Below are positions 1-64,000 of a DNA stretch of 64,000 nt, one piece after another (positions within the stretch are counted from its first letter, which is position 1; each line of letters starts with the position of its first letter). A program made the translations under genes and the position numbers. This DNA is from Candidatus Rokuibacteriota bacterium (lineage in GTDB: Bacteria > Methylomirabilota > Methylomirabilia > Rokubacteriales > CSP1-6): positions 1,579 through 65,578 of the forward strand of contig JACPSW010000001.1 of the NCBI GenBank assembly GCA_016193045.1, given 5' to 3'. The notes beneath the pieces are model-generated. The model was not told the DNA's origin. It was given only the letters and a program-made list of their open reading frames with translations, and ran no database searches.

Positions 1-237
1 GGGATTCTCCCCCAGGCCGCTCCCCAGTGCCTCTCCTACGCCCTCTACCGCTGGGAGGTGAACATCCGGGCCGCCGCGATCATGGGGTTCGTCGGGGCAG
101 GGGGACTGGGCCAGCGGATTCACATCGCCATCAGCCTCTTCCTGGAACACCAGCTGCTGACGCTGATTCTCGCGATCTACGTGATGGTGACGGTCGTGGA
201 TGTGCTGAGCGCCTATCTCCGCCGCCGCCTCCTCTGA
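1..237 (+). CDS. phnE: Phosphonate ABC transporter permease PhnE-like, C-terminal fragment (5' end outside window)
   Basis: Frame 1 is open from base 1 to TGA 235-237. The translation ...LPQAAPQCLSYALYRWEVNIRAAAIMGFVGAGGLGQRIHIAISLF...VVDVLSAYLRRRLL resembles the conserved PhnE C-terminus (VGAGGxG motif, hydrophobic last TM, D..S..lR tail). Confidence 0.7.
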   Translation, partial: GILPQAAPQCLSYALYRWEVNIRAAAIMGFVGAGGLGQRIHIAISLFLEHQLLTLILAIYVMVTVVDVLSAYLRRRLL

Positions 238-419
238 CAGCGAGTGCGGATTATTCATGAACGCACATCGGCGTGGTGGGCGGGTCCTTTCGCGGGGTGC
301 AGCCCCGCTGGCCGCGCTCCGTCACCCGCTCGCCCGAACGCAGCTCAGGTGAGCTGCGGACGGGCCGCGGGGGTTGCGCGGGCGTGCGACGGGTTAGGCA
401 AGATAAGTTGGAGTCGCGC

Positions 420-671
420 TTAGCGAACGTTGCGTTCGCGGAGGAAGGAAAGTAGGCGATCCTTGAGCTCGGCGGGGATGTCGGTTTCCTTGAGGTGCCG
501 GGCGGCCTTGACGGTGCCCTTGTAGGTATTCACGAACGCGACACAGGGAGTGCAACCCTCCAGGTGGACCTGGAGTCGGCGGGCTGTGGCGGGGTCGAGA
601 CTGCCGTCCAGGTAATCGGCCAGCAGGCCGACGATTTCCTGACAGCGGCACTGCGACGGCCCCTTCCCCAC
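420..671 (-). CDS. Small zinc-finger (zf-HC2 / ZAS-type) anti-sigma factor
   Basis: 83 aa. N-terminal C-x-C...YLDGSL...HLEGCTPC, the H-x3-C-x2-C signature of RsrA/ChrR-type anti-sigma factors. No TM segment. No sigma factor gene is adjacent. Confidence 0.75.
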   Translation of the reverse strand: MGKGPSQCRCQEIVGLLADYLDGSLDPATARRLQVHLEGCTPCVAFVNTYKGTVKAARHLKETDIPAELKDRLLSFLRERNVR

Positions 672-885
672 CCTGCGTTCGCTCCCTCCTGAATCTCCAA
701 CACCTTATCACGAGCCCCGAGTCCGGGCAATGTGCGGGGAATATCCCCACCTCTTCAGATGTTTTCGTAGGCAAGAGGATTCCGGCGGTGGAGCGCAACA
801 TTCCGGCGGGGCTGGGCGTGCGGGCCCACAGCCGAAGGCTGGGGAGTGCACCGGGTGCCCAGCCCAGGTGAAAGGAGGCCGACTC

Positions 886-1350
886 ATGAAGGCACTGTGT
901 CGAATCGGGCTGGTGGCGGCGCTGGCGCTGGCGGTGGTGGCCGCCCCGGCGTGGGCCCAGAAGTTGACGGGGAAGCCCGTCACGGTCACGGGCCGGGTGG
1001 TGGATAACGTGTGCATCTGGCCCGCCGGGCTCGCAGGGGAGAGCCACAGAGAGTGCGCCATCGGCTGCGACAAGGCCGGGGTGCGAATGGCCCTCCTGGA
1101 CGAGAAGGCCAACGTGCTCTACACGGTGATGGCCGACGGACCGTTCAAGGACCCGAACGCCCCCCTCCGCGAGCACTTCGAGCGGACGGTGACGGTGAAG
1201 GGGACCCTCTACACCGCGCCCGGCGGCCAGAAGATCCTGGCCGTCCAGGAGGTGAAGTCGGCCCGCGCGGCGAATCCGTGCGCGGCGAAGGGAAAGGCGC
1301 CCGCCGCCAACCCGTGCGCGCCGAAGAATCCGTGCGGCGCCAAAAAGTAG
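886..1350 (+). CDS. Secreted hypothetical protein with C-terminal NPC Cys-repeat tail
   Basis: ATG 886 is preceded by AAAGGAGG (871-878). Signal peptide MKALCRIGLVAALALAVVAAPAWA. The tail AANPCAAKGKAPAANPCAPKNPCGAKK has three NPC motifs. The upstream extension of the track ORF (from 730) has no RBS or coding look. Confidence 0.6.
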   Translation: MKALCRIGLVAALALAVVAAPAWAQKLTGKPVTVTGRVVDNVCIWPAGLAGESHRECAIGCDKAGVRMALLDEKANVLYTVMADGPFKDPNAPLREHFERTVTVKGTLYTAPGGQKILAVQEVKSARAANPCAAKGKAPAANPCAPKNPCGAKK

Positions 1351-1369
1351 CCGAATAGAATAGGGGGCG

Positions 1370-2602
1370 ATGGCTCCCTCCCGTCGCCCCCGCTTTTTCC
1401 TTCCTTTCCTGTCCCTGCTCATCCTGCTTCCGGGGGCCGAGGCTCAGAAACCCTGGACGGAGGGCGAGCAGCTCGATTTCCTGCGCCGGCACTGGGCGCG
1501 CCCCATTCCGCTCCAGGGCAACCCCCCCGCACGCTGGAGCCCGGTTGAGGCCTCCCTCCTTCCGGAGAGCTGCGGCACCTGTCATCCCGCCCAGCTCGCC
1601 GACTGGAAGGGAAGCCTCCACGCCAAGAGCATGGGGCCCGGGGTGAAGGGCCAGCTCGTCGAGCTACTGGCCAGCGATACCGAGTCGGCTCTCGGGTGCT
1701 ATACGTGCCACGCCCCGCTCGGCGAGCAGCAGGAGAAGATTGCGGGGGGCCAGGGCGGCTTCCTCCGCAATGCGGCGTTCGACGCCCGGCTCCAGGCCAC
1801 GGGCTTGGCCTGCCCGGCCTGCCATGTGCGCGGGCACCGGCGCTTCGGCCCGCCGAAGCGCGATGGATCGCTCGCGAGCGAGCCGCCGCGCGAGCGCCTT
1901 CCCCACAACGGCGTGACCCGCACGCCGGCGTTTCTCCGGGCGGAGTTCTGCAAGGACTGTCATCAGTTTTCCCCCGACGGCTTCGCCCTGAACGGCAAGC
2001 TCCTCGAGAATACCTACGCGGAGTGGACGTCGAGCCCCTTTGCTCGGGCGGGCATCCAGTGCCAGGACTGCCACATGCCCGGTCGCCGACATCTCTGGCG
2101 GGGGATCCACGACGCCGAGATGGTCCGGTCGGGCGTCGGCGTCGCCTTCTCCATCGACAGGGCGAGCTATGCGGTCGGCGATACGCTCGAGGCCCGGCTT
2201 ACCGTCACCAGCCGCAAGGTCGGCCACTACTTCCCGACGTACGTGACGCCTCGGGTGGTGGTGTCGGGCGAGCTGGTCGATCGATCGGGGCGCGTGGTGG
2301 CCGGAAGCCGGCAGGAGCAGATCATCGGGCGCGAGGTCACGCTGGACCTCGCGCGGGAGCTCTTCGATACGCGGCTGGCTCCCGGCGAGAGCGTGACGCT
2401 GCGCTACCGGCAGCGGCTGTCGAGCGCCGGGCTCAGGCTGAGGGTTGCGGTCACCGTCCATCCGGACCACTTCTACGTGGGGTTCTTCGAGGCCCTCCTG
2501 GCCGCCGGGGCGGGAAAGGGAACTCCTCAGGTCCGGGAGGCGCTTCGCGCCGCCCGAAGCTCTTCCTTCACTCTTTACGTCAACGAAGTGCCCCTGACCT
2601 GA
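1370..2602 (+). CDS. Pentaheme c-type cytochrome, secreted
   Basis: 410 aa with an N-terminal signal peptide. Five CxxCH haem-binding motifs (CGTCH, CYTCH, CPACH, CKDCH, CQDCH) lie in the first ~230 aa. The C-terminal half has no haem motif. Confidence 0.85.
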   Translation: MAPSRRPRFFLPFLSLLILLPGAEAQKPWTEGEQLDFLRRHWARPIPLQGNPPARWSPVEASLLPESCGTCHPAQLADWKGSLHAKSMGPGVKGQLVELLASDTESALGCYTCHAPLGEQQEKIAGGQGGFLRNAAFDARLQATGLACPACHVRGHRRFGPPKRDGSLASEPPRERLPHNGVTRTPAFLRAEFCKDCHQFSPDGFALNGKLLENTYAEWTSSPFARAGIQCQDCHMPGRRHLWRGIHDAEMVRSGVGVAFSIDRASYAVGDTLEARLTVTSRKVGHYFPTYVTPRVVVSGELVDRSGRVVAGSRQEQIIGREVTLDLARELFDTRLAPGESVTLRYRQRLSSAGLRLRVAVTVHPDHFYVGFFEALLAAGAGKGTPQVREALRAARSSSFTLYVNEVPLT

Positions 2603-2660
2603 CCGCCGTCGATCGAGCCGTTGCCTTCGGGTTGTGTCGCGTGTACCCTGGAGCAACGCT

Positions 2661-3728
2661 ATGCGCCTGGCCCTCCTGACGCCCTTCGACTTCCCCTCGG
2701 TCCGCGGCAACGCCATCACCGTCAACCGGATCGCGCGCGGTCTCCGAGAGCGGGGCGCCGATCTTCAAGTGTGGGACTGCTCGGTCGTTCCCGCGGGCCG
2801 GGTCGAGCGCGAGGTCGAAGCCTCCCGCCCCGCGCTCATCCACGCCTTCCACGCCTTCCGCGTGGGACCCCTGGCCCTGAGGCTGGCCCGGAAGCTCGAG
2901 GTGCCGCTGCTGGTCACGATCACGGGCACCGACGGCAACCACGATCTCTTCGATCCCGATCGGGCCCAGACGGTGCGCCGCGTGCTGGAGGGCGCTTCCA
3001 CCGTGACCGTCTTCCACGCCACCATGCTGACGCGGATTTCGTGCGCCCTCCCCGACCTCGCGGCTAAGATGGTCGTGATTCCCCAGAGCGTCTCGTTCGA
3101 GGACGGGCCGCCGTACCCGCTCGCCGAGCGCCTAAGCCTCCCGTCCGAGGCCGTCGTCTTCCTCTTTCCGGCCGGGATCCGGATGGTGAAGAACCCGCTC
3201 TTCCCGCTGTCGCCTCTGGAGCACCTCGCGCCCCGCTTCCCCTCCCTCCGGCTCGTGTACGCCGGGCCGATCCTCGACCCGGACGAGGGCGGGCGCCTGC
3301 TCCGAGCCCTGGCGGAGCGTCGCTGGGCCGCCCACTTGGGCACGGTGCCGCACAGCCAGATGAAGTCGCTCCTGGAGGCATCCGACGTGATGCTCAATTG
3401 CTCGCTCTCCGAGGGCGGCATGGCCAACTCCGTCCTGGAAGCCATGGCGTGCGCCCGGCCCGTCCTGGCCTCCGACATCGAGGGGAATCGCTCGCTCGTC
3501 GAAGACGGGGTCACGGGGTTCCTGTTCAGAGATCCGGAGGAGTTCGAGGCCAAGGCCGTCCGGCTCCTCGGGGATCCCGGGCTCCGGCGAACGCTCGGGC
3601 TGACGGGGCAGACGCGTATCCGCGCGCTCTACGCCCCCGAGCGCGAGCTGGAAGGCTACCTGGCCCAGTACCACCGGCTGGTTCCGGCTCGCTCGGCCGG
3701 CGACTTTCTGCTGCGCGACGGCCGCTGA
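2661..3728 (+). CDS. Glycosyltransferase, GT1/GT4 family
   Basis: Starts MRLALLTPFDFPSVRGNAITVNRIARGL (typical GT4 N-terminus). C-terminal EGGMANSVLEAMACARPVLASDIEGNRSLVEDGVTGFL is the GT1 EX7E-type nucleotide-sugar binding region. Confidence 0.8.
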   Translation: MRLALLTPFDFPSVRGNAITVNRIARGLRERGADLQVWDCSVVPAGRVEREVEASRPALIHAFHAFRVGPLALRLARKLEVPLLVTITGTDGNHDLFDPDRAQTVRRVLEGASTVTVFHATMLTRISCALPDLAAKMVVIPQSVSFEDGPPYPLAERLSLPSEAVVFLFPAGIRMVKNPLFPLSPLEHLAPRFPSLRLVYAGPILDPDEGGRLLRALAERRWAAHLGTVPHSQMKSLLEASDVMLNCSLSEGGMANSVLEAMACARPVLASDIEGNRSLVEDGVTGFLFRDPEEFEAKAVRLLGDPGLRRTLGLTGQTRIRALYAPERELEGYLAQYHRLVPARSAGDFLLRDGR

Positions 3729-3820
3729 GGCCCGCGGCGCCTGCAAAAATTGCCGTGAGCCCAACAACCTGATAGGCTAAGCCCAAGGCGGCAAACATCT
3801 CGTCGGGCCGAAAGGGAGGC

Positions 3821-4837
3821 ATGATGACGAACGCCGAGCGCGTCCAGGAATTCGTCGAGGCCTTCGGCAGCCTGAAAGGGGAAGTCGGGAAGATCATCGT
3901 CGGGTACGAGGAGGTCGTCACCGACGTCCTCGTGGGGCTCTTCGCCGGCGGGCACGTCCTCCTCGAAGGGGTGCCCGGCCTCGGCAAGACCCTCCTGATC
4001 AAGACGCTGGCCGCGGGGCTCGAGCTCTCGTTCTCCCGGATCCAGTTCACGCCCGACCTCATGCCCGCCGACATCATCGGCACGAACATCATTCTGGAGG
4101 ACCCCGAGGGGCGGAGGCACTTCCAGTTCCAGAAGGGGCCGATCTTCGGCCACATCCTTCTCGCCGACGAGGTGAACCGCGCCACCCCCAAGACCCAGTC
4201 GGCGCTGCTGGAGGGGATGCAGGAGGGGAGCGCTACCGTGTCCGGGATCTCGCACCCCCTGCCATCGCCGTTCTTCGTCCTGGCCACCCAGAACCCGATC
4301 GAGATGGAGGGCACGTACCCGCTTCCCGAAGCCCAGCTCGATCGCTTCCTCTTCAAGCTGCGCGTGACGTATCCGGGGCTGGAGGAGCTCAACGAGATCA
4401 TCGACCGGACTACCCGGGCCCGGGAGACGGAGGTCCGACGGGTCATGACGGGCCCCGAAGTGCTCCGATTCCGCGAGCTGGTCCGGGAGGTTCCCATCGC
4501 CGCTCACGTGCGCGAGCTGGCCTCCCTCATCGTCATGGCCACCCACCCCCAGTGGGAACACGCGCCGGACGTCACCCGGCGTTTCGTGCGCTACGGATCG
4601 AGTCCGCGGGGAGCCCAGGCGCTGGTGCTAGGGGGCAAGGTGCGCGCGCTCGCCCAGGGGCGTTACAACGTGAGCGTGGAAGATCTCAGAGCCGTGACGC
4701 GGGCGGCGCTGCGGCACCGGATCATCCTGAACTTCGAGGGCGAAGCGGAAGGCGTCGACGTGGACAGCCTGATCGGGGACGTGCTGGAACAGGCGGAGGC
4801 GATGAGCCATAGGGGGAAAGAGGTGTTCTTGCGGTAG
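3821..4837 (+). CDS. moxR: MoxR-family AAA+ ATPase
   Basis: 338 aa. Walker A GVPGLGKT, Walker B ILLADEVNRA, then TQSALLEGMQE and FFVLATQNPIEMEGTYPLPEAQLDRF, which are diagnostic MoxR/RavA-like motifs. Confidence 0.92.
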   Translation: MMTNAERVQEFVEAFGSLKGEVGKIIVGYEEVVTDVLVGLFAGGHVLLEGVPGLGKTLLIKTLAAGLELSFSRIQFTPDLMPADIIGTNIILEDPEGRRHFQFQKGPIFGHILLADEVNRATPKTQSALLEGMQEGSATVSGISHPLPSPFFVLATQNPIEMEGTYPLPEAQLDRFLFKLRVTYPGLEELNEIIDRTTRARETEVRRVMTGPEVLRFRELVREVPIAAHVRELASLIVMATHPQWEHAPDVTRRFVRYGSSPRGAQALVLGGKVRALAQGRYNVSVEDLRAVTRAALRHRIILNFEGEAEGVDVDSLIGDVLEQAEAMSHRGKEVFLR

Positions 4838-4855
4838 AGCCGGAGGGAACCGAGC

Positions 4856-6307
4856 ATGGCGGACGCAGACATCCTCGAACGGCTGGTCGCTCAGGTTGGC
4901 TGGCAGATCCGGCGGCGCCGCGCCGAGTTTTACGGGCTCCGCGGCCTCTTCTTCGGCGCGATTGTCGGGCTCGTCCCGCTCCTGCTGAAGGGCGCCGCGG
5001 GCCCCGCGGCGCCGCTGATGGCGCTGGGGGTGGTCCTCCTGGGCGCCGCGGTCGGTGCGCTGAGAGGGCTGGCCCTGCCGATTCCCGCCGCCGATGCCGC
5101 GCGCCTCGCCGACCGGGCGTTCGCGCTCCAAGATCGCGTGGCCACGGCCCTGGAGTGGGGAAGCCGGCCCGACCGGAGCCCGCTGGTGGATCTCCTGGTG
5201 GCGGACGTGACGGCCCGCCTCCAGGACCTGGATGGGCGCGGCGTCGTGCTGCGCCGCTGGCCGCGGGAGTTCCGGCTGCTCCCCATCCCGGCGGTCCTGA
5301 TGGTCCTTCTCACCCTCGTCCCGTCGATCCCGTTTCCGGCGGGGCGGCTGCCCGTCTTTTCCTCCTCCGATGACACCGAGCCCCCCGAGGAGCGCGGGTC
5401 GAAGGTCCTCACCGACGAGCGACCCAGGGTCGGCAAGCGGGAGCTGCTGCAGCGCGCGGAGATCATGGAGCGGAACCTCTCGGCCCGCGGGGGCGCCACC
5501 GGCGGCAGCCAGCCGGGGGATCTCGCCGCGCTCTTCAAGGACACCGCCCTCGCCGCCCAGCGTCCAGACTTCCAGAGCTTTCTCAAGAAGGGCGACGAGC
5601 GGCTGCGCATGCTCGAGCAGGTCGACCGCCTGCCGGACCTGAAGCGCGACTTCACGCAGAGCCAGTACAAGATGATCTTCCAGCGGCGGAAGGAGCTTTT
5701 CGGCGGCCTCCGGCCCGATCAGATCTCTCCGCAGAGGCTCCGGGAGTTGCTCGAGGAGATGCAGCGCATGGGGCGCAAGGGCGGAAACTGGGGCGGGGAC
5801 ATCGGGGAGGGGATGGAGGCGCTGGACTCTGGGCAGAGCGACCGGGCCATGGAGGCGATGGAGCGCGCGCTTTCGAAGATGCGGGCCATGGAAGAGCGCG
5901 GTCGGGACGGGCGCGGGCTCCGCGGCGGGCGGGAGGACGGCCGCCGGGGTGGCCGCGGCGGGGACCGGGGCGGGAGCGGGAGCGACATGGACGCCGATTT
6001 CGGCGAGGGCGAGGGACTCCTGCCGGGCAAGGGGCGGAATCCCAACCCCAAGGGGGACGCCACCGAGCGCTTGCGCGCGAATCCCTTCGACGCCGGGGTC
6101 GAGGGCGAGGCGCGCTCGGGCCGGAAGGAGGGGTACGACACCAATCTCCTCGGCAAGGGCACCAACGTGCCTTCCCGTCTTCAGTACATGGGCGTCTTCG
6201 GCCAGTACCGGAAGATGATGGAAGAGGCCATGGCGCGGGAGCAGGTCCCCCGGGACTACCAGTCGCAGGTGAAGGAGTACTTCGAGTCGCTGGAGGACCG
6301 CCGGTAG
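4856..6307 (+). CDS. Hypothetical membrane protein with long Arg/Gly/Asp/Glu-rich disordered region (Bat-like operon member)
   Basis: Two N-terminal hydrophobic segments (GLFFGAIVGLVPLLL, LMALGVVLLGAAVGAL) and a third around residue 150. C-terminal half is low complexity (RGRDGRGLRGGREDGRRGGRGGDRGGSGSD). Its stop overlaps the DUF58 start (TAGTG). Confidence 0.6.
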   Translation: MADADILERLVAQVGWQIRRRRAEFYGLRGLFFGAIVGLVPLLLKGAAGPAAPLMALGVVLLGAAVGALRGLALPIPAADAARLADRAFALQDRVATALEWGSRPDRSPLVDLLVADVTARLQDLDGRGVVLRRWPREFRLLPIPAVLMVLLTLVPSIPFPAGRLPVFSSSDDTEPPEERGSKVLTDERPRVGKRELLQRAEIMERNLSARGGATGGSQPGDLAALFKDTALAAQRPDFQSFLKKGDERLRMLEQVDRLPDLKRDFTQSQYKMIFQRRKELFGGLRPDQISPQRLRELLEEMQRMGRKGGNWGGDIGEGMEALDSGQSDRAMEAMERALSKMRAMEERGRDGRGLRGGREDGRRGGRGGDRGGSGSDMDADFGEGEGLLPGKGRNPNPKGDATERLRANPFDAGVEGEARSGRKEGYDTNLLGKGTNVPSRLQYMGVFGQYRKMMEEAMAREQVPRDYQSQVKEYFESLEDRR

Positions 6308-7212
6308 TGGGGGTTCGCCCGGTGGCGGGGGAGCGGGGGCAGGGTCTCCTCTCCGGCGACTTCCTGATCCAGCTGGAGCGGCTCGCGCTGCTCTCGAAGC
6401 GGACCTTCCGGGGCCGGGTCAAGGGCGAGCGCAAGAGCCCCCACCGCGGCAGCAGTGTCGAGTTTGTGGATTACCGGCCGTACGGGGTGGGGGACGACCT
6501 CCGCTACGTCGACTGGAACATTTTCGGCCGGCTGGACCGGCTCTACCTGAAGCTCTTCGTCGATGAGGAAGACCTCTGCTTGCACCTGCTGCTGGACGCC
6601 TCTGCCTCCATGGACTACGGCGAGCCGACCAAGCTCGAATACGGGCGCCGCGTGGCGGCGGCGCTCGGCTTCGTGGCGCTCGTGAACTACGAGCGCGTCG
6701 GCGTCGGCATCGTGAGGGACCGGGTGACGGAGGGATGGTCGCCGACCCGCGGCCGGTCTCAGGTCCTCCCGCTGCTCGACTTTCTGGGAAAGCTGCGCCC
6801 GGGCGGCGCGACGGGGCTGAACGAGGGTCTGGCAAGCTACGCGCGGCAGTCCCGGGACAGCGGCCTCGCCGTGGTGATCTCCGACCTCCTTGACCCCGGC
6901 GGATACGAAGCGGGACTCCGGGCGCTGCAGGAGCAACGCTTCGACGTGCACCTGGTCCACGTGCTGGCGCCCGAGGAGATGAACCCCGCCTTCAGCGGGG
7001 ATCTCCGGCTTCGGGACGCCGAGACCGGCGAGATCCGGGATCTGACGCTTGACGGCGAGGCGCGCCGCAGTTACGCTCGCCGCCTCCGGGAATTTCTCGA
7101 TGCGGCCGAGGGGTTCTGCCGCAGCCGCGAGATCAGCTATCATCGCGTCACGACCGACATCCCGGTTGAGGAGTTCGTGCTGAGACAGCTCAAGGGGCTC
7201 CTGCTCCTGTGA
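6307..7212 (+). CDS. DUF58 family protein (VWA-like, MoxR partner)
   Basis: GTG start overlaps the upstream stop. GSSVEFVDYRPYGVGDDLRYVDWNIFGRLDRLYLKLFVDEED is the hallmark DUF58 motif, followed by an LLLDASASM (MIDAS-like) segment. Confidence 0.9.
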   Translation: MGVRPVAGERGQGLLSGDFLIQLERLALLSKRTFRGRVKGERKSPHRGSSVEFVDYRPYGVGDDLRYVDWNIFGRLDRLYLKLFVDEEDLCLHLLLDASASMDYGEPTKLEYGRRVAAALGFVALVNYERVGVGIVRDRVTEGWSPTRGRSQVLPLLDFLGKLRPGGATGLNEGLASYARQSRDSGLAVVISDLLDPGGYEAGLRALQEQRFDVHLVHVLAPEEMNPAFSGDLRLRDAETGEIRDLTLDGEARRSYARRLREFLDAAEGFCRSREISYHRVTTDIPVEEFVLRQLKGLLLL

Positions 7213-10200
7213 GCTTCCTTTCTCCGCTCGCGTTCCTGCTCTTCACCCTGTCCGTCCCGCTCCTGCTCCTGTACTTCCTCAAGGTGCGGCGCCGGGAGAA
7301 GAGCGTGTCCAGCCTTCTCCTCTGGGATCCGGCGCTCCGGGACCGCGAGGCCTCCGCCTTCTTCCAGCGCCTCCAGCGCGATCCGCTCCTGCTTCTCCAG
7401 ATCCTCGCGCTGCTGGCGCTGACGCTGGCGCTGGCGCGGCCGGCGGTGACGCTCAAGGGCCAGGGCGCGCAGCGGACCGTGATCATCCTCGACACGTCGG
7501 CCTCCATGAAGGCCACCGACGTGGCGCCGTCCCGCTTCGTCGCGGCCCAGCGGGAAGCGCTGGCGTTTCTCAATCGTCTCCCCGCGGGCACCGAAGTCAT
7601 GGTGATCGAGGCGGGAATCCAGCCCCGGGTCCTCGTCGCCTTCTCGCGCGACCGCGAACGGATCACGTCAGCCCTCAGGGCTGTCGAAGCGCGAGACGTC
7701 ACGAATCGGTTGACGCAGGCGATCAGCACCGCCCGCGCGCTGACCGCCCAGGATCCGGCCGCTGAGATCCGCGTTTTCACCGACGGGGCGCATACGGTTT
7801 CGGTCGCCGACGGCCGTGACGATCCCCGGGTCCGCTGGGTGGGAGTCGCTCGCGGCGGGCGGAACGTGGGCATCACGAACCTCGCGATCCGCAAGACCTT
7901 CTACGGGGCCCTGGGCTACCAGGCGTTCGCCTCCGTCGTGAACTTCTCGGAGGAGCCTCAAGCGTTCACGTTCACCCTGGACCTGGACGACCAGCCGATC
8001 GCGGAGCAGTCGCTCACCCTGGATCCCCACGTGCGCCGGTCGGTGGTGGTGCCGTTCAGCCACAACGGCGCGGGCGTGGTGCGGGGCCGGCTCGGGATCG
8101 CTGACGACCTGAGCGCCGACAACGTGGCCCACGCCGTCATCCCGCAGCCCGGCCAGATGCGGGTGCTGCTGGTGAGCCCGGGCAACCTCTTCCTCGAGAA
8201 GGCCCTCGGGGTGGATCCCCAGGTGACGCTCGAGGTGCGCACCCCCGAGACCTACCAGGGCGGGATGGACGCCTTCGATGTGGTGGTGCTGGACAGCGTG
8301 AGCCCGCCGCGCATCGGGCCGGGCCGGTACGTCCTGATCAACACGACCCCGCCCGACGTGCCGCTGGAGAGCCTGGGCCGGCTCGAGCAGCCGGTGATCC
8401 TGGACTGGGATCGGTCGCACCCGGTCATGCGGTACGTGGACTTTTCCAAGGTGGTGATCGAGGAAGCGCTCCGCGTGCGCCCGCTGGCGGCCGGCAAGAC
8501 CCTGGTGGAGGCGGTCGGAGGGCCCCTGATCTACGTGCTCGAAGAGCCGCGGCGGAAGGCGGTCTTCTTCGGCTTCGACCTCTTCAAGACGGACTTCCCG
8601 CTGCGGGTCGCGTTTCCGGTCATGCTCTCCAACGGCCTCCGTTGGCTCCACCCGGCCGGCCTCGATCTGACCAGCTTCCAGCTGCGGGCGGGGGATCCCA
8701 TCCTTCTCCCGGTGGAGCACGGGGTCACCTCGGCCCGCGTGACCACCCCGTCGGGGCGGAGCGTGGAGGCGCAGGTCACGCGCGGGCTGGCCAGTTTTAC
8801 CGAAACCGGTCAGGCGGGCGTGTACACGGTCGGGACGTCCCGCGGGGAGACGCGCGTCGCCGTGAACCTTGCCAGCGCCGAGGAGTCGGACATCGCTCCC
8901 CGGCCGCTTCCGGCGCGCCCCGAGGCGCCTTCCCTCCAGGGCCCCGTCGTGCCGCTCCAGCGAGAACTGTGGGGGCTGTTCGTGCTGCTGGCGGCCCTTC
9001 TTCTCTCGGTTGAGGGGTACCTCTACTGGCGCCGCCAGACCTCCGGGCGCCCGGCGCTTCCCGCAGGCCTCGGCGATCGCTGGGCTCTCGGGTTGCGCTG
9101 CGCGCTCGTGGTGCTGCTCCTTGTCTCGCTGCTGAGGCCGGTGGTGCCGCGCTGGGTGGACCGGCTGAACGTCATGTTCCTCCTCGATGTGTCGGACAGC
9201 GTCAGCCTGGCGGCGCGGGAGCGCGCCTACCGTTTCGCGGCCCAGGCGCTGGCGGGGATGCAGGAGGGCGATCAGGCCGGGCTGATCATCTTCGGCCAGG
9301 AGGCCCTCGCGGAGCAGCCGCTCAGCCAGAAGCCCAAGGTGGAGCGGGTCCAGGTGCAGGTGGCCGGGCGCGGGACGGACCTGGCCCAAGCGATCCAGCT
9401 CGCGCTGGCCATGCTGCCGGCGGGCCACGCCAACCGGCTCGTCCTTCTGAGCGACGGGCGCCCGACCACGGGGAACGCGCTGGCCGCCGCGCAGGCCGCG
9501 AAGGACGCGGGCGCGGACATCCACTACGTCCCGACGCCGCTGACCTTCTCCCAGGAAGTGGTGGTGGAATCCATTCTGCTCCCCGAGGAGGTGAAGTTCG
9601 GCGAGCCGTTTGACGCCAAGGTCGTCGCCTGGAGCCAGCAGGATACCCAGGGCCGTTTGTCGCTCTTCCGGAACGGGGAGTTCCTCGGCTCCCAGGTGGT
9701 TCGCCTCTCCGCCGGCAAGAACGTGTACGCCTACCGCCAGTCGCTCGAGCAGAGCGGGATCCACGTGTACCAGGCCGCGATCGACGTGGAGGGGGACACC
9801 ATCGAGGAAAACAACCGGGCCGTGGGCACCGTCGTGGTCCGCGGGCGCCCGCAGGTGCTGCTCGCGGAGAAGGACCGCGCGCACGCGCAGTCCCTGAGCG
9901 CGGCCCTCCGCACCCAGCACATCGACGTGACGGTGGTCGATCCGGAGGGGATTCCCAAGGACCCGGCGGGGCTCCAGAAGTACGACGGCCTGATCCTGTC
10001 GAACGTGTCCTCCCTCAAGCTGACCAAGAGGCAGATGGAGCACATCCGGGACTACGTCCGCGACGGGGGCGGCGGACTCATCATGCTGGGCGGCGAGGAG
10101 AGCTTCGGTCTCGGCGGCTACTACCGGACGCCGATCGAGGAGGCCCTGCCGGTGACGATGGAGGTGAAGCAGCGCATCGAGATCCCCAGCCTGGCGGTGG

Positions 10201-11615
10201 TGCTGTCCGTCGATCGGTCGGGGTCGATGGCGATGTCCACCGACGAGAAGGTGACGAAGCTGGACATCGCGAAGGAGGCGGCGCACCTGGTCGTGGACCT
10301 CCTGGACGAGCGGAACGAGGTGGGCGTGATGAGCTGGGACACCGAGTTCCTCTGGGACGTCCCGATCCAGCCCGCCCGGAACCGGTCGGGCATCCACCAC
10401 TCGATCGCCACCGTCAAGGCGGGCGGGGGGACCGACGGCTATCCGGCCCTGAGGGAGTCGTACCGGGTCCTCTTCGACCGCCCGGCGCTGCTCAAGCACG
10501 TCATCTTCCTCTCCGACGGCCAGATGACGCGCGGGGACTTCGCCGGGCTCATCCGCCGCATGGTGAAGGACAAGATCCCCGTTTCCTCCGTCGCCATCGG
10601 AAAGGACTCCGACGTCGAGCTCATGTTCGACATCGCCAAGTGGGGGCGGGGGCGCTTCTACTACACCGAGGACACGCACACGATCCCTCGGATCTTCACG
10701 CTGGAGACCCAGCTGGCCTCCAAGGCCTCGCTGGTCGAGCAGCCGTTCAAGCCGATCCTGGCCGCCTCGAGCCACGAGGTCCTGCAGGACATCGACTGGA
10801 AGAACGCGCCGCCGCTCGGCGGCTACGTGGCGACCACGCTCAAGGGGACGGCGGAGCAGCTGCTCATGACCCACCAGGAGGATCCGCTGCTGGGCACGTG
10901 GCGGTACGGGCTCGGGCGCGCGGCCGCGTTCACCTCCGACGCGAAGGCGAAGTGGGCGGTGCTCTGGCTTCGATGGGGCGCCTTCAACAAGTTCTGGGGG
11001 CAGTTGACGCGCTGGACCCTGCGCACCGGGACCCGCAGCGACACCGTGGCCACGGTCGAGCGGCGGGACGGGATCGGGGAGGTGACCGTCGAGGCCGTCG
11101 ACCTGAGGGGAGAGTTCGTCAACTTCCTGGAGGCGCAGGTCGGCGTCATCGCTCCGGACAAGCGGCGGTTGGTCGTCGAGCTGGAGCAGGTGGCGCCGGG
11201 CCGGTACCGGGGCCGCTTCCCCGCCCCCGACGAGGGGGTATATCTCGTCGGGATGGCCCACCGCCGGGGCGAGAAGATGGTTGGCTCGCAGCTGGCGGGG
11301 TTGGTGGTACCCTATGCTCAGGAGTTCCGCGATCTCGGCGTGGACGAGCGCCTCTTGCGGGAGTTGTCGGAGCTCACCGGCGGTGGCGCAGTGGCTCAGC
11401 CGAAGGACGTGTTCCTCCAGGCCCGGCGGCGATCGCGCCTGGCGGTAGAACTCTGGCCCTGGCTTCTGGGGTGCGTGGCGGTGCTGCTCCTGCCGGAGGT
11501 GGCGCTGAGGCGGGTCGGCCCGGGGTTCCTGGCCGGCTTGGTCGCGCGGCTCCGGGGCCCGGGGAAGGGAAGGACGTTCCTTCGGCGCAAGGGAGGCGGG
11601 CATGAGGGAGCGTAA
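7209..11615 (+). CDS. Giant membrane protein: BatA-type N-terminal domain + VWA + GATase1-like + second VWA
   Basis: 1468 aa. N-terminus SFLSPLAFLLFTLSVPLLLLYFLKVRRRE (aerotolerance BatA N-terminal type). VIILDTSASM and FLLDVSDSVS / VLSVDRSGSM are VWA MIDAS motifs. LILSNVSS...DYVRDGGGGLIMLGG is GATase1-like. There are internal and C-terminal TM segments. GTGA overlap with DUF58. Confidence 0.85.
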   Translation: MSFLSPLAFLLFTLSVPLLLLYFLKVRRREKSVSSLLLWDPALRDREASAFFQRLQRDPLLLLQILALLALTLALARPAVTLKGQGAQRTVIILDTSASMKATDVAPSRFVAAQREALAFLNRLPAGTEVMVIEAGIQPRVLVAFSRDRERITSALRAVEARDVTNRLTQAISTARALTAQDPAAEIRVFTDGAHTVSVADGRDDPRVRWVGVARGGRNVGITNLAIRKTFYGALGYQAFASVVNFSEEPQAFTFTLDLDDQPIAEQSLTLDPHVRRSVVVPFSHNGAGVVRGRLGIADDLSADNVAHAVIPQPGQMRVLLVSPGNLFLEKALGVDPQVTLEVRTPETYQGGMDAFDVVVLDSVSPPRIGPGRYVLINTTPPDVPLESLGRLEQPVILDWDRSHPVMRYVDFSKVVIEEALRVRPLAAGKTLVEAVGGPLIYVLEEPRRKAVFFGFDLFKTDFPLRVAFPVMLSNGLRWLHPAGLDLTSFQLRAGDPILLPVEHGVTSARVTTPSGRSVEAQVTRGLASFTETGQAGVYTVGTSRGETRVAVNLASAEESDIAPRPLPARPEAPSLQGPVVPLQRELWGLFVLLAALLLSVEGYLYWRRQTSGRPALPAGLGDRWALGLRCALVVLLLVSLLRPVVPRWVDRLNVMFLLDVSDSVSLAARERAYRFAAQALAGMQEGDQAGLIIFGQEALAEQPLSQKPKVERVQVQVAGRGTDLAQAIQLALAMLPAGHANRLVLLSDGRPTTGNALAAAQAAKDAGADIHYVPTPLTFSQEVVVESILLPEEVKFGEPFDAKVVAWSQQDTQGRLSLFRNGEFLGSQVVRLSAGKNVYAYRQSLEQSGIHVYQAAIDVEGDTIEENNRAVGTVVVRGRPQVLLAEKDRAHAQSLSAALRTQHIDVTVVDPEGIPKDPAGLQKYDGLILSNVSSLKLTKRQMEHIRDYVRDGGGGLIMLGGEESFGLGGYYRTPIEEALPVTMEVKQRIEIPSLAVVLSVDRSGSMAMSTDEKVTKLDIAKEAAHLVVDLLDERNEVGVMSWDTEFLWDVPIQPARNRSGIHHSIATVKAGGGTDGYPALRESYRVLFDRPALLKHVIFLSDGQMTRGDFAGLIRRMVKDKIPVSSVAIGKDSDVELMFDIAKWGRGRFYYTEDTHTIPRIFTLETQLASKASLVEQPFKPILAASSHEVLQDIDWKNAPPLGGYVATTLKGTAEQLLMTHQEDPLLGTWRYGLGRAAAFTSDAKAKWAVLWLRWGAFNKFWGQLTRWTLRTGTRSDTVATVERRDGIGEVTVEAVDLRGEFVNFLEAQVGVIAPDKRRLVVELEQVAPGRYRGRFPAPDEGVYLVGMAHRRGEKMVGSQLAGLVVPYAQEFRDLGVDERLLRELSELTGGGAVAQPKDVFLQARRRSRLAVELWPWLLGCVAVLLLPEVALRRVGPGFLAGLVARLRGPGKGRTFLRRKGGGHEGA

Positions 11616-12948
11616 GGTCTGGATCGGTGTCCTGACCCTCGTCGCCGCGCTGGTCGCTCCGGCGGGGAGCGCGGCGGCGCCGGCCGTGCGATCGCTCCTG
11701 ATCCTGCCCTACCAGCCCGTGGACCTCGAGCGTGAAGAGCAGTGGCTCGGGGACGGCGTTGCCCACCTCCTGGCCCTCTCCCTCGTGAACCATCCCGGCC
11801 TCGTCCTCGTGGATCCCGCACGGATCAGGCGGCTCGGCCAGCCCGAGGCGTGGGGGGAAGAAGTGGTCCTGGGATTCGCCCGGATGGCGCGCGCGGACCT
11901 GGCCTTTTACGGGGAGATCAGGCGCGTCGCCGGCGATCTCGTCCTGCGGCCCCGCTACCTGGAATTCACGGGGACGGGCGCCGAGACGCGGGCCCTGCCG
12001 CCCATCGCGGTCCCCGACGCCCGGGTCCCGGAAGGGCTCAGCAGCCTGCCCCTGGCCTACGCGCGCGCGCTCAGCCTCGCGCCGACCGAGGGCGACGCCG
12101 CCAGGATCGAGAAGGGCGCGATGTCCACCAAATCGGCGCGCGCTTTCGAGGCCTACGTCAAGGGGCGTCACGCGGGGCTCCACGGCACGCAGGCGGGCAA
12201 CGAGGCGGCGGCGGACCTGCTCGGCAAGGCGGTCGAGCTGGACCCGGCCTTCGCCGCCGCCCAGTACGCGCTGGGCGTGGCGCATCTCGCCCTGGGCAAC
12301 CGCTGGAAGGCCGCCGCCCAGTTCCGCGCCTCGACCCAGCTCGATCCGGCATTCCCCGAGCCCTACAAGGCCCTGGGCGATCTGTTCCTCGCCGCGCCCC
12401 GCCGCCTCTTCGATCAGGCCGTGGAGGCCTATCAGAAGGCGCTGGAGCTCCGACCCTTTTACGCCGACGCGCACGTCGGGCTCGGGGACGCGCGGGCGGC
12501 CAAGGGCGAGGTGGACGCGGCCATCGCGAGCTATCAGAAGGCGCTGCTCTACAATCCGGCGAACCCCAAGGTCCACATGAGCCTGGGGAAGATCTACTAC
12601 GGCGAGAAGGGGCTCTACTACGAGTCGGTGAGCTCCTACCAGAAGGCGATCGAGCTCGATCCGCAGTTCCTCGAGGCGCGCATGGGGCTCGGCGAAGTGT
12701 ACGAGGACAAAGGGCTGTACCCGGAGGCCATCCGGGAGTACCGGAAGGTCGTGGAGCTGGACCCCCAGCACACCGGCGGGCTGTACAACCTCGCGCTCGT
12801 GTACGAGAAGGTGGATCCCCGGGAGGCCATCGCCCACTGGGAGCACTACATTCAGGTGGCGGCGCCGCTCCCGTCAGAGAAGGACTGGGTGGACGTGGCC
12901 CGCCAGCATCTGAGGAAGCTCAAGATCCAGGTGGAGGGGAATCGCTGA
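11602..12948 (+). CDS. Secreted TPR-repeat protein (BatC/BatE-like)
   Basis: Signal peptide MRERKVWIGVLTLVAALVAPAGSAAA. The C-terminal half has at least 6 tandem 34-aa TPR units (AxxxYxKALELxPxxAxAHxxLG...). 14-nt overlap with the upstream gene. Confidence 0.85.
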   Translation: MRERKVWIGVLTLVAALVAPAGSAAAPAVRSLLILPYQPVDLEREEQWLGDGVAHLLALSLVNHPGLVLVDPARIRRLGQPEAWGEEVVLGFARMARADLAFYGEIRRVAGDLVLRPRYLEFTGTGAETRALPPIAVPDARVPEGLSSLPLAYARALSLAPTEGDAARIEKGAMSTKSARAFEAYVKGRHAGLHGTQAGNEAAADLLGKAVELDPAFAAAQYALGVAHLALGNRWKAAAQFRASTQLDPAFPEPYKALGDLFLAAPRRLFDQAVEAYQKALELRPFYADAHVGLGDARAAKGEVDAAIASYQKALLYNPANPKVHMSLGKIYYGEKGLYYESVSSYQKAIELDPQFLEARMGLGEVYEDKGLYPEAIREYRKVVELDPQHTGGLYNLALVYEKVDPREAIAHWEHYIQVAAPLPSEKDWVDVARQHLRKLKIQVEGNR

Positions 12949-12950
12949 GG

Positions 12951-13190
12951 CTAAATTCCCAGCAGGCGCTCGAGCCGCGCCCGGTCAAATCCCACGACCA
13001 CCTCGTCGTCGACGAGGATCACCGGCACGGCCATCTGTCCCGTTCGCCGCACCAGTTCCTCCCGCGCCTCCGAATCGTCCATGACGTTCCTGTCCGCGAA
13101 CGTCACGCCCTTGGACGAAAGAAACTCTTTCGTCGCGCGGCAGGGGCGTCAGGTCGGCGTCGAAAAGACGACCACTCGGCGCTGGGTCAC
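12951..13190 (-). CDS. Glutaredoxin-like protein (YruB/NrdH-like fold) with in-frame TGA at the first active-site position: candidate selenoprotein (UxxC)
   Basis: GTG 13190 follows AGGAGG with an 8-nt spacer. Translation VTQRRVVVFSTPT-[TGA 13151..13149]-RPCRATKEFLSSKGVTFADRNVMDDSEARELVRRTGQMAVPVILVDDEVVVGFDRARLERLLGI. The text after the TGA stays in frame and matches the glutaredoxin fold (TxCPxC...K..L...G..F...dv......el.....g...VP.i...g..vvGFd). The track splits this gene because of the TGA. Confidence 0.6.
13114..13134 (-). promoter_or_regulatory. Candidate bacterial SECIS hairpin downstream of the in-frame UGA
   Basis: On the mRNA strand: GACGAAAGA-GUU-UCUUUCGUC, a perfect 9-bp stem with a 3-nt G/U-containing apical loop. 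It starts 15 nt after the UGA and lies inside the coding sequence. Confidence 0.45.
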
Positions 13191-13312
13191 GCGGCTCACC
13201 TCCTGGAGGTCGAGCCCATTCTCCCACAGGGAGTGACGAGCGGCAACTTGACAGCTCGAAGTCCTCGTCGCTATTGTTCTGTGGGCTCATTCACAAGCGG
13301 AGAGGGGGACAT

Positions 13313-14299
13313 TTGAGCGACCTCAGGAAAGATCCGACGCGTGGCCAGTGGGTGCTGGTGCGACCGCGAGGGGGCGCCGAGCCCGCGGGGGCCGAGTGCC
13401 CCTTCTGTCCCGGCAACGAGGCGAGCACCCCGCCGGAGATCGCGGCCTATCGGAAGGAGGGGTCCGCTCCCAACAGCCCGGGCTGGCAGGTGCGGGTCAT
13501 CCCGGAAGCAGACCCGTACTTCCGGGTGGAGTGGGACTTGGTGCGTGAAGGCGTGGGGATGTACGACAAGATCACGCCCCGCGGGGCCAGCGAGCTGATC
13601 ATCGAGAGCCCGAGCCACGAGGACACGCCAGCCGGGATGGGCCCCGACCAGCTGGAGCGCGTCCTTTGGATGTACCGGGACCGGCTCGAGGACCTGAAGC
13701 GCGACCCGGCGATCCGCGACATCCTGATCACGCGCCGGTACGGCAAGCCGGGGTCGCGGATCAGCCATCCCTACTCCCGGGTGACCGCGATTCCCGTGAT
13801 CTTCGACGACCTGCGCCGGGAGCTGCGCGAATCCCGGGAGTACTATCAGTACAAACGGCGCTGCCTCTTCTGCGACATCCTCCGCCAGGAGCAGGCCGAC
13901 GACGATCGGGTGGTGCGGCTGACACCGTTCTTCCTGGTGGTGGTGCCCTACGCGGCGCGCGCGCCCTTCGAGACATGGGTCCTGCCCCGGCAGCACTCGT
14001 GCGCGTACGAAACACTTTCTCCCGAGGCTGCCGCGGACTTGGCCCGGCTGCTGGGCGCATATTTCGGCGTCCTGGCGACGCGATTGGGAAACCCCTCCTT
14101 CGAGCTCGTGCTCCATACGGCCCCGAATCTCGCCGCCAAGATCCTCCAGGACGAGTGGGCGACGATCGTCGACGACTACCACTGGCACCTCGAGATCGCC
14201 GTCCAGCCCGAGCGGGCCACGCGGGTGGGAGGGATCGCCGTCAACGAGGTGCCTCCGGAGGAGGCCGCCCGCCGGCTCCGGGAGGCCTGGGGGACTTAA
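13313..14299 (+). CDS. galT: Galactose-1-phosphate uridylyltransferase family (HIT superfamily) protein
   Basis: N-terminus (TTG 13313) SDLRKDPTRGQWVLV...CPFCPGNE is the zinc-binding motif of GalT-type enzymes. A second half-domain has FCDI and YHWHLEI (HxH-type nucleotidyl-transfer motif). The track ORF start 13274 is also a TTG. 13313 is preferred because of the upstream GGAGAGGGGG and the homologue-like N-terminus. Confidence 0.78.
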   Translation: MSDLRKDPTRGQWVLVRPRGGAEPAGAECPFCPGNEASTPPEIAAYRKEGSAPNSPGWQVRVIPEADPYFRVEWDLVREGVGMYDKITPRGASELIIESPSHEDTPAGMGPDQLERVLWMYRDRLEDLKRDPAIRDILITRRYGKPGSRISHPYSRVTAIPVIFDDLRRELRESREYYQYKRRCLFCDILRQEQADDDRVVRLTPFFLVVVPYAARAPFETWVLPRQHSCAYETLSPEAAADLARLLGAYFGVLATRLGNPSFELVLHTAPNLAAKILQDEWATIVDDYHWHLEIAVQPERATRVGGIAVNEVPPEEAARRLREAWGT

Positions 14300-14390
14300 G
14301 CCGCATCTGCCCACGGCGATCAGCTGTCGGCCCCACTCCGATAGGTGATCCCTCGAAAGTCTGATTTGTCTGTCATAACAATAATTTCCC

Positions 14391-14420
14391 TTGACAGGCG
14401 CCGGGGGGGATGCCAATATA
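14391..14420 (+). promoter_or_regulatory. Candidate sigma-70 promoter of the isc operon
   Basis: TTGACA at 14391-14396, an A/T-rich -10 candidate AATATA at 14415-14420 (18-nt spacer), about 58 nt upstream of the iscR ATG. Confidence 0.4.
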
Positions 14421-14440
14421 CGACTAGTCTAGTCGGGGAT
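14416..14440 (+). promoter_or_regulatory. Candidate IscR (Rrf2) type-1 operator overlapping the -10 / transcription start
   Basis: ATATAC-GACT-AGTCT-AGTC-GGG-GAT resembles the E. coli type-1 IscR site pattern ATAsyyGACTrwwwyAGTCrrsTAT. The core CGACTAG-T-CTAGTCG (14421-14435) is a perfect 7-1-7 palindrome. Confidence 0.55.
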
Positions 14441-14477
14441 CATAGGAGTCGGGAATAGGAAAGGCTGGGAAATTCAT

Positions 14478-14912
14478 ATGCTCCGTTTCACCAAGCGCGC
14501 CGACTACGGCCTGATGGCGATCAATTATATCGTCGTGCGGGGCGCCGACGGGGCCGTCAGCGCCAAGCGGATCGCCGAAGAGTTCGGCATCCCCCCCGAG
14601 CTCCTCGCCAAGATCCTCCAGCGCCTGGCGAAGAAGGGGTTCATCACGAGCCACAACGGCCCCAAGGGGGGATACGTGCTGGCGCGCTCGCCCGAGGAGA
14701 TGACGGTGGGGGAGGTGGTGCGGGCCCTGGAAGGCCCCATCCACATCGTCAACTGTCTGGAGGACGTGGACTGCGCGCAGTTTCCGCGCTGCAACCTCCG
14801 CCGGCCCGTTCAGAAGATCCAGGCGAGCATCAGCTACCTCTTGGACACGATGACCCTGGCTGAGCTGACTCGGGAGACGATCCCGACCGCGGACCTCACG
14901 ACGGTCAACTAG
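14478..14912 (+). CDS. iscR: Rrf2-family transcriptional regulator IscR
   Basis: MLRFTKRADYGLMAINYIV... winged-helix Rrf2 N-terminus. Cys cluster (VNCLEDVDCAQFPRC) for Fe-S ligation. First gene of the isc operon. Confidence 0.9.
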   Translation: MLRFTKRADYGLMAINYIVVRGADGAVSAKRIAEEFGIPPELLAKILQRLAKKGFITSHNGPKGGYVLARSPEEMTVGEVVRALEGPIHIVNCLEDVDCAQFPRCNLRRPVQKIQASISYLLDTMTLAELTRETIPTADLTTVN

Positions 14913-14922
14913 GAGACACGTT

Positions 14923-16149
<1,227 letters not shown>

Positions 16150-16182
16150 GGGATAGCGGCCGACAGAGGAGGAGTCAGAGCC

Positions 16183-16599
16183 ATGGCCTATAGCGACAAG
16201 GTGATTGATCACTACAACAACCCGCGCAACGTGGGGTCCTTCCCCAAGGAGGCCCCGGGCGTGGGCACGGGGCTCGTGGGGGCACCCGAGTGCGGGGACG
16301 TCATGAAGCTCCAGATCAAGGTGAATGTGGACACGGGCCTGATCGAGGACGCCAGGTTCAAGACCTTCGGGTGCGGCAGCGCCATCGCGTCGTCCAGCCT
16401 GGCCACGGAGTGGCTCAAGGGGAAGTCGGTGGACGAAGCGGCGAAGATCAAGAACACGGACATCGTGAACGAGCTGAAGCTGCCCCCGGTGAAGATCCAC
16501 TGCTCGGTGCTGGCCGAGGACGCCATCAAGGCGGCCCTGGCGGACTACCGGGACAAGTGGGGGAAGAAGGAAGCTGCGGCCGGGGCCGCGGCATCATAA
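16183..16599 (+). CDS. iscU: Fe-S cluster assembly scaffold IscU
   Basis: MAYSDKVIDHYNNPRNVGSF...GAPECGDVMKLQIKV...FKTFGCGSAIASSS...LPPVKIHCS. The three ligand Cys and the LPPVK HscA-binding motif are all present. Confidence 0.95.
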   Translation: MAYSDKVIDHYNNPRNVGSFPKEAPGVGTGLVGAPECGDVMKLQIKVNVDTGLIEDARFKTFGCGSAIASSSLATEWLKGKSVDEAAKIKNTDIVNELKLPPVKIHCSVLAEDAIKAALADYRDKWGKKEAAAGAAAS

Positions 16600-16635
16600 A
16601 AGAGGGAAGCGTCGACGAAGGAGGTCGAGCCTGCG

Positions 16636-16962
16636 ATGGCGATGAATCTCAGCGAAGCGGCGTTGAAACAGGTCAAGCAGCTCATGGCCGCCCAGAACCT
16701 CGAGAACGTCTATCTCCGGATGGGCGTGAAGGGAGGCGGGTGCTCCGGCCTCTCCTACTCGCTGGAGTTCGACAACGAGGTCGGGCCCCACGACAAGACC
16801 TTTGACATCGACGGTGTCAAGGTGGTCGTGGATGCCAAGAGCTACCTGTACCTGAACGGGATCACCCTGGACTACGTGACGCAGGGGCTCACGGGCGGCT
16901 TCACGTTCGTGAACCCGAACGCCAAGTCGAGCTGCGGCTGCGGGACGTCGTTCTCGGCGTAG
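16636..16962 (+). CDS. iscA: A-type Fe-S carrier IscA/ErpA (HesB family)
   Basis: 108 aa. GGGCSG...FVNPNAKSSCGCGTSF is the HesB signature (C-x-C-G C-terminal motif). Confidence 0.92.
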   Translation: MAMNLSEAALKQVKQLMAAQNLENVYLRMGVKGGGCSGLSYSLEFDNEVGPHDKTFDIDGVKVVVDAKSYLYLNGITLDYVTQGLTGGFTFVNPNAKSSCGCGTSFSA

Positions 16963-17050
16963 GATGGGACTCCCCCCGCGGAGCGGGGGCCCCGGCTCTT
17001 CAGCATTCAGTGATGCCATCGTAGCGCGTCGCGCGCGACCGGTGAGAGGC

Positions 17051-17081
17051 GAAACGGGCCCCTGAGGCCCGTTTCCTTTTT
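17051..17081 (+). terminator. Rho-independent terminator/attenuator-like hairpin between iscA and hscB
   Basis: GAAACGGGCC-CCTGA-GGCCCGTTTC (10-bp perfect stem) followed by CTTTTTG. Confidence 0.6.
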
Positions 17082-17116
17082 GAGTGACCATGACAGAGGC
17101 AAAGAGAGGCGCAGGC

Positions 17117-17824
17117 ATGACCCGGTCGTCGCGGGACCTCTGCTGGAACTGCCAGTCGGAGGTCGGCGGTGAGTATTTCTGCCCCCAGTGCGTCAAGGTC
17201 CAGCCGGCGTCGGTGTGGTCGGACTACTTCGACGTGTTCGGCCTACCCCGAAAGCTCGGGCTGGACCTCGAGGATCTCCAGCGGAGGTTTTACGACTGGA
17301 GCCGGAAGTTCCACCCCGACTTGTTCCAGCGGGCGACCCCCGAGGAGCAGGCCATCAGCCTGGAGAACTCCGCCCTGGTGAACACCGCCTACCGCACCCT
17401 CCGGGATCCGATCGCGCGGGTCGAATACCTCATCGGGCTGGAGGAGGGGGCGGTGAAGGGGATCCCGCCCAAGGCCCCCCTGGATCTCCTGGAGGAGATG
17501 CTCGAGGTGCAGGAGGCGCTGGAGGCGGCCAAGGCATCTGCCCTCGATGCGGAGACGCGGAAGCGCCTCATGGACGAGCGCGCGCGCCTCGCGGAGCGGC
17601 GGCGGGCGGAAGAGGAGCGGCTGCTCGACGTGGGCCGGGAGTGGGACGCGCTGGTCGACGGGAGCCGCGCCGCGTCGCGCGATCGAGACGACCTGCGGCG
17701 TCCGCTGCTCGACCGCATGAAGGGAATCCTGGCCGCACGCGCCTATCTGACCACGGTCATCAACGATCTCAGCGACGCGCTGGGAGAGGACAGCCAGACT
17801 CATGCCTCGCATCGTCGGCATTGA
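17117..17824 (+). CDS. hscB: Co-chaperone HscB with N-terminal tetracysteine zinc-finger
   Basis: CWNCQSEVGGEYFCPQCVKVQ, then a J-domain (YFDVFGLPRKLGLD...LQRRFYDWSRKFHPD) and a C-terminal helical domain. The start is uncertain: ATG 17117 (preceded by AAGAGAGG), ATG 17090 or GTG 17084. The 3' end overlaps hscA by 23 nt. Confidence 0.8.
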   Translation: MTRSSRDLCWNCQSEVGGEYFCPQCVKVQPASVWSDYFDVFGLPRKLGLDLEDLQRRFYDWSRKFHPDLFQRATPEEQAISLENSALVNTAYRTLRDPIARVEYLIGLEEGAVKGIPPKAPLDLLEEMLEVQEALEAAKASALDAETRKRLMDERARLAERRRAEEERLLDVGREWDALVDGSRAASRDRDDLRRPLLDRMKGILAARAYLTTVINDLSDALGEDSQTHASHRRH

Positions 17825-19640
17825 TCTCGGCACCACCAACAGCCTCGTTGCCTACATGGAGGGGGGCTTCCCCAAGGTCATCCCCGACGCTGAGGGACAC
17901 GTCCTCCTCCCTTCGGTGGTCGGGTTCACCGCCGACGGGATCCTGGTGGGAGACGCCGCCAAGCGGCAGCTCGTCCGGAACCCGACCCGGACCATCTACT
18001 CGGTCAAGCGCCTCATGGGGAAGGGCTACGACGACGTCAAGGAGGAGCTGCGCTACTTCCCCTTTCACGTCGTGCCGAGCGACGAGGTGGTGAAGATCAG
18101 GGTCGCCGACCGTGAGGTCACGCCCCCCGAGGTCTCGGCGCTGATCCTGCGATCCCTGAAGGAGCGGGCCGAGGCCCACCTGGGCGAGGTCGTGACCAAG
18201 GCCGTCATCACGGTCCCTGCCTACTTCAACGACAGCCAGCGCCAGGCTACGAAGGACGCCGGCCGGATCGCGGGGCTTGAGGTCCTCCGGATCGTCAACG
18301 AGCCGACCGCCGCCTCGCTCGCGTACGGGCTTCATCGTCTCAAAGGGGGGACCGTCGCCGTCTACGATCTGGGGGGCGGGACCTTCGACATCTCGATTCT
18401 CAGGGTGAAAGATGGGATTTTCGAGGTGCTGGCCACGAACGGCAATACCCATCTCGGCGGCGACGACTTCGACCGGGCCCTGGTGGACTGGCTCCTGGCC
18501 GATATCGAGACGCGCCACGGCGCGGACCTCCGCGCGGATCTGGAAGCCCTGCAGGAGCTCCGGCTCGGGGCCGAGGCGGCCAAGTGCCGCCTGTCGTTCG
18601 AGGAGCGGACGGTGCTCACGATTCCATTCGCCCAGCACGGGTTCACCTACCGGCGGGAGATCTCGCGCGCGGAGCTCGAGACCCTGATCGAGCCGCTGGT
18701 CCAGCAGACGCTGGGGCCCTGCCGGCTCGCCCTGGCCGACGCCGGCCTGAGCGCGGCGCAGATCGACGAGGTCGTGCTCGTGGGAGGGTCCACGCGGGTT
18801 CCCCTGGCGAGGCGGCGCGTCCAGGAGCTCTTCGGGAAGCTGCCCCACAGCCAGCTGAACCCGGACGAGGTCGTCGCGGTGGGGGCGGCGGTCCAGGCCG
18901 ATATCCTGGCCGGCGGCATCACCAACATGCTCTTGCTCGACGTCACTCCGCTCTCTCTCGGGATCGAGACCCTGGGGGGGGGGATGAGTGTCCTGATCCC
19001 ACGGAACACGACGATTCCCACGAGCGCCAAGGAGTTGTTCACCACTTCGGTGGACGGACAGACGGTGGTGGACATGCACGTCCTCCAGGGCGAGCGGGAG
19101 CTGGTCAAGAACAACCGGTCCCTCGCCCGCTTCGAGCTCTCCGGCATCGACCCGATGCCCGCGGGGATGCCCCGCATCGAGGTGACCTTCCTGATCGACG
19201 CGAACGGGATCCTTCAAGTCAACGCGAAGGAGCTCAGGACCGGGAAGGCCGCCTCCATCGAGGTCAAGCCCTCGTACGGGCTCACCGATGCCGAAGTGGA
19301 GCGGATGATCGAGGAGTCCTTCATCCATGCCGAGGAGGACGTGGCCTCGCGGCTCCTGATCGAGGCCCGCAATGAGGCCGATACGGTCATCCGCGCCACG
19401 GAGCGGGCGTTGGGCCAAGGGAGCGGGCTGATCGGCCAGGAGGAAACGGCGCAGATCACCGGGGCGCTCGCCGCACTGAAGGCCGTCCGCGACGGGAGTG
19501 ACCGCGACGCCATCCGCGAGGCCACCGAGCGCCTGAATCAATCCACGCTTCACCTGGCCGAGATTCTGATGGATTCCGCGCTCAAGGAGGCGCTGACCTC
19601 GAAGCGGGTGACGGAGGCCCTGGGAAAGCCGGAGCGATGA
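17802..19640 (+). CDS. hscA: Fe-S cluster assembly chaperone HscA (Hsp70 family)
   Basis: 612 aa. IVGIDLGTTNS, AVITVPAYFND, DLGGGTFDISIL and VLVGGSTRVP are Hsp70 signatures. Position within the isc operon. Confidence 0.95.
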   Translation: MPRIVGIDLGTTNSLVAYMEGGFPKVIPDAEGHVLLPSVVGFTADGILVGDAAKRQLVRNPTRTIYSVKRLMGKGYDDVKEELRYFPFHVVPSDEVVKIRVADREVTPPEVSALILRSLKERAEAHLGEVVTKAVITVPAYFNDSQRQATKDAGRIAGLEVLRIVNEPTAASLAYGLHRLKGGTVAVYDLGGGTFDISILRVKDGIFEVLATNGNTHLGGDDFDRALVDWLLADIETRHGADLRADLEALQELRLGAEAAKCRLSFEERTVLTIPFAQHGFTYRREISRAELETLIEPLVQQTLGPCRLALADAGLSAAQIDEVVLVGGSTRVPLARRRVQELFGKLPHSQLNPDEVVAVGAAVQADILAGGITNMLLLDVTPLSLGIETLGGGMSVLIPRNTTIPTSAKELFTTSVDGQTVVDMHVLQGERELVKNNRSLARFELSGIDPMPAGMPRIEVTFLIDANGILQVNAKELRTGKAASIEVKPSYGLTDAEVERMIEESFIHAEEDVASRLLIEARNEADTVIRATERALGQGSGLIGQEETAQITGALAALKAVRDGSDRDAIREATERLNQSTLHLAEILMDSALKEALTSKRVTEALGKPER

Positions 19641-19990
19641 CATACAAGGTCACGTTCCTCCCCATGAACATCACGGTGGAGGTGGATCCGGAGAAGTTCC
19701 CCCTCCAGGAGGACGGCCGGCCGGGCTCCGTCCTGGACATCGCCCTCGGGAACAACATCTCGCTCCAGCACAACTGCGGCGGCAAGTGCGCGTGCACGAC
19801 CTGCCACGTGATCGTGAAGGAAGGAATGGAGAACCTGTCCAAGATGGAGGAGGATGAGGAAGACCGCCTGGACACGGCCGAGGGCCTCACGCTCCATTCC
19901 CGGCTGGGGTGCCAGGCCGTGGTGAGCGGCGACGTGGTGGTCGAGATCCCGCCGTCGGGGCGGGGCGGGTTCACGCCCCCCGGCCATTGA
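19637..19990 (+). CDS. fdx: ISC-type [2Fe-2S] ferredoxin (adrenodoxin-like Fdx)
   Basis: CGGKCACTTCHV ... SRLGCQ is the four-Cys pattern of Fdx. ATGA overlap with hscA. Confidence 0.9.
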   Translation: MTYKVTFLPMNITVEVDPEKFPLQEDGRPGSVLDIALGNNISLQHNCGGKCACTTCHVIVKEGMENLSKMEEDEEDRLDTAEGLTLHSRLGCQAVVSGDVVVEIPPSGRGGFTPPGH

Positions 19991-20016
19991 CGGCGAGCGA
20001 CGAAGCGAGGGCTCCC

Positions 20017-20223
20017 GTGGGACTGACCTGGAAGGATGCGGAAGACATCGCGATAGCGCTCGCGGAGAGGTTTCCCGACACAGACCCGCTGGGAATCCGG
20101 TTCACCGACCTCCACAAGTGGGTGACGGAACTGGAGGACTTTTCGGACGATCCGAAGGCGTCCAACGAGGGCATCCTCGAGGCCATCCAGATGGCCTGGC
20201 TCGAGGAGGTGCGAAATCGGTAA
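20017..20223 (+). CDS. iscX: Fe-S assembly protein IscX (YfhJ-like)
   Basis: GTG 20017 in the frame of track ORF 19909-20223. GLTWKDAEDIAIALAERFPDTDPLGIRFTDLHKWVTELEDFSDDPKASNEGILEAIQMAWLEE is the typical acidic ~66-aa IscX sequence. Confidence 0.75.
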   Translation: MGLTWKDAEDIAIALAERFPDTDPLGIRFTDLHKWVTELEDFSDDPKASNEGILEAIQMAWLEEVRNR

Positions 20224-20226
20224 GGC

Positions 20227-20454
20227 TTACCAGGAGATGACCTGGTCGGCGGCGAAGATCAGGTCGAGGAGTTCCGCGTACGTGAGCGTGTCCGGGAGGC
20301 GGCGCACCTGGACCCCGGATGGCAGCGGGGGCGGCTCGGTATCCTCTCGGAGGACGACGGTGAGGGTGGTGCCGGGATCGCGGCTCTGCTGCTCGATGGC
20401 CGTCAGGGCGTGTTCGGGCACCGGCGCCTTGAGCAGGTGGAGGACGTGGGGCAT
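20227..20454 (-). CDS. DsrH/TusB-like sulfur relay protein
   Basis: 75 aa from an internal ATG (MPHVLHLLKAP...DQVISW). The ATG overlaps the upstream stop (TGATG). Size, N-terminal M.HvLh pattern and position after the DsrE/DsrF-like genes fit DsrH. Confidence 0.6.
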   Translation of the reverse strand: MPHVLHLLKAPVPEHALTAIEQQSRDPGTTLTVVLREDTEPPPLPSGVQVRRLPDTLTYAELLDLIFAADQVISW

Positions 20455-20813
20455 CAGAATATCAGAGAGCGGCGGGAGCCGGTGATGAGCCCGGCGATCT
20501 CCTCGCGGGAGACCGGGACGGTCGGGTGGTCCTCCGCGTTCCACCCCTCCCTCGCTGCGGGCATCGCCGACCGGTCGATGTGGAAGGGAATGCCCAGCTT
20601 CGCCAGCGTGCCGCGGTACTTGGCGATGTCGTCGCCGTCCACGAGATCGTCGGTGTCCGTGTCGAGGAGATGGACGGCGGGACCCGTCAGGACGATCGTC
20701 ACGTCGTTCTCGCCCGCGGCCACTCCGAGCGCGATGCGGAGGGCCTCGTTGGCCCGATGGGAGCGGCGGGGATCTTCCGAGATGAGCACCAGAACGGGGA
20801 GCGTCTCTTCCAC
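20454..20813 (-). CDS. DsrF/TusC-like sulfur relay protein
   Basis: From GTG 20813: VEETLPVLVLISEDPRRSHRANEALRIALGVAAGENDVTIVLTGPAVHLL... is a DsrE/F-fold pattern (short beta strand, then a helix with ALR.A). The start is uncertain (the track ORF extends to 20999). Confidence 0.65.
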   Translation of the reverse strand: MEETLPVLVLISEDPRRSHRANEALRIALGVAAGENDVTIVLTGPAVHLLDTDTDDLVDGDDIAKYRGTLAKLGIPFHIDRSAMPAAREGWNAEDHPTVPVSREEIAGLITGSRRSLIF

Positions 20814-20817
20814 GAAC

Positions 20818-21183
20818 CTAGTTCCCGTACGGGGCCAAATGGCGAGCCAGACAAGGCCCGAGGGAGGAGCCGACCGGAGCGTACGCAGTTGTACGTGAGG
20901 ATCGGCGACGAACCAGGCCGCAGTAGTTGAGGCGGTCGGGATCGGAGAGGGGGATGCGGCGCTTCTGGCAGCCGTAGGCGCAGACGAAGAGCTTGGCACC
21001 GCGCGTCGCCAGCTCCTGGACCTCCGGCCGGTCCTTGGCCAGCACCCCGTCGTCGATCAGGTAGAGGTAGAGGTCCACGCCCCGGTCGAGCGCCGCCTTC
21101 GACAGGCGGACGGCGGTCGCGAGGTTCGGGTCCTCGGGTTTCGTGGAGAGGAGCAGGCCCAGTTTGCGCTTGCGGAGATCCAC
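20818..21183 (-). CDS. DsrE/TusD-like sulfur relay protein
   Basis: MDLRKRKLGLLLSTKPEDPNLATAVRLSKAALDRGVDLYLYLIDDGVL...GAKLFVCAYGCQKRRI is a DsrE-family fold with the conserved Cys region. The last ~30 aa look non-homologous (see findings). Confidence 0.7.
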   Translation of the reverse strand: MDLRKRKLGLLLSTKPEDPNLATAVRLSKAALDRGVDLYLYLIDDGVLAKDRPEVQELATRGAKLFVCAYGCQKRRIPLSDPDRLNYCGLVRRRSSRTTAYAPVGSSLGPCLARHLAPYGN

Positions 21184-21262
21184 GGCGGTTCGAGCTTAGC
21201 ATCCGGTCTCCGCGGCAGTCAATTGTTGACACCGCGGGGCAATCTTTATAGGGTGGAGTGAC

Positions 21263-22420
21263 ATGAGCGGGAGAGTGTACCTGGATCACAACGCGTCCAC
21301 GCAGGTCCACCCCGAGGTGGTGGCCGCGATGCTGCCCTATTTCGGGGAGCGGTTCGGCAACCCCTCGAGCGTCCACGGCTTCGGCCGCGAGGCCCGCGAG
21401 GGCGTCGAGGTCGCCCGGGAGCAGATCGCTCACTTCCTGAGGATGAGCACAGACGAGGTCGTGTTCACGTCCGGCGGGACCGAATCCGACAACCTGGCCA
21501 TCAAGGGCGTGGCCGCGGCCCGTGGGGCCGGGCACATCATCACGTCCCAGATCGAGCACCACGCGGTGCTCCGGACGTGCCAGTTCCTGGAGGGACAGGG
21601 GTTCGCGGTGACCTATCTCCCGGTGGACGGGGACGGGCTGGTCAATCCCGACGACATCCGGCGGGCCCTCAGGCCCGACACGGTCCTGATCACGGTCATG
21701 CACGCCAACAGCGAGGTGGGGACGATCCAGCCCGTGGACGCCATCGGGGCGATCGCGCGCGAGCGGGGAATCCCGTTCCACGTGGACGGCGTCCAGACGT
21801 TCGGCAAGGTCCCCATCGACCTGGACGGCTTCGGCATCGACCTGCTTTCGTTCTCGAGCCACAAGGTCTACGGTCCCAAGGGGGTCGCCGGCCTGTATAT
21901 CCGGAAGGGAACAAAGATGGTGTCAGTCCAGCACGGTGGCGAGCACGAGCGCCGCCGCCGGGCCGGGACCGAGAACGTCCCGGGTATCGTCGGGTTCGGG
22001 AAGGCGGTGGCGGTCCGGGCCCGGGAGATGGAGGCGGAGGCGGTCCGGCTGACGGCGCTGCGGAACAGGTTCTGGGACGGGATCAGCGCGCGAGTTCCCG
22101 ACGTGAGGCTCAACGGTCACCCCACGCGGCGGCTCCCGGGGACGCTCAACCTGTGCTTCCGCCACGTGGAGTCTGAATCCATCGTGCTCGGGCTCGACCT
22201 CAAGGGTGTGGCCGTCTCGGCGGGCTCGGCCTGCACGTCGGGCAACGTGGAGCCCTCCTACGTCCTGGTGGCCATGGGAGTTCCGCTGGACTGGGCCATG
22301 GGGTCGGTCCGCGCCACCCTGGGGCGCGAGAACACGGACGCGGACATCGACTATGTCCTGGAGGTGCTGCCGCCGCTGGTGGAGCGGATCCGGAGCCTGT
22401 CGCCCGCGGCCGTGTCATGA
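21263..22420 (+). CDS. nifS: NifS-type cysteine desulfurase (second copy)
   Basis: 385 aa. VYLDHNASTQVHPEV..., SSHKVYGPKG (PLP Lys), SAGSACTSGNVEPSYVL active-site loop. Confidence 0.92.
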   Translation: MSGRVYLDHNASTQVHPEVVAAMLPYFGERFGNPSSVHGFGREAREGVEVAREQIAHFLRMSTDEVVFTSGGTESDNLAIKGVAAARGAGHIITSQIEHHAVLRTCQFLEGQGFAVTYLPVDGDGLVNPDDIRRALRPDTVLITVMHANSEVGTIQPVDAIGAIARERGIPFHVDGVQTFGKVPIDLDGFGIDLLSFSSHKVYGPKGVAGLYIRKGTKMVSVQHGGEHERRRRAGTENVPGIVGFGKAVAVRAREMEAEAVRLTALRNRFWDGISARVPDVRLNGHPTRRLPGTLNLCFRHVESESIVLGLDLKGVAVSAGSACTSGNVEPSYVLVAMGVPLDWAMGSVRATLGRENTDADIDYVLEVLPPLVERIRSLSPAAVS

Positions 22421-22821
22421 ACTACAGCGAGACGCTCATCGACCACTTCCGGAACCCGCGGAACGCGGGGATGATGCGCGACCCCGACGGGGTCGGCGAG
22501 GACACCTTCGAGGGCTGCGGCGACCTGGCCCGCTTCTATCTCAGGGTGGTGGACGGGCGCGTCGCCGATGTGCGATTCCAGACCTACGGCTGCGGGCCCA
22601 CGATCGCGGCCTCGAGCGCCGGCACCGAGCTGGCGAGCGGCCGCTCCGTATCCGACCTGTTGACGCTGAGTGAGCGCGACGTGGCGGCCGCCGTGGACGG
22701 GCTTCCTGCCGAGCGCCTGCACGCGGCGGAGGTGGTGGCGGGAGCGCTCCGCGCGGCGGCCCGTGACTACGTGGCGCGGCGGAATGGCGGGCGCGGGATG
22801 GAAGCCAGCCGGCATGTTTGA
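22417..22821 (+). CDS. nifU: NifU N-terminal-domain / IscU-like scaffold (second copy)
   Basis: [20 protein letters not shown]...[11 protein letters not shown]...[18 protein letters not shown] overlap with nifS. It lacks the LPPVK motif seen in the first IscU. Confidence 0.85.
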
Positions 22822-23485
22822 GCAGATGCGGCGGGACGTCCGGACGGTCCTCGAGCGCGACCCGGCGGCGCGGTCGGCGCTGGAGATCGTGCTCTGTTAC
22901 CCGGGCGTTCACGCCATCTGGCTCCACCGGTTGGCCCACGGCGTCTGGGGCTGGGGCGGGCTGACCCTGGGGCGGCTCATCTCCCACGCCAATCGATTCC
23001 TGACGGGCATCGAGATCCACCCCGCGGCGAGGCTCGGGCCGGGCCTGTTCATCGACCACGGCATGGGGGTGGTCATCGGGGAGACGTCGGAGATCGGTGA
23101 GAACGTGACCCTGCTCCAGGGGGTCACGCTGGGCGGGACGAGCCTCAAGCGCGAAAAGCGCCACCCGACCCTGGGCAACAACGTGGTGGTGGGCGCGGGG
23201 GCGAAGATCATCGGCGCGTTCAAGATCGGCGACGGCAGCCGGATCGGTGCCGGGTCCGTCGTCGTCCGGGAGGTCCCCCCCAACGCCGTGGTCGTCGGGG
23301 TGCCGGGGCGCGTCACCTACAAGGACGGGCAGCGGGTCGCCGGGGAGATCGACCTGAACCAGACGGATCTTCCCGATCCGCTCGCCAAGGCCATGGAACA
23401 GCTCCTGGATCGGATCCAGCATCTGGAGTCCGAGGTGCGGACGCTGCGCAAAGCGCTGGAGGAGACGAGGGTCGGGCGCCTGTGA
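22814..23485 (+). CDS. cysE: Serine O-acetyltransferase CysE
   Basis: ATG 22814 (8-nt overlap with the upstream gene). [27 protein letters not shown]...[31 protein letters not shown], followed by left-handed beta-helix hexapeptide repeats. Confidence 0.92.
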
Positions 23486-23567
23486 CAGCGGGGGCCGGGG
23501 GGTTCACGACCGAGGACGGCCGGACGGCCACGGAGGAGGGCGCGGACACGTGGTTCCCAAAGATCGG

Positions 23568-23732
23568 ATGACGGTGTCGGAGGCGTCGGTCTATCTGGCG
23601 GTGGATGCCGAAACGCTGACGCGGATGGCGTCCGAGCGGAGCATCCCGTCGCTCGAGGTCGAGGGGCAGTGGGTGTTCTCCAAGAAGTCCATCGACAAGT
23701 GGCGCCGCCAGCGGGAGGCGAAACAACCGTAG
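23568..23732 (+). CDS. Small helix-turn-helix DNA-binding protein, excisionase/MerR-like (HTH_17) family
   Basis: MTVSEASVYLAVDAETLTRMASERSIPSLEVEGQWVFSKKSIDKWRR is the typical HTH_17 pattern (...a.yL.vs..tl.r......ip..k.g..w.f....ld.W). The alternative GTG start at 23550 is less homologue-like. Confidence 0.65.
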   Translation: MTVSEASVYLAVDAETLTRMASERSIPSLEVEGQWVFSKKSIDKWRRQREAKQP

Positions 23733-23741
23733 TTCGAGTCA

Positions 23742-24311
23742 ATGCTCGATCCCGCTGCGGCCTGGCTGCTCCTGACCGAGTTCACGAAGAGCGATAGTCT
23801 CCGCAAGCACGCGCTCGCGGTGGAGGCCTCCATGCGGGCCTACGCGGCCAGGTACGGCGCCGACCCCGAAACCTGGGGCATCGTGGGGATGCTCCACGAC
23901 TTCGATTACGAGATCCACCCGACCGCGCCCCGGCATCCCATGAAGGGCGCCGAAATCCTGAGAGCGCGGGGGGTGCCGGACCCCGTCATCTACGCCATCC
24001 TCTCTCACGCCGACTACTCCGGCTGCCCGCGCGTTTCCCTCCTCGACCGGGCGATCTACGCTTGCGACGAGCTCTCGGGCTTCATCACGGCGTGCGCGCT
24101 GGTTCGCCCGGCCCGGGCGATCGCCGGCCTGGAGGTGGCCTCCGTGAAGAAGAAGCTCAAGGACAAGGGGTTCGCCCGCACCGTGAATCGCGACGACGTC
24201 TATCGCGGCGCCGCCGAGCTCGGCGTGGATCTGGACGCTCACATCGACTTCGTCATCAAGGCCCTCGAGGGCGTTGCCCCCAGGATCGGTCTGGGGGGTC
24301 CTGCCGCCTAG
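23742..24311 (+). CDS. HD-domain phosphohydrolase
   Basis: LRKHALAVEASMRAYA...GMLHDFDYE...HP..GAEIL...AILSHAD: the H...HD...H...D metal-binding pattern of the HD superfamily. Confidence 0.8.
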   Translation: MLDPAAAWLLLTEFTKSDSLRKHALAVEASMRAYAARYGADPETWGIVGMLHDFDYEIHPTAPRHPMKGAEILRARGVPDPVIYAILSHADYSGCPRVSLLDRAIYACDELSGFITACALVRPARAIAGLEVASVKKKLKDKGFARTVNRDDVYRGAAELGVDLDAHIDFVIKALEGVAPRIGLGGPAA

Positions 24312-24322
24312 CGCCCGACGCC

Positions 24323-25510
24323 GTGAGCCGGGCAGCGCCCGTCCGCTCGATCATCCACGTGGACATGGACGCCTTCTACGCGTCCGTGGAGCAGCGCGAC
24401 CGCCCTGAGCTCCGCGGTCGGCCCGTCATCGTGGGGGGCGATCCCCGCGGGCGCGGCGTCGTGTCGGCGGCATCGTACGAGGCCAGGGAGTTCGGGATCC
24501 ACTCGGCCATGCCGATCGGCCGGGCCGCGCGCCTCTGCCCCGAAGCCATCTTTCTCCCCGTGGACATGGACAAGTACGCCCTCGTCTCGCGCGAGATCAT
24601 GACCCTCCTGTCGGAGTACTCGCCGCTGCTGGAGCCGATCTCGGTGGACGAGGCCTTCCTGGACCTCACGGGCACCCAACGCTTGCTGGGCCCGGCCCTC
24701 GAGGTGGCCCGGACGATTAAGGCGCGACTGCGTCAGGAGGTCGGGCTCACTGCCTCGGCGGGAGTCGCGCCGAACAAGTTCCTCGCCAAGCTCGCCTCCG
24801 ACCTCCAGAAGCCCGATGGGCTGGTGGAGGTCAAGCCGGAGGAGGAGGCCGATTTCCTTCGATCCCTGCCCATCGAGAGGCTCTGGGGGGTCGGCCGGGT
24901 GACCGCGCGCGACCTCCGCGCCATGGGGATCGAGACCATCGGCCAGCTCGCCCGCGTCCCCGCGTCGGTGCTCGCGAAGCGCTTCGGCAAGTGGGGGGCG
25001 CTTCTCCACGAGCTGGCCAACGGGCGCGACGACCGTCCCGTCGAGCCCTTCGCCGCGCCCAAGTCCATGGGAGCCGAGGAAACGTTCGCCGAGGACACGC
25101 GGGATCTGGAGGAACTCAGGCGGACGCTCCTGGCCCAATCCGAGCGGGTCGCCCGCGAGCTGAGGGGGGAGGGGTATGCGGGGCGGACCGTCACTCTCAA
25201 GCTCAGGTTCGCCGACTTTCAGACGATCACGCGGAGTCTCACCGGGGAGGCCACGCAGGACGGGCTGGAGATCTTCAGGCGCGCCTTCGCGCTGCTCGAA
25301 CGAGTGACCCGCGTCAAGCCGGTCAGGCTCGTCGGAGTGTCGGTATCCGGGCTGATTCAGGGCGGGCCCGGCCAGCTCTCGCTCTTTTCGGCCGCCGAGG
25401 TCAGGCGGGATCAGGTGGCCCGGGCCGCCGACAGGCTGGTCCGCCGCTTCGGCGATCGGGCCCTGATCCCGGCCAGCCTCCTGGAGCCGTCCCGGCGACG
25501 CCAGCCGTGA
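24323..25510 (+). CDS. dinB: DNA polymerase IV (Y-family) DinB
   Basis: GTG 24323. IIHVDMDAFYASVEQRDRPELRGRPVIVGG...SVDEAFLDLTG...AGVAPNKFLAKLASDLQKPDG are canonical DinB motifs. Confidence 0.92.
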   Translation: MSRAAPVRSIIHVDMDAFYASVEQRDRPELRGRPVIVGGDPRGRGVVSAASYEAREFGIHSAMPIGRAARLCPEAIFLPVDMDKYALVSREIMTLLSEYSPLLEPISVDEAFLDLTGTQRLLGPALEVARTIKARLRQEVGLTASAGVAPNKFLAKLASDLQKPDGLVEVKPEEEADFLRSLPIERLWGVGRVTARDLRAMGIETIGQLARVPASVLAKRFGKWGALLHELANGRDDRPVEPFAAPKSMGAEETFAEDTRDLEELRRTLLAQSERVARELRGEGYAGRTVTLKLRFADFQTITRSLTGEATQDGLEIFRRAFALLERVTRVKPVRLVGVSVSGLIQGGPGQLSLFSAAEVRRDQVARAADRLVRRFGDRALIPASLLEPSRRRQP

Positions 25511-25511
25511 C

Positions 25512-25540
25512 TTGACACCCTGCAGGCCGGCCCCTATAAT
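25512..25540 (+). promoter_or_regulatory. Consensus sigma-70 promoter upstream of the ABC uptake operon
   Basis: TTGACA (25512-25517), exactly 17 nt of spacer, then TATAAT (25535-25540). About 150 nt of untranslated leader precedes ATG 25694. Confidence 0.6.
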
Positions 25541-25693
25541 CCCGCCCAAGCGGTTGACGCATCATTCACAAGGAGCATCGATCTCTACTCGATTCCCGGA
25601 CGTTCGCCCGAAGAGGATGGTGACGGGTGTCCGTCCGTCTCTTCATAAAGACCGGGATAGAAACCCACACCCCCAAACGAGGGAGGGCAAGCA

Positions 25694-26887
25694 ATGAGAC
25701 TGAAGACTCTGGGAGCGTTCCTGTTGGTTCTGCTGATGTCCGTCACGTCGGCCTGGGCCCAGGCCAAGGTCCCCGGCGTGACCGACACCGAGGTAGTCGT
25801 CGGCCTCACGACCCCGCTCTCGGGGCCGGCGGCGGCCTGGGGCAACACCGCCGTCGCGATGGAGGCGTGGGCGAAGTACGTCAACGACCAGGGCGGGGTT
25901 CACGGCCGGAAGATCAGGACGATCCTGAAGGATGACGGGTATGTGCCCGGCCGGGCCGTCGCCAACCTCACCGAGATGAAGGATAGCGTCTTCATGGTGG
26001 TCGGGCTTCTCGGGTCCGCAATCCTGAACGCCTCCAAGGACCTGGTGGCTGAGGCGAAGATTCCGATCGTCTGGCCCTACGGGAATCCCGCGATCTGGGA
26101 GCGTCAGCCGCCTGACAAGCGCCGCTACGTCTTCGTCGTCTATCCCGATTACGTGGACGAGGGAGACTTCCTCGTGACCCACGCCGTGAACAAGCTCGGC
26201 TCGAAGAAAGTCGCCGTGTTCTTCGCAAACGACGAGTACGGAAAGGGCGGGCTCGAGGGCGTACGGCGGGGGCTGCGGGGGCTCGGTGGGAAGGCCTCCA
26301 TGGCCGCGGAGATCTCCTACGAGCTGGCCGATCGCGAGCTGGGGACCCATGCGCTCAAGCTCAAGGAGTCGGGCGCCGATACGGTGGTCTTCTACTCGAC
26401 GATCACCCACGGGGCGAACGTCATCAAAGAGATGGCCAAGGTCGGGTACCGGCCGAAGCTGGTCTCGTCCTTCCCGCTGGGCGACCACCACATCCTGTTC
26501 AGGCTCCTCGGTGACCTCTGGGAAGGCGCCCATGTCACTCTGATCAACGCCGGCGTTATCGTGGGAGAGCCGGATGGCGACAGGATCGCCAACATCCTCG
26601 TGAAGTACGAGCCGAAGCTGAAGGGCAAGGAGAGCACGGCCCTGGCGGGAGCCGCTCCCATGATCCTGGCCGTCGAGGGGCTGAAGCGGGCGGGGCGGAA
26701 CCTGACCCGCGAGTCCTACGTCGAGGCGTTGGAAACGCTCAAGGATTACGTGCCGGAGAAGCTCAACGCCCCGATCACGTTCGGGCCGAACCGGCGCCAC
26801 GGCCTGAACGCCGTTCGCCTCATGCGGGCGGAGAAGGGGAACCTGGTCGAGGTGATCGCCCGGCAAACCTTCCCGCCTCATTTCTAG
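25694..26887 (+). CDS. ABC transporter substrate-binding protein, LivJ/LivK (type I periplasmic binding) family
   Basis: Signal peptide MRLKTLGAFLLVLLMSVTSAWA, then GVTDTEVVVGLTTPLSGPAAAWG, the typical branched-chain amino acid/amide binding protein N-terminus. Confidence 0.9.
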   Translation: MRLKTLGAFLLVLLMSVTSAWAQAKVPGVTDTEVVVGLTTPLSGPAAAWGNTAVAMEAWAKYVNDQGGVHGRKIRTILKDDGYVPGRAVANLTEMKDSVFMVVGLLGSAILNASKDLVAEAKIPIVWPYGNPAIWERQPPDKRRYVFVVYPDYVDEGDFLVTHAVNKLGSKKVAVFFANDEYGKGGLEGVRRGLRGLGGKASMAAEISYELADRELGTHALKLKESGADTVVFYSTITHGANVIKEMAKVGYRPKLVSSFPLGDHHILFRLLGDLWEGAHVTLINAGVIVGEPDGDRIANILVKYEPKLKGKESTALAGAAPMILAVEGLKRAGRNLTRESYVEALETLKDYVPEKLNAPITFGPNRRHGLNAVRLMRAEKGNLVEVIARQTFPPHF

Positions 26888-27640
26888 ATGGGGGGACTCT
26901 TAGAGGTCAAGGACCTCTCGCTCAGCTTCGGCGGGATCAAGGCCCTGGCCGGCGTCGGCGTGGCCATCGCCGAGGGGGAGACCCTGGCGGTGATCGGCCC
27001 GAACGGCTCCGGCAAGACCTCGCTCTTCAATTGCGTCACCGGGATCTACCGCCCCGTCACCGGGACGATCACCTTCAAGGGGGAGAGCCTGCTGGGGCTC
27101 TCCCCCGACGCGGTGACCCGTCGCGGCGTGGCCCGCACCTTCCAGAACCTGCGCCTGTTCCTGAACATGTCGGTCCTGGACAACCTGCTCGTGGGGCGGC
27201 ACCTGCACTTCAAAAAGAACCTCCTCCACGCTGCGCTCAGGATGCGGAGCGAGGAGGTCCGGCACCGCCGCCGCTGCGAGGAGATCATCGAGTTCCTGAA
27301 CCTGGAGCCCTACCGGAAGAGCCGGGTCGCCGATTGCCCTTTCGGGGTGCAGAAGAAGATCGAGCTGGGGCGGGCGCTGGCGACGGAGCCCCGGCTCCTG
27401 CTGCTCGACGAACCGGTCTCCGGGCTGACGGCGGAGGAAAAGGAGGAGGTCTCCTACTGGATCCATGAGGTGCGGGGCCGCTTCGGGATCACGGTCCTCC
27501 TGGTGGAGCACGACCTGCGGGTTGCCTCGCGCCTGGCGAACCGAATGGTCGCGCTGGACCACGGCGTGAAGATCGCCGAGGGAACCCCGGCGGAAGTCCA
27601 GCGCCACCCCGAGGTCATAAGAGCGTACCTGGGTGAATGA
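26888..27640 (+). CDS. livG: ABC transporter ATP-binding protein, LivG-like
   Basis: Walker A GPNGSGKTS, signature VSGLTAEEKE (variant), Walker B LLLLDEP. The C-terminal LivG-type extension (VIRAYLGE) is present. Confidence 0.92.
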   Translation: MGGLLEVKDLSLSFGGIKALAGVGVAIAEGETLAVIGPNGSGKTSLFNCVTGIYRPVTGTITFKGESLLGLSPDAVTRRGVARTFQNLRLFLNMSVLDNLLVGRHLHFKKNLLHAALRMRSEEVRHRRRCEEIIEFLNLEPYRKSRVADCPFGVQKKIELGRALATEPRLLLLDEPVSGLTAEEKEEVSYWIHEVRGRFGITVLLVEHDLRVASRLANRMVALDHGVKIAEGTPAEVQRHPEVIRAYLGE

Positions 27641-27728
27641 TGACCGATGGAACGGGCGCCCCGATGAGCGCTCGCGCGAAGAGGCCGAACCACCGACCGA
27701 GGTCATTCACGAAAAAGCACGCTGAATA

Positions 27729-28505
27729 ATGCCGCTGCTGAAGATCGCGAGCATCGAGACGCTCTACTTCGACCGCATCTATGCACTCTTGGGGGTGTCG
27801 CTGGAGGTAGAGGAAAGGCAGATCTTCGCGGTTCTCGGTCCGAATGGCGCGGGAAAGACGACACTCCTGAAGACCGTGGCCGGTCTGCTCAAGGACCAGC
27901 CGAAGAAGGGGGTGATCGAGTTCGGCGGCCATCGCATCGAGCGGCGATCGCCCGAGAAGATCGCGAATCTGGGGATCGTCTACGTTCCCGAGGACCGCGG
28001 ATTGTTCCGCGAGCTGACGGTGGCGGAGAATCTCGAGCTCGGCCTCTGGGGCCGTCGCGACAATGGGGTCAAGCAGGACCTCGACTTCGTGTACAGCATG
28101 TTCCCGATCCTCAAGGAACGTGCGAAGCAGGAGGCGGAGACCCTCTCCGGCGGCGAGCAGCAGATGCTGGCGCTCGGCCGGGCGATCCTGAGGCGGCCGC
28201 AGCTCCTGATGCTGGACGAGCCGTCGCTGGGGCTCGCTCCCCAGGTGGCCCGGGCGGTCTTCGACGCCCTCCTGGCCATCAGCCAGACCGGGACGACGAT
28301 TCTCCTCGTCGAGCAGAATGCGCGGCTGGCGCTGAAGGTGGCGCACCACGCGGCGATCCTGGAGGCGGGACGGATCGTCCTCCAGGGGACGCCGGAGGAG
28401 CTGGAAGCGAACGAGGATGTGCGGGAGGTGTATCTTGGGGTTGGGGGGGTCGATACAGTCTCGCCCAAGGGCTGGCGACTCTACCGGAAACGGAGGCGAT
28501 GGTGA
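27729..28505 (+). CDS. livF: ABC transporter ATP-binding protein, LivF-like
   Basis: Walker A GPNGAGKTT, signature LSGGEQQML, Walker B LLMLDEPSLGLAP, and VREVYLG near the C-terminus. Confidence 0.92.
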   Translation: MPLLKIASIETLYFDRIYALLGVSLEVEERQIFAVLGPNGAGKTTLLKTVAGLLKDQPKKGVIEFGGHRIERRSPEKIANLGIVYVPEDRGLFRELTVAENLELGLWGRRDNGVKQDLDFVYSMFPILKERAKQEAETLSGGEQQMLALGRAILRRPQLLMLDEPSLGLAPQVARAVFDALLAISQTGTTILLVEQNARLALKVAHHAAILEAGRIVLQGTPEELEANEDVREVYLGVGGVDTVSPKGWRLYRKRRRW

Positions 28506-30310
28506 TGGAACCGACGACCGCTCGGACCCTGCCGGAGCTCTTCTTCCACCAGGTCAGGCGCCGCGGTGACGGGCTAGCGCTCCGCTACAAGGAGTACGGC
28601 GTGTGGCATCGGGTCTCCTGGAGCGAATATGCCGAAGAGGTGCGGAAGGTGGCCGCCGGCCTCCTCGCCGCCGGCCTCCGTCGCGGGGAGAACGTCGGCA
28701 TCCTCGGCGACAACCGCCCCGAGTGGCTTTACTGCCACCTGGGGGTCATGGCCGCCGGAGGCGCCACGTGCGGCATCTACGCGACGTCCGCGCCGGAGCA
28801 GATCAAGTATCTCCTGAACCATTCCGAGGCGCGGGTCCTCTTCCTGGAAAACGAGGAGCAGTTGGAGAAGGCGCTTCAGATTCTCGCGGATACGCGGGTC
28901 GAACGGGTCGTGGTCTGGGATGCCAAGGGGCTCTGGGGCTACTCGGATGAGCGGGTGGTGTTCTTCGACGACTTCGTCAAGCAGGGCCTGGGCTTCCTCC
29001 ACGCCCATCCCGGCTGCGTGGAGGAGAGCCTGGTGGCGACCCAGCCCGACGACACGGCCATGATCATCTACACCTCGGGCACCACCGGGCCGCCCAAGGG
29101 TGCCATGCTGTCGCACGCGAACATTCTCTGGACGCTGGGCTCCGCGCTCCAGGCGATTGACTGGAGCCCCGACGACGAGGTGATCTCCTACCTGCCCTTC
29201 GCCCACATCTTCGAGAACTATACCTCCGTGTTCAATGCGGTCGTGCTCGGCTATGTGGTCAACTTCGTCGAAAGCCCCGACACGCTCGCCCAGAACCTGC
29301 GCGAAGTGTCGCCGACCTACTTCGCCGGTCCACCCCGGATCTGGGAGAAGATGGCCTCCGCGGTGGAGCTCAGGATGGCGGACTCCACCCCCCTCAAGCG
29401 GACCCTGTACCGGCTCGCCGTCGCTGTCGGGCGGGCGCACGCTCGCGCCAAGCAACGCGGCAGCGTGAACCCGCTCCTCCACCTGGGGTACGCGCTGGGG
29501 TACGCGGCCGTCCTGTATCCCCTCAAGCGTCGCCTGGGGTTCGACCGGATCCGGGTGGCGGTGTCGGCCGCTGCGCCGGCCGCGCCCGAACTGTTCGAGT
29601 TCTTCCACGCGCTGGGGATCCCCCTGCTGGAGGTGTACGGCCAGACGGAGTCCACGGGGGTCATTTCCGCCAACCGGGCCGAGCGCCCTCGCGTGGGCAC
29701 CGTCGGAGAGCCGATTCCGGGGATCGAGGTGGCGCTGGCCGATGACGGAGAGATCCTGACGCGGGGCCCCCACGTCTTCAAGGGTTACTTCAAGGATCCC
29801 GAGCTCACGGCCCAGACGATCGACAAGAATGGCTGGCTCCACACGGGAGACGTCGGCGCCTGGGAGGACGGATACCTCAAGATCCTGGACCGGAAGAAGG
29901 ACATCATCAAGACGGCCGGCGGCAAGGGCGTCACGCCCGCCTACATCGAGAACAAGCTCAAGTTCAGCCCGTACATCCAGGACTCCGTGGTGATCGGCGA
30001 CGGGAAGAAATACCTGATCGCCCTGATCCTGATCGACGAGGACAACGTCACCAAGTTCGCCCAGGACCACCGTATCCCGTTCGCCACCTTCGCCGACCTC
30101 ACCCAGAATCCCGACGTCCGCCGGCTGATCCAGGGGGAGGTGGACAAGGTCAACAAGACGGTGTCGCAGGTCGAGTCGATCAAGAAGTTCGCCCTCCTCC
30201 CCCGGCGCTTCTACGAGGAAGAAGGCGACGTGACGCCCACCAAGAAGGTCAAGCGCCGCCATATCGAGCAGCGCTACGCCGACTTGATCGCCTCGCTCTA
30301 TCGGGGGTAA
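28499..30310 (+). CDS. AMP-dependent acyl-CoA synthetase/ligase (long-chain fatty acid-CoA ligase-like)
   Basis: 603 aa. AMP-binding motif IIYTSGTTGPPKGAML, plus YGQTES and GWLHTGDVG...GYLKILDRKKDIIK. 7-nt overlap with livF. Confidence 0.9.
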   Translation: MVMEPTTARTLPELFFHQVRRRGDGLALRYKEYGVWHRVSWSEYAEEVRKVAAGLLAAGLRRGENVGILGDNRPEWLYCHLGVMAAGGATCGIYATSAPEQIKYLLNHSEARVLFLENEEQLEKALQILADTRVERVVVWDAKGLWGYSDERVVFFDDFVKQGLGFLHAHPGCVEESLVATQPDDTAMIIYTSGTTGPPKGAMLSHANILWTLGSALQAIDWSPDDEVISYLPFAHIFENYTSVFNAVVLGYVVNFVESPDTLAQNLREVSPTYFAGPPRIWEKMASAVELRMADSTPLKRTLYRLAVAVGRAHARAKQRGSVNPLLHLGYALGYAAVLYPLKRRLGFDRIRVAVSAAAPAAPELFEFFHALGIPLLEVYGQTESTGVISANRAERPRVGTVGEPIPGIEVALADDGEILTRGPHVFKGYFKDPELTAQTIDKNGWLHTGDVGAWEDGYLKILDRKKDIIKTAGGKGVTPAYIENKLKFSPYIQDSVVIGDGKKYLIALILIDEDNVTKFAQDHRIPFATFADLTQNPDVRRLIQGEVDKVNKTVSQVESIKKFALLPRRFYEEEGDVTPTKKVKRRHIEQRYADLIASLYRG

Positions 30311-30313
30311 GGG

Positions 30314-31294
30314 GTGGACCTGGTCGAGAGTTACCGGGACGACCTCCGGTTCGCCCGCAAACCCCTCACATGGATCCTGCTGGGCATGCTGGTCGCGGGG
30401 CTCCTGGCCTTGCCCTGGTATGCCCACGCATCGTGGGTGGTGCGGTTCACCGTGATCGCCCTCTATGCCATCGGTGTGATGGGGCAGAACATCCTCATCG
30501 GCTACACGGGGCAGATCTCGTTCGGCCAGGCAGGGTTCCTGGCCATCGGCGCCTACACCTTCGGTCACCTGAAGCTCCTGGGCGTGCCGTTCTTCCTGGC
30601 GCTGCTGGGCGCCGGCCTTACCGCCGGACTGGCGGGGGCGGTCGTGGGTTTCCCGTCGATCCGGCTGAAGGGTCCCTACCTGGCCATCGCCACGCTCGGC
30701 TTCGGGATCGCGGTCTATCAGATCTTCGCCAACTCGGAGATCCTCTCGGGCGGCCGTTCCGGGCTCCCCGTTCCCAAGCTGGAGCCGGCCTTCGGTCTCA
30801 CCCGTGAAGTGTACGTGTACTACATTTACCTGGGGCTCCTGCTGGCCTTCACCATCGTCACGTACAACCTGGTCTCCTCGTATGTCGGCCGCGCGTTTGT
30901 GGCGATCAGGGACAGCGACATCGCCGCGGAGGTGATGGGGGTGAACCTGACCCGCTACAAGCTCCTGGCGTTCGCCGTCTCATCCTTCTACACGGGTGTT
31001 CACGGGGGGCTCTTCGCGCAGTTCCTGGGCCATCTGGAGCCCCAGACCTTCAACATCGGCGAGTCCCTGACGCTCTTCGTCGCGGTGATCGTGGGCGGCC
31101 TCGCGTCGGTGGAAGGCTCCATCCTGGGCGCCGCCTTCGTGATCTTGGTGCCGACCCTGCTGAGCGAGTACCGCTGGTTCGTCCCCGTGCTGTTCGGGCT
31201 GACCATCCTGCTCGTGTTGATCTTCGAGCCGCTGGGCTTGGCCGGCCGGTGGCTGAAGTCGCGGCTCTACTTCCAGCTCTGGCCCTTCCGGTAG
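30314..31294 (+). CDS. livM: Branched-chain amino acid ABC transporter permease, LivM-like
   Basis: Multi-TM protein. GQNILIGYTGQISFGQAGFLAIGAYT is the LivM signature. Confidence 0.9.
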   Translation: MDLVESYRDDLRFARKPLTWILLGMLVAGLLALPWYAHASWVVRFTVIALYAIGVMGQNILIGYTGQISFGQAGFLAIGAYTFGHLKLLGVPFFLALLGAGLTAGLAGAVVGFPSIRLKGPYLAIATLGFGIAVYQIFANSEILSGGRSGLPVPKLEPAFGLTREVYVYYIYLGLLLAFTIVTYNLVSSYVGRAFVAIRDSDIAAEVMGVNLTRYKLLAFAVSSFYTGVHGGLFAQFLGHLEPQTFNIGESLTLFVAVIVGGLASVEGSILGAAFVILVPTLLSEYRWFVPVLFGLTILLVLIFEPLGLAGRWLKSRLYFQLWPFR

Positions 31295-31299
31295 GGGAG

Positions 31300-32181
31300 A
31301 TGGCGGGCGTCCTCCAGTACACGCTGACGGGGCTTTCGGCGGGGAGCCTCTACGCCCTCGTTGCCCTGGGCATCGTGCTGATCTACCGCTCCACGCGGGT
31401 GCTGAACTTCGCACACGGCGATACCGCCACCCTCGGCACCTTCGTGGCCTTTGCGCTCGTTTCCCAGGGCTATCCCTTCTACGTCGCGTTTCCGGTAGCC
31501 CTCCTGGTGGGGGGGGTTGTGGCGATCCTCTTCTACTTCGGCGTCATGGCTCCCGCTCAACGCCAGGGCGCCACTCTGCTGGGGCAGGTCATCCTCACCC
31601 TTGGGCTGGCGCTGATCTTCCAGGGCGTGATCGTCTATCAGTGGGGGGCGGAGCCCGACCGGTTTCCGTTTCCGCTCTCGGAGACGAAGACCTGGAAGCT
31701 GGGCCCGGTCTTCATCAGCCAGCTCTCGCTCGGCACGTTCGGCGCCGGCCTCTTGGGAAGCCTGCTCCTCTACCTGCTCGTGCAGAAGACCCGGCTCGGG
31801 CTCGCCATGCGGGCCACCTCGGAGAACCTGCCGGCGGCGCAAACCCTCGGGATCCCGACGCGGCGCGTGCTGGGGGTCTCCTGGGGCGTCGCCTCGATCC
31901 TGGGCGTGGTGGCCGGGCTCTTCCTGGCCCCAGCCCTCCTGCTGGATCCGTTCTTCATGCTGGATCCCTTCCTCAAGGGCTTCGCTGCGGCCGTTCTTGG
32001 AGGACTGAACAGCCTGCCGGGCGCTGTCGTAGGCGGGCTGATCCTGGGCGTCGCCGAGAGCCTGGCGGGCGGCTACCTCACGATCCAGTTCAAGAATACG
32101 CTGGCCTTCGTCATCATCATCGCGGTGCTCCTGATCCGTCCGGAGGGCCTCCTGGGCCACGAGTTTAAAGAGCGCGTCTAG
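31300..32181 (+). CDS. livH: Branched-chain amino acid ABC transporter permease, LivH-like
   Basis: ATG 31300. LQYTLTGLSAGSLYALVALGIVLIYRSTRVLNFAHGD is the LivH N-terminal signature. Confidence 0.9.
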   Translation: MAGVLQYTLTGLSAGSLYALVALGIVLIYRSTRVLNFAHGDTATLGTFVAFALVSQGYPFYVAFPVALLVGGVVAILFYFGVMAPAQRQGATLLGQVILTLGLALIFQGVIVYQWGAEPDRFPFPLSETKTWKLGPVFISQLSLGTFGAGLLGSLLLYLLVQKTRLGLAMRATSENLPAAQTLGIPTRRVLGVSWGVASILGVVAGLFLAPALLLDPFFMLDPFLKGFAAAVLGGLNSLPGAVVGGLILGVAESLAGGYLTIQFKNTLAFVIIIAVLLIRPEGLLGHEFKERV

Positions 32182-32188
32182 TCTAACC

Positions 32189-32374
32189 ATGTTCATCGCC
32201 TTCGGCCGGGACCGCGTGGAGCCCCTGGACAGGATGCGCCGGGCTCTGTCCGAGTTCCAGCTTGAGGGAATCAAGACCACGCTCCCGTTCCTGCGGGCCG
32301 TGCTTGGGAGCGAACGGTTTGCCCGCGGACAGGTGCATACCCAGCTCGTCGAACAAGGAGCTTTCAATGCCTGA
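32189..32374 (+). pseudogene. Remnant of biotin carboxylase (AccC-type) gene: only the C-terminal ~60 codons
   Basis: MFIAFGRDRVEPLDRMRRALSEFQLEGIKTTLPFLRAVLGSERFARGQVHTQLVEQ aligns with the extreme C-terminus of biotin carboxylases (E. coli AccC ...[55 protein letters not shown]). The ~390 N-terminal residues (ATP-grasp) are absent. It begins 8 nt after the livH stop. Confidence 0.7.
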
Positions 32375-32582
32375 AGAGGTCAAAGCTCACATCACGGGGG
32401 TCGTCTTCCAGGTGCTGGCGAAACCCGGCGACACGGTGGGGGCCGGGGACGCGATCCTCGTGCTGGAGTCCATGAAGATGGAGATCCCTGTGGAGGCCCC
32501 CCGCGCGGGGACGGTGTCCGCGATCAAGGCCAAGGAGGGCGAGACGGTTCAGGAGGGTGACACGGTGGCCCTCCTGGAATAG
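32367..32582 (+). CDS. Minimal biotin carboxyl carrier protein (biotinyl domain only)
   Basis: 71 aa. ...GDAILVLESMKMEIPVEAPRAGTV... has the EAMKM-type biotinylation motif (here ESMKM). The start overlaps the remnant ORF stop (ATGCCTGA). Confidence 0.85.
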   Translation: MPEEVKAHITGVVFQVLAKPGDTVGAGDAILVLESMKMEIPVEAPRAGTVSAIKAKEGETVQEGDTVALLE

Positions 32583-32713
32583 ATGTTCGAGCTGAGCGGC
32601 TGCCGCCGAGGCGGTGGCGAGGCGAGCCGCGAGGCGAGGCCCGAGTAGATCGTTCGAGCTGAGCGGCTGCCGCCGAGGCGGTGGCGAGGCGAGCCGCGAG
32701 GCGAGGCCCGAGT
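32581..32713. repeat. Perfect tandem duplication (66 + 67 nt) in the BCCP / carboxyltransferase intergenic region
   Basis: AGAT(C)+GTTCGAGCTGAGCGGCTGCCGCCGAGGCGGTGGCGAGGCGAGCCGCGAGGCGAGGCCCGAGT occurs at 32581-32646 and 32647-32713. The 62-nt cores are identical, with one extra C in copy 2. Copy 1 starts inside the BCCP stop codon. Confidence 0.9.
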
Positions 32714-32731
32714 CAAACAAGGGAGTCGACG

Positions 32732-34330
32732 ATGGGAGAGAAGGGGGACCTCGAACTGATTGGATCCCGGAGGGCATCCATGGGTATGAAAGAGCTGGTC
32801 GAAGACCTCAGGGCGCGGCGGCGGAAGGCGCTGGAGATGGGCGGCGCCGAGGCCTTGGCCAAGCAGCACGCGGAGGGGAAGCTCAGCGTCCGCGAGAGGC
32901 TGGACCTCCTGTTCGACGGGGGGAGCTTCACCGAGATCGGGGTCCTCGCCACCCACGCCAACATCTCGCCCATCATGCGGGGCAGGGAGACCCCCGCCGA
33001 CGGCGTCGTCACGGGATTCGGGAAGATCAACGGCCGGCTGGCGTCGGTCATCGCCTACGACTTCACCGTCATGGCGGGCTCCATGGGGCGCACGGGGGAG
33101 GTCAAGTGCAACCGGGCCCGGGAGCTCGCGCTGAGCAAGCGGATCCCGATGATCTGGCTCATCGATTCGGCCGGGGCGCGCATCCAGGAGGCCATCGGCT
33201 CCACCTTCGCCCAGTCGGGCTTCCTCTTCCGGGAGGAGTCCATCATGTCCGGGGTCGTGCCGATGGTGGTGGCGATGATGGGACCCGGGGCCGCGGGCAC
33301 CGCGTACATTCCGGCGCTCGCCGACTTCGTGCCGATGGTGAAGGGGACGAGCCACATGGCCCTCGGTGGGCCGCCGCTCGTCAAGGCCGTGGTGGGCGAG
33401 GACATCACCCCCGAGGAGCTGGGGGGCTCCAAGATCCACTGCGAGATCTCGGGAGTGGCGGACCTCGAGGTGGCGGACGACAAGGCGTGCATCCAGGTCA
33501 TCAAGGACTACCTGTCGTACTTTCCCCAGTCCAATCTCGAAAGGCCGCCGCTCGTGGCGTCGGAGGACCCCGAGGACCGGATGGACGAGGAGCTGCTGAC
33601 CCTCGTCCCCGACAGCCCCCGCCGGGCCTACGACATGAAGAAAGTCATCCATCACATCGTGGACGGCGGCCGCTTCTTCGAGCTCAAGCCGGGGTGGGCG
33701 AAGAACCTGATCGTGGGCCTCGCCCGGATGGGCGGCCAGTCGGTGGGGATCCTCGCGAACCAGCCCATGGTGCTCGGCGGCGCCCTGGACATCAACTCGG
33801 CCGACAAGGCGGCACGCTTCATCATGCTCTGCGACGCCTTCAACATCCCCCTCCTCTTCCTCCAGGACGTTCCCGGCTTCCTGGTGGGGTCCAAGGTCGA
33901 GAAGGAGGGGATCATCCGCCACGGCGCGAAGATGCTCTACGCCGTCAGCGAGGCCACCGTGCCCAAGGTCACGGTGGTCGTCCGCAAGGCGTACGGGGCG
34001 GGGTACTTCGTGATGTGCGGGAAGGCCTACGAGCCCGACCTGATCGTCGCCTGGCCGACGGCGGAGATCAGCGTCATGGGGCCCGAGGGCGGCACGAACA
34101 TCATCTTCCGCAAGGAGATCGCCGCCGCGCCATCCCCGGACGAGGAGCGGGCGCGCCGGGTGGAGGAGTTCAGGAAGCTCATCAACCCCTACGTCGCTGC
34201 GGGCGGGGCGTTCATCGACGACATCATCGACCCGCGCGAGACCCGGCCGGTCGTGATCCGGGCGCTGGAGATGGCGCAGACCAAGAAGATCGAGCGCCCC
34301 TGGAAGAAGCACGGGGTGATGCCCGTGTAG
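32732..34330 (+). CDS. Acyl-CoA carboxylase carboxyltransferase subunit (propionyl-CoA carboxylase beta / methylmalonyl-CoA carboxyltransferase 12S family)
   Basis: ATG 32732 after AAGGGAG. KLSVRERLDLLFDGGSFTEIG..., DFTVMAGSMG, and PLLFLQDVPGFLVGSKVEKEGIIRHGAKMLYA are hallmark carboxyltransferase motifs. Confidence 0.93.
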   Translation: MGEKGDLELIGSRRASMGMKELVEDLRARRRKALEMGGAEALAKQHAEGKLSVRERLDLLFDGGSFTEIGVLATHANISPIMRGRETPADGVVTGFGKINGRLASVIAYDFTVMAGSMGRTGEVKCNRARELALSKRIPMIWLIDSAGARIQEAIGSTFAQSGFLFREESIMSGVVPMVVAMMGPGAAGTAYIPALADFVPMVKGTSHMALGGPPLVKAVVGEDITPEELGGSKIHCEISGVADLEVADDKACIQVIKDYLSYFPQSNLERPPLVASEDPEDRMDEELLTLVPDSPRRAYDMKKVIHHIVDGGRFFELKPGWAKNLIVGLARMGGQSVGILANQPMVLGGALDINSADKAARFIMLCDAFNIPLLFLQDVPGFLVGSKVEKEGIIRHGAKMLYAVSEATVPKVTVVVRKAYGAGYFVMCGKAYEPDLIVAWPTAEISVMGPEGGTNIIFRKEIAAAPSPDEERARRVEEFRKLINPYVAAGGAFIDDIIDPRETRPVVIRALEMAQTKKIERPWKKHGVMPV

Positions 34331-34572
34331 TCCATCTGGAGGGGAGCGTTTTGGGGGCTTGACAGGAGTTGGGCCCCGGCATACCGTGGGGGTGCCCTGG
34401 GCAAGCTCGGGGTTGCCGGCAGAGGCTGGCCAACGGTCGGTCGAGATTGGGAGGGCGGGTCTGGGAGGCCAGGCCCCCCAGCGAACGATCTCGAAAGGTT
34501 GACGGCTGGCGGAACGTCGAGAAGCATTCCGAGCCCCGGGGCTTTTCTATGCCCCGGCTCCCGGCGCGGAGA

Positions 34573-35979
<1,407 letters not shown>

Positions 35980-36068
35980 AGCGGCTAGAAACCCAATATT
36001 TAGAGGGCTTTTCGGCCTTTGGGGATTCAGCCATCCCCCTCAATCAGGAAAACAGGTTGGCCAGGCTA

Positions 36069-36098
36069 TCCGTTCCTTATGCTTCCGTTCCTTATGCT
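36069..36098. repeat. Perfect 15-bp tandem duplication in the rpoD / cinA divergent intergenic region
   Basis: TCCGTTCCTTATGCT occurs at 36069-36083 and again at 36084-36098. Confidence 0.9.
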
Positions 36099-36151
36099 AA
36101 GGACGCGGGGATCCCCCCCGGTATTCACACGTGGTCTATAATGGGGCGTCC

Positions 36152-37366
36152 ATGCAGGCCGAAATCGTCAGCGTCGGGTCGGAGCTCCTGCTCGGCCAGA
36201 TCGTGGACACCAACTCCGCGGTCATCGGCCGCCACCTGGCCGCCGTCGGGCTTGACCTCTTTTACAAGACCACGGTCGGGGACAACCTGAGCCGCCTCAC
36301 CGCCGTGCTCCGCCAGGCCCTGGCCCGCTCCGAGGTCGTCATCACGACGGGAGGCATCGGCCCGACCGCCGACGACGTCACCCGCGAGGCCGTGGCGGCC
36401 GCGACCGGCCGGGAACTCGAATTCTCCAGGCACCTCATGGCGCAGATCGAGGCCTTCTTCCGGGCCCGGGGCTTCAAACTTTCCCCCTCCAACCGCCGCC
36501 AGGCCTTCATCCCGCGCGGGGCCATCCCCATCGAGAATCCCGTGGGCACGGCGCCGGCCTTCGTCGTCGAAGTCGGGGAGCGGTGCGTGATAACCCTGCC
36601 GGGGGTCCCCCGGGAGATGGAGCATCTGCTCGTGACGCGCGTCCTCCCCTACCTCCGCGAGCGCTACGGGCTCAAGGGCGAGATCCGCCTCAGGGTGCTG
36701 AAGGTGGTCGGGCTGGGGGAGAGCCGGATCGGGGAACTCCTGGCGGACTTCATGGAGAAGGGACGGAACCCGACCATCGGCACCCTGGCTCACCTGGGCC
36801 AGGTGGATGTGCGGATCGCCGCCAAAGGATCCGACGCCGAGACCGCCCAGCGGCTGATCGAGCCCGTGGAGGCGCAAATCAGGGAGCGGCTCGGGGATCT
36901 GATCTTCGGGGCTGACAGCGAAACGCTGGAGAGCGTCATCGCCGCCCAGGTGAGGCGCGTGGGGGCCCACGTGGCGGTGGCCGAGTCGGGGAGCGGCGGG
37001 GTGGTCGCCGAGCGCCTGGCCGCGGGAATCGCAGAGGGGTTCGCCGGCGGGGTCGTGCTGGGGGGCCCGGACGGCTCCGCCTGGCTGGGCGCCGACTTCC
37101 CGAAAGACGCCGGCCCCGAGGCCAAGGCGCGGGTTCTCGCCCTGCGGGCGCGCGAGTGGCACGACGTCCGGGTCGGCGCCGCGACCGTGTTCCAGGACGA
37201 CCCGGGCTCGGATCCCCCGGTCACCGTGGTCGGCCTCGCCGTGGCGTTCGATGGGCGTTTCGAGAGTCGGGAATACCGCTTCGGGGGAGACCTTCCCTCG
37301 ATGAAAATCCGGACTGCCACGCTGGCCCTGGACCTGCTGCGGCGCGCCCTCGGCCAGCTCGCCTGA
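36152..37366 (+). CDS. cinA: CinA-family competence/damage-inducible protein (MoCF-binding domain + PncC-like nicotinamide-nucleotide amidase domain)
   Basis: MQAEIVSVGSELLLGQIVDTNSA...VVITTGGIGPTADDVTRE...LPGVPREM is the canonical CinA N-terminal domain. The C-terminal half is a CinA_C-type domain (VAVAESGSGG). Confidence 0.88.
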   Translation: MQAEIVSVGSELLLGQIVDTNSAVIGRHLAAVGLDLFYKTTVGDNLSRLTAVLRQALARSEVVITTGGIGPTADDVTREAVAAATGRELEFSRHLMAQIEAFFRARGFKLSPSNRRQAFIPRGAIPIENPVGTAPAFVVEVGERCVITLPGVPREMEHLLVTRVLPYLRERYGLKGEIRLRVLKVVGLGESRIGELLADFMEKGRNPTIGTLAHLGQVDVRIAAKGSDAETAQRLIEPVEAQIRERLGDLIFGADSETLESVIAAQVRRVGAHVAVAESGSGGVVAERLAAGIAEGFAGGVVLGGPDGSAWLGADFPKDAGPEAKARVLALRAREWHDVRVGAATVFQDDPGSDPPVTVVGLAVAFDGRFESREYRFGGDLPSMKIRTATLALDLLRRALGQLA

Positions 37367-37376
37367 AGCCCCGCCG

Positions 37377-37970
37377 TCACTCGGCGGGGGTGAGCCGGAG
37401 GTCAAACCCCGCCCGCACCCCGTCGCCCACTGCCAGGAAGAACCGCTTCGGAGGCGTGATTCCGAAGTCGGTCAGCTTGAGATCGGTCTCGCCGCGCACC
37501 CAGATCATTCCCGCCTCGAGGCGCGCGCGCGCCGTCCACGTTGTGGGGCGCTCGACGCCGCGGATGCGCAGCACCCCCCTGATCCGGAGGATGACGTCCG
37601 TATGCTCGGCCAGGGAGGGGAAGGAGCTCTTCACCTCCTCGGGGCTGAAGCGGATCTCGCTGTACCGGTCGGTCTCGAGCGTCTTCCTGAGGTCGCTGTC
37701 GCGGCGGGCGCTGCCCGTCCGGAGCCCGGCGGGGCTGGCGGCCACGCTGCCGGCAACGCCGAAGGGGATGTTGGCGGGATCCAGCCGCAGCTGTCCCGTG
37801 ACCTCCTCGGTCGTGCCGGAGAAATCGCCGAGGGGATAGCTCGCGTCGAACGTCGCACGGCTTTTTCCGGCGACGACGGTGTACGCTTTCGGCTCCCCGT
37901 CGGCGCCCGTCGGAACGAGGAGGAGGGCGAGGAACAGAATGGCCAGGAGCATGGCGCCCCCTGATACCAC
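37377..37970 (-). CDS. YceI-like periplasmic (polyisoprenoid-binding) protein
   Basis: Signal peptide, then KSRATFDASYPLGDFSGTTEEVTGQLRLDP...LRIRGVERP... is the YceI-domain pattern. Confidence 0.8.
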   Translation of the reverse strand: MVSGGAMLLAILFLALLLVPTGADGEPKAYTVVAGKSRATFDASYPLGDFSGTTEEVTGQLRLDPANIPFGVAGSVAASPAGLRTGSARRDSDLRKTLETDRYSEIRFSPEEVKSSFPSLAEHTDVILRIRGVLRIRGVERPTTWTARARLEAGMIWVRGETDLKLTDFGITPPKRFFLAVGDGVRAGFDLRLTPAE

Positions 37971-38037
37971 GCGGGCCCGACTCGGTCAACGGGGCGAATC
38001 TGGTTGACAGTGACGGAGACGGGGATTTATCGTCAAA

Positions 38038-38607
38038 ATGCCTCATATGGTGAAGATTTACACGAAGAAGGGCGACGAAGGGCAGACCAGCCTGTTTGGC
38101 GGCCAGCGAATCTCGAAGTCCGACCCGCGTCCGGAGGCCTTCGGCACGCTGGACGAAGCCTGCGCGATCCTCGGCGTGGCGCGCGCGGCCGCCGACAATC
38201 CCGATCTCCAGGCTGTCATCCACTCGATCCAGGAGGACCTGTTCCTCCTGGGGGCGGAGCTGGCGACGGCGCCGGAAGACCGCCCGAGGCTGTCGGTCGA
38301 GCAGATCTCCCCGGCGCACACCACCCGGCTGGAATCGTTGATCGACGAGCGCCTGGCCAAGATCGAGCTGCCGCGGGCCTTCATTATCCCCGGCTCCTCT
38401 TCCTACATTCCCGCCCTCCTCGACTGGGCCCGGGCCGTGCTGCGGCGCGCCGAGCGGCGCGTCGTCGAGCTGCGGGAGGCCGGGCTCCTCGACAATGCGG
38501 AGGTCCTGAAGTACCTCAACCGCCTGGCGGATCTCCTCTTCGTCCTGGCCCGCTACCAGGAGGCTCAGGAGGGGAAGGGGGCGGTCCAGTGGCGGGGCCG
38601 AAGATAA
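38038..38607 (+). CDS. PduO-type ATP:cob(I)alamin adenosyltransferase
   Basis: VKIYTKKGDEGQTSLFGGQRISKSDPRPEAFGTLDEA...QEDLF.LGAELA...FIIPGSS. The start could be ATG 38038 or ATG 38047. Confidence 0.88.
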   Translation: MPHMVKIYTKKGDEGQTSLFGGQRISKSDPRPEAFGTLDEACAILGVARAAADNPDLQAVIHSIQEDLFLLGAELATAPEDRPRLSVEQISPAHTTRLESLIDERLAKIELPRAFIIPGSSSYIPALLDWARAVLRRAERRVVELREAGLLDNAEVLKYLNRLADLLFVLARYQEAQEGKGAVQWRGRR

Positions 38608-38611
38608 GGCC

Positions 38612-40048
38612 GTGGCGACCGCGCCGAGCGCGAGCTACAGCCTGACGGTCCGCCTGGAGATCCGGCAGCGGCCGGGGATGCTCGGCCGCGTCACCTCCGC
38701 CATCGGCGCCGCCGGGGGCGACATCGGGGCCGTGGACCTGGTGGAAACCACCCGCGAGCGTGTCGCCCGCGACATCACGATCAACTGCCGCGACAGCGAG
38801 CACGGCCAGGAGATCGTCAACCGCCTCCGCGGCGTCGCCGGCGTGCGGGTGGTCAACGTCTCGGACCGGACCTTTCTGATGCACCTGGGGGGCAAGATCG
38901 AGGTGCGCAACAAGGTTCCCATCCGGACGCGCGACGACCTCTCGATGGCTTACACGCCCGGGGTGGCCCGCGTCTGCCTCGCCATCCGGGAGGACCGCCA
39001 GCGGGCCTTCGAGCTGACCATCAAGCAGAACTCGATCGCGGTGGTCACGGACGGGAGCGCGGTGCTCGGGCTCGGCGACATCGGCCCGGAGGCCGCCCTG
39101 CCCGTGATGGAAGGCAAGGCGATGCTATTCAAGGAGCTCGCCGGGGTGGACGCGTTCCCGATCTGCCTGGCGACCAAGGACCCCGACAAGATCGTGGAGA
39201 CCGTGAAGCTCATCGCACCCACCTTCGGCGGGATCAACCTGGAAGACATTTCCGCGCCCCGCTGCTTCGAGGTGGAGGAGCGGCTCCGGAAGGAGCTGGA
39301 CCTGCCCGTGTTCCACGACGATCAGCACGGGACGGCGGTGGTTGTCCTGGCCGCGCTCCTGAATGCTCTCCGCCTGGTGAAGAAGGATCGGAGGAAGGTC
39401 CGGGTGGTCGTCTGCGGCGTCGGGGCGGCGGGGACGGCCACGATCAAGATCCTGCTCTCCGTCGGAGTGCGCCAGATCGTCGGCGTGGACGAGCACGGCA
39501 CGCTCTACCGCGGGCGCGGGGTCGGGATGGATTTCATGAAGCGCTGGGTGTCCGGGGCGACGAATCCGCGGAATCTCCGGGGGATGCTGTCGGACGCCGT
39601 GAAGGGCGCGGACGTCTTCATCGGCCTCTCGGTCCCGGGCGTGCTGACGGTGAAGGACGTCCAGAGCATGGCCAAGCGCCCTATCGTGTTCGCCATGGCC
39701 AATCCGGTGCCGGAGATCCAGCCCGAGGCCGCTCAGAGGCACGTGGCGGTCATGGCGACCGGCCGGTCGGACTACCCGAACCAGATCAACAACGTGCTGT
39801 GCTTCCCGGGCTTCTTCCGCGGCCTGCTCGATTGCCGGGCGCGCCTCGTCAACGACGAAATGAAGATCGCCGCGGCCCGGGCCATTGCCGAGAGCGTGCC
39901 GCCGGGCGAGCTGACGCCGGAGTACATCATCCCGAGCGTCTTCAACAAGAAGGTCGTGCCGGCCGTGGCGCGGGCGGTCGCCCGCGCCGCGCAGCAGACC
40001 GGCGTGGCCCTGCGCCGCCGCCGCGTCGAGATCCCCGGGTCTTTCTGA
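38612..40048 (+). CDS. maeA: NAD(P)-dependent malic enzyme with N-terminal ACT domain
   Basis: GTG start. ACT-like LTVRLEIRQRPGMLGRVTSAIGAAGGDIGAVDLV. Then SMAYTPGVARVC, VVTDGSAVLGLGDIG, GINLEDISAPRCFE, FHDDQHGTAVV and GVGAAG are malic enzyme signatures. Confidence 0.92.
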   Translation: MATAPSASYSLTVRLEIRQRPGMLGRVTSAIGAAGGDIGAVDLVETTRERVARDITINCRDSEHGQEIVNRLRGVAGVRVVNVSDRTFLMHLGGKIEVRNKVPIRTRDDLSMAYTPGVARVCLAIREDRQRAFELTIKQNSIAVVTDGSAVLGLGDIGPEAALPVMEGKAMLFKELAGVDAFPICLATKDPDKIVETVKLIAPTFGGINLEDISAPRCFEVEERLRKELDLPVFHDDQHGTAVVVLAALLNALRLVKKDRRKVRVVVCGVGAAGTATIKILLSVGVRQIVGVDEHGTLYRGRGVGMDFMKRWVSGATNPRNLRGMLSDAVKGADVFIGLSVPGVLTVKDVQSMAKRPIVFAMANPVPEIQPEAAQRHVAVMATGRSDYPNQINNVLCFPGFFRGLLDCRARLVNDEMKIAAARAIAESVPPGELTPEYIIPSVFNKKVVPAVARAVARAAQQTGVALRRRRVEIPGSF

Positions 40049-40066
40049 CCGCCCAGCCAGCCCGCC

Positions 40067-40807
40067 ATGGAAAGGAACGGATCGATCGTCTGGTCGGTGA
40101 TCATCCCGGCGTACGACGAGGCCGAGCGCCTGCCGGCCTACCTGCGGGAGGTCGTCGCCTTTTTCGAGGAGCGGGGGGAGCCCTACGAGGTCATCGTGGT
40201 GGACGACGGAAGCCGCGACGCCACGCCGGAGCGGGTGCGGGAGCTCGAGGCGGCGCACTCCCGCGTCCGGCTGATCGCGCTTCCCCAGAACCGCGGGAAG
40301 GGCCATGCGGTCAGGGTCGGGATGGTGAACGCCCGGGGCGCGTTCCGGCTCTTCGCCGACGCCGACGGCGCGACGCCCATCGTGGAACTCAAGCGCCTGC
40401 TGCCGGCCCTCGAGGCCGGCGCCGACATCGTGATCGGGTCGCGAGCGCTGGCGGACCCCGCCGTGTCGGTGCAGGCCCGCGTCCACCGGGTGTGGGCCGG
40501 ACGCGTCTTCAACTGGCTCGTGGCCCGGCTGGGGCTCGAGGGCATCGCGGACTCGCAATGCGGGTTTAAGTGCTTCAGGACGGCGGCGGCGGAGCACCTC
40601 TTCCGCGCCATCCGGACCGACGGGTACGGCTTCGATGTGGAGCTCCTGCTCCTGGCCCAGCGCCGCGGCTACCGGATCGCCGAAGTCGCCATCAATTGGG
40701 TCGATCAGCCGGGGAGCAAGGTCCGGGTCCTCGCCGACGGCCCGCGGATGCTCTGGCAGATCCTCGCGGCGCGCCGCGCCCTGGCGCGCGGTCGCTCGGG
40801 GCGGTGA
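40067..40807 (+). CDS. GT2-family glycosyltransferase (polyprenyl-phosphate sugar synthase-like)
   Basis: VIIPAYDEAERLP...VIVVDDGSRDAT...NRGKGHAVRVG...ADADGATP...DSQCGFKCF is the pattern of DPM1/dolichyl-phosphate glucose synthase-like GT2 enzymes. Confidence 0.85.
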   Translation: MERNGSIVWSVIIPAYDEAERLPAYLREVVAFFEERGEPYEVIVVDDGSRDATPERVRELEAAHSRVRLIALPQNRGKGHAVRVGMVNARGAFRLFADADGATPIVELKRLLPALEAGADIVIGSRALADPAVSVQARVHRVWAGRVFNWLVARLGLEGIADSQCGFKCFRTAAAEHLFRAIRTDGYGFDVELLLLAQRRGYRIAEVAINWVDQPGSKVRVLADGPRMLWQILAARRALARGRSGR

Positions 40808-40812
40808 CGCCA

Positions 40813-41973
40813 ATGGATCTTCCTCCTCGGATGGCCCGACGCGTCCAGGAGATCGAGCCGTTCCTCGCCGTCGAGGTGTTCGAGCGCGCCCAGGAGCTCG
40901 AGCGCCAGGGGATCGACGTGGTCCACCTGGAGTTCGGCGAGCCCGACTTCGAGACCCCCCCGGTGATCCAGGAGGCCGCGCAGAAGGCGATCAAGGACGG
41001 GCGGACGAAGTACACGGCGAGCCTCGGCATCCTGCCGCTCCGGGAGGCGATCGCCGAGCACTACCGGGACCGCTACGGCGTCGAGGTCTCGCCCGACCAG
41101 ATCCTGGTGACCGCCGGGACGTCGCCGGCCATGCTGCTCCTGTTCATGCTGCTGCTGGACCCCGGCGACGAGGTGATCCTGTCGGATCCCCACTACGCCT
41201 GCTACCCCAACTTCGTCCGCTACGCCGAGGGGACCCCCATCTACGTCGACGTGGAGGAGGAGGACGCCTTCCAGTACCGCCCCGAGGCCATCCGCGAGCG
41301 GCTCTCGGCCCGGGTCAAGGCGATCCTCGTCAACTCCCCCGCCAATCCCACGGGGACGCTGCTCTCCGCCGACCGGATGGCCCGGGTGGCCGAGCTGGGG
41401 CCGTGGGTCGTGTCCGACGAGATCTATCACGGGCTCACCTACGAGGGGAAAGAGCACTCGATCCTCGAGTTCACGGACCACGCATTCGTGCTGAACGGGT
41501 TTTCCAAGGCCTTCGCCATGACCGGGTGGCGGCTGGGCTACCTGATCGCCCCCCGGCCGTTCATGCGCACGCTGCAGAAGGCCTACCAGAACTTCTTCAT
41601 CTCGACCAACGAGTTCGTCCAGTGGGCGGGGGTGGCCGCGCTCAAGGAGGCGGCGGAGGATGCGGCCCGCTTCCGGAAGATCTTCGACGAGCGGCGCCGG
41701 GCCATGATCGCGGGCCTCCGCGCGGTCGGGCTGGGTGTCGGCTCGGAACCCACGGGCGCCTTCTACGTGCTGGCGAACGCCAAACGGTTCACGCGGAACT
41801 CCTACGAGTTCGCCTTCCAGATCCTCGAGAGCGCTCACGTCGGCGTCACCCCCGGCATCGACTTCGGCCGGAATGCCGAGGGCTACCTCCGCTTCTCCTA
41901 CGCCAACTCGCTGCCCCGCATCCGGGAAGGCCTGGGGAGGATCGGCACGTTCCTGGCCGGGATCGCCCGGTGA
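40813..41973 (+). CDS. Class I/II pyridoxal-phosphate aminotransferase (aspartate aminotransferase-like)
   Basis: ATG 40813. VVHLEFGEPDFETP, NSPANPTG, and GFSKAFAMTGWRLGY (PLP lysine motif SKxFxMTGWRxG). Confidence 0.9.
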   Translation: MDLPPRMARRVQEIEPFLAVEVFERAQELERQGIDVVHLEFGEPDFETPPVIQEAAQKAIKDGRTKYTASLGILPLREAIAEHYRDRYGVEVSPDQILVTAGTSPAMLLLFMLLLDPGDEVILSDPHYACYPNFVRYAEGTPIYVDVEEEDAFQYRPEAIRERLSARVKAILVNSPANPTGTLLSADRMARVAELGPWVVSDEIYHGLTYEGKEHSILEFTDHAFVLNGFSKAFAMTGWRLGYLIAPRPFMRTLQKAYQNFFISTNEFVQWAGVAALKEAAEDAARFRKIFDERRRAMIAGLRAVGLGVGSEPTGAFYVLANAKRFTRNSYEFAFQILESAHVGVTPGIDFGRNAEGYLRFSYANSLPRIREGLGRIGTFLAGIAR

Positions 41974-41977
41974 CGGG

Positions 41978-44155
41978 TTGAAGCGTCTGGCGGCTGCCCC
42001 CGGCGTCCAGCTGGCGGGAATCTTCGGCGCCCTGGCGATCGTGGCAGCGGTGTGGGTCCAGACGGATCGGCGCCCGCCGGAGTGGGACCACGCCAACCAC
42101 CTCGAGCGCGCCGCCCTCTGCGGCCAGATCCTGGCGGACCGGGGCCTGGCCGGTTGGGCGGAGATCGTCGAGATGTCGTCGTTCTACCCGCCGGTGGTCC
42201 CGTGCTCGGCGGGGCTCCTCTCGCTCCTCTTCCCGCCCGCCCCGCTCGCGGCCCAGTCGGTGATCCTGGCCTTCCTGGCGCTGGCGCTCGTTTCTCTCTT
42301 CTTCCTCGGCCGGCGGCTCTTTGACCCCCCGGCGGGGATGCTGGCGGCCCTCATCTTCGGGGCGGCGCCCTTTGTGGTCTTCTCGACGACGAATTTCCAG
42401 CTCGACTTGCCTCTGGCGGCCGCCGTGAGCCTGGCCCTCCTGGCGCTCGTCCGCACCGAGGATTTCTCGCGCCGTGCCTGGTCCGCGGCCGCCGGGCTCT
42501 CCTTCGCCTTCGGGATGCTGGTCAAGCCGCCCTTCGCCGTCTACCTGCTCCCGCCGCTCGCACTCGTGGCCTGGCGCTCGCTGCGCGGCCCTGATCGCCG
42601 GGCCCGTGTGGTGAACCTGGGCATCGCCCTTCTGCTGGGCGGCGCCCTGAGCCTCCCCTGGTACGGGCCGCGGCTCTTCGGCCTGCCGCTCCAGATTGCC
42701 AGCCGCTCCTTCAGGCAGGCCACCCTTCAGGGATCGCCGGAGATTCTGAGCGGTGCCGCGCTGCTGCTGTACCCGCGGACCCTGCCGGCGATCTTCGGGC
42801 TGCTGGCGGCCCCCCTCTTCGCCTGGGGCTTGCTGGCGCTGGCGCGCCGGCGGGCCAGTCGCGGCCTGCTCTGGAGCGCGTCGCTCGTGCCGTTCGTAGT
42901 GTTCCTCCTGATCCAGAACAAGAACTACCGCTACGTGCTCCCGCTCCTGCCCGTGGCGGCGCTCATCGCCGCCGCCGGCGTCCGCGCTCTCGCCCCCGTC
43001 TGGCGGCGCGGCCTGGCCGTGGCGCTCGTCTGTGTGTCGGCGCTCCAGGTCGGCGCGGCGGCCTTTGGCCTTCCGCCTCTCGGGCGGTGGGCGCCGCTGG
43101 GGATCCCGCTGGTCTTCTCGTTTCCTCCATCGCCGGCGGAGTGGCCGCACCGCCAGATCCTGGACGTGATCGTTCGTGAGGCCGGCGGCAGGCCGGCCAC
43201 GGTCAGCGTGGTGCCCAACTACAACTTCTTCTCGGTCTCCAACTTCCGGTACTACGCCGTGCGCGACCGGCTGCCGCTCCGCTGGATGCGGGCCTGGGAC
43301 GACTACCCGCTCGGGGTGGAGTTCATCGTCCTGAAGACGGGCAGTCTGGGGCCGGCCTTCTCGGTCGCCAAGGCCCAGCGCATCATGGAGCGGCTCGCCC
43401 GGGGCGACCCCGCCTTCGAGCAAGCGTTTCCGGTGATCTGGGAGGGGGCGCTCCCCGACGGCAGCCAAGCCAGCGTGCGGCACCGCCGGCTGAGGCCCGT
43501 GGTGGGAGCGAACCCGTCCGACCTGGCCCGCCGCCTCAGGGAGGGGGTCGTCGTCTTCCTGGATCCATATGCGCGAGACCTGGACCAGTTGACGGTGGAC
43601 CTCTCGGCGGAGCCCCAGGCGCTCCTCCGTGGAGAGATCCGCCGGGTGCGGCTGGAAGCCAAGAGCGCTCGGGTGGCGGAGTTCGCGCGGGACGGGGCCC
43701 AGCTCCGCCTGGGGGAGATCCGCGTGAGCCTCGAGGGGGTCCTCGTCAACCCCGACCGCCTGGCGGCGTCGGGGGAGATCGAGCTGCTCGCCATCGAGAG
43801 GATGCGGGTCGAGCACCTCGTCGTCACGGAGGAGGATCTCCGCCGCTTTCTGGGGGGATTGCGGCGGCTCGGCGGGCTGACGGTCGGGCTGGAAGACGGC
43901 GCCGTCAGCGTGGCGCTGGCCCAGCGGGGACCGGACGTGGCCGGCCGGTTGAAGCTCTCGAACGGGACGGGGGGCGCCCCGCTCACGGTCCGCGCGGAGC
44001 AGCTGAGCCTCGGCGGCATCCCGCTGCCGCCGCTACTCGCCCACTGGCTCTTCCGTCACTACGACCCCACCTCGCGCCTGGCGCGGCTGCCCATGGCCGT
44101 GGAGCTGGGCCAGATCCGCGCGGAGCCCCACCGCATCGTGATCGGGGCTCCATAG
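41978..44155 (+). CDS. GT-C fold membrane glycosyltransferase (ArnT/PMT-like, GT39/GT83-type) fused to a C-terminal DUF2993/LmeA-like domain
   Basis: TTG 41978 lies 5 nt after the aminotransferase stop. About 11 hydrophobic segments in the first ~420 aa, with an early DxxxH loop (EWDHANHLERA). The C-terminal soluble ~250 aa has repeated L(R/S)LGEIRV / LRGEIRRVRLEA-type strands. The start is uncertain. Confidence 0.65.
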   Translation: MKRLAAAPGVQLAGIFGALAIVAAVWVQTDRRPPEWDHANHLERAALCGQILADRGLAGWAEIVEMSSFYPPVVPCSAGLLSLLFPPAPLAAQSVILAFLALALVSLFFLGRRLFDPPAGMLAALIFGAAPFVVFSTTNFQLDLPLAAAVSLALLALVRTEDFSRRAWSAAAGLSFAFGMLVKPPFAVYLLPPLALVAWRSLRGPDRRARVVNLGIALLLGGALSLPWYGPRLFGLPLQIASRSFRQATLQGSPEILSGAALLLYPRTLPAIFGLLAAPLFAWGLLALARRRASRGLLWSASLVPFVVFLLIQNKNYRYVLPLLPVAALIAAAGVRALAPVWRRGLAVALVCVSALQVGAAAFGLPPLGRWAPLGIPLVFSFPPSPAEWPHRQILDVIVREAGGRPATVSVVPNYNFFSVSNFRYYAVRDRLPLRWMRAWDDYPLGVEFIVLKTGSLGPAFSVAKAQRIMERLARGDPAFEQAFPVIWEGALPDGSQASVRHRRLRPVVGANPSDLARRLREGVVVFLDPYARDLDQLTVDLSAEPQALLRGEIRRVRLEAKSARVAEFARDGAQLRLGEIRVSLEGVLVNPDRLAASGEIELLAIERMRVEHLVVTEEDLRRFLGGLRRLGGLTVGLEDGAVSVALAQRGPDVAGRLKLSNGTGGAPLTVRAEQLSLGGIPLPPLLAHWLFRHYDPTSRLARLPMAVELGQIRAEPHRIVIGAP

Positions 44156-44166
44156 GGAGAAAAAGC

Positions 44167-44820
44167 ATGGCTGAGTCGCTCGAGAAAAAGAAGGCGCGGG
44201 CCCGCTCGATCATCCGGGCCCTGGAGCGGGCGCATCCCGACGCCGAGATCGCGCTCGAGTTTTCCACCCCGCTGGAGCTTCTGGTGGCGACGATCCTGGC
44301 GGCCCAGTGCACCGACGAGCGGGTGAACCGGGTGACGCGCACCCTGTTCAAGAAGTACACGAGCGCGGAGGACTACGCCCGGGCGAGCCTGCCGACCTTC
44401 GAGCGGGAGATTCACTCGACGGGGTTCTACAGGGCCAAGGCCCGTGCGGTCCTCGGCATGGCGAAGGACCTGGTGGCCAAGCACGGCGGGACGGTGCCGC
44501 GAACACTAGAGGAGCTGACGGCGCTGCCGGGGGTCGGCAGGAAGACGGCCAACGTGGTCCTGGGCAACGCCTACGGTCAGCCGGCGATCGCGGTGGACAC
44601 CCACGTTTTCCGCGTGTCCCAGCGGCTCGGGCTCGCCAAGTCGGACGACCCGGACAAGGTGCACGACCAACTCTGCGCTGTGATTGCCAAGCCCAAGTGG
44701 ACGCTTGTCACCCACCTCCTCACGACGCACGGCCGCCGGGTATGCACGGCCCGGACCCCGGCCTGCCCCACCTGTCCGGTCCGGGCGCTCTGCCCCTGGC
44801 CCGGCAAGACCCTCAAGTAG
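44167..44820 (+). CDS. nth: Endonuclease III (DNA glycosylase/AP lyase)
   Basis: HhH-GPD region LPGVGRKTANVVL...VDTHVFRV and the C-terminal 4Fe-4S loop CTARTPACPTCPVRALC. Confidence 0.93.
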   Translation: MAESLEKKKARARSIIRALERAHPDAEIALEFSTPLELLVATILAAQCTDERVNRVTRTLFKKYTSAEDYARASLPTFEREIHSTGFYRAKARAVLGMAKDLVAKHGGTVPRTLEELTALPGVGRKTANVVLGNAYGQPAIAVDTHVFRVSQRLGLAKSDDPDKVHDQLCAVIAKPKWTLVTHLLTTHGRRVCTARTPACPTCPVRALCPWPGKTLK

Positions 44821-44829
44821 GGCTTTTGC

Positions 44830-44858
44830 TTGACAGTTCGAGCACTTTCCCTTAATGT
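44830..44858 (+). promoter_or_regulatory. Candidate sigma-70 promoter for rplM-rpsI
   Basis: TTGACA (44830-44835), 17-nt spacer, TAATGT (44853-44858). It lies 33 nt upstream of the rplM ATG, which is preceded by GGAAGGGGAG. Confidence 0.55.
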
Positions 44859-44890
44859 ATGTGGTTGCGACTTTTTCGAGGAAGGGGAGC

Positions 44891-45328
44891 ATGGCTCAAG
44901 CGCAGCCAAAGGGAGCGACGATCGCCCGGAAGTGGTACCTGGTGGACGCCGATGGCAAGGTGCTCGGGCGCCTGGCGACCCGGGTTGCCACGATCCTCCG
45001 GGGCAAGCACAAGCCGAGCTTCGCCCCCCATCTGGACGTGGGGGATCACGTGGTCGTGGTGAACGCCGAGAAGGTGCACTTGACCGGGCGCAAGCTCACG
45101 GCCAAGACCTACCGCTGGCACACGGGGTACATCGGCGGTCTCCGGGAGGTCAGCGCGCAGAGGATGCTCCAGACTCATCCCGAACGGGTGATCGAGTGGG
45201 CGGTCCAGGGCATGCTTCCCAAGGGCCGGCTCGGCCGGGCGATGGTCAAGAAGCTGAAGGTATACCGCGGGTCGGAGCACCCCCACGCCTCCCAGAAACC
45301 CGAGCCGCTGAAGGAGCGACATGGCTGA
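44891..45328 (+). CDS. rplM: 50S ribosomal protein L13
   Basis: ATG 44891. [49 protein letters not shown] is canonical L13. Confidence 0.95.
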
Positions 45329-45716
45329 AGCGACGAGATTCTACGGTACCGGCCGGCGGAAGACGTCCGTGGCCCGGGTCTGGCTCTGGCCGGGCGCCGG
45401 GGCCATCACGGTGAACCGCCGCGCGTTCGAAAACTACTTTCCCCGTGAAACCCTCCGCATGATCATCTGCCAGCCGCTGCAGATCGCCGACGTGCTGGGC
45501 CAGGTGGATGTCCTGGTGAACGTGGGCGGCGGCGGCCCCGCGGGGCAAGCCGGCGCCGTCCGGCACGGGATCGCGCGGGCACTCCTGGCCTTCGACGACA
45601 AGCTCCGGCTGCCGCTGAAGAAGGCCGGCCTCCTCACCCGCGATCCCCGGATGCGGGAGAGGAAGAAGTACGGCCAGCCTGGGGCCCGACAGAAATTCCA
45701 GTATTCGAAGCGCTAG
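45321..45716 (+). CDS. rpsI: 30S ribosomal protein S9
   Basis: [15 protein letters not shown]...[19 protein letters not shown]...[26 protein letters not shown] is canonical S9. 8-nt overlap with rplM. Confidence 0.95.
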
Positions 45717-45735
45717 CCCCGCGTCTGGACGGCGG

Positions 45736-46788
45736 ATGAAGGTCAAGGTCGCCGTGGCGGGCGCCAGCGGGTACATGGGCGCCGAGCTCCTGCGCCTGCT
45801 CCTGGTCCATCCGCAGGTCGAGCTCGTCGCGGTCACCTCCGAGCGCCTGTCCGGCGAGCCCCTCGACAGTCTCTACCCCCATCTCCGGGGACTGACGTCG
45901 CTCACCTTTGACGCGCTCGACCCGGAGAGGCTGGCCCGGGACGCCGGGTGCGTGTTCCTCGCGCTGCCCCACATGGAGTCCCAGAAGGCGGTCCCCGTGC
46001 TCCGGCGTCTTGGCCGCAAGGTCATCGACCTGTCCGCCGACTACCGGCTCAAGGATGCGGGGGCCTACGCCACGTGGTACAAGACGCCGCACACCGACGC
46101 CGACGGCCTGGCCGCCGCGGTGTACGGCCTGCCGGAGCTCCATCGGAAGGCGATCGTGTCGGCGTCCGTCGTGGCCAATCCAGGGTGCTATCCGGTCGGG
46201 GCGATCCTGGCCATCGCGCCCCTGATCAGGGCGGGTCTTGCCGGGGGAGAAGGCATCGTCATCGACGGCAAGTCGGGGGTCACCGGGGCGGGCGCCCAGG
46301 GGCGGAAGGTGGACCCCATGTACCTGTACACGGAGGCCAACGAAAACCTGCAGGCCTACGGGGTGGCCGTTCACCGCCACACGCCGGAGATCGAGCAGGA
46401 ACTCTCCGGGCTGGCCGGCCGGTCCCTGACGGTCGCTTTCACGCCGCATCTGATCCCGCTCAACCGCGGGCTCTTCACCACCGCCTCGGTGCCCCTGGCC
46501 AAGGCTGCGGCCACGGCGGATCTCCTCGCGTGCTACCGGGAGGTGTACGCCGGGGAGCCCTTCATCCGGGTGCTGCCGGAGGGGAGGCTGCCGACCACCC
46601 GCGCCGTCGCGGGCTCCAACTTTTGCGACGTCGCGGTCGTGGCCGATCCTCGAACGCAGCGCGCGGTGTGCCTGTCGGCCATCGACAACCTCGGCAAGGG
46701 GGGCGCGGCCAACGGGGTGCAGAACCTCAACCTGGTGTTCGGGTGGGACGAGCGGGCGGGGCTGGACGCGCCTCCGGTGTACCCCTGA
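45736..46788 (+). CDS. argC: N-acetyl-gamma-glutamyl-phosphate reductase
   Basis: MKVKVAVAGASGYMGAELLRLL...VANPGCYP (active-site Cys)...NLGKGGAANGVQNLN. Confidence 0.95.
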   Translation: MKVKVAVAGASGYMGAELLRLLLVHPQVELVAVTSERLSGEPLDSLYPHLRGLTSLTFDALDPERLARDAGCVFLALPHMESQKAVPVLRRLGRKVIDLSADYRLKDAGAYATWYKTPHTDADGLAAAVYGLPELHRKAIVSASVVANPGCYPVGAILAIAPLIRAGLAGGEGIVIDGKSGVTGAGAQGRKVDPMYLYTEANENLQAYGVAVHRHTPEIEQELSGLAGRSLTVAFTPHLIPLNRGLFTTASVPLAKAAATADLLACYREVYAGEPFIRVLPEGRLPTTRAVAGSNFCDVAVVADPRTQRAVCLSAIDNLGKGGAANGVQNLNLVFGWDERAGLDAPPVYP

Positions 46789-48002
46789 TGCCGGCGCTGG
46801 AGTGGCTCGAGGGCGGCATCACAGCGGTTCCCGGGATTCTCGCGTCGGGTATCCACTGCGGGATCAAGGCCAGCGGGAAGAAGGACCTGGCCCTCATCTA
46901 TTCCTCGAGCCCGGCCCGGGCCGCGGCGGTTTTCACGAAGAATCAGGTGAAGGGTGCGCCCGTCCAGGTCTCCATGGAGCACGTGAAGGAGGGAACGATC
47001 CAGGCCATCGTCGCCTCCAGCGGCTGCTCCAACGTCTGCACGGGGGAGCAAGGCCTGCGCGACGCCCGTGAGATGACCGCCAGCGTCGGCGAACTGCTGA
47101 AGATCCCCGCGCGCCATATCCTGGTGGCCTCCACCGGGGTCATCGGCCGGCCGCTCCCGATGGACAAGATCCGGGCCGGCCTGCCGAAGCTGGTCAAGTC
47201 GCTGTCGCCGCAGGGAGGGGGGAGCGCGGCGGAAGGGATCCTGACCACCGACACGGGGCCGAAGGAGGCGGCGCTGCGCGTGGACGTGGGGGGCCGCCCC
47301 GTGACGGTCGGGGGGATTGCCAAGGGCGTCGGGATGATCGAGCCCCACCTGGCGACGATGTTCTGCTTCATGGCCACCGACGCCGTCGTGGCCCGTGACG
47401 CGCTCGACGCGGCCCTCCGCCGCGCGGTGGCGGGCAGCTTCAACCGGATCACGGTGGATGGCGACATGTCCACGAGCGACACCGTGGCGATTCTCGCCAA
47501 CGGGTTGGCCGAGAATCAGGTGCTCGAGAAAGGCGGCCGGGGGCTTCGGCAGTTCGCGCGCGGGCTGGAGGCGCTCACCGAGCGGCTGGCGAGGATGCTG
47601 GTGAAGGATGGCGAGGGAGCCACCAAGCTCGTGACGATTCAGGTGCGGGGCGCGCGAAGCCGCCGCGACGCCCGCCTGGCGGCGCGCTCCGTCGCCAATT
47701 CGCTCCTGGTGAAGACGGCGATCAACGGGCAGGATCCCAACTGGGGGCGGATCATGATGGCGCTCGGGAAATCGGCGGCCGCCGTGCGGGCCGACCGGGT
47801 CGGTGTCTCGTTCGACGACGAGCCCCTCGTGGCGCGCGGCCAGCTCTGCCAGGGCGCCCGGCTGGACCGGGTGCGCGAGATCATGGCGCACCCGGAGTTC
47901 GCCATCCGGATCGACCTGGGGCTCGGTCACGGGGAAGACCAGGTCTTGACCTGCGATCTGTCCGAGGAGTACGTGCGCATCAACGCGAAGTACACGACCT
48001 AA
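46788..48002 (+). CDS. argJ: Bifunctional ornithine acetyltransferase / N-acetylglutamate synthase ArgJ
   Basis: ATG 46788 overlaps the argC stop (TGATG). GITAVPGILASGIHCGIK, and GMIEPHLATMFCFMATDA (autoproteolytic ATM/T site). Confidence 0.93.
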   Translation: MPALEWLEGGITAVPGILASGIHCGIKASGKKDLALIYSSSPARAAAVFTKNQVKGAPVQVSMEHVKEGTIQAIVASSGCSNVCTGEQGLRDAREMTASVGELLKIPARHILVASTGVIGRPLPMDKIRAGLPKLVKSLSPQGGGSAAEGILTTDTGPKEAALRVDVGGRPVTVGGIAKGVGMIEPHLATMFCFMATDAVVARDALDAALRRAVAGSFNRITVDGDMSTSDTVAILANGLAENQVLEKGGRGLRQFARGLEALTERLARMLVKDGEGATKLVTIQVRGARSRRDARLAARSVANSLLVKTAINGQDPNWGRIMMALGKSAAAVRADRVGVSFDDEPLVARGQLCQGARLDRVREIMAHPEFAIRIDLGLGHGEDQVLTCDLSEEYVRINAKYTT

Positions 48003-48155
48003 ACCACTGGAGTGGGCACTCCTTTCGGGCCTTCCCCCGTTCCGCCGGGGGAGGAATCGGAGGGGGTGGGGACCCCCTCCGAATTCTGCACGCCCCCGGA
48101 ATTTCGGTGCCCCGGCGAGGGGTAGGGGGGCGGAGGCGAACCGAAGGAGGACGCT

Positions 48156-48923
48156 GTGACAGTGACGATGAAGGAGCTCCTGGAGGCCGGGGTTCACTTC
48201 GGCCACCAGACCAAGCGGTGGAACCCCAAGATGCAGAAATACATCTTCGGCGAGCGCAACGGCATCTACATCATCGATCTTCAGAAGACCCTGAAGAAGT
48301 TCCGCGAGGCCTATGCCTTCACCCGGGAGTTGGCCGCCGGCGGGGGCACCGTCCTGTTCGTGGGCACCAAGAAGCAGGCCCAGGAGACGGTTTTCGACGA
48401 GGCCTCCCGCTGCGGCATGTTTTACGTGAACCAGCGATGGCTGGGCGGGACCCTGACCAATTTCGCCACCATCAACCGGTCCATCTCGCGGCTCAAGCGG
48501 CTCGACGAGATGCAGGAGACCGGCGAGTACGAGCGCCTGCCCAAGAAGGAGGTGCTCGGGCTCGAGCGCGAGCGGCAGAAGCTGGAGAAGGCCCTGGTGG
48601 GCATCAAGGGCATGGACAGGCTGCCGTCGGCGGTGTTCATCATCGATCCCAAAAAGGAGCGCATCGCGGTGGCCGAAGCCCAACGCCTGGCGATCCCCAT
48701 CGTGGCCATCGTGGACACCAACTGCGATCCCACCGGCATCGACTACCCGATCCCCGGGAATGATGACGCGATCCGGGCGGTCCGGCTCATCACCTCCCGG
48801 CTGGCGGACGCCATCCTCGAAGGCCGGGGCCCGCTCGCCAAGGAAGAGCCCGAAGAGGCCGCCGCCGAGGCGCTGACGGAGGCCGAAGCGAGCGTTGACG
48901 CGGCGGCCGAAGCGACATCCTAA
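48156..48923 (+). CDS. rpsB: 30S ribosomal protein S2
   Basis: [40 protein letters not shown] is canonical S2. GTG 48156 follows GAAGGAGG. The acidic C-terminal tail is typical. Confidence 0.93.
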
Positions 48924-48938
48924 GGGGGACTGGAACCG

Positions 48939-50292
<1,354 letters not shown>

Positions 50293-50298
50293 CAGGCT

Positions 50299-50853
50299 AT
50301 GCAGGCGGTGATCAAGGAGGTTGAGGCGAGAATGCAGGGAGCCCTGGACGCGCTGGGCCGGGAGTTGGCGGGCGTCCGGACTGGGCGTGCCAGCACCGGC
50401 CTGCTGGAAGGGATCCGGGTGGACTACTACGGCACGCCGACGCCGGTCCCCCAGGTGGCTTCGCTGTCGGTGCCGGACCCGAAGACGCTCCTCATCCAGC
50501 CGTGGGACGCGAGCCTCCTCCCCGCCATCGAGAAGGCGATCATGAAATCCGATCTGGGGCTCACCCCGGCCAACGACGGCAAGGTGATCCGCCTCGTCAT
50601 GCCCCCGCTGAACGAGGAGCGTCGGAAGCAGTTGGCCAAGGCCGTGGGCAAGCTGGCCGAGGATGCGCGTGTCGCGATCCGCAACATCCGTCACGACGCC
50701 AACAAGAAGCTCAAGACGATGGAAAAGGAGAAGAAGATCTCCGAGGATGACGGGCGCCGGGGGCAGGAGCAGATCCAGAAGATCACCGACAAGTTCATCC
50801 AGCGGGTGGACGACCTCCTCAAGAAGAAGGAGCAGGAGATTCTGACCTTCTGA
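50299..50853 (+). CDS. frr: Ribosome recycling factor
   Basis: 184 aa. RTGRASTGLLEGIRVDYYGTPTPV...PLNEERRKQLAK..IRNIRHDANKKLK. Confidence 0.95.
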   Translation: MQAVIKEVEARMQGALDALGRELAGVRTGRASTGLLEGIRVDYYGTPTPVPQVASLSVPDPKTLLIQPWDASLLPAIEKAIMKSDLGLTPANDGKVIRLVMPPLNEERRKQLAKAVGKLAEDARVAIRNIRHDANKKLKTMEKEKKISEDDGRRGQEQIQKITDKFIQRVDDLLKKKEQEILTF

Positions 50854-50867
50854 TACGATACGGAAAG

Positions 50868-51650
50868 ATGGCTGTGCGACGACTGCCAAACGTGCCGGTG
50901 GCCGACCTTGAGTCCCTCGAGGACTCGGAACTCTTGGCCCGCATCAAAGCGCTCCCCCTGCCGCAGCACGTGGCCATCATCATGGACGGCAACGGCCGGT
51001 GGGCGACCCAGCGCGGGCTGAACCGGGTCGCGGGGCACCGCGAGGGCGTGAAGGCGGCGCGCGCGGTGGTTCGGGCCGCCCACGGGGCGGGGATTCGCTT
51101 CCTCACTCTGTACGCGTTCTCGTCGGAGAACTGGAGGCGGCCGTCGATCGAGGTGACCACCCTCATGACCCTGCTCGAGCGCTCCATCGACCAGGAGCTG
51201 CCCGAGCTCCAGGCCAACAACGTCCGTCTCCGGGTGATCGGGAGACCCAACGGGGTTCCGTCGTCGGTCAGGCGGGGGATCGAGCGCGCGGTGGCCGCGA
51301 CGGCCGGGAATACGGGGTTGACCCTGTTCATGGCGTTCAATTACGGCGGGCGCGACGAACTCGTGGACGCGGCGCGGGTGCTGGCGCGCCAGGTGCAGGC
51401 AGGAGAGCTTCGCCCGGAGGATATCGACGAGGCGCAGGTCGAGCAGGCCCTTTACACGCGGGGCGTCCCCGACCCCGACCTCCTGATCCGAACCAGCGGC
51501 GAGATGCGGATCTCCAACTTCCTCCTCTGGCAGATCGCCTACACCGAGCTGGTGGTCACCCCGACGCTCTGGCCCGATTTTGGCGCACGGGATCTCTATC
51601 TGGCGGTGGCCGAGTATCAACGCCGGGACCGCCGCTTCGGTCGCGTCTGA
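50868..51650 (+). CDS. uppS: Di-trans,poly-cis-undecaprenyl-diphosphate synthase
   Basis: HVAIIMDGNGRWA...GH..G...TLYAFSSENWRRP...RTSGEMRISNFLLWQIAYTEL. Confidence 0.93.
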   Translation: MAVRRLPNVPVADLESLEDSELLARIKALPLPQHVAIIMDGNGRWATQRGLNRVAGHREGVKAARAVVRAAHGAGIRFLTLYAFSSENWRRPSIEVTTLMTLLERSIDQELPELQANNVRLRVIGRPNGVPSSVRRGIERAVAATAGNTGLTLFMAFNYGGRDELVDAARVLARQVQAGELRPEDIDEAQVEQALYTRGVPDPDLLIRTSGEMRISNFLLWQIAYTELVVTPTLWPDFGARDLYLAVAEYQRRDRRFGRV

Positions 51651-52507
51651 TGGAACGGGCCCAGGAAGCGCCGGTCCCCGGATCGGTGGACGCCGCGCCC
51701 CCCGCGCGCGGGGCCGCGCTGGTCAAGCGCATCCTGAGCACGGTCGTCCTTTTGCCGGTTTTCGTGGGGATCGTGATGGGCCCGGTGTGGCTGTTCGGGG
51801 CCACGGTGGTGCTGGTCTCGGCCGTGGCCCAGTGGGAGTTCACGGGAATGTTCGAACGCGCCGGGGTCCGCACCTTCCGCTGGCTCGGGCTCGTCGGGGG
51901 CACGGCCGTCACCGCCAGCTTTGCCCTGCCCATCTCCGAGCGGGTGGCCTTCACGGGCGTGCTGCTGGCGGTGCTGCTATCGGCGCTCTGGCGCCCGCGC
52001 GGCGCGCGCCTCGCGTGGGAGCCCGTCGCCGTCACGCTGTTCGGGATCTGCTACGTGAACTGGCTCCTGGGGTACGGGTTCTGGCTGCGAGACCTGTCCG
52101 GCGGAAGCGATTGGGTCCTGCTTCTCGTGTGGGTGACGTGGCTCGGCGAGACGGCCGCCTATGTCGTGGGCTCCACACTGGGCCGCACGAAGCTCGCGCC
52201 GGTCATCAGCCCGCGCAAGACGGTGGAAGGGGCTGCGGCGCAGCTCGTGGTTTCCCTGCTGGCCGCGGTGGTCGCGCAGGTGTGGTTCTTCACCGAGATC
52301 GGCCTGGGCCGTGCGGCAGGCGCCGGCCTCCTGCTGGGGGCGGTCGGGCAGTTCGGCGACCTGGTGGAGTCCGCCCTCAAACGGAGCGTCGGGACCAAAG
52401 ATACGGGAGCGCTGATCCCCGGGCACGGCGGGATCCTGGATCGCCTGGACAGCCTGCTGTTCAACACGCCGGCGCTCTTTTACTACACGCGCTTCATGGC
52501 GGCCTGA
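51650..52507 (+). CDS. cdsA: Phosphatidate cytidylyltransferase
   Basis: ATG 51650 overlaps the uppS stop (TGATG). Multi-TM protein. C-terminal signature SALKRSVGTKDTGALIPGHGGILDRLDSLLF. Confidence 0.88.
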   Translation: MERAQEAPVPGSVDAAPPARGAALVKRILSTVVLLPVFVGIVMGPVWLFGATVVLVSAVAQWEFTGMFERAGVRTFRWLGLVGGTAVTASFALPISERVAFTGVLLAVLLSALWRPRGARLAWEPVAVTLFGICYVNWLLGYGFWLRDLSGGSDWVLLLVWVTWLGETAAYVVGSTLGRTKLAPVISPRKTVEGAAAQLVVSLLAAVVAQVWFFTEIGLGRAAGAGLLLGAVGQFGDLVESALKRSVGTKDTGALIPGHGGILDRLDSLLFNTPALFYYTRFMAA

Positions 52508-52513
52508 CGCCCC

Positions 52514-53695
52514 GTGAAACAGATCACGCTGCTCGGGGCGACCGGCTCCGTGGGCCGGAGAGCCCTGGAGCTGGTTTCGGCCTTTCCCGACGCCCTCGCC
52601 GTCGCGGGGCTGGCGGCGCGCGGCTCCAACGTGCCGCTGCTCGCCGAGCTCTGCCTCCGCTACAAGCCGAAGGTCGTGGCCCTGCTGGAGGCGGACGCGG
52701 TGGACGCTCTCGCTCGGGCCCTGCCGCATCCGCGTCCGGAGTTGCTGGCCGGGCCGAAAGGCCTCGTGACTCTGGCGGCGAACACCGAGGCCGACGTCGT
52801 GCTCTCCGCCCTCGTGGGGAGCGCGGGGCTGCTGCCGACGATGGCGGCGATCGAGGCGGGAAGGACCATCGCGCTGGCGAACAAGGAAACGCTCGTGATG
52901 GCCGGCAACCTCATGACCGCGGCCGCGCGAACCCGCGGGGTTTCGCTCCTGCCGGTGGACTCTGAGCACAGTGCCATCTTCCAGTGCCTTCAGGGGCACA
53001 ACCGCTCGGAGGTGCGGCGGATCATGCTCACGGCCTCGGGTGGCCCCTTCCGCCAGCTGTCACGAGAAGGGCTCGCCCACGTGACCGTCGCAGACGCCCT
53101 GAACCACCCCACCTGGAAGATGGGCGCGAAGATCACCGTGGATTCGGCCACCCTGATGAACAAAGGGCTTGAGATCATCGAGGCGCGCTGGCTCTTCGAC
53201 CTCCGGCCCGAGCAGATCGAGGTTGTCGTGCACCCGCAGTCCATCGTCCACTCCATGGTAGAGTACATCGACGGCTCCGTGATCGCCCAGCTCGGCGTGG
53301 CCGACATGGGCATCCCGATCCTCTACGCGCTGACGTACCCGGAGCGCCGGCCCTGCCCGGCGCCGGCGCTGGACCTGACGGCGGTGGGGCAGCTCACCTT
53401 CCACGAGCCCGACACGGAGAAGTTCCCGTGCCTGCGGCTGGCCCGCCAGGCGCTGGTCCGCGGCGGGTCCGCGCCGGTCGTGCTGAACGCGGCCAACGAG
53501 GTGGCCGTCGCGGCGTTTCTGGAGGGACGCCTCCGGTTCACGCAGATCGCCCAGGTGATTGCCGAGGCCCTCGATCGGGTGCCGGCGCCGGGGCTCGCGA
53601 GCGTCGAGGACTGCGTGGCCGTGGACCGCGAGGCGCGGCGGGTGGCGGACGAGATCCTCCGCCTGCAGGCGGTCGCGGCGGCCGGCGTGCGCTGA
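52514..53695 (+). CDS. dxr: 1-deoxy-D-xylulose 5-phosphate reductoisomerase
   Basis: ITLLGATGSVGRRALE...LANKETLV...VDSEHSAIFQCL...LTASGGPF...HPTWKMG.KITVDSATLMNKGLE. Confidence 0.95.
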   Translation: MKQITLLGATGSVGRRALELVSAFPDALAVAGLAARGSNVPLLAELCLRYKPKVVALLEADAVDALARALPHPRPELLAGPKGLVTLAANTEADVVLSALVGSAGLLPTMAAIEAGRTIALANKETLVMAGNLMTAAARTRGVSLLPVDSEHSAIFQCLQGHNRSEVRRIMLTASGGPFRQLSREGLAHVTVADALNHPTWKMGAKITVDSATLMNKGLEIIEARWLFDLRPEQIEVVVHPQSIVHSMVEYIDGSVIAQLGVADMGIPILYALTYPERRPCPAPALDLTAVGQLTFHEPDTEKFPCLRLARQALVRGGSAPVVLNAANEVAVAAFLEGRLRFTQIAQVIAEALDRVPAPGLASVEDCVAVDREARRVADEILRLQAVAAAGVR

Positions 53696-53711
53696 TCGAG
53701 GAGGCAGAGCG

Positions 53712-55070
53712 TTGCTGACAACCCTTCTGGCGTTCGTCGTCGTGATCGGACCCTTGATCCTCTTCCACGAACTCGGCCACTTCCTGCTGGCGCGCTGGAT
53801 GGGCGTGGGGGTGGAGCGCTTCTCGATCGGCTTCGGGCCGGTCCTCCTGCGATGGCGGGGGAAGGAGACCGAGTACTGCCTGTCCGCGATCCCCATGGGC
53901 GGCTACGTGAAGATGATGGGAGAGGAGAGCCCCCTCGAAGGCGGCGGGACCCCCACGGTGGACTCGGCCAAGTCGTTCTCGCTGAAACCGCTCGCGGCGC
54001 GGTTTCTGATCGTGTTCGCCGGTCCCGGGATGAACTTCGTCCTGGCCGCCGCGATCTTCGCCGTCGTGTTCATGGTTGTGGGGCGCCCTGTGCTGCCCTC
54101 CACCCTTGGGCGGATCAAGGCCGATGGCCCCGCCGCTCAGGCTGGTCTCCGCACCGGCGACCGGGTCACGGCTGTGGACGGCGTCCCCATCAGCCACTGG
54201 GAAGACGTACTGGGCGCGATCCAGGCGTCGGGCGGCGAGATGCGCCAGATCGCGTTCTCCCGCGATGGCCGTGAGCAGCGGGTCGCCCTGACGCCTGCCC
54301 GGACGAAGGTGCAGGACATCTTCGGGGACGAGCGGGAGGTGTGGGACATCGGCGCGGGGCCGTTCACCCCCGCGCGGATCGGCGAGATTCAGCCGGGCTA
54401 TCCGGCCGCCAAGGTCGGGCTCCGCCCAGGCGACGTCGTCGTGGCCGTGGAGGGGAACGCGGTCGTCTCGTGGGACGAAATGGCCGAGGCCATCCGCAAG
54501 CGCGCCGGCAAGCCGATGGAGCTCGCCATCGAGCGCGAGGGACGGTCGCTGACCGTGTCCGTTGTCCCCCAGGCCTTCAAGGAGCGCGACCCGTCCGGCC
54601 AGGAGGTCGAGATCGGCCGCATCGGCATCGGCCCGGCGGCCGTGTCCTATCTCCGATTGAATCCCATTGAGGCTGTCTGGCACGGGTCCGCCCGGACCTG
54701 GGACATGACGGTGCTGACGGCGCGGGGGCTCTGGAAGCTGGTCACACGCCAGCTTCCGGCCTCGACCATCGGCGGGCCGATCCAGATCGCCGTGGTGGCT
54801 GGCGAGCAGGCCAAGCAGGGGCTCATGAGCCTGGCCTTCTTCACCGCGGTCATCAGCGTCAACCTGGCGCTCCTGAACCTGCTCCCGGTGCCGATCCTGG
54901 ACGGTGGGCACCTCTTCTTCTTCGTCATCGAGGGGATCCTGGGCCGCCCGCTCTCGCTTCGGAAGCGGGAAGTGGCCCAGCAGGTCGGGCTCTTTCTGCT
55001 GCTGCTCCTGATGGTGTTCGCCGTCTACAATGATCTGGCGCGCATCGACTTCCTGCGATTCTTCAAATAG
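53712..55070 (+). CDS. rseP: RIP site-2 metalloprotease RseP (M50 family, PDZ domains)
   Basis: TTG 53712. FHELGHFLLARWMGV (HExxH), two PDZ-like segments (GLRTGDRVTAVDG, GLRPGDVVVAVEG), and NLLPVPILDGGH. Confidence 0.9.
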   Translation: MLTTLLAFVVVIGPLILFHELGHFLLARWMGVGVERFSIGFGPVLLRWRGKETEYCLSAIPMGGYVKMMGEESPLEGGGTPTVDSAKSFSLKPLAARFLIVFAGPGMNFVLAAAIFAVVFMVVGRPVLPSTLGRIKADGPAAQAGLRTGDRVTAVDGVPISHWEDVLGAIQASGGEMRQIAFSRDGREQRVALTPARTKVQDIFGDEREVWDIGAGPFTPARIGEIQPGYPAAKVGLRPGDVVVAVEGNAVVSWDEMAEAIRKRAGKPMELAIEREGRSLTVSVVPQAFKERDPSGQEVEIGRIGIGPAAVSYLRLNPIEAVWHGSARTWDMTVLTARGLWKLVTRQLPASTIGGPIQIAVVAGEQAKQGLMSLAFFTAVISVNLALLNLLPVPILDGGHLFFFVIEGILGRPLSLRKREVAQQVGLFLLLLLMVFAVYNDLARIDFLRFFK

Positions 55071-55081
55071 GAGCCAGCCGA

Positions 55082-57280
55082 ATGACGCCACGGCGCAAGA
55101 CGAGGCAGATCCAGCTGGGCTCCATCAAGATCGGCGCCGCCGCGCCGATCACGGTGCAGTCCATGACCAAGACGGATACGCGGGACGTCGAGGCGACGCT
55201 GCTCCAGATCTGGTCGCTCGAGGCCGCCGGTTGTGACATCGTCCGCGTGGCGGTCCCTGTCAAGGAGGCGGCCGAAAAGCTCGGGGAGATCAAGAAGCAG
55301 ATCCGCATCCCGCTGGTGGCGGACATCCACTTCAACTACAAGCTGGCCCTGATCGCGCTGGACCAGGGCGTGGACGGCCTGCGCCTCAACCCCGGCAACA
55401 TCGGCGGCAAGCAATTCGTGATGGAAGTGGTGCGGCTCGCGCAGGCGCGCAAGATTCCCATCAGGATCGGGGTGAACGCGGGGTCGCTGGAGAAGGACCT
55501 CCTCGCGAAGTACAACGGTCCCACTGCCCGCGGCATGGCCGAATCGGCTCTCCGGCACATCCGCATCCTCGAGGACTGCGGCTACCCGGAGATGAAGATC
55601 TCGCTCAAGGCCTCCGATCCCGCGATGATGATCGAGGCCTACCGCATGCTGGCCGATCAGGTGGAGTATCCCTTCCACCTGGGAGTCACCGAAGCCGGCA
55701 CGCCGACCGCGGGCACGATCAAGTCCGCCGTCGGGCTCGGGACCCTGCTGGCGGAGGGGATCGGCGACACCATCCGAGTCTCCCTGGCGGCGGACCCCGT
55801 CGAAGAGGTGCGGGTGGGGATCGAGATCCTCAAGGCCCTGGGGCTCAGGAAGCAAGGGCTGACGTTCGTCGCGTGTCCCTCGTGCGGGAGAGCCGACGTG
55901 GACCTGGTGAAGCTCGCCAGGGACGCCGAGGAGCGGTTGAAGGGCGTGACCGAGGAAGTCCACGTCGCCGTGATGGGATGTCTGCCTCCGGGCGAGCAGG
56001 TTGTGACGAAAGAGGGTCCGAAACCTATCGAAGCGATCGGCGAGGGCGAAGAGGTTCTCACCCATGAAGGGACTTTCCGGAGGGTGCTCTGGACCGCCAC
56101 CCACCAGTATCAAGGTGACCTCGTGGAGGTGCATCCCACGGGCTTTGCCCCATTCCGGCTGACTCCCAATCACCCCGTCTGGGCGTTTCCCCGTCCCTCA
56201 CGACGGAAGGGCAAGCGTCCTCACATTCTGAGGGTCCTCGCAAGCGGAGACGCACCGAGGTGGATCAAGGCCGGCGAGCTGTGCCCCGGTTGGGTCCTCG
56301 CCAATCCGATTCTCCAGGAGAAGGAGGACCGGGCAGCACTGACGGCCGAGGGACTCGGCGTCATTCCCGTGGACGATGATTTTATGACCCTGGGCGGCTA
56401 CTACCTGGCCGAGGGGACGCTCTCCGGGAAGGGCGGCAAGCCTTACCAGCAGTTCTTCTATTTCCACGAGCGACAAGACGCTTACGTCGAGAGGCTTTGC
56501 TCCATACTGACGGGCCTCGGGATCCGACCCGGCATCCAGCGCCGGCGGCACACGGCGGAGGTCATCGCCCACTCGCTGGCCCTCGGAAGGCTCCTCGAGA
56601 GCCTCTTCGGCAGAGGCTCCCAGGCCAAACGCCTCCCCGACTGGATGGTCCGGCTCCCTCACGAGAAGCAGCGGCCGCTGATTCGAGCGCTCTGGGAAGG
56701 AGACGGTTATACCGGGCGTGTGCGCGGCTACTTGCGGGCGACGTACTCGACGTCCTCGTGGGTGCTTGCCGTGCAGGTCCATCAGATCCTGGTCCGCCTG
56801 GGGATCGCTGCGTTCCTGCACCATCGGGATCAGCGAGACCGGAAGCGGAACTGGGTCGTTTCGGTGACCTCCAAAGAGGCCCTCGCACGGCTTCGCCACG
56901 TCTTGGGGCTCCGCGCTACCCCCGCGCCCGCTTACTCGAGGAACGGACAGGTCGTGCTGGACGAGCGCGCCTTCTATGTTGGGGTGCGCGCTGTCCGGCG
57001 CGCTCCTTACACCGGCCATGTTCATAACCTGGAGGTGGAGGGGACTCATTCGTTCGTCGTCCCCGGCGCCGCCCTGCACAACTGTGAAGTAAACGGTCCC
57101 GGCGAGGCGCGCGCCGCCGATATCGGCGTGGCGGGAGGGAAAGGGATCGGGCTCATCTTCCGCAAGGGCGAGGTCGTCCGAAAGGTGCCGGAGGCTCGGA
57201 TCATCGAGGCGTTGTGGGAGGAAGTGGAGCGCTTCATCGCCGAGAAGCAGGCCGCGCGGGGCCCCGAGGTTCAGGACTAG
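55082..57280 (+). CDS. ispG: 4-hydroxy-3-methylbut-2-enyl diphosphate synthase IspG (GcpE), interrupted by a 368-aa intein
   Basis: 732 aa. Residues 1-299 (ITVQSMTKTDT..., RLNPGNIG, FVACPSCGR, VHVAVMG) and 668-732 (CEVNGPGEARAADIGVAGGKG...) are colinear with a ~364-aa IspG. Residues 300-667 have intein features. Confidence 0.9.
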   Translation: MTPRRKTRQIQLGSIKIGAAAPITVQSMTKTDTRDVEATLLQIWSLEAAGCDIVRVAVPVKEAAEKLGEIKKQIRIPLVADIHFNYKLALIALDQGVDGLRLNPGNIGGKQFVMEVVRLAQARKIPIRIGVNAGSLEKDLLAKYNGPTARGMAESALRHIRILEDCGYPEMKISLKASDPAMMIEAYRMLADQVEYPFHLGVTEAGTPTAGTIKSAVGLGTLLAEGIGDTIRVSLAADPVEEVRVGIEILKALGLRKQGLTFVACPSCGRADVDLVKLARDAEERLKGVTEEVHVAVMGCLPPGEQVVTKEGPKPIEAIGEGEEVLTHEGTFRRVLWTATHQYQGDLVEVHPTGFAPFRLTPNHPVWAFPRPSRRKGKRPHILRVLASGDAPRWIKAGELCPGWVLANPILQEKEDRAALTAEGLGVIPVDDDFMTLGGYYLAEGTLSGKGGKPYQQFFYFHERQDAYVERLCSILTGLGIRPGIQRRRHTAEVIAHSLALGRLLESLFGRGSQAKRLPDWMVRLPHEKQRPLIRALWEGDGYTGRVRGYLRATYSTSSWVLAVQVHQILVRLGIAAFLHHRDQRDRKRNWVVSVTSKEALARLRHVLGLRATPAPAYSRNGQVVLDERAFYVGVRAVRRAPYTGHVHNLEVEGTHSFVVPGAALHNCEVNGPGEARAADIGVAGGKGIGLIFRKGEVVRKVPEARIIEALWEEVERFIAEKQAARGPEVQD
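55979..57082 (+). mobile_element. Intein with LAGLIDADG homing-endonuclease domain inserted in ispG
   Basis: Starts with Cys (TGT 55979: CLPPGEQVVTKEG). Block B-like RLTPNHPVW. Two LAGLIDADG-like motifs (LGGYYLAEGTLS and IRALWEGDGYTG). C-terminal blocks VHNLEVEGTHSFVVPGAALHN end at AAC 57080-57082, followed by the +1 Cys (TGT 57083). Confidence 0.85.
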
Positions 57281-57284
57281 CACC

Positions 57285-57629
57285 GTGGGTCAATATGAGA
57301 TCCACGTGTTTGTGTGCACGGGCGGGGAGACCTGCCCCACCCAGGGAGATACCGAGAAGTACGTGAAGATCCTTCGCGCCGGCGTGGCCCAAGCCGGCAA
57401 GCACCGGGAGGTCCGGATCAACAAGGCGGGCTGTTTTTCCCAGTGCGGCAACGGGCCGATGATGGTCGTGTATCCCGAGAACGTCTGGTACTCCGGCGTC
57501 CACGAATCGGACCTTCAGGAGATCCTGGAATCCCACATCCTCGGCGGCAAGCCCGTGGCGCGGCTCGTGTACCGCCCGGGCGTCCCCGGCCCCAACCCGA
57601 TCATCAAGAAGCCGGAAAAGAAGGCGTAG
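57285..57629 (+). CDS. Thioredoxin-like [2Fe-2S] ferredoxin
   Basis: GTG start 4 nt after the ispG stop. IHVFVCTGGETC...INKAGCFSQCGNGPMMVVYPENVWY is the Cys pattern and fold signature of thioredoxin-like 2Fe-2S ferredoxins. Confidence 0.85.
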   Translation: MGQYEIHVFVCTGGETCPTQGDTEKYVKILRAGVAQAGKHREVRINKAGCFSQCGNGPMMVVYPENVWYSGVHESDLQEILESHILGGKPVARLVYRPGVPGPNPIIKKPEKKA

Positions 57630-57633
57630 CGCC

Positions 57634-59328
57634 GTGCGCTGGACCCGGTCGCTCATCCCGACCCTCCGGGAAGACCCTGCCGATGCCGAGGCCGTCAGCC
57701 ACAAGCTCATGGTGCGCGCGGGCCTGGTGCGCCAGCTGGCGGCCGGGATCTACGTCTATCTCCCGCTGGGCCACCGCGTGACGGACAAGATCAACGCGAT
57801 CATCCGGGAGGAGATGAACCGGATCGGCGGGCAGGAGGTCACGCTGCCGGTCCTCCATCCGGCGGAGATCTGGCAGCAGTCGGGCCGCTGGCAGGCCATC
57901 GGGGACGAGATGTTCAGGCTGAAGGACCGCAACGCGCGGGACATGTGCCTGGGGATGACCCACGAGGAGGTCATCGCCTGGATCGCCGCCAAGGAGCTCC
58001 GGTCGTACCGGGACCTGCCGCAGATCTGGTACCAGATCCAGACCAAAGAGCGCGACGAAGCGCGGCCGCGATCCGGCGTCCTCCGGACCCGCGAGTTCCT
58101 GATGAAGGACTCCTACACGCTGGACCTGGACGAGGCGGGGCTGGCGAAGGCCTACGACGCCCACAAGGAGGCGTACTGCCGGATCTTCGACCGCTGCGGG
58201 CTCCGCTATCAGGTCGTCGAGTCGGACCCCGGCATGATGGGCGGCTCCGGCTCCCACGAGTTCATGGCGCCCAGTAATGCGGGGGAGGACGAGGTGGCGC
58301 TCTGCGGGCGCTGCGGCTACGCCGCCAACGTCGAGCTCGCCCGAGGCGTTCCCGCTCGCCCCCGGTTCCCGGATTGGACACTCGAGGAAGTGGCGACCCC
58401 CAACGCCAGGACCATCGCGGCGGTGGCGGCGCTGCTCAAGATCGAGCCCGCGCTGACGATCAAATCGCTCCTCTATGTGGCGAAGGACGGCCCGGTCCTG
58501 GCCCTGGTCAGGGGGGACCAAGCGCTCCACGAGAAGAAGCTCGCGCGGGTCGTCGGGGAGTTCCGCCCCGCCCATCCCGACGAGGTGAAGTCCCACCTGG
58601 GCGCCCCCGTCGGCTCGGTGGGGCCGGTGAACGTCCGAATACCCATCGTCGCGGATGAGTCGCTCCGCGAGGGGGTCTACGTGGCCGGGGCGAACAAGGA
58701 GGGGTTTCACCTGCAGGGCGTGAGGCCCGGGAAGGACTTCTCTCCGCGCTTCGCCGACCTTCACGTGGCTCAGACGGGAGAGGGCTGCGCTCAGTGCGGC
58801 GCGGCGCTCAAGGTCGAGCGCGTCATCGAGGTGGGGAACATCTTCAAGCTCGGCACGAAGTATTCCGTGTCCCTGGGGGCCGTGGTGCTGGACGAGAGCG
58901 GCCAGGAGCGGCCGATCGTCATGGGGAGCTACGGGATCGGGCCGGCACGAATCGCGGCGGCGGCCGTCGAACAGCGGCACGACGCCGACGGGATCGTCTG
59001 GCCCTGGAGCATCGCCCCGTTTCACGTCCACCTCCTGTCGGTGAACGCGAAGGATCCCGTTCAGACCGGGGTGGCCGAGGAGCTCTACGCGGAGCTGGGG
59101 GCGGCTGGTGTCGAGGTCCTCTACGACGACCGCGACGAGCGGCCAGGGGTGAAGTTCAAGGATGCCGACCTGCTCGGCCTGCCGATCCGGGTGACGGTGG
59201 GGAACGCCTTCGTCAAGGAGGGGCTGGTCGAAGTCCGGTCGCGCCGGGACCGCACCGACCGGCGGGTCCCGAAGCGAGAAGCCGTGGTCAGCGTCAAGGA
59301 GCTGGCGCGGGAACTGGGCGGGACATAG
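57634..59328 (+). CDS. proS: Prolyl-tRNA synthetase (bacterial type with editing insertion)
   Basis: 564 aa. MVRAGLVRQLAAGIYVYLPLG, RPRSGVLRTREFLMKDSY, and GSYGIGPARI are class II motifs. Confidence 0.95.
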   Translation: MRWTRSLIPTLREDPADAEAVSHKLMVRAGLVRQLAAGIYVYLPLGHRVTDKINAIIREEMNRIGGQEVTLPVLHPAEIWQQSGRWQAIGDEMFRLKDRNARDMCLGMTHEEVIAWIAAKELRSYRDLPQIWYQIQTKERDEARPRSGVLRTREFLMKDSYTLDLDEAGLAKAYDAHKEAYCRIFDRCGLRYQVVESDPGMMGGSGSHEFMAPSNAGEDEVALCGRCGYAANVELARGVPARPRFPDWTLEEVATPNARTIAAVAALLKIEPALTIKSLLYVAKDGPVLALVRGDQALHEKKLARVVGEFRPAHPDEVKSHLGAPVGSVGPVNVRIPIVADESLREGVYVAGANKEGFHLQGVRPGKDFSPRFADLHVAQTGEGCAQCGAALKVERVIEVGNIFKLGTKYSVSLGAVVLDESGQERPIVMGSYGIGPARIAAAAVEQRHDADGIVWPWSIAPFHVHLLSVNAKDPVQTGVAEELYAELGAAGVEVLYDDRDERPGVKFKDADLLGLPIRVTVGNAFVKEGLVEVRSRRDRTDRRVPKREAVVSVKELARELGGT

Positions 59329-59383
59329 ACGTTTCCCGCATTCCCCTTGCCGGGGGGGAGCGGGTGTGCTAAACTCCTGAAAA

Positions 59384-59408
59384 AGTGGGCTCTGCCCACT
59401 TTTTTCTT
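59384..59408 (+). terminator. Rho-independent terminator after proS
   Basis: AGTGGGC-TCT-GCCCACT hairpin (59384-59400), immediately followed by TTTTTCTT. Confidence 0.75.
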
Positions 59409-59427
59409 GCCCCTGGGGGTGGCGGGC

Positions 59428-59889
59428 GTGGATGCTCCGGAGCGACTGGCGCGAATCGAGGCCGTCGTCTCGCCGGTGCTCCAGGCTCACGGGCTCTTCC
59501 TCGTGGATCTCCAGTGGCGCCGCGATGGCCGGCGCTGGGTGCTCAGGTTCTTCGTTGACAAGGCCGCGGGGGTCGGCATCGCCGACTGCCAGCGGTTCAG
59601 CCACGAGGCGGGCGACGTCCTGGACGCCGCGGGCCTGATCCAGGAGAGCTACGACCTGGAGGTGTCCTCACCGGGCCTCACGCGGGAGCTCAAGACCGAC
59701 CGCGAGTGGCGCTGGGCTCAGGGGAAGCGGGTGCGGTGTTGGGTGTCCGAGCCGGTGGACGGCCGGACGGAATTCACGGGGCGGCTCGCGGAGGTCACGG
59801 AGTCGGTGGTGAGGCTGGAGGGGATGGACGGTGAAGCCGAGCTCCCGCGCCGGGGCGTAACCAAGGCGCGGCTCGAGCCCAATTTATGA
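59428..59889 (+). CDS. rimP: Ribosome maturation factor RimP
   Basis: GTG 59428. LARIEAVVSPVLQAHGLFLVDLQWRRDGRRWVLRFFVDK...YDLEVSSPGLTREL. Confidence 0.88.
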   Translation: MDAPERLARIEAVVSPVLQAHGLFLVDLQWRRDGRRWVLRFFVDKAAGVGIADCQRFSHEAGDVLDAAGLIQESYDLEVSSPGLTRELKTDREWRWAQGKRVRCWVSEPVDGRTEFTGRLAEVTESVVRLEGMDGEAELPRRGVTKARLEPNL

Positions 59890-61274
59890 ACCGAGAGCTG
59901 ATCAACGTCATTTCGCAGATCGCGACGGAAAAGGGGATCGACATAGAGGTCCTCTTCGAGGCGCTGGAGTCTGCCCTGCTCTCGGCGTTCAAGAAGACCA
60001 TGGGGGTGGGGACGGCGGAGAACATCCACTTGGAGCTGGACCGGGGGACCGGCACGCTCCGGGTGTTCGCCAGGAAGCGGGTGGTCGCCAAGGTCACCGA
60101 CGCCAGGATCGAGATGACGCTGGCGGAGGCCCGCGCCGTGAAGCCCGATGCCGCGATCGACGACGAGATCGAGCACGAGCTGGAGCCCAAGGAGTTCGGC
60201 CGCATCGCGGCCCAGACCGCGAAGCAGGTGATCCTCCAGCGGGTCCGCGACGCCGAACGGGAGGGGATCTACGCGGAGTTCGTGGGGAAAGAGGGTCAAA
60301 TCGTCCGGGGCGTGGTCCACCGGATCGAGAAGCGGAACGTGATCGTGGAGATGGGGAAGGCGGAAGGGTTTCTGCCCGAGCGAGAGCAAATCCCTGGAGA
60401 GAGGATCAACCCCGGGGACCGGATCCGCGCGTTCGTCCTCGAGGTGAAGAAGACCGCCAAGGGCCCGCAGATCACCCTGTCCCGCACCCATCCGGGGTTC
60501 CTGGCCCGCTTGTTCGAGACCGAGATCCCCGAGATCGCCGAGGGGATCGTGCAGGTCAAGGCAGCGGCGCGCGAGGCAGGTGAGCGGGCGAAGGTGGCCG
60601 TGGCCTCGACGAAGCGCGATGTGGACCCCATCGGCGCCTGCGTGGGACTCCGCGGCACCCGTATCCAGGTGATCAGCCGGGAACTCCGGGGCGAGAAGAT
60701 CGACATCGTCGAGTGGTCCGCCGAGCCCACGACGTTCGTCGCCCGGGCGCTGTCGCCGGCCAAGGTGGCGTCGGTCACGGTGGAGGAGGGGCGGCAGGCC
60801 GAGGAGGGACCGGTGGAGCGGTCGGTCCTCGTGGTGGTTCCCGACAACCAGCTCTCGCTCGCGATCGGCAAGAAGGGCCAGAACGCCCGCCTGGCGGCCA
60901 AGCTGACCGGCATGCGGGTGGACATCAAGAGCGAGTCCGAGCTGGAGGAGGAGCGCCGCCGCGAGGAGGAAGAGCGGACCCAGGGGCGGGCCGCGATCGA
61001 AGAGTTCGCGGGGGTCGGGCCGCAGCTGGTTGAGAAACTGGTTGAAGAGGGACTCTACTCCCCCCAGCGCATCGTCAGAGCCGGCCTCGGGCGGCTCCTG
61101 GAGGTTCCCGGCGTCGGGGAGAAGAAGGCGGAGCGGATACTGGCGGCGGCCCAGGAGTGGTTGGCCGCCCAGGCGGCGGCGGCCCTGGCCGAGTCCGCCG
61201 CCGGAGAGGCCGCCGCGCCCGTCGGCGAGGAGGCCGGGGTGGTCCCGGAGGAAGGGGCGGCGCCGCCCGCGTGA
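59886..61274 (+). CDS. nusA: Transcription termination/antitermination factor NusA
   Basis: ATGA overlap with rimP. S1 domain (GQIVRGVVHRIEKRNVIVEMG), KH domains (GACVGLRGTRIQ, AIGKKGQNARLA), and a C-terminal HhH acidic repeat. Confidence 0.95.
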   Translation: MNRELINVISQIATEKGIDIEVLFEALESALLSAFKKTMGVGTAENIHLELDRGTGTLRVFARKRVVAKVTDARIEMTLAEARAVKPDAAIDDEIEHELEPKEFGRIAAQTAKQVILQRVRDAEREGIYAEFVGKEGQIVRGVVHRIEKRNVIVEMGKAEGFLPEREQIPGERINPGDRIRAFVLEVKKTAKGPQITLSRTHPGFLARLFETEIPEIAEGIVQVKAAAREAGERAKVAVASTKRDVDPIGACVGLRGTRIQVISRELRGEKIDIVEWSAEPTTFVARALSPAKVASVTVEEGRQAEEGPVERSVLVVVPDNQLSLAIGKKGQNARLAAKLTGMRVDIKSESELEEERRREEEERTQGRAAIEEFAGVGPQLVEKLVEEGLYSPQRIVRAGLGRLLEVPGVGEKKAERILAAAQEWLAAQAAAALAESAAGEAAAPVGEEAGVVPEEGAAPPA

Positions 61275-61519
61275 AGCGGGAGCCCCAGCGCACGTGCATC
61301 GGCTGCCGGCGGGTCCGGGCGAAGGCTGAGCTGGTGCGGCTCGTGCGCCGCGCCGATGGGATGGTGGGCGTCGATCGGGCCGGCGCGGCTCCGGGCCGGG
61401 GGGCGTATGTGTGCCCCGCCCCGGAGTGCGTGGAGGAGGCCCTGAAGCGGGGGCGGTTGGCGAGGGCGTTCAAGGGGAAGGCGGAGGCATCTGAAGAAGT
61501 GATCAGGCTGGGGAGGTGA
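61271..61519 (+). CDS. ylxR: YlxR-family (DUF448) RNA-binding protein
   Basis: GTG 61271 overlaps the nusA stop (GTGA). [22 protein letters not shown]...GRGAYVCP...C is the conserved YlxR pattern. Confidence 0.85.
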
Positions 61520-61527
61520 GGGGACCG

Positions 61528-64000
61528 ATGGCGTCACGGATCAAGGTGATCGATCTCGCGAAGGAGCTGGGTGTCACCAGCAAGGACCTGATCCAGGCTC
61601 TGGAAGCCCTGGGGCGCAAGAGCATGAGGACGCAGAGTCCTCTCGACGCCGACACGATCCGCGAGCTCCGCGTGAAGCTCGGGCGCGGACGGGAGCTGCC
61701 CGAGGAGCCGAAGCCGAAGCGGGCCAAGGCGGCCCCCAAGGCCCCGGCGGCGAAGAAGAAGGCCGCCGAGGAGAAGGCTCCGGCCGAGAAGGTTGCCGCG
61801 AAGAAAGCGCCGGCGAAGAAGGTCAAGGAGGTCAAGGAAGTCGTCGCCGCCGCCCCGCCGCCGGCACCCGCTCCGGCGCCTCCCAAACCTGTCGAGGTGA
61901 AGCCGGCCCCGCCGAAGGTGGTGGTCAAGCCGCCCGCGCTGCCGAAGCCGCTCCTTCCGAAGCCCAGAGAGGCGGCGAAGGTCGTTCCGTTCAGGCCGCC
62001 CGCTCCTCCCCCGCCGGCCGCGCCGCCCAGGAGGGTGGCGATTCCCCATCCTGCGGCGGGGGGCCCGCCGCCGGCGCCGCCGCTGGTCAAGCCCGTGCCC
62101 CCCAAGCCCGTGGAGCGCCGTGTTGCGCCCGCTGCGCCGCTGGCGGCTCCCGCGAGGCCCGCGGCCGTGGTGGTCACTCCCCAGCCTGCGGCTGGGGGCC
62201 CACCCGCGGCGCCACCGGTCGGGCCTCCGAAGGTGGCCGCACCGCCGCCGCCCAAACCGGCGGCTGCGGGGCCGGTGCCACCGGCTCCGGTCGAGCCTGC
62301 CCCCCCTATCGAGGTCAAGCGCGAGCTCATCCGTCTGGGCGAGTCTGTCACGGTGGGCGAGCTCGCTCAGGCCATGCGCCGGAAGTCGGGAGAGGTGATC
62401 AAGGCGCTGGTCGAGATGGGTGTGATGGCCACCGTCAACGAGATCCTCGACCCGACGGCCGCCAAGCTGGTGGCGGACAAGTTCAGCTTCGACGTGGAGG
62501 TGCGGACGCTCGAGGGGGAGGAGCTGCGCGAGGAGGAAGTGGATCCCTCCCAGCTGCGCTTACGCTCGCCCGTCGTGACGGTGATGGGGCACGTGGACCA
62601 CGGCAAGACCTCGCTCCTCGACGCCATCCGCCGGACCAAGGTGGCGGAGAAGGAGTTCGGCGGCATCACCCAGCACATCGGCGCCTACCAGGTAGACACC
62701 TCGCACGGCAAGGTCACCTTCCTCGACACGCCGGGCCACGAGGCTTTCACCGCCATGCGCGCGCGGGGGGCACAGGTGACGGACATCGTCATCCTCGTCG
62801 TGGCCGCCGACGACGGCGTCATGCCGCAGACCGTCGAGGCCGTCAACCACGCGAAGGCCGCCAACGTCCCCATCATCGTCGCCGTCAACAAGATCGACAA
62901 GCCCGGGGCCGACCCGGAACGGGTCAGGCGCGAGCTGTCCAACCTCGGGCTGGTGCCGGAGGCATGGGGCGGCCAGACGATCTACGTGGAGACCTCGGCC
63001 AAGAAGGGGACGGGCATCGAGAACCTGCTGGAGATGACCGGCCTCCAGGCCGAGATCCTCGAGCTCAAGGCCAACCCCAACCGGGCCGGCAAGGGTGTGA
63101 TCATCGAAGGCCGCCTGGACAAGGGACGCGGCCCCGTGGCCACGGTGCTGATCCAGCATGGGACGCTCAAGGAGGGCGACGCGGTGGTGGTGGGGCAGCA
63201 CTCGGGGCGCGTGCGCGCGATGTTCAGCCACGTCGGCAAGAAGGTCCGGGCCGCCGGCCCCTCGGACCCGGTGGAGATCCTTGGGCTCTCGGGCGTGCCG
63301 CAGGCCGGCGACACCCTCGTCGCGGTGGAGGACGAGCGCAAGGCGCGGCAGATCGCCACCCTCCGCCAGGATCGCGAGCGGCAGCGCGCCAAGGGCGTCA
63401 CGCGCGTCACGCTCCAGGACCTGCACCAGCAGATCGAGACCGGCGAGGTCAAGGAGCTCCGCCTGATCCTCAAGGCCGACGTCGGCGGTTCGGTGGAGGC
63501 CCTCACCGAATCGCTGGAGGGGCTCTCGACGGATCAGGTGAAGCTCAAGGTCATCCACGGGTCGGTGGGCACGATCACCGAGAGCGACGTCATGCTCGCC
63601 TCTGCCTCCAACGCCATCGTCCTCGGCTTCAACGTGAAGCCCGAGCCCAAGGCGGCCACCCAGGCCCAGGCGGACGGCGTCGATGTGCGCACCTACAACG
63701 TCATCTACGAGGCCATCAAGGACGTTCGGGCCGCGCTGTCCGGCCTTCTGGCTCCCGAGATCCGCGAGGTGGCGCTGGGCAAGGCCCAGGTGCGCCAGCT
63801 CTTCCCGATCTCCAAAGTGGGGACCATCCTGGGTTCCTACGTCACGGAAGGGAAGATCCAGCGCGGCGCGAAGGTGCGAGTCAAGCGCGACGGCGCCGTG
63901 GTGGGCGAGGGAACGCTCAACTCGCTCAAGCGCTTCAAGGATGACGTCCGCGAGGTCCTTCAGGGGCTCGAGTGCGGCATCGCCGTGGACGGCGTCAGCG
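61528..64000 (+). CDS. infB: Translation initiation factor IF-2 (3' end beyond window)
   Basis: ATG 61528 after GGGGAGGTGAGGGG. It is not in the ORF track because no stop is reached. [22 protein letters not shown], a long Pro/Ala/Lys-rich linker, then the G domain [17 protein letters not shown]...DTPGHEAF...NKIDK and domains up to ...[10 protein letters not shown] at the window edge. Confidence 0.95.

Follow-up and report, generated by a model that had tools for sequence, protein, structure and literature searches.

A predicted selenocysteine-containing glutaredoxin-like protein of a Candidatus Rokuibacteriota bacterium and the SECIS-type hairpin within its gene

On the minus strand of the stretch of DNA analysed here (64 kb, referred to as the window), a frame that reads as a small redoxin is interrupted at codon 14 by a TGA. 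The question raised by this locus is whether the TGA ends or damages the gene, or is decoded as selenocysteine (Sec). An earlier note, made from the sequence alone, had proposed the latter and had stated that the gene is missed by stop-to-stop ORF calling, which does report only a 51-aa fragment at this place (Table 1). The AGGAGG and the GTG described there as opening a 79-codon frame could both be located (13204..13199 and 13190..13188, respectively), and GGAGG is found at the equivalent place in two close relatives, L062 and L063. The frame 13190..12951 translates as VTQRRVVVFSTPT*RPCRATKEFLSS...VVVGFDRARLERLLGI*, the first asterisk being the TGA, with 65 sense codons following it. Taking all results together, 12951..13190 is very probably a functional gene for a 79-residue Sec-containing redoxin with a glutaredoxin fold, of the YruB / Clostridium oremlandii Grx1 type and with the active site U14-R-P-C17.

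Table 1. Positions of the features of the glutaredoxin-like gene in the window
Feature	Position	Strand	Basis or remark
Complete CDS of selenoprotein glutaredoxin-like protein (predicted)	12951..13190	-	79 residues including Sec14; translation, PF00462, TIGR02196, GC3, comparison with L062
Shine-Dalgarno AGGAGG	13199..13204	-	Read from the sequence; 8-nt spacer to the start codon
Start codon GTG	13188..13190	-	Alignment partners: ATG start in L001 (MTEPRVTVF...), GTG starts in L062 and L063
In-frame TGA, inferred Sec codon	13149..13151	-	Codon 14, first position of U-R-P-C; Cys/TGA alignment, Sec13 of Grx1
Cys17 codon TGC, resolving cysteine of UxxC (predicted)	13140..13142	-	Column invariant in the DNA alignment (T10 G11)
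Bacterial SECIS upper stem-loop (predicted)	13114..13134	-	Fold, bSECIS criteria, covariation, TGA/Cys contrast, rare codons, covariance model
5' arm of hairpin	13134..13126	-	Folding
GUU loop of hairpin	13125..13123	-	Folding
3' arm of hairpin	13122..13114	-	Folding
Stop codon TAG	12953..12951	-	After 79 sense codons
51-aa GTG fragment	12951..13106	-	Sole product of standard stop-to-stop ORF calling at this gene

The glutaredoxin-like character of the translation was borne out by profile searches with Sec replaced by Cys in the query. The Pfam family Glutaredoxin (PF00462) was matched along its whole profile (positions 1-60 of 60) with an E-value of 3.9e-20 and 72.3 bits against a gathering cut-off of 22.9; the match begins at residue 6 of the full frame and spans the TGA. 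Among 18 families, the best score was obtained for the curated YruB family (TIGR02196), matched in full length (positions 1-73 of 74) with 87.2 bits, 1.35 bits under the cut-off of 88.55; YruB itself is a Cys protein, while the window gene is a TGA form. NrdH-redoxin (TIGR02194) was rejected based on a score of 52.3 bits against a cut-off of 85.75, the motif URPC instead of CVQC, and a neighbourhood consisting of a TPR gene, a GalT-like gene and the isc operon, with no nrdEF. Likeness to NrdH-redoxins exists in the small glutaredoxin fold and the GF(D/R) near the C-terminus, and a thioredoxin-like reductant is plausible. The UXX-star selenoproteins were rejected as well (NF041212, 54.8 against 66 bits; NF041114, 29.8 against 72; NF041211, 35.8 against 100).

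Among solved structures, 7C10 and 7C12 come closest (E = 2.5e-20, 50% identity), and pairwise comparison with 7C10 gave 50% identity and 74% similarity over 76 residues (E = 1e-28). In this alignment, which is one of sequences only, U14-R-P-C17, V55-P56 and G67-F68-D69 fall on the C/UxxC, cis-Pro and GF elements of the fold. The 7C10 and 7C12 chains carry C13/C16 and C13/S16, and C13 of 7C10 aligns with U14; judged from these residues, 7C10, 7C12 and 7C13 would represent Grx1 (cGrx1) of Clostridium (Alkaliphilus) oremlandii OhILAs. The native C. oremlandii Grx1 is a selenoprotein with Sec13 and C16 (PMC4479559; PMC7642778). The two proteins are alike in the equivalent position of Sec (U13 in cGrx1, U14 in the window gene), in the Cys three residues on, in their nearly equal length and in the shared motifs KEFLS, MAVPVI and EVVVGFDR, and a related Bacillota orthologue (L023/L024, T-U-PHC) has a hairpin of this kind. 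They also carry some differences. The motif of cGrx1 is U-P-H-C while that of the window gene is U-R-P-C, outside the U-P-x-C pattern, and the hosts are a Clostridium and a high-GC member of the Methylomirabilota. In addition, reduction of the selenoprotein MsrA is reported for cGrx1 (PMC4479559), whereas no msrA lies near the window locus, which adjoins the isc operon. Grx (PF00462, UxxC) belongs to the known prokaryotic selenoprotein families (PMC13188914), and the window gene resembles the surveyed Grx UxxC selenoproteins (PMC13188914, PMC9312934) in Pfam family, N-terminal UxxC, single Sec and Sec/Cys pairing.

A stop within the frame, here at codon 14, is what a nonsense mutation classically looks like, and Sec machinery is not visible in the window. 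Both would be expected of a pseudogene or of a sequencing or assembly error at the TGA, with no full-length protein expressed. Against this, the frame is intact and coding-like on both sides of the TGA, with a GC3 of 0.85 before and 0.83 after it. In L062 and L063, two loci with about 92% DNA identity, the TGA and the URPC motif are retained together with the start codon and the ribosome-binding site, and the changes seen at this distance are mostly synonymous: L062 differs in 11 synonymous and eight non-synonymous codons, without indels or extra stops. A contig of the close relative GCA_040960975.1 (JBFONB010000037.1) has about 92% identity to the window. Together with the full Pfam match, these results uphold the earlier observation that conservation continues in frame for 65 codons past the TGA, and purifying selection acts across this codon. 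A TGA at the identical codon was further found in at least 27 other sequences, from independent assemblies of at least six phyla, and the frame decay named in the earlier note as a ground for refutation is not seen in TGA-containing orthologues. A selected hairpin is moreover located at SECIS distance (see below). A pseudogene or error is effectively refuted by this conservation and is extremely unlikely.

Alternatively, the real gene could be a shortened downstream ORF, e.g. the 51-aa frame from GTG 13106, without active site and with the upstream segment untranslated. This matches the output of gene callers, and at NCBI and JGI fragments of this sort go under the names 'NrdH-redoxin' or 'glutaredoxin'. 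About 110 of the best 120 database homologues are truncated N-terminally (43-89 aa), as is to be expected for TGA forms, and the checked examples of such records begin directly after the TGA. The truncation point varies, however, and is set by whichever start codon is available. Lacking strand beta-1 and the entire active site, the 51-aa fragment would be unable to adopt the fold. Upstream of the TGA, the peptide VVVFSTPT shows conservation at protein level, three of the 11 synonymous changes in L062 being situated there (codons 7, 9 and 10), and the strong ribosome-binding site precedes GTG 13190, not GTG 13106. A shortened gene has next to no probability on these grounds, and the full-length frame is retained as the gene.

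The further sequences, at least 27, with TGA at the codon aligned to 13151..13149 comprise 20 genome loci, a second gene in L016, and L044, L057 and L060-L063. The named taxa among them belong to Methylomirabilota, Chloroflexota, Bacillota, Acidobacteriota, Syntrophaceae and Spirochaetota. The TGA form is common, being present in about half of the closest genome loci, while 34 other homologues carry Cys (TGC/TGT) at the aligned codon, e.g. TGT in P0001/L058 with 78% identity. This strict alternation between TGA and Cys is the Sec/Cys replacement pattern that had been expected for the locus. The TGA had been described as occupying the first Cys of a CPxC motif; its alignment with the first active-site Cys stood, but the motif is U-R-P-C, a thioredoxin-like UxPC rather than CPxC. 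U-R-P-C is shared by the window gene, L062 and L063, U-G-P-C is found in L001-L004 and most Rokubacterial relatives, and U-P-[YWH]-C in the Chloroflexota and Bacillota orthologues. Positional orthologues with TGA are present in Methylomirabilota/Rokubacteria, where the gene order BatA/VWA, TPR, Grx (opposite strand), GalT-like, IscR, IscS is kept in L001-L004 and L060-L063. Clustering of neighbour genes across all loci revealed nothing beyond this Rokubacterial synteny and was swamped by spurious high-GC ORFs.

The UGA could also be read through or reassigned without Sec, as Trp, Gly or Cys, by a variant code or near-cognate suppression, and the product would then have WxxC or CxxC. In one public gene call (P0004) the orthologous TGA is rendered as W, and the Sec machinery of this genome is putative. 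However, the P0004 call was made with code 4 and also runs past the real stop of the gene, so its W reading was rejected as an artefact. In the window, TGA is the commonest ordinary stop and ends 22 of the 41 Pfam-supported genes, which shows that the code is not reassigned. A nucleophile is required at residue 14, and the alternation of TGA with Cys marks a Sec/Cys pair; simple read-through would have no use for a SECIS-type hairpin confined to the TGA forms. Read-through without Sec is accordingly a very unlikely explanation, and decoding as Sec is preferred. Pfam scans of some 50 ORFs, among them ORFs from the gaps between called genes, revealed neither selA, selB nor selD in the 64-kb window, and none of these is present in the orthologue loci analysed. 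ARAGORN detected no tRNAs, tRNA-Sec included, in the window, and no tRNA-Sec was present near the orthologues in 59 loci. When the window was scanned for other selenoprotein candidates, only a single ordinary gene junction (52505) was left besides the Grx TGA. A Methylomirabilota MAG has been predicted to carry 63 selenoprotein genes (PMC13188914), which gives support at phylum level only; searches of the literature for direct proof of Sec in Rokubacteria or Methylomirabilis gave no relevant result apart from a 2026 review. We infer that Sec is actually inserted at codon 14 and that its machinery is encoded in this genome.

The hairpin GACGAAAGA-GUU-UCUUUCGUC (13134..13114) is a perfect 9-bp stem with a GUU loop. 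Its first base is the 15th nt after the UGA, with 23 nt between the UGA and the apical loop, and it overlaps codons A19 to S26 (peptide TKEFLSS). The published bSECIS criteria are a loop of 3-9 nt on a stem of 4-16 bp, a G in the first two loop positions, a UGA spacing of 16-37 nt and a folding energy of -7.5 kcal/mol or lower (PMC13188914). The hairpin lies within the limits in all four respects (3-nt loop and 9-bp stem, loop starting with G then U, 23-nt spacing, -9.8 to -12.5 kcal/mol), the hairpin alone giving -9.8 kcal/mol and a 33-nt segment -12.5. It is thus present at SECIS distance as had been claimed. Perfect hairpins of at least 9 bp with a loop G occur 21 times in 128 kb (both strands), and the chance of finding such a hairpin within SECIS distance of a given UGA is about 0.004. 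Like the E. coli fdhF-type elements and the bSECISearch consensus, it is an intra-coding stem-loop just past the UGA, with a small G-U loop and a spacing within 16-37 nt. It shows no sequence similarity to the E. coli SECIS elements. The fdhF element of E. coli carries a bulged U, which is absent from the window hairpin, and the latter is family-specific and tied to the KEFLS codons.

Comparison between homologues showed that the hairpin follows the TGA. All examined TGA forms have a stem of 8-9 bp and a G-U-N loop at equal offset, with the exception of the tandem TGA paralogue in L016 (Bacillota), which uses a different hairpin, and the hairpin is absent from most Cys forms. L016 is from the cultured Brassicibacter mesophilus DSM 24659, where Sec and Cys paralogues stand in tandem. 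Mean local folding energies are -10.2 kcal/mol for TGA forms and -5.5 for Cys forms (Mann-Whitney p = 7e-8); related sequences in this and the other comparisons are not independent, so that the statistics are inflated to an unknown degree. Compensatory changes occur in five of the nine stem pairs, the score obtained was equalled by none of 500 shuffles, and slid registers of the stem score much worse in the same test. Among Rokubacterial sequences the stem hardly varies, for which reason the covariation evidence comes from other phyla; in L063 the sole stem change converts an A-U pair to G.U. An extended lower helix around the UGA was predicted in the window and rejected. Six Rokubacterial sequences give it no compensatory support and several of its pairs are broken, and this helix is therefore not claimed. 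No curated Rfam family matches the hairpin, either with gathering thresholds over the whole window or with E <= 10 on 13050-13220, where only noise was returned. A covariance model built here, in line with the check suggested in the earlier note, gave a single hit in the 64-kb window, namely this site, with 61.4 bits.

The stem-loop sits exactly on a conserved peptide motif which is also present in Cys forms, and it varies little in the Rokubacterial clade. It could for this reason be an accidental by-product of TKEFLSS coding and no SECIS element, the UGA being decoded by other means. Codon usage and the homologues with related peptides argue against this. In the Cys form L005 the peptide KEFLS is identical but is written in the non-pairing codons AAA GAG UUC CUC UCC (local folding energy, -4.7 kcal/mol). 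The TGA forms use AAA, UUU and CUU for K-F-L, which are rare in this 68% GC genome; in the window AAA, TTT and CTT account for 8.5%, 11.5% and 4.8% of the codons in their respective families, with a joint probability of about 5e-4. At Phe9, which lies outside the hairpin, TTT and TTC replace each other freely, whereas the codon of Phe23 in the loop never varies. Where the peptide differs (QEFLAQ, REFLSY, KEFLHQ), pairing is kept by compensatory changes, and in L058, a close Cys form, UUU is replaced by UUC and the loop-closing pair is missing. A coding by-product is very improbable in the light of these data. The hairpin 13134..13114 is under selection, conserved and covarying as a SECIS element, which also answers the earlier question of its conservation in TGA-containing orthologues. 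The Sec interpretation of TGA 13151..13149 is supported, and 12951..13190 is almost certainly a full-length gene in which the hairpin assists decoding of the TGA as selenocysteine.

The following mechanism can be proposed. Translation would initiate at GTG 13190, downstream of the strong Shine-Dalgarno sequence, and the UGA at codon 14 would be decoded as Sec instead of as a stop. This decoding would need the hairpin, with its 9-bp stem and its GUU loop 23 nt downstream, acting as SECIS and recruiting SelB-GTP-Sec-tRNA(Sec) to the ribosome, which would then melt it and read T-K-E-F-L-S-S. In the predicted protein of thioredoxin fold, the Sec14 selenolate would be placed at the N-terminus of helix 1 and attack a disulfide, sulfenate or selenenylsulfide of the substrate. 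Cys17 would resolve the mixed Se-S intermediate, and the oxidised selenenylsulfide would be re-reduced by an upstream reductant. The active site of thioredoxin is CGPC, and the resemblance of UxPC to it may point to thioredoxin reductase, and not glutathione, as the reductant. Both the substrate and the reductant are predictions.

For the family as a whole, a wider picture may be drawn, which is tentative and in its full form rather doubtful. The Methylomirabilota proteins would form a distinct UxPC (UGPC/URPC) subclade of selenoprotein glutaredoxins, with a fixed place between the Bat/TPR cluster and the isc operon, and the pattern would indicate a single Sec-Grx-plus-SECIS cassette that is ancient or was spread horizontally. 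Its SECIS hairpin in the KEFLS codons would be an RNA-peptide module shared by the TGA forms in at least six phyla, with repeated Sec-to-Cys reversions, and the Rokubacterial branch might use a reductant of the thioredoxin reductase type or have a role in Fe-S biogenesis. L043 and L058 look like intermediates in a Sec-to-Cys reversion.

The selenoprotein family to which the gene belongs (Grx, PF00462, UxxC) was known before, and the understanding of Sec decoding and of glutaredoxins is unchanged by it. The main value of the finding is the correction of annotation, as gene callers routinely truncate genes of this type. Most members of the clade are present in public databases as truncated fragments of 43-66 aa under the names 'glutaredoxin' or 'NrdH-redoxin', or as W mistranslations, with the active-site residue absent from the records, and this selenoprotein clade is consequently under-counted in Methylomirabilota, Chloroflexota and other phyla. 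The family-specific SECIS pattern (UGA, 14 nt, RYGAARGA-GUU-UCUUYCRY) can serve as a simple and specific detector. The gene also adds a data point for the use of selenium in thiol redox chemistry by Methylomirabilota of soil and groundwater.

Reading of the minus strand bore out the gene proposed in the earlier note: the ribosome-binding site, the GTG start, the 79-codon frame, the in-frame TGA in place of the active-site Cys and the 9-bp hairpin with its GUU loop are all present, and homologues carry Cys at the codon aligned with the TGA. The claim that stop-to-stop ORF calling misses this gene also held, the ORF listing giving a fragment only. The Grx gene (window 13190..12951, minus strand) is very probably a selenoprotein gene with its UGA decoded as selenocysteine (Sec), as predicted from the features below. 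The hairpin begins at the 15th nt past the UGA, with 23 nt lying between that codon and the apical loop.

Features of the Grx gene, its neighbours and a second region of the window
Feature	Position	Strand	Remark
Shine-Dalgarno AGGAGG	13204..13199	-	read from sequence; 8-nt spacer to start
Start codon GTG	13190..13188	-	read from sequence
In-frame TGA, codon 14	13151..13149	-	65 sense codons after TGA
Hairpin GACGAAAGA-GUU-UCUUUCGUC	13134..13114	-	perfect 9-bp stem
Stop codon TAG	12953..12951	-	closes frame of 79 sense codons
51-aa fragment	12951..13106	-	sole product of mechanical ORF listing at Grx gene
TPR gene	11602..12948	+	convergent with Grx gene; 2 nt between stop codons
GalT/HIT-like gene	13274..14299	+	divergent from Grx gene
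Overlapping ORF	20224-20895	+	no Pfam match
Overlapping ORF	20457-21056	-	no Pfam match
Overlapping ORF	20821-21195	-	no Pfam match

After substitution of C for U, the translated product matched Pfam Glutaredoxin (profile positions 1-60 of 60, E = 3.9e-20) and, just under the cut-off of 88.55 bits, the NCBIfam YruB family (positions 1-73 of 74, 87.2 bits). GC3 of the frame is 0.85 before and 0.83 after the TGA, which is coding-type in this 68% GC genome. The genetic code is standard, 22 of the 41 well-supported window genes having TGA as their stop. Of the public relatives found, L062 (GCA_040960975.1, JBFONB010000037.1) and L063 (JGI 3300044499) are the closest: for roughly 18 kb they show about 92% DNA identity to the window, an unchanged gene order and gene lengths that are for the most part identical. 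Both retain the GTG start and a GGAGG site, together with the TGA and its U-R-P-C motif. The coding sequence differs from that of L062 in 19 codons (11 synonymous, 8 non-synonymous), three synonymous changes lying upstream of the TGA, with no indels and no new stops. Judged from these substitutions, the pattern is one of purifying selection across the TGA, which rules out gene decay (11:8, no indels or new stops); the frame decay for which TGA orthologues were to be checked was not seen, the frame being intact in L062.

When a single genome per species was scanned, 56 loci were recovered, and these were translated. PT-TGA-GPC is the reading in each of the four closest (L001-L004, Methylomirabilota/Rokuibacteriota, 64-78% identity). 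Many loci of Chloroflexota, Bacillota, Acidobacteriota, Syntrophaceae and Spirochaetota read T-TGA-P[YWH]C, G-TGA-[LM]FC or T-TGA-APC. Further homologues have Cys at this codon. Thus the orthologue comparison suggested earlier found both TGA and Cys codons at the aligned position among the 56 translated loci, an alternation that shows a clean Sec/Cys pair of predicted forms. L001-L004 have the order BatA/VWA, TPR, Grx (opposite strand), GalT-like, IscR, IscS in common with the window, and are therefore positional orthologues.

Published criteria for the bacterial SECIS hairpin model (bSECIS) are a loop of 3-9 nt with a stem of 4-16 bp, G in loop positions 1-2, a spacing of 16-37 nt and folding at -7.5 kcal/mol or below (PMC13188914); the hairpin, placed earlier within the distance range of bacterial SECIS elements, agrees with all four. 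Its conservation in TGA orthologues was upheld in the 21 TGA-containing sequences first examined, all of which have a stem of 8-9 bp at the same offset and a GUU loop, except for GUA in L023/L024 and AGUU in L038; the tandem Sec form of L016, examined later, is an exception. For the segment nt 13-45 past the first active-site codon, the mean local folding energy was -10.2 kcal/mol in TGA forms versus -5.5 in 34 Cys forms (Mann-Whitney p = 7e-8). Perfect hairpins of at least 9 bp with a loop G are uncommon: 21 were counted in 128 kb (both strands of the window), or P ~0.004 for a given UGA.

Because the hairpin coincides with the conserved peptide TKEFLSS, the coding of the peptide had to be controlled for. 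In L005, which has a Cys active site, KEFLS is encoded by the non-pairing AAA GAG UUC CUC UCC. Of the hairpin codons, AAA accounts for 8.5%, TTT for 11.5% and CTT for 4.8% of their codon families in window genes, and the probability of using the three together is about 5e-4. Phe23, in the loop, is constant in codon, whereas Phe9, outside the hairpin, alternates between TTT and TTC. In the variant peptides QEFLAQ, REFLSY and KEFLHQ both hairpin arms are changed jointly. In an alignment of 20 sequences, five of the nine stem pairs changed on both sides; none of 500 shuffles reached the observed covariation, and all slid registers were much worse. The only change in the L063 stem, AAA to AAG, is synonymous and turns an A-U pair into G.U. 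The covariance model from this alignment had a single match in the 64-kb window, the Grx hairpin (61.4 bits), and among non-training sequences the Sec locus L057 ranked top (48.1 bits). An Rfam search with the element matched no family. For a longer lower helix, also predicted here, six Rokubacterial sequences gave no comparative support, and it is therefore not claimed.

Two Cys forms retain hairpin features. In L058:583-630 (TCAPC, TGT; 78% identical to the window protein) UUU to UUC opens the loop-closing pair, and L043:3031-3078 (Dormiibacterota, CMPC) has a complete SECIS-like hairpin; by their sequences both look like recent Sec-to-Cys conversions. The cultured Bacillota strain Brassicibacter mesophilus DSM 24659 (L016) has tandem paralogues at 1119-1330 and 1539-1727, the Sec form SNT-TGA-PHC lying directly upstream of the Cys form SNTCGYC. 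This Sec form lacks the KEFLS-type hairpin and has another candidate SECIS, CCUUUC-GGA-GAAAGG, about 33 nt past the UGA. The strain offers a possible experimental model.

The Grx gene is the sole minus-strand gene in its neighbourhood. The isc operon (IscR, IscS, IscU, IscA, HscB, HscA) follows the GalT/HIT-like gene, and the conserved place of the Grx gene beside it may or may not bear on function. A promoter-like site at 13248-13277 (+; TTGACA, 18 nt, TATTGT; 10/12 matches) overlaps the assumed GalT-like start, TTG 13274; the true start may lie further downstream. A MoxR/DUF58/BatA-VWA/TPR (Bat-like) cluster at 3821-12948 adjoins an ORF at 1370-2602 (+), probably a multihaem cytochrome, with several CxxCH motifs and weak Pfam matches to MtrC/MtrF, cytochrome c554 and c7. 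Elsewhere, a 748-codon GcpE/IspG ORF at 55034-57280 (+) matches GcpE profile positions 1-295, followed by Hint (aa 316-377) and LAGLIDADG_3 homing endonuclease (aa 546-623) domains, and appears to be an intein-containing isoprenoid-pathway gene. The region 19640-21230 (~1.6 kb) has overlapping ORFs of moderate GC3 on both strands.

The best solved-structure matches of the Grx product were 7C10 and 7C12 (E = 2.5e-20, 50% identity, 74% similarity), with chains carrying Cys13/Cys16 and Cys13/Ser16. Clostridium oremlandii Grx1 is a native selenoprotein (PMC7642778, PMC4479559), and its dithiol and monothiol Sec-to-Cys forms have been described (PMC7642778; PMC4479559, 'Grx1 U13C/C16S'); we infer that 7C10 and 7C12 are these forms. 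In a 2026 review (PMC13188914), Grx (PF00462, UxxC) figures among the selenoprotein families already known from prokaryotes. The window gene therefore belongs to an established selenoprotein family, in a phylum that has been reported as rich in selenoproteins. Rokubacterial members carry the motif UxPC (UGPC or URPC), in contrast to UPxC in C. oremlandii Grx1, Chloroflexota and Bacillota. UxPC resembles CGPC, the active-site motif of thioredoxin, and this likeness suggests a possible reductant of the thioredoxin-reductase type.

On the established model of Sec decoding in bacteria and of redoxins with a thioredoxin fold, SelB-GTP-Sec-tRNA(Sec) would bind the G-U apical loop while the UGA is in the ribosomal A site, Sec would be inserted at residue 14, and the hairpin would then be unwound and translated by the ribosome. 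The Sec14 selenolate would attack the oxidised substrate, Cys17 would resolve the Se-S intermediate, and a reductant would regenerate the enzyme. No selA, selB, selD or tRNA-Sec was found in the 64-kb window or in the retrieved loci; support for the Sec machinery comes from literature at the level of the phylum.

About 110 of the best 120 protein-database matches are 43-89 aa long and lack the N-terminus; the truncated entries examined as examples open with 'MPC...', directly after a TGA. The seemingly full-length entry P0004 (L057:289-570, JGI 3300077288) has 'W' at the aligned residue where the DNA reads TGA, and the call also runs through the true TGA stop, indicating that this contig was translated with genetic code 4. 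Entry P0033 has the same 'W', probably the same artefact. Sec-containing glutaredoxins are a known, experimentally verified family to which the window gene adds one member; the main value of the finding lies in correcting a systematic annotation error that has left truncated or mistranslated entries in several phyla.
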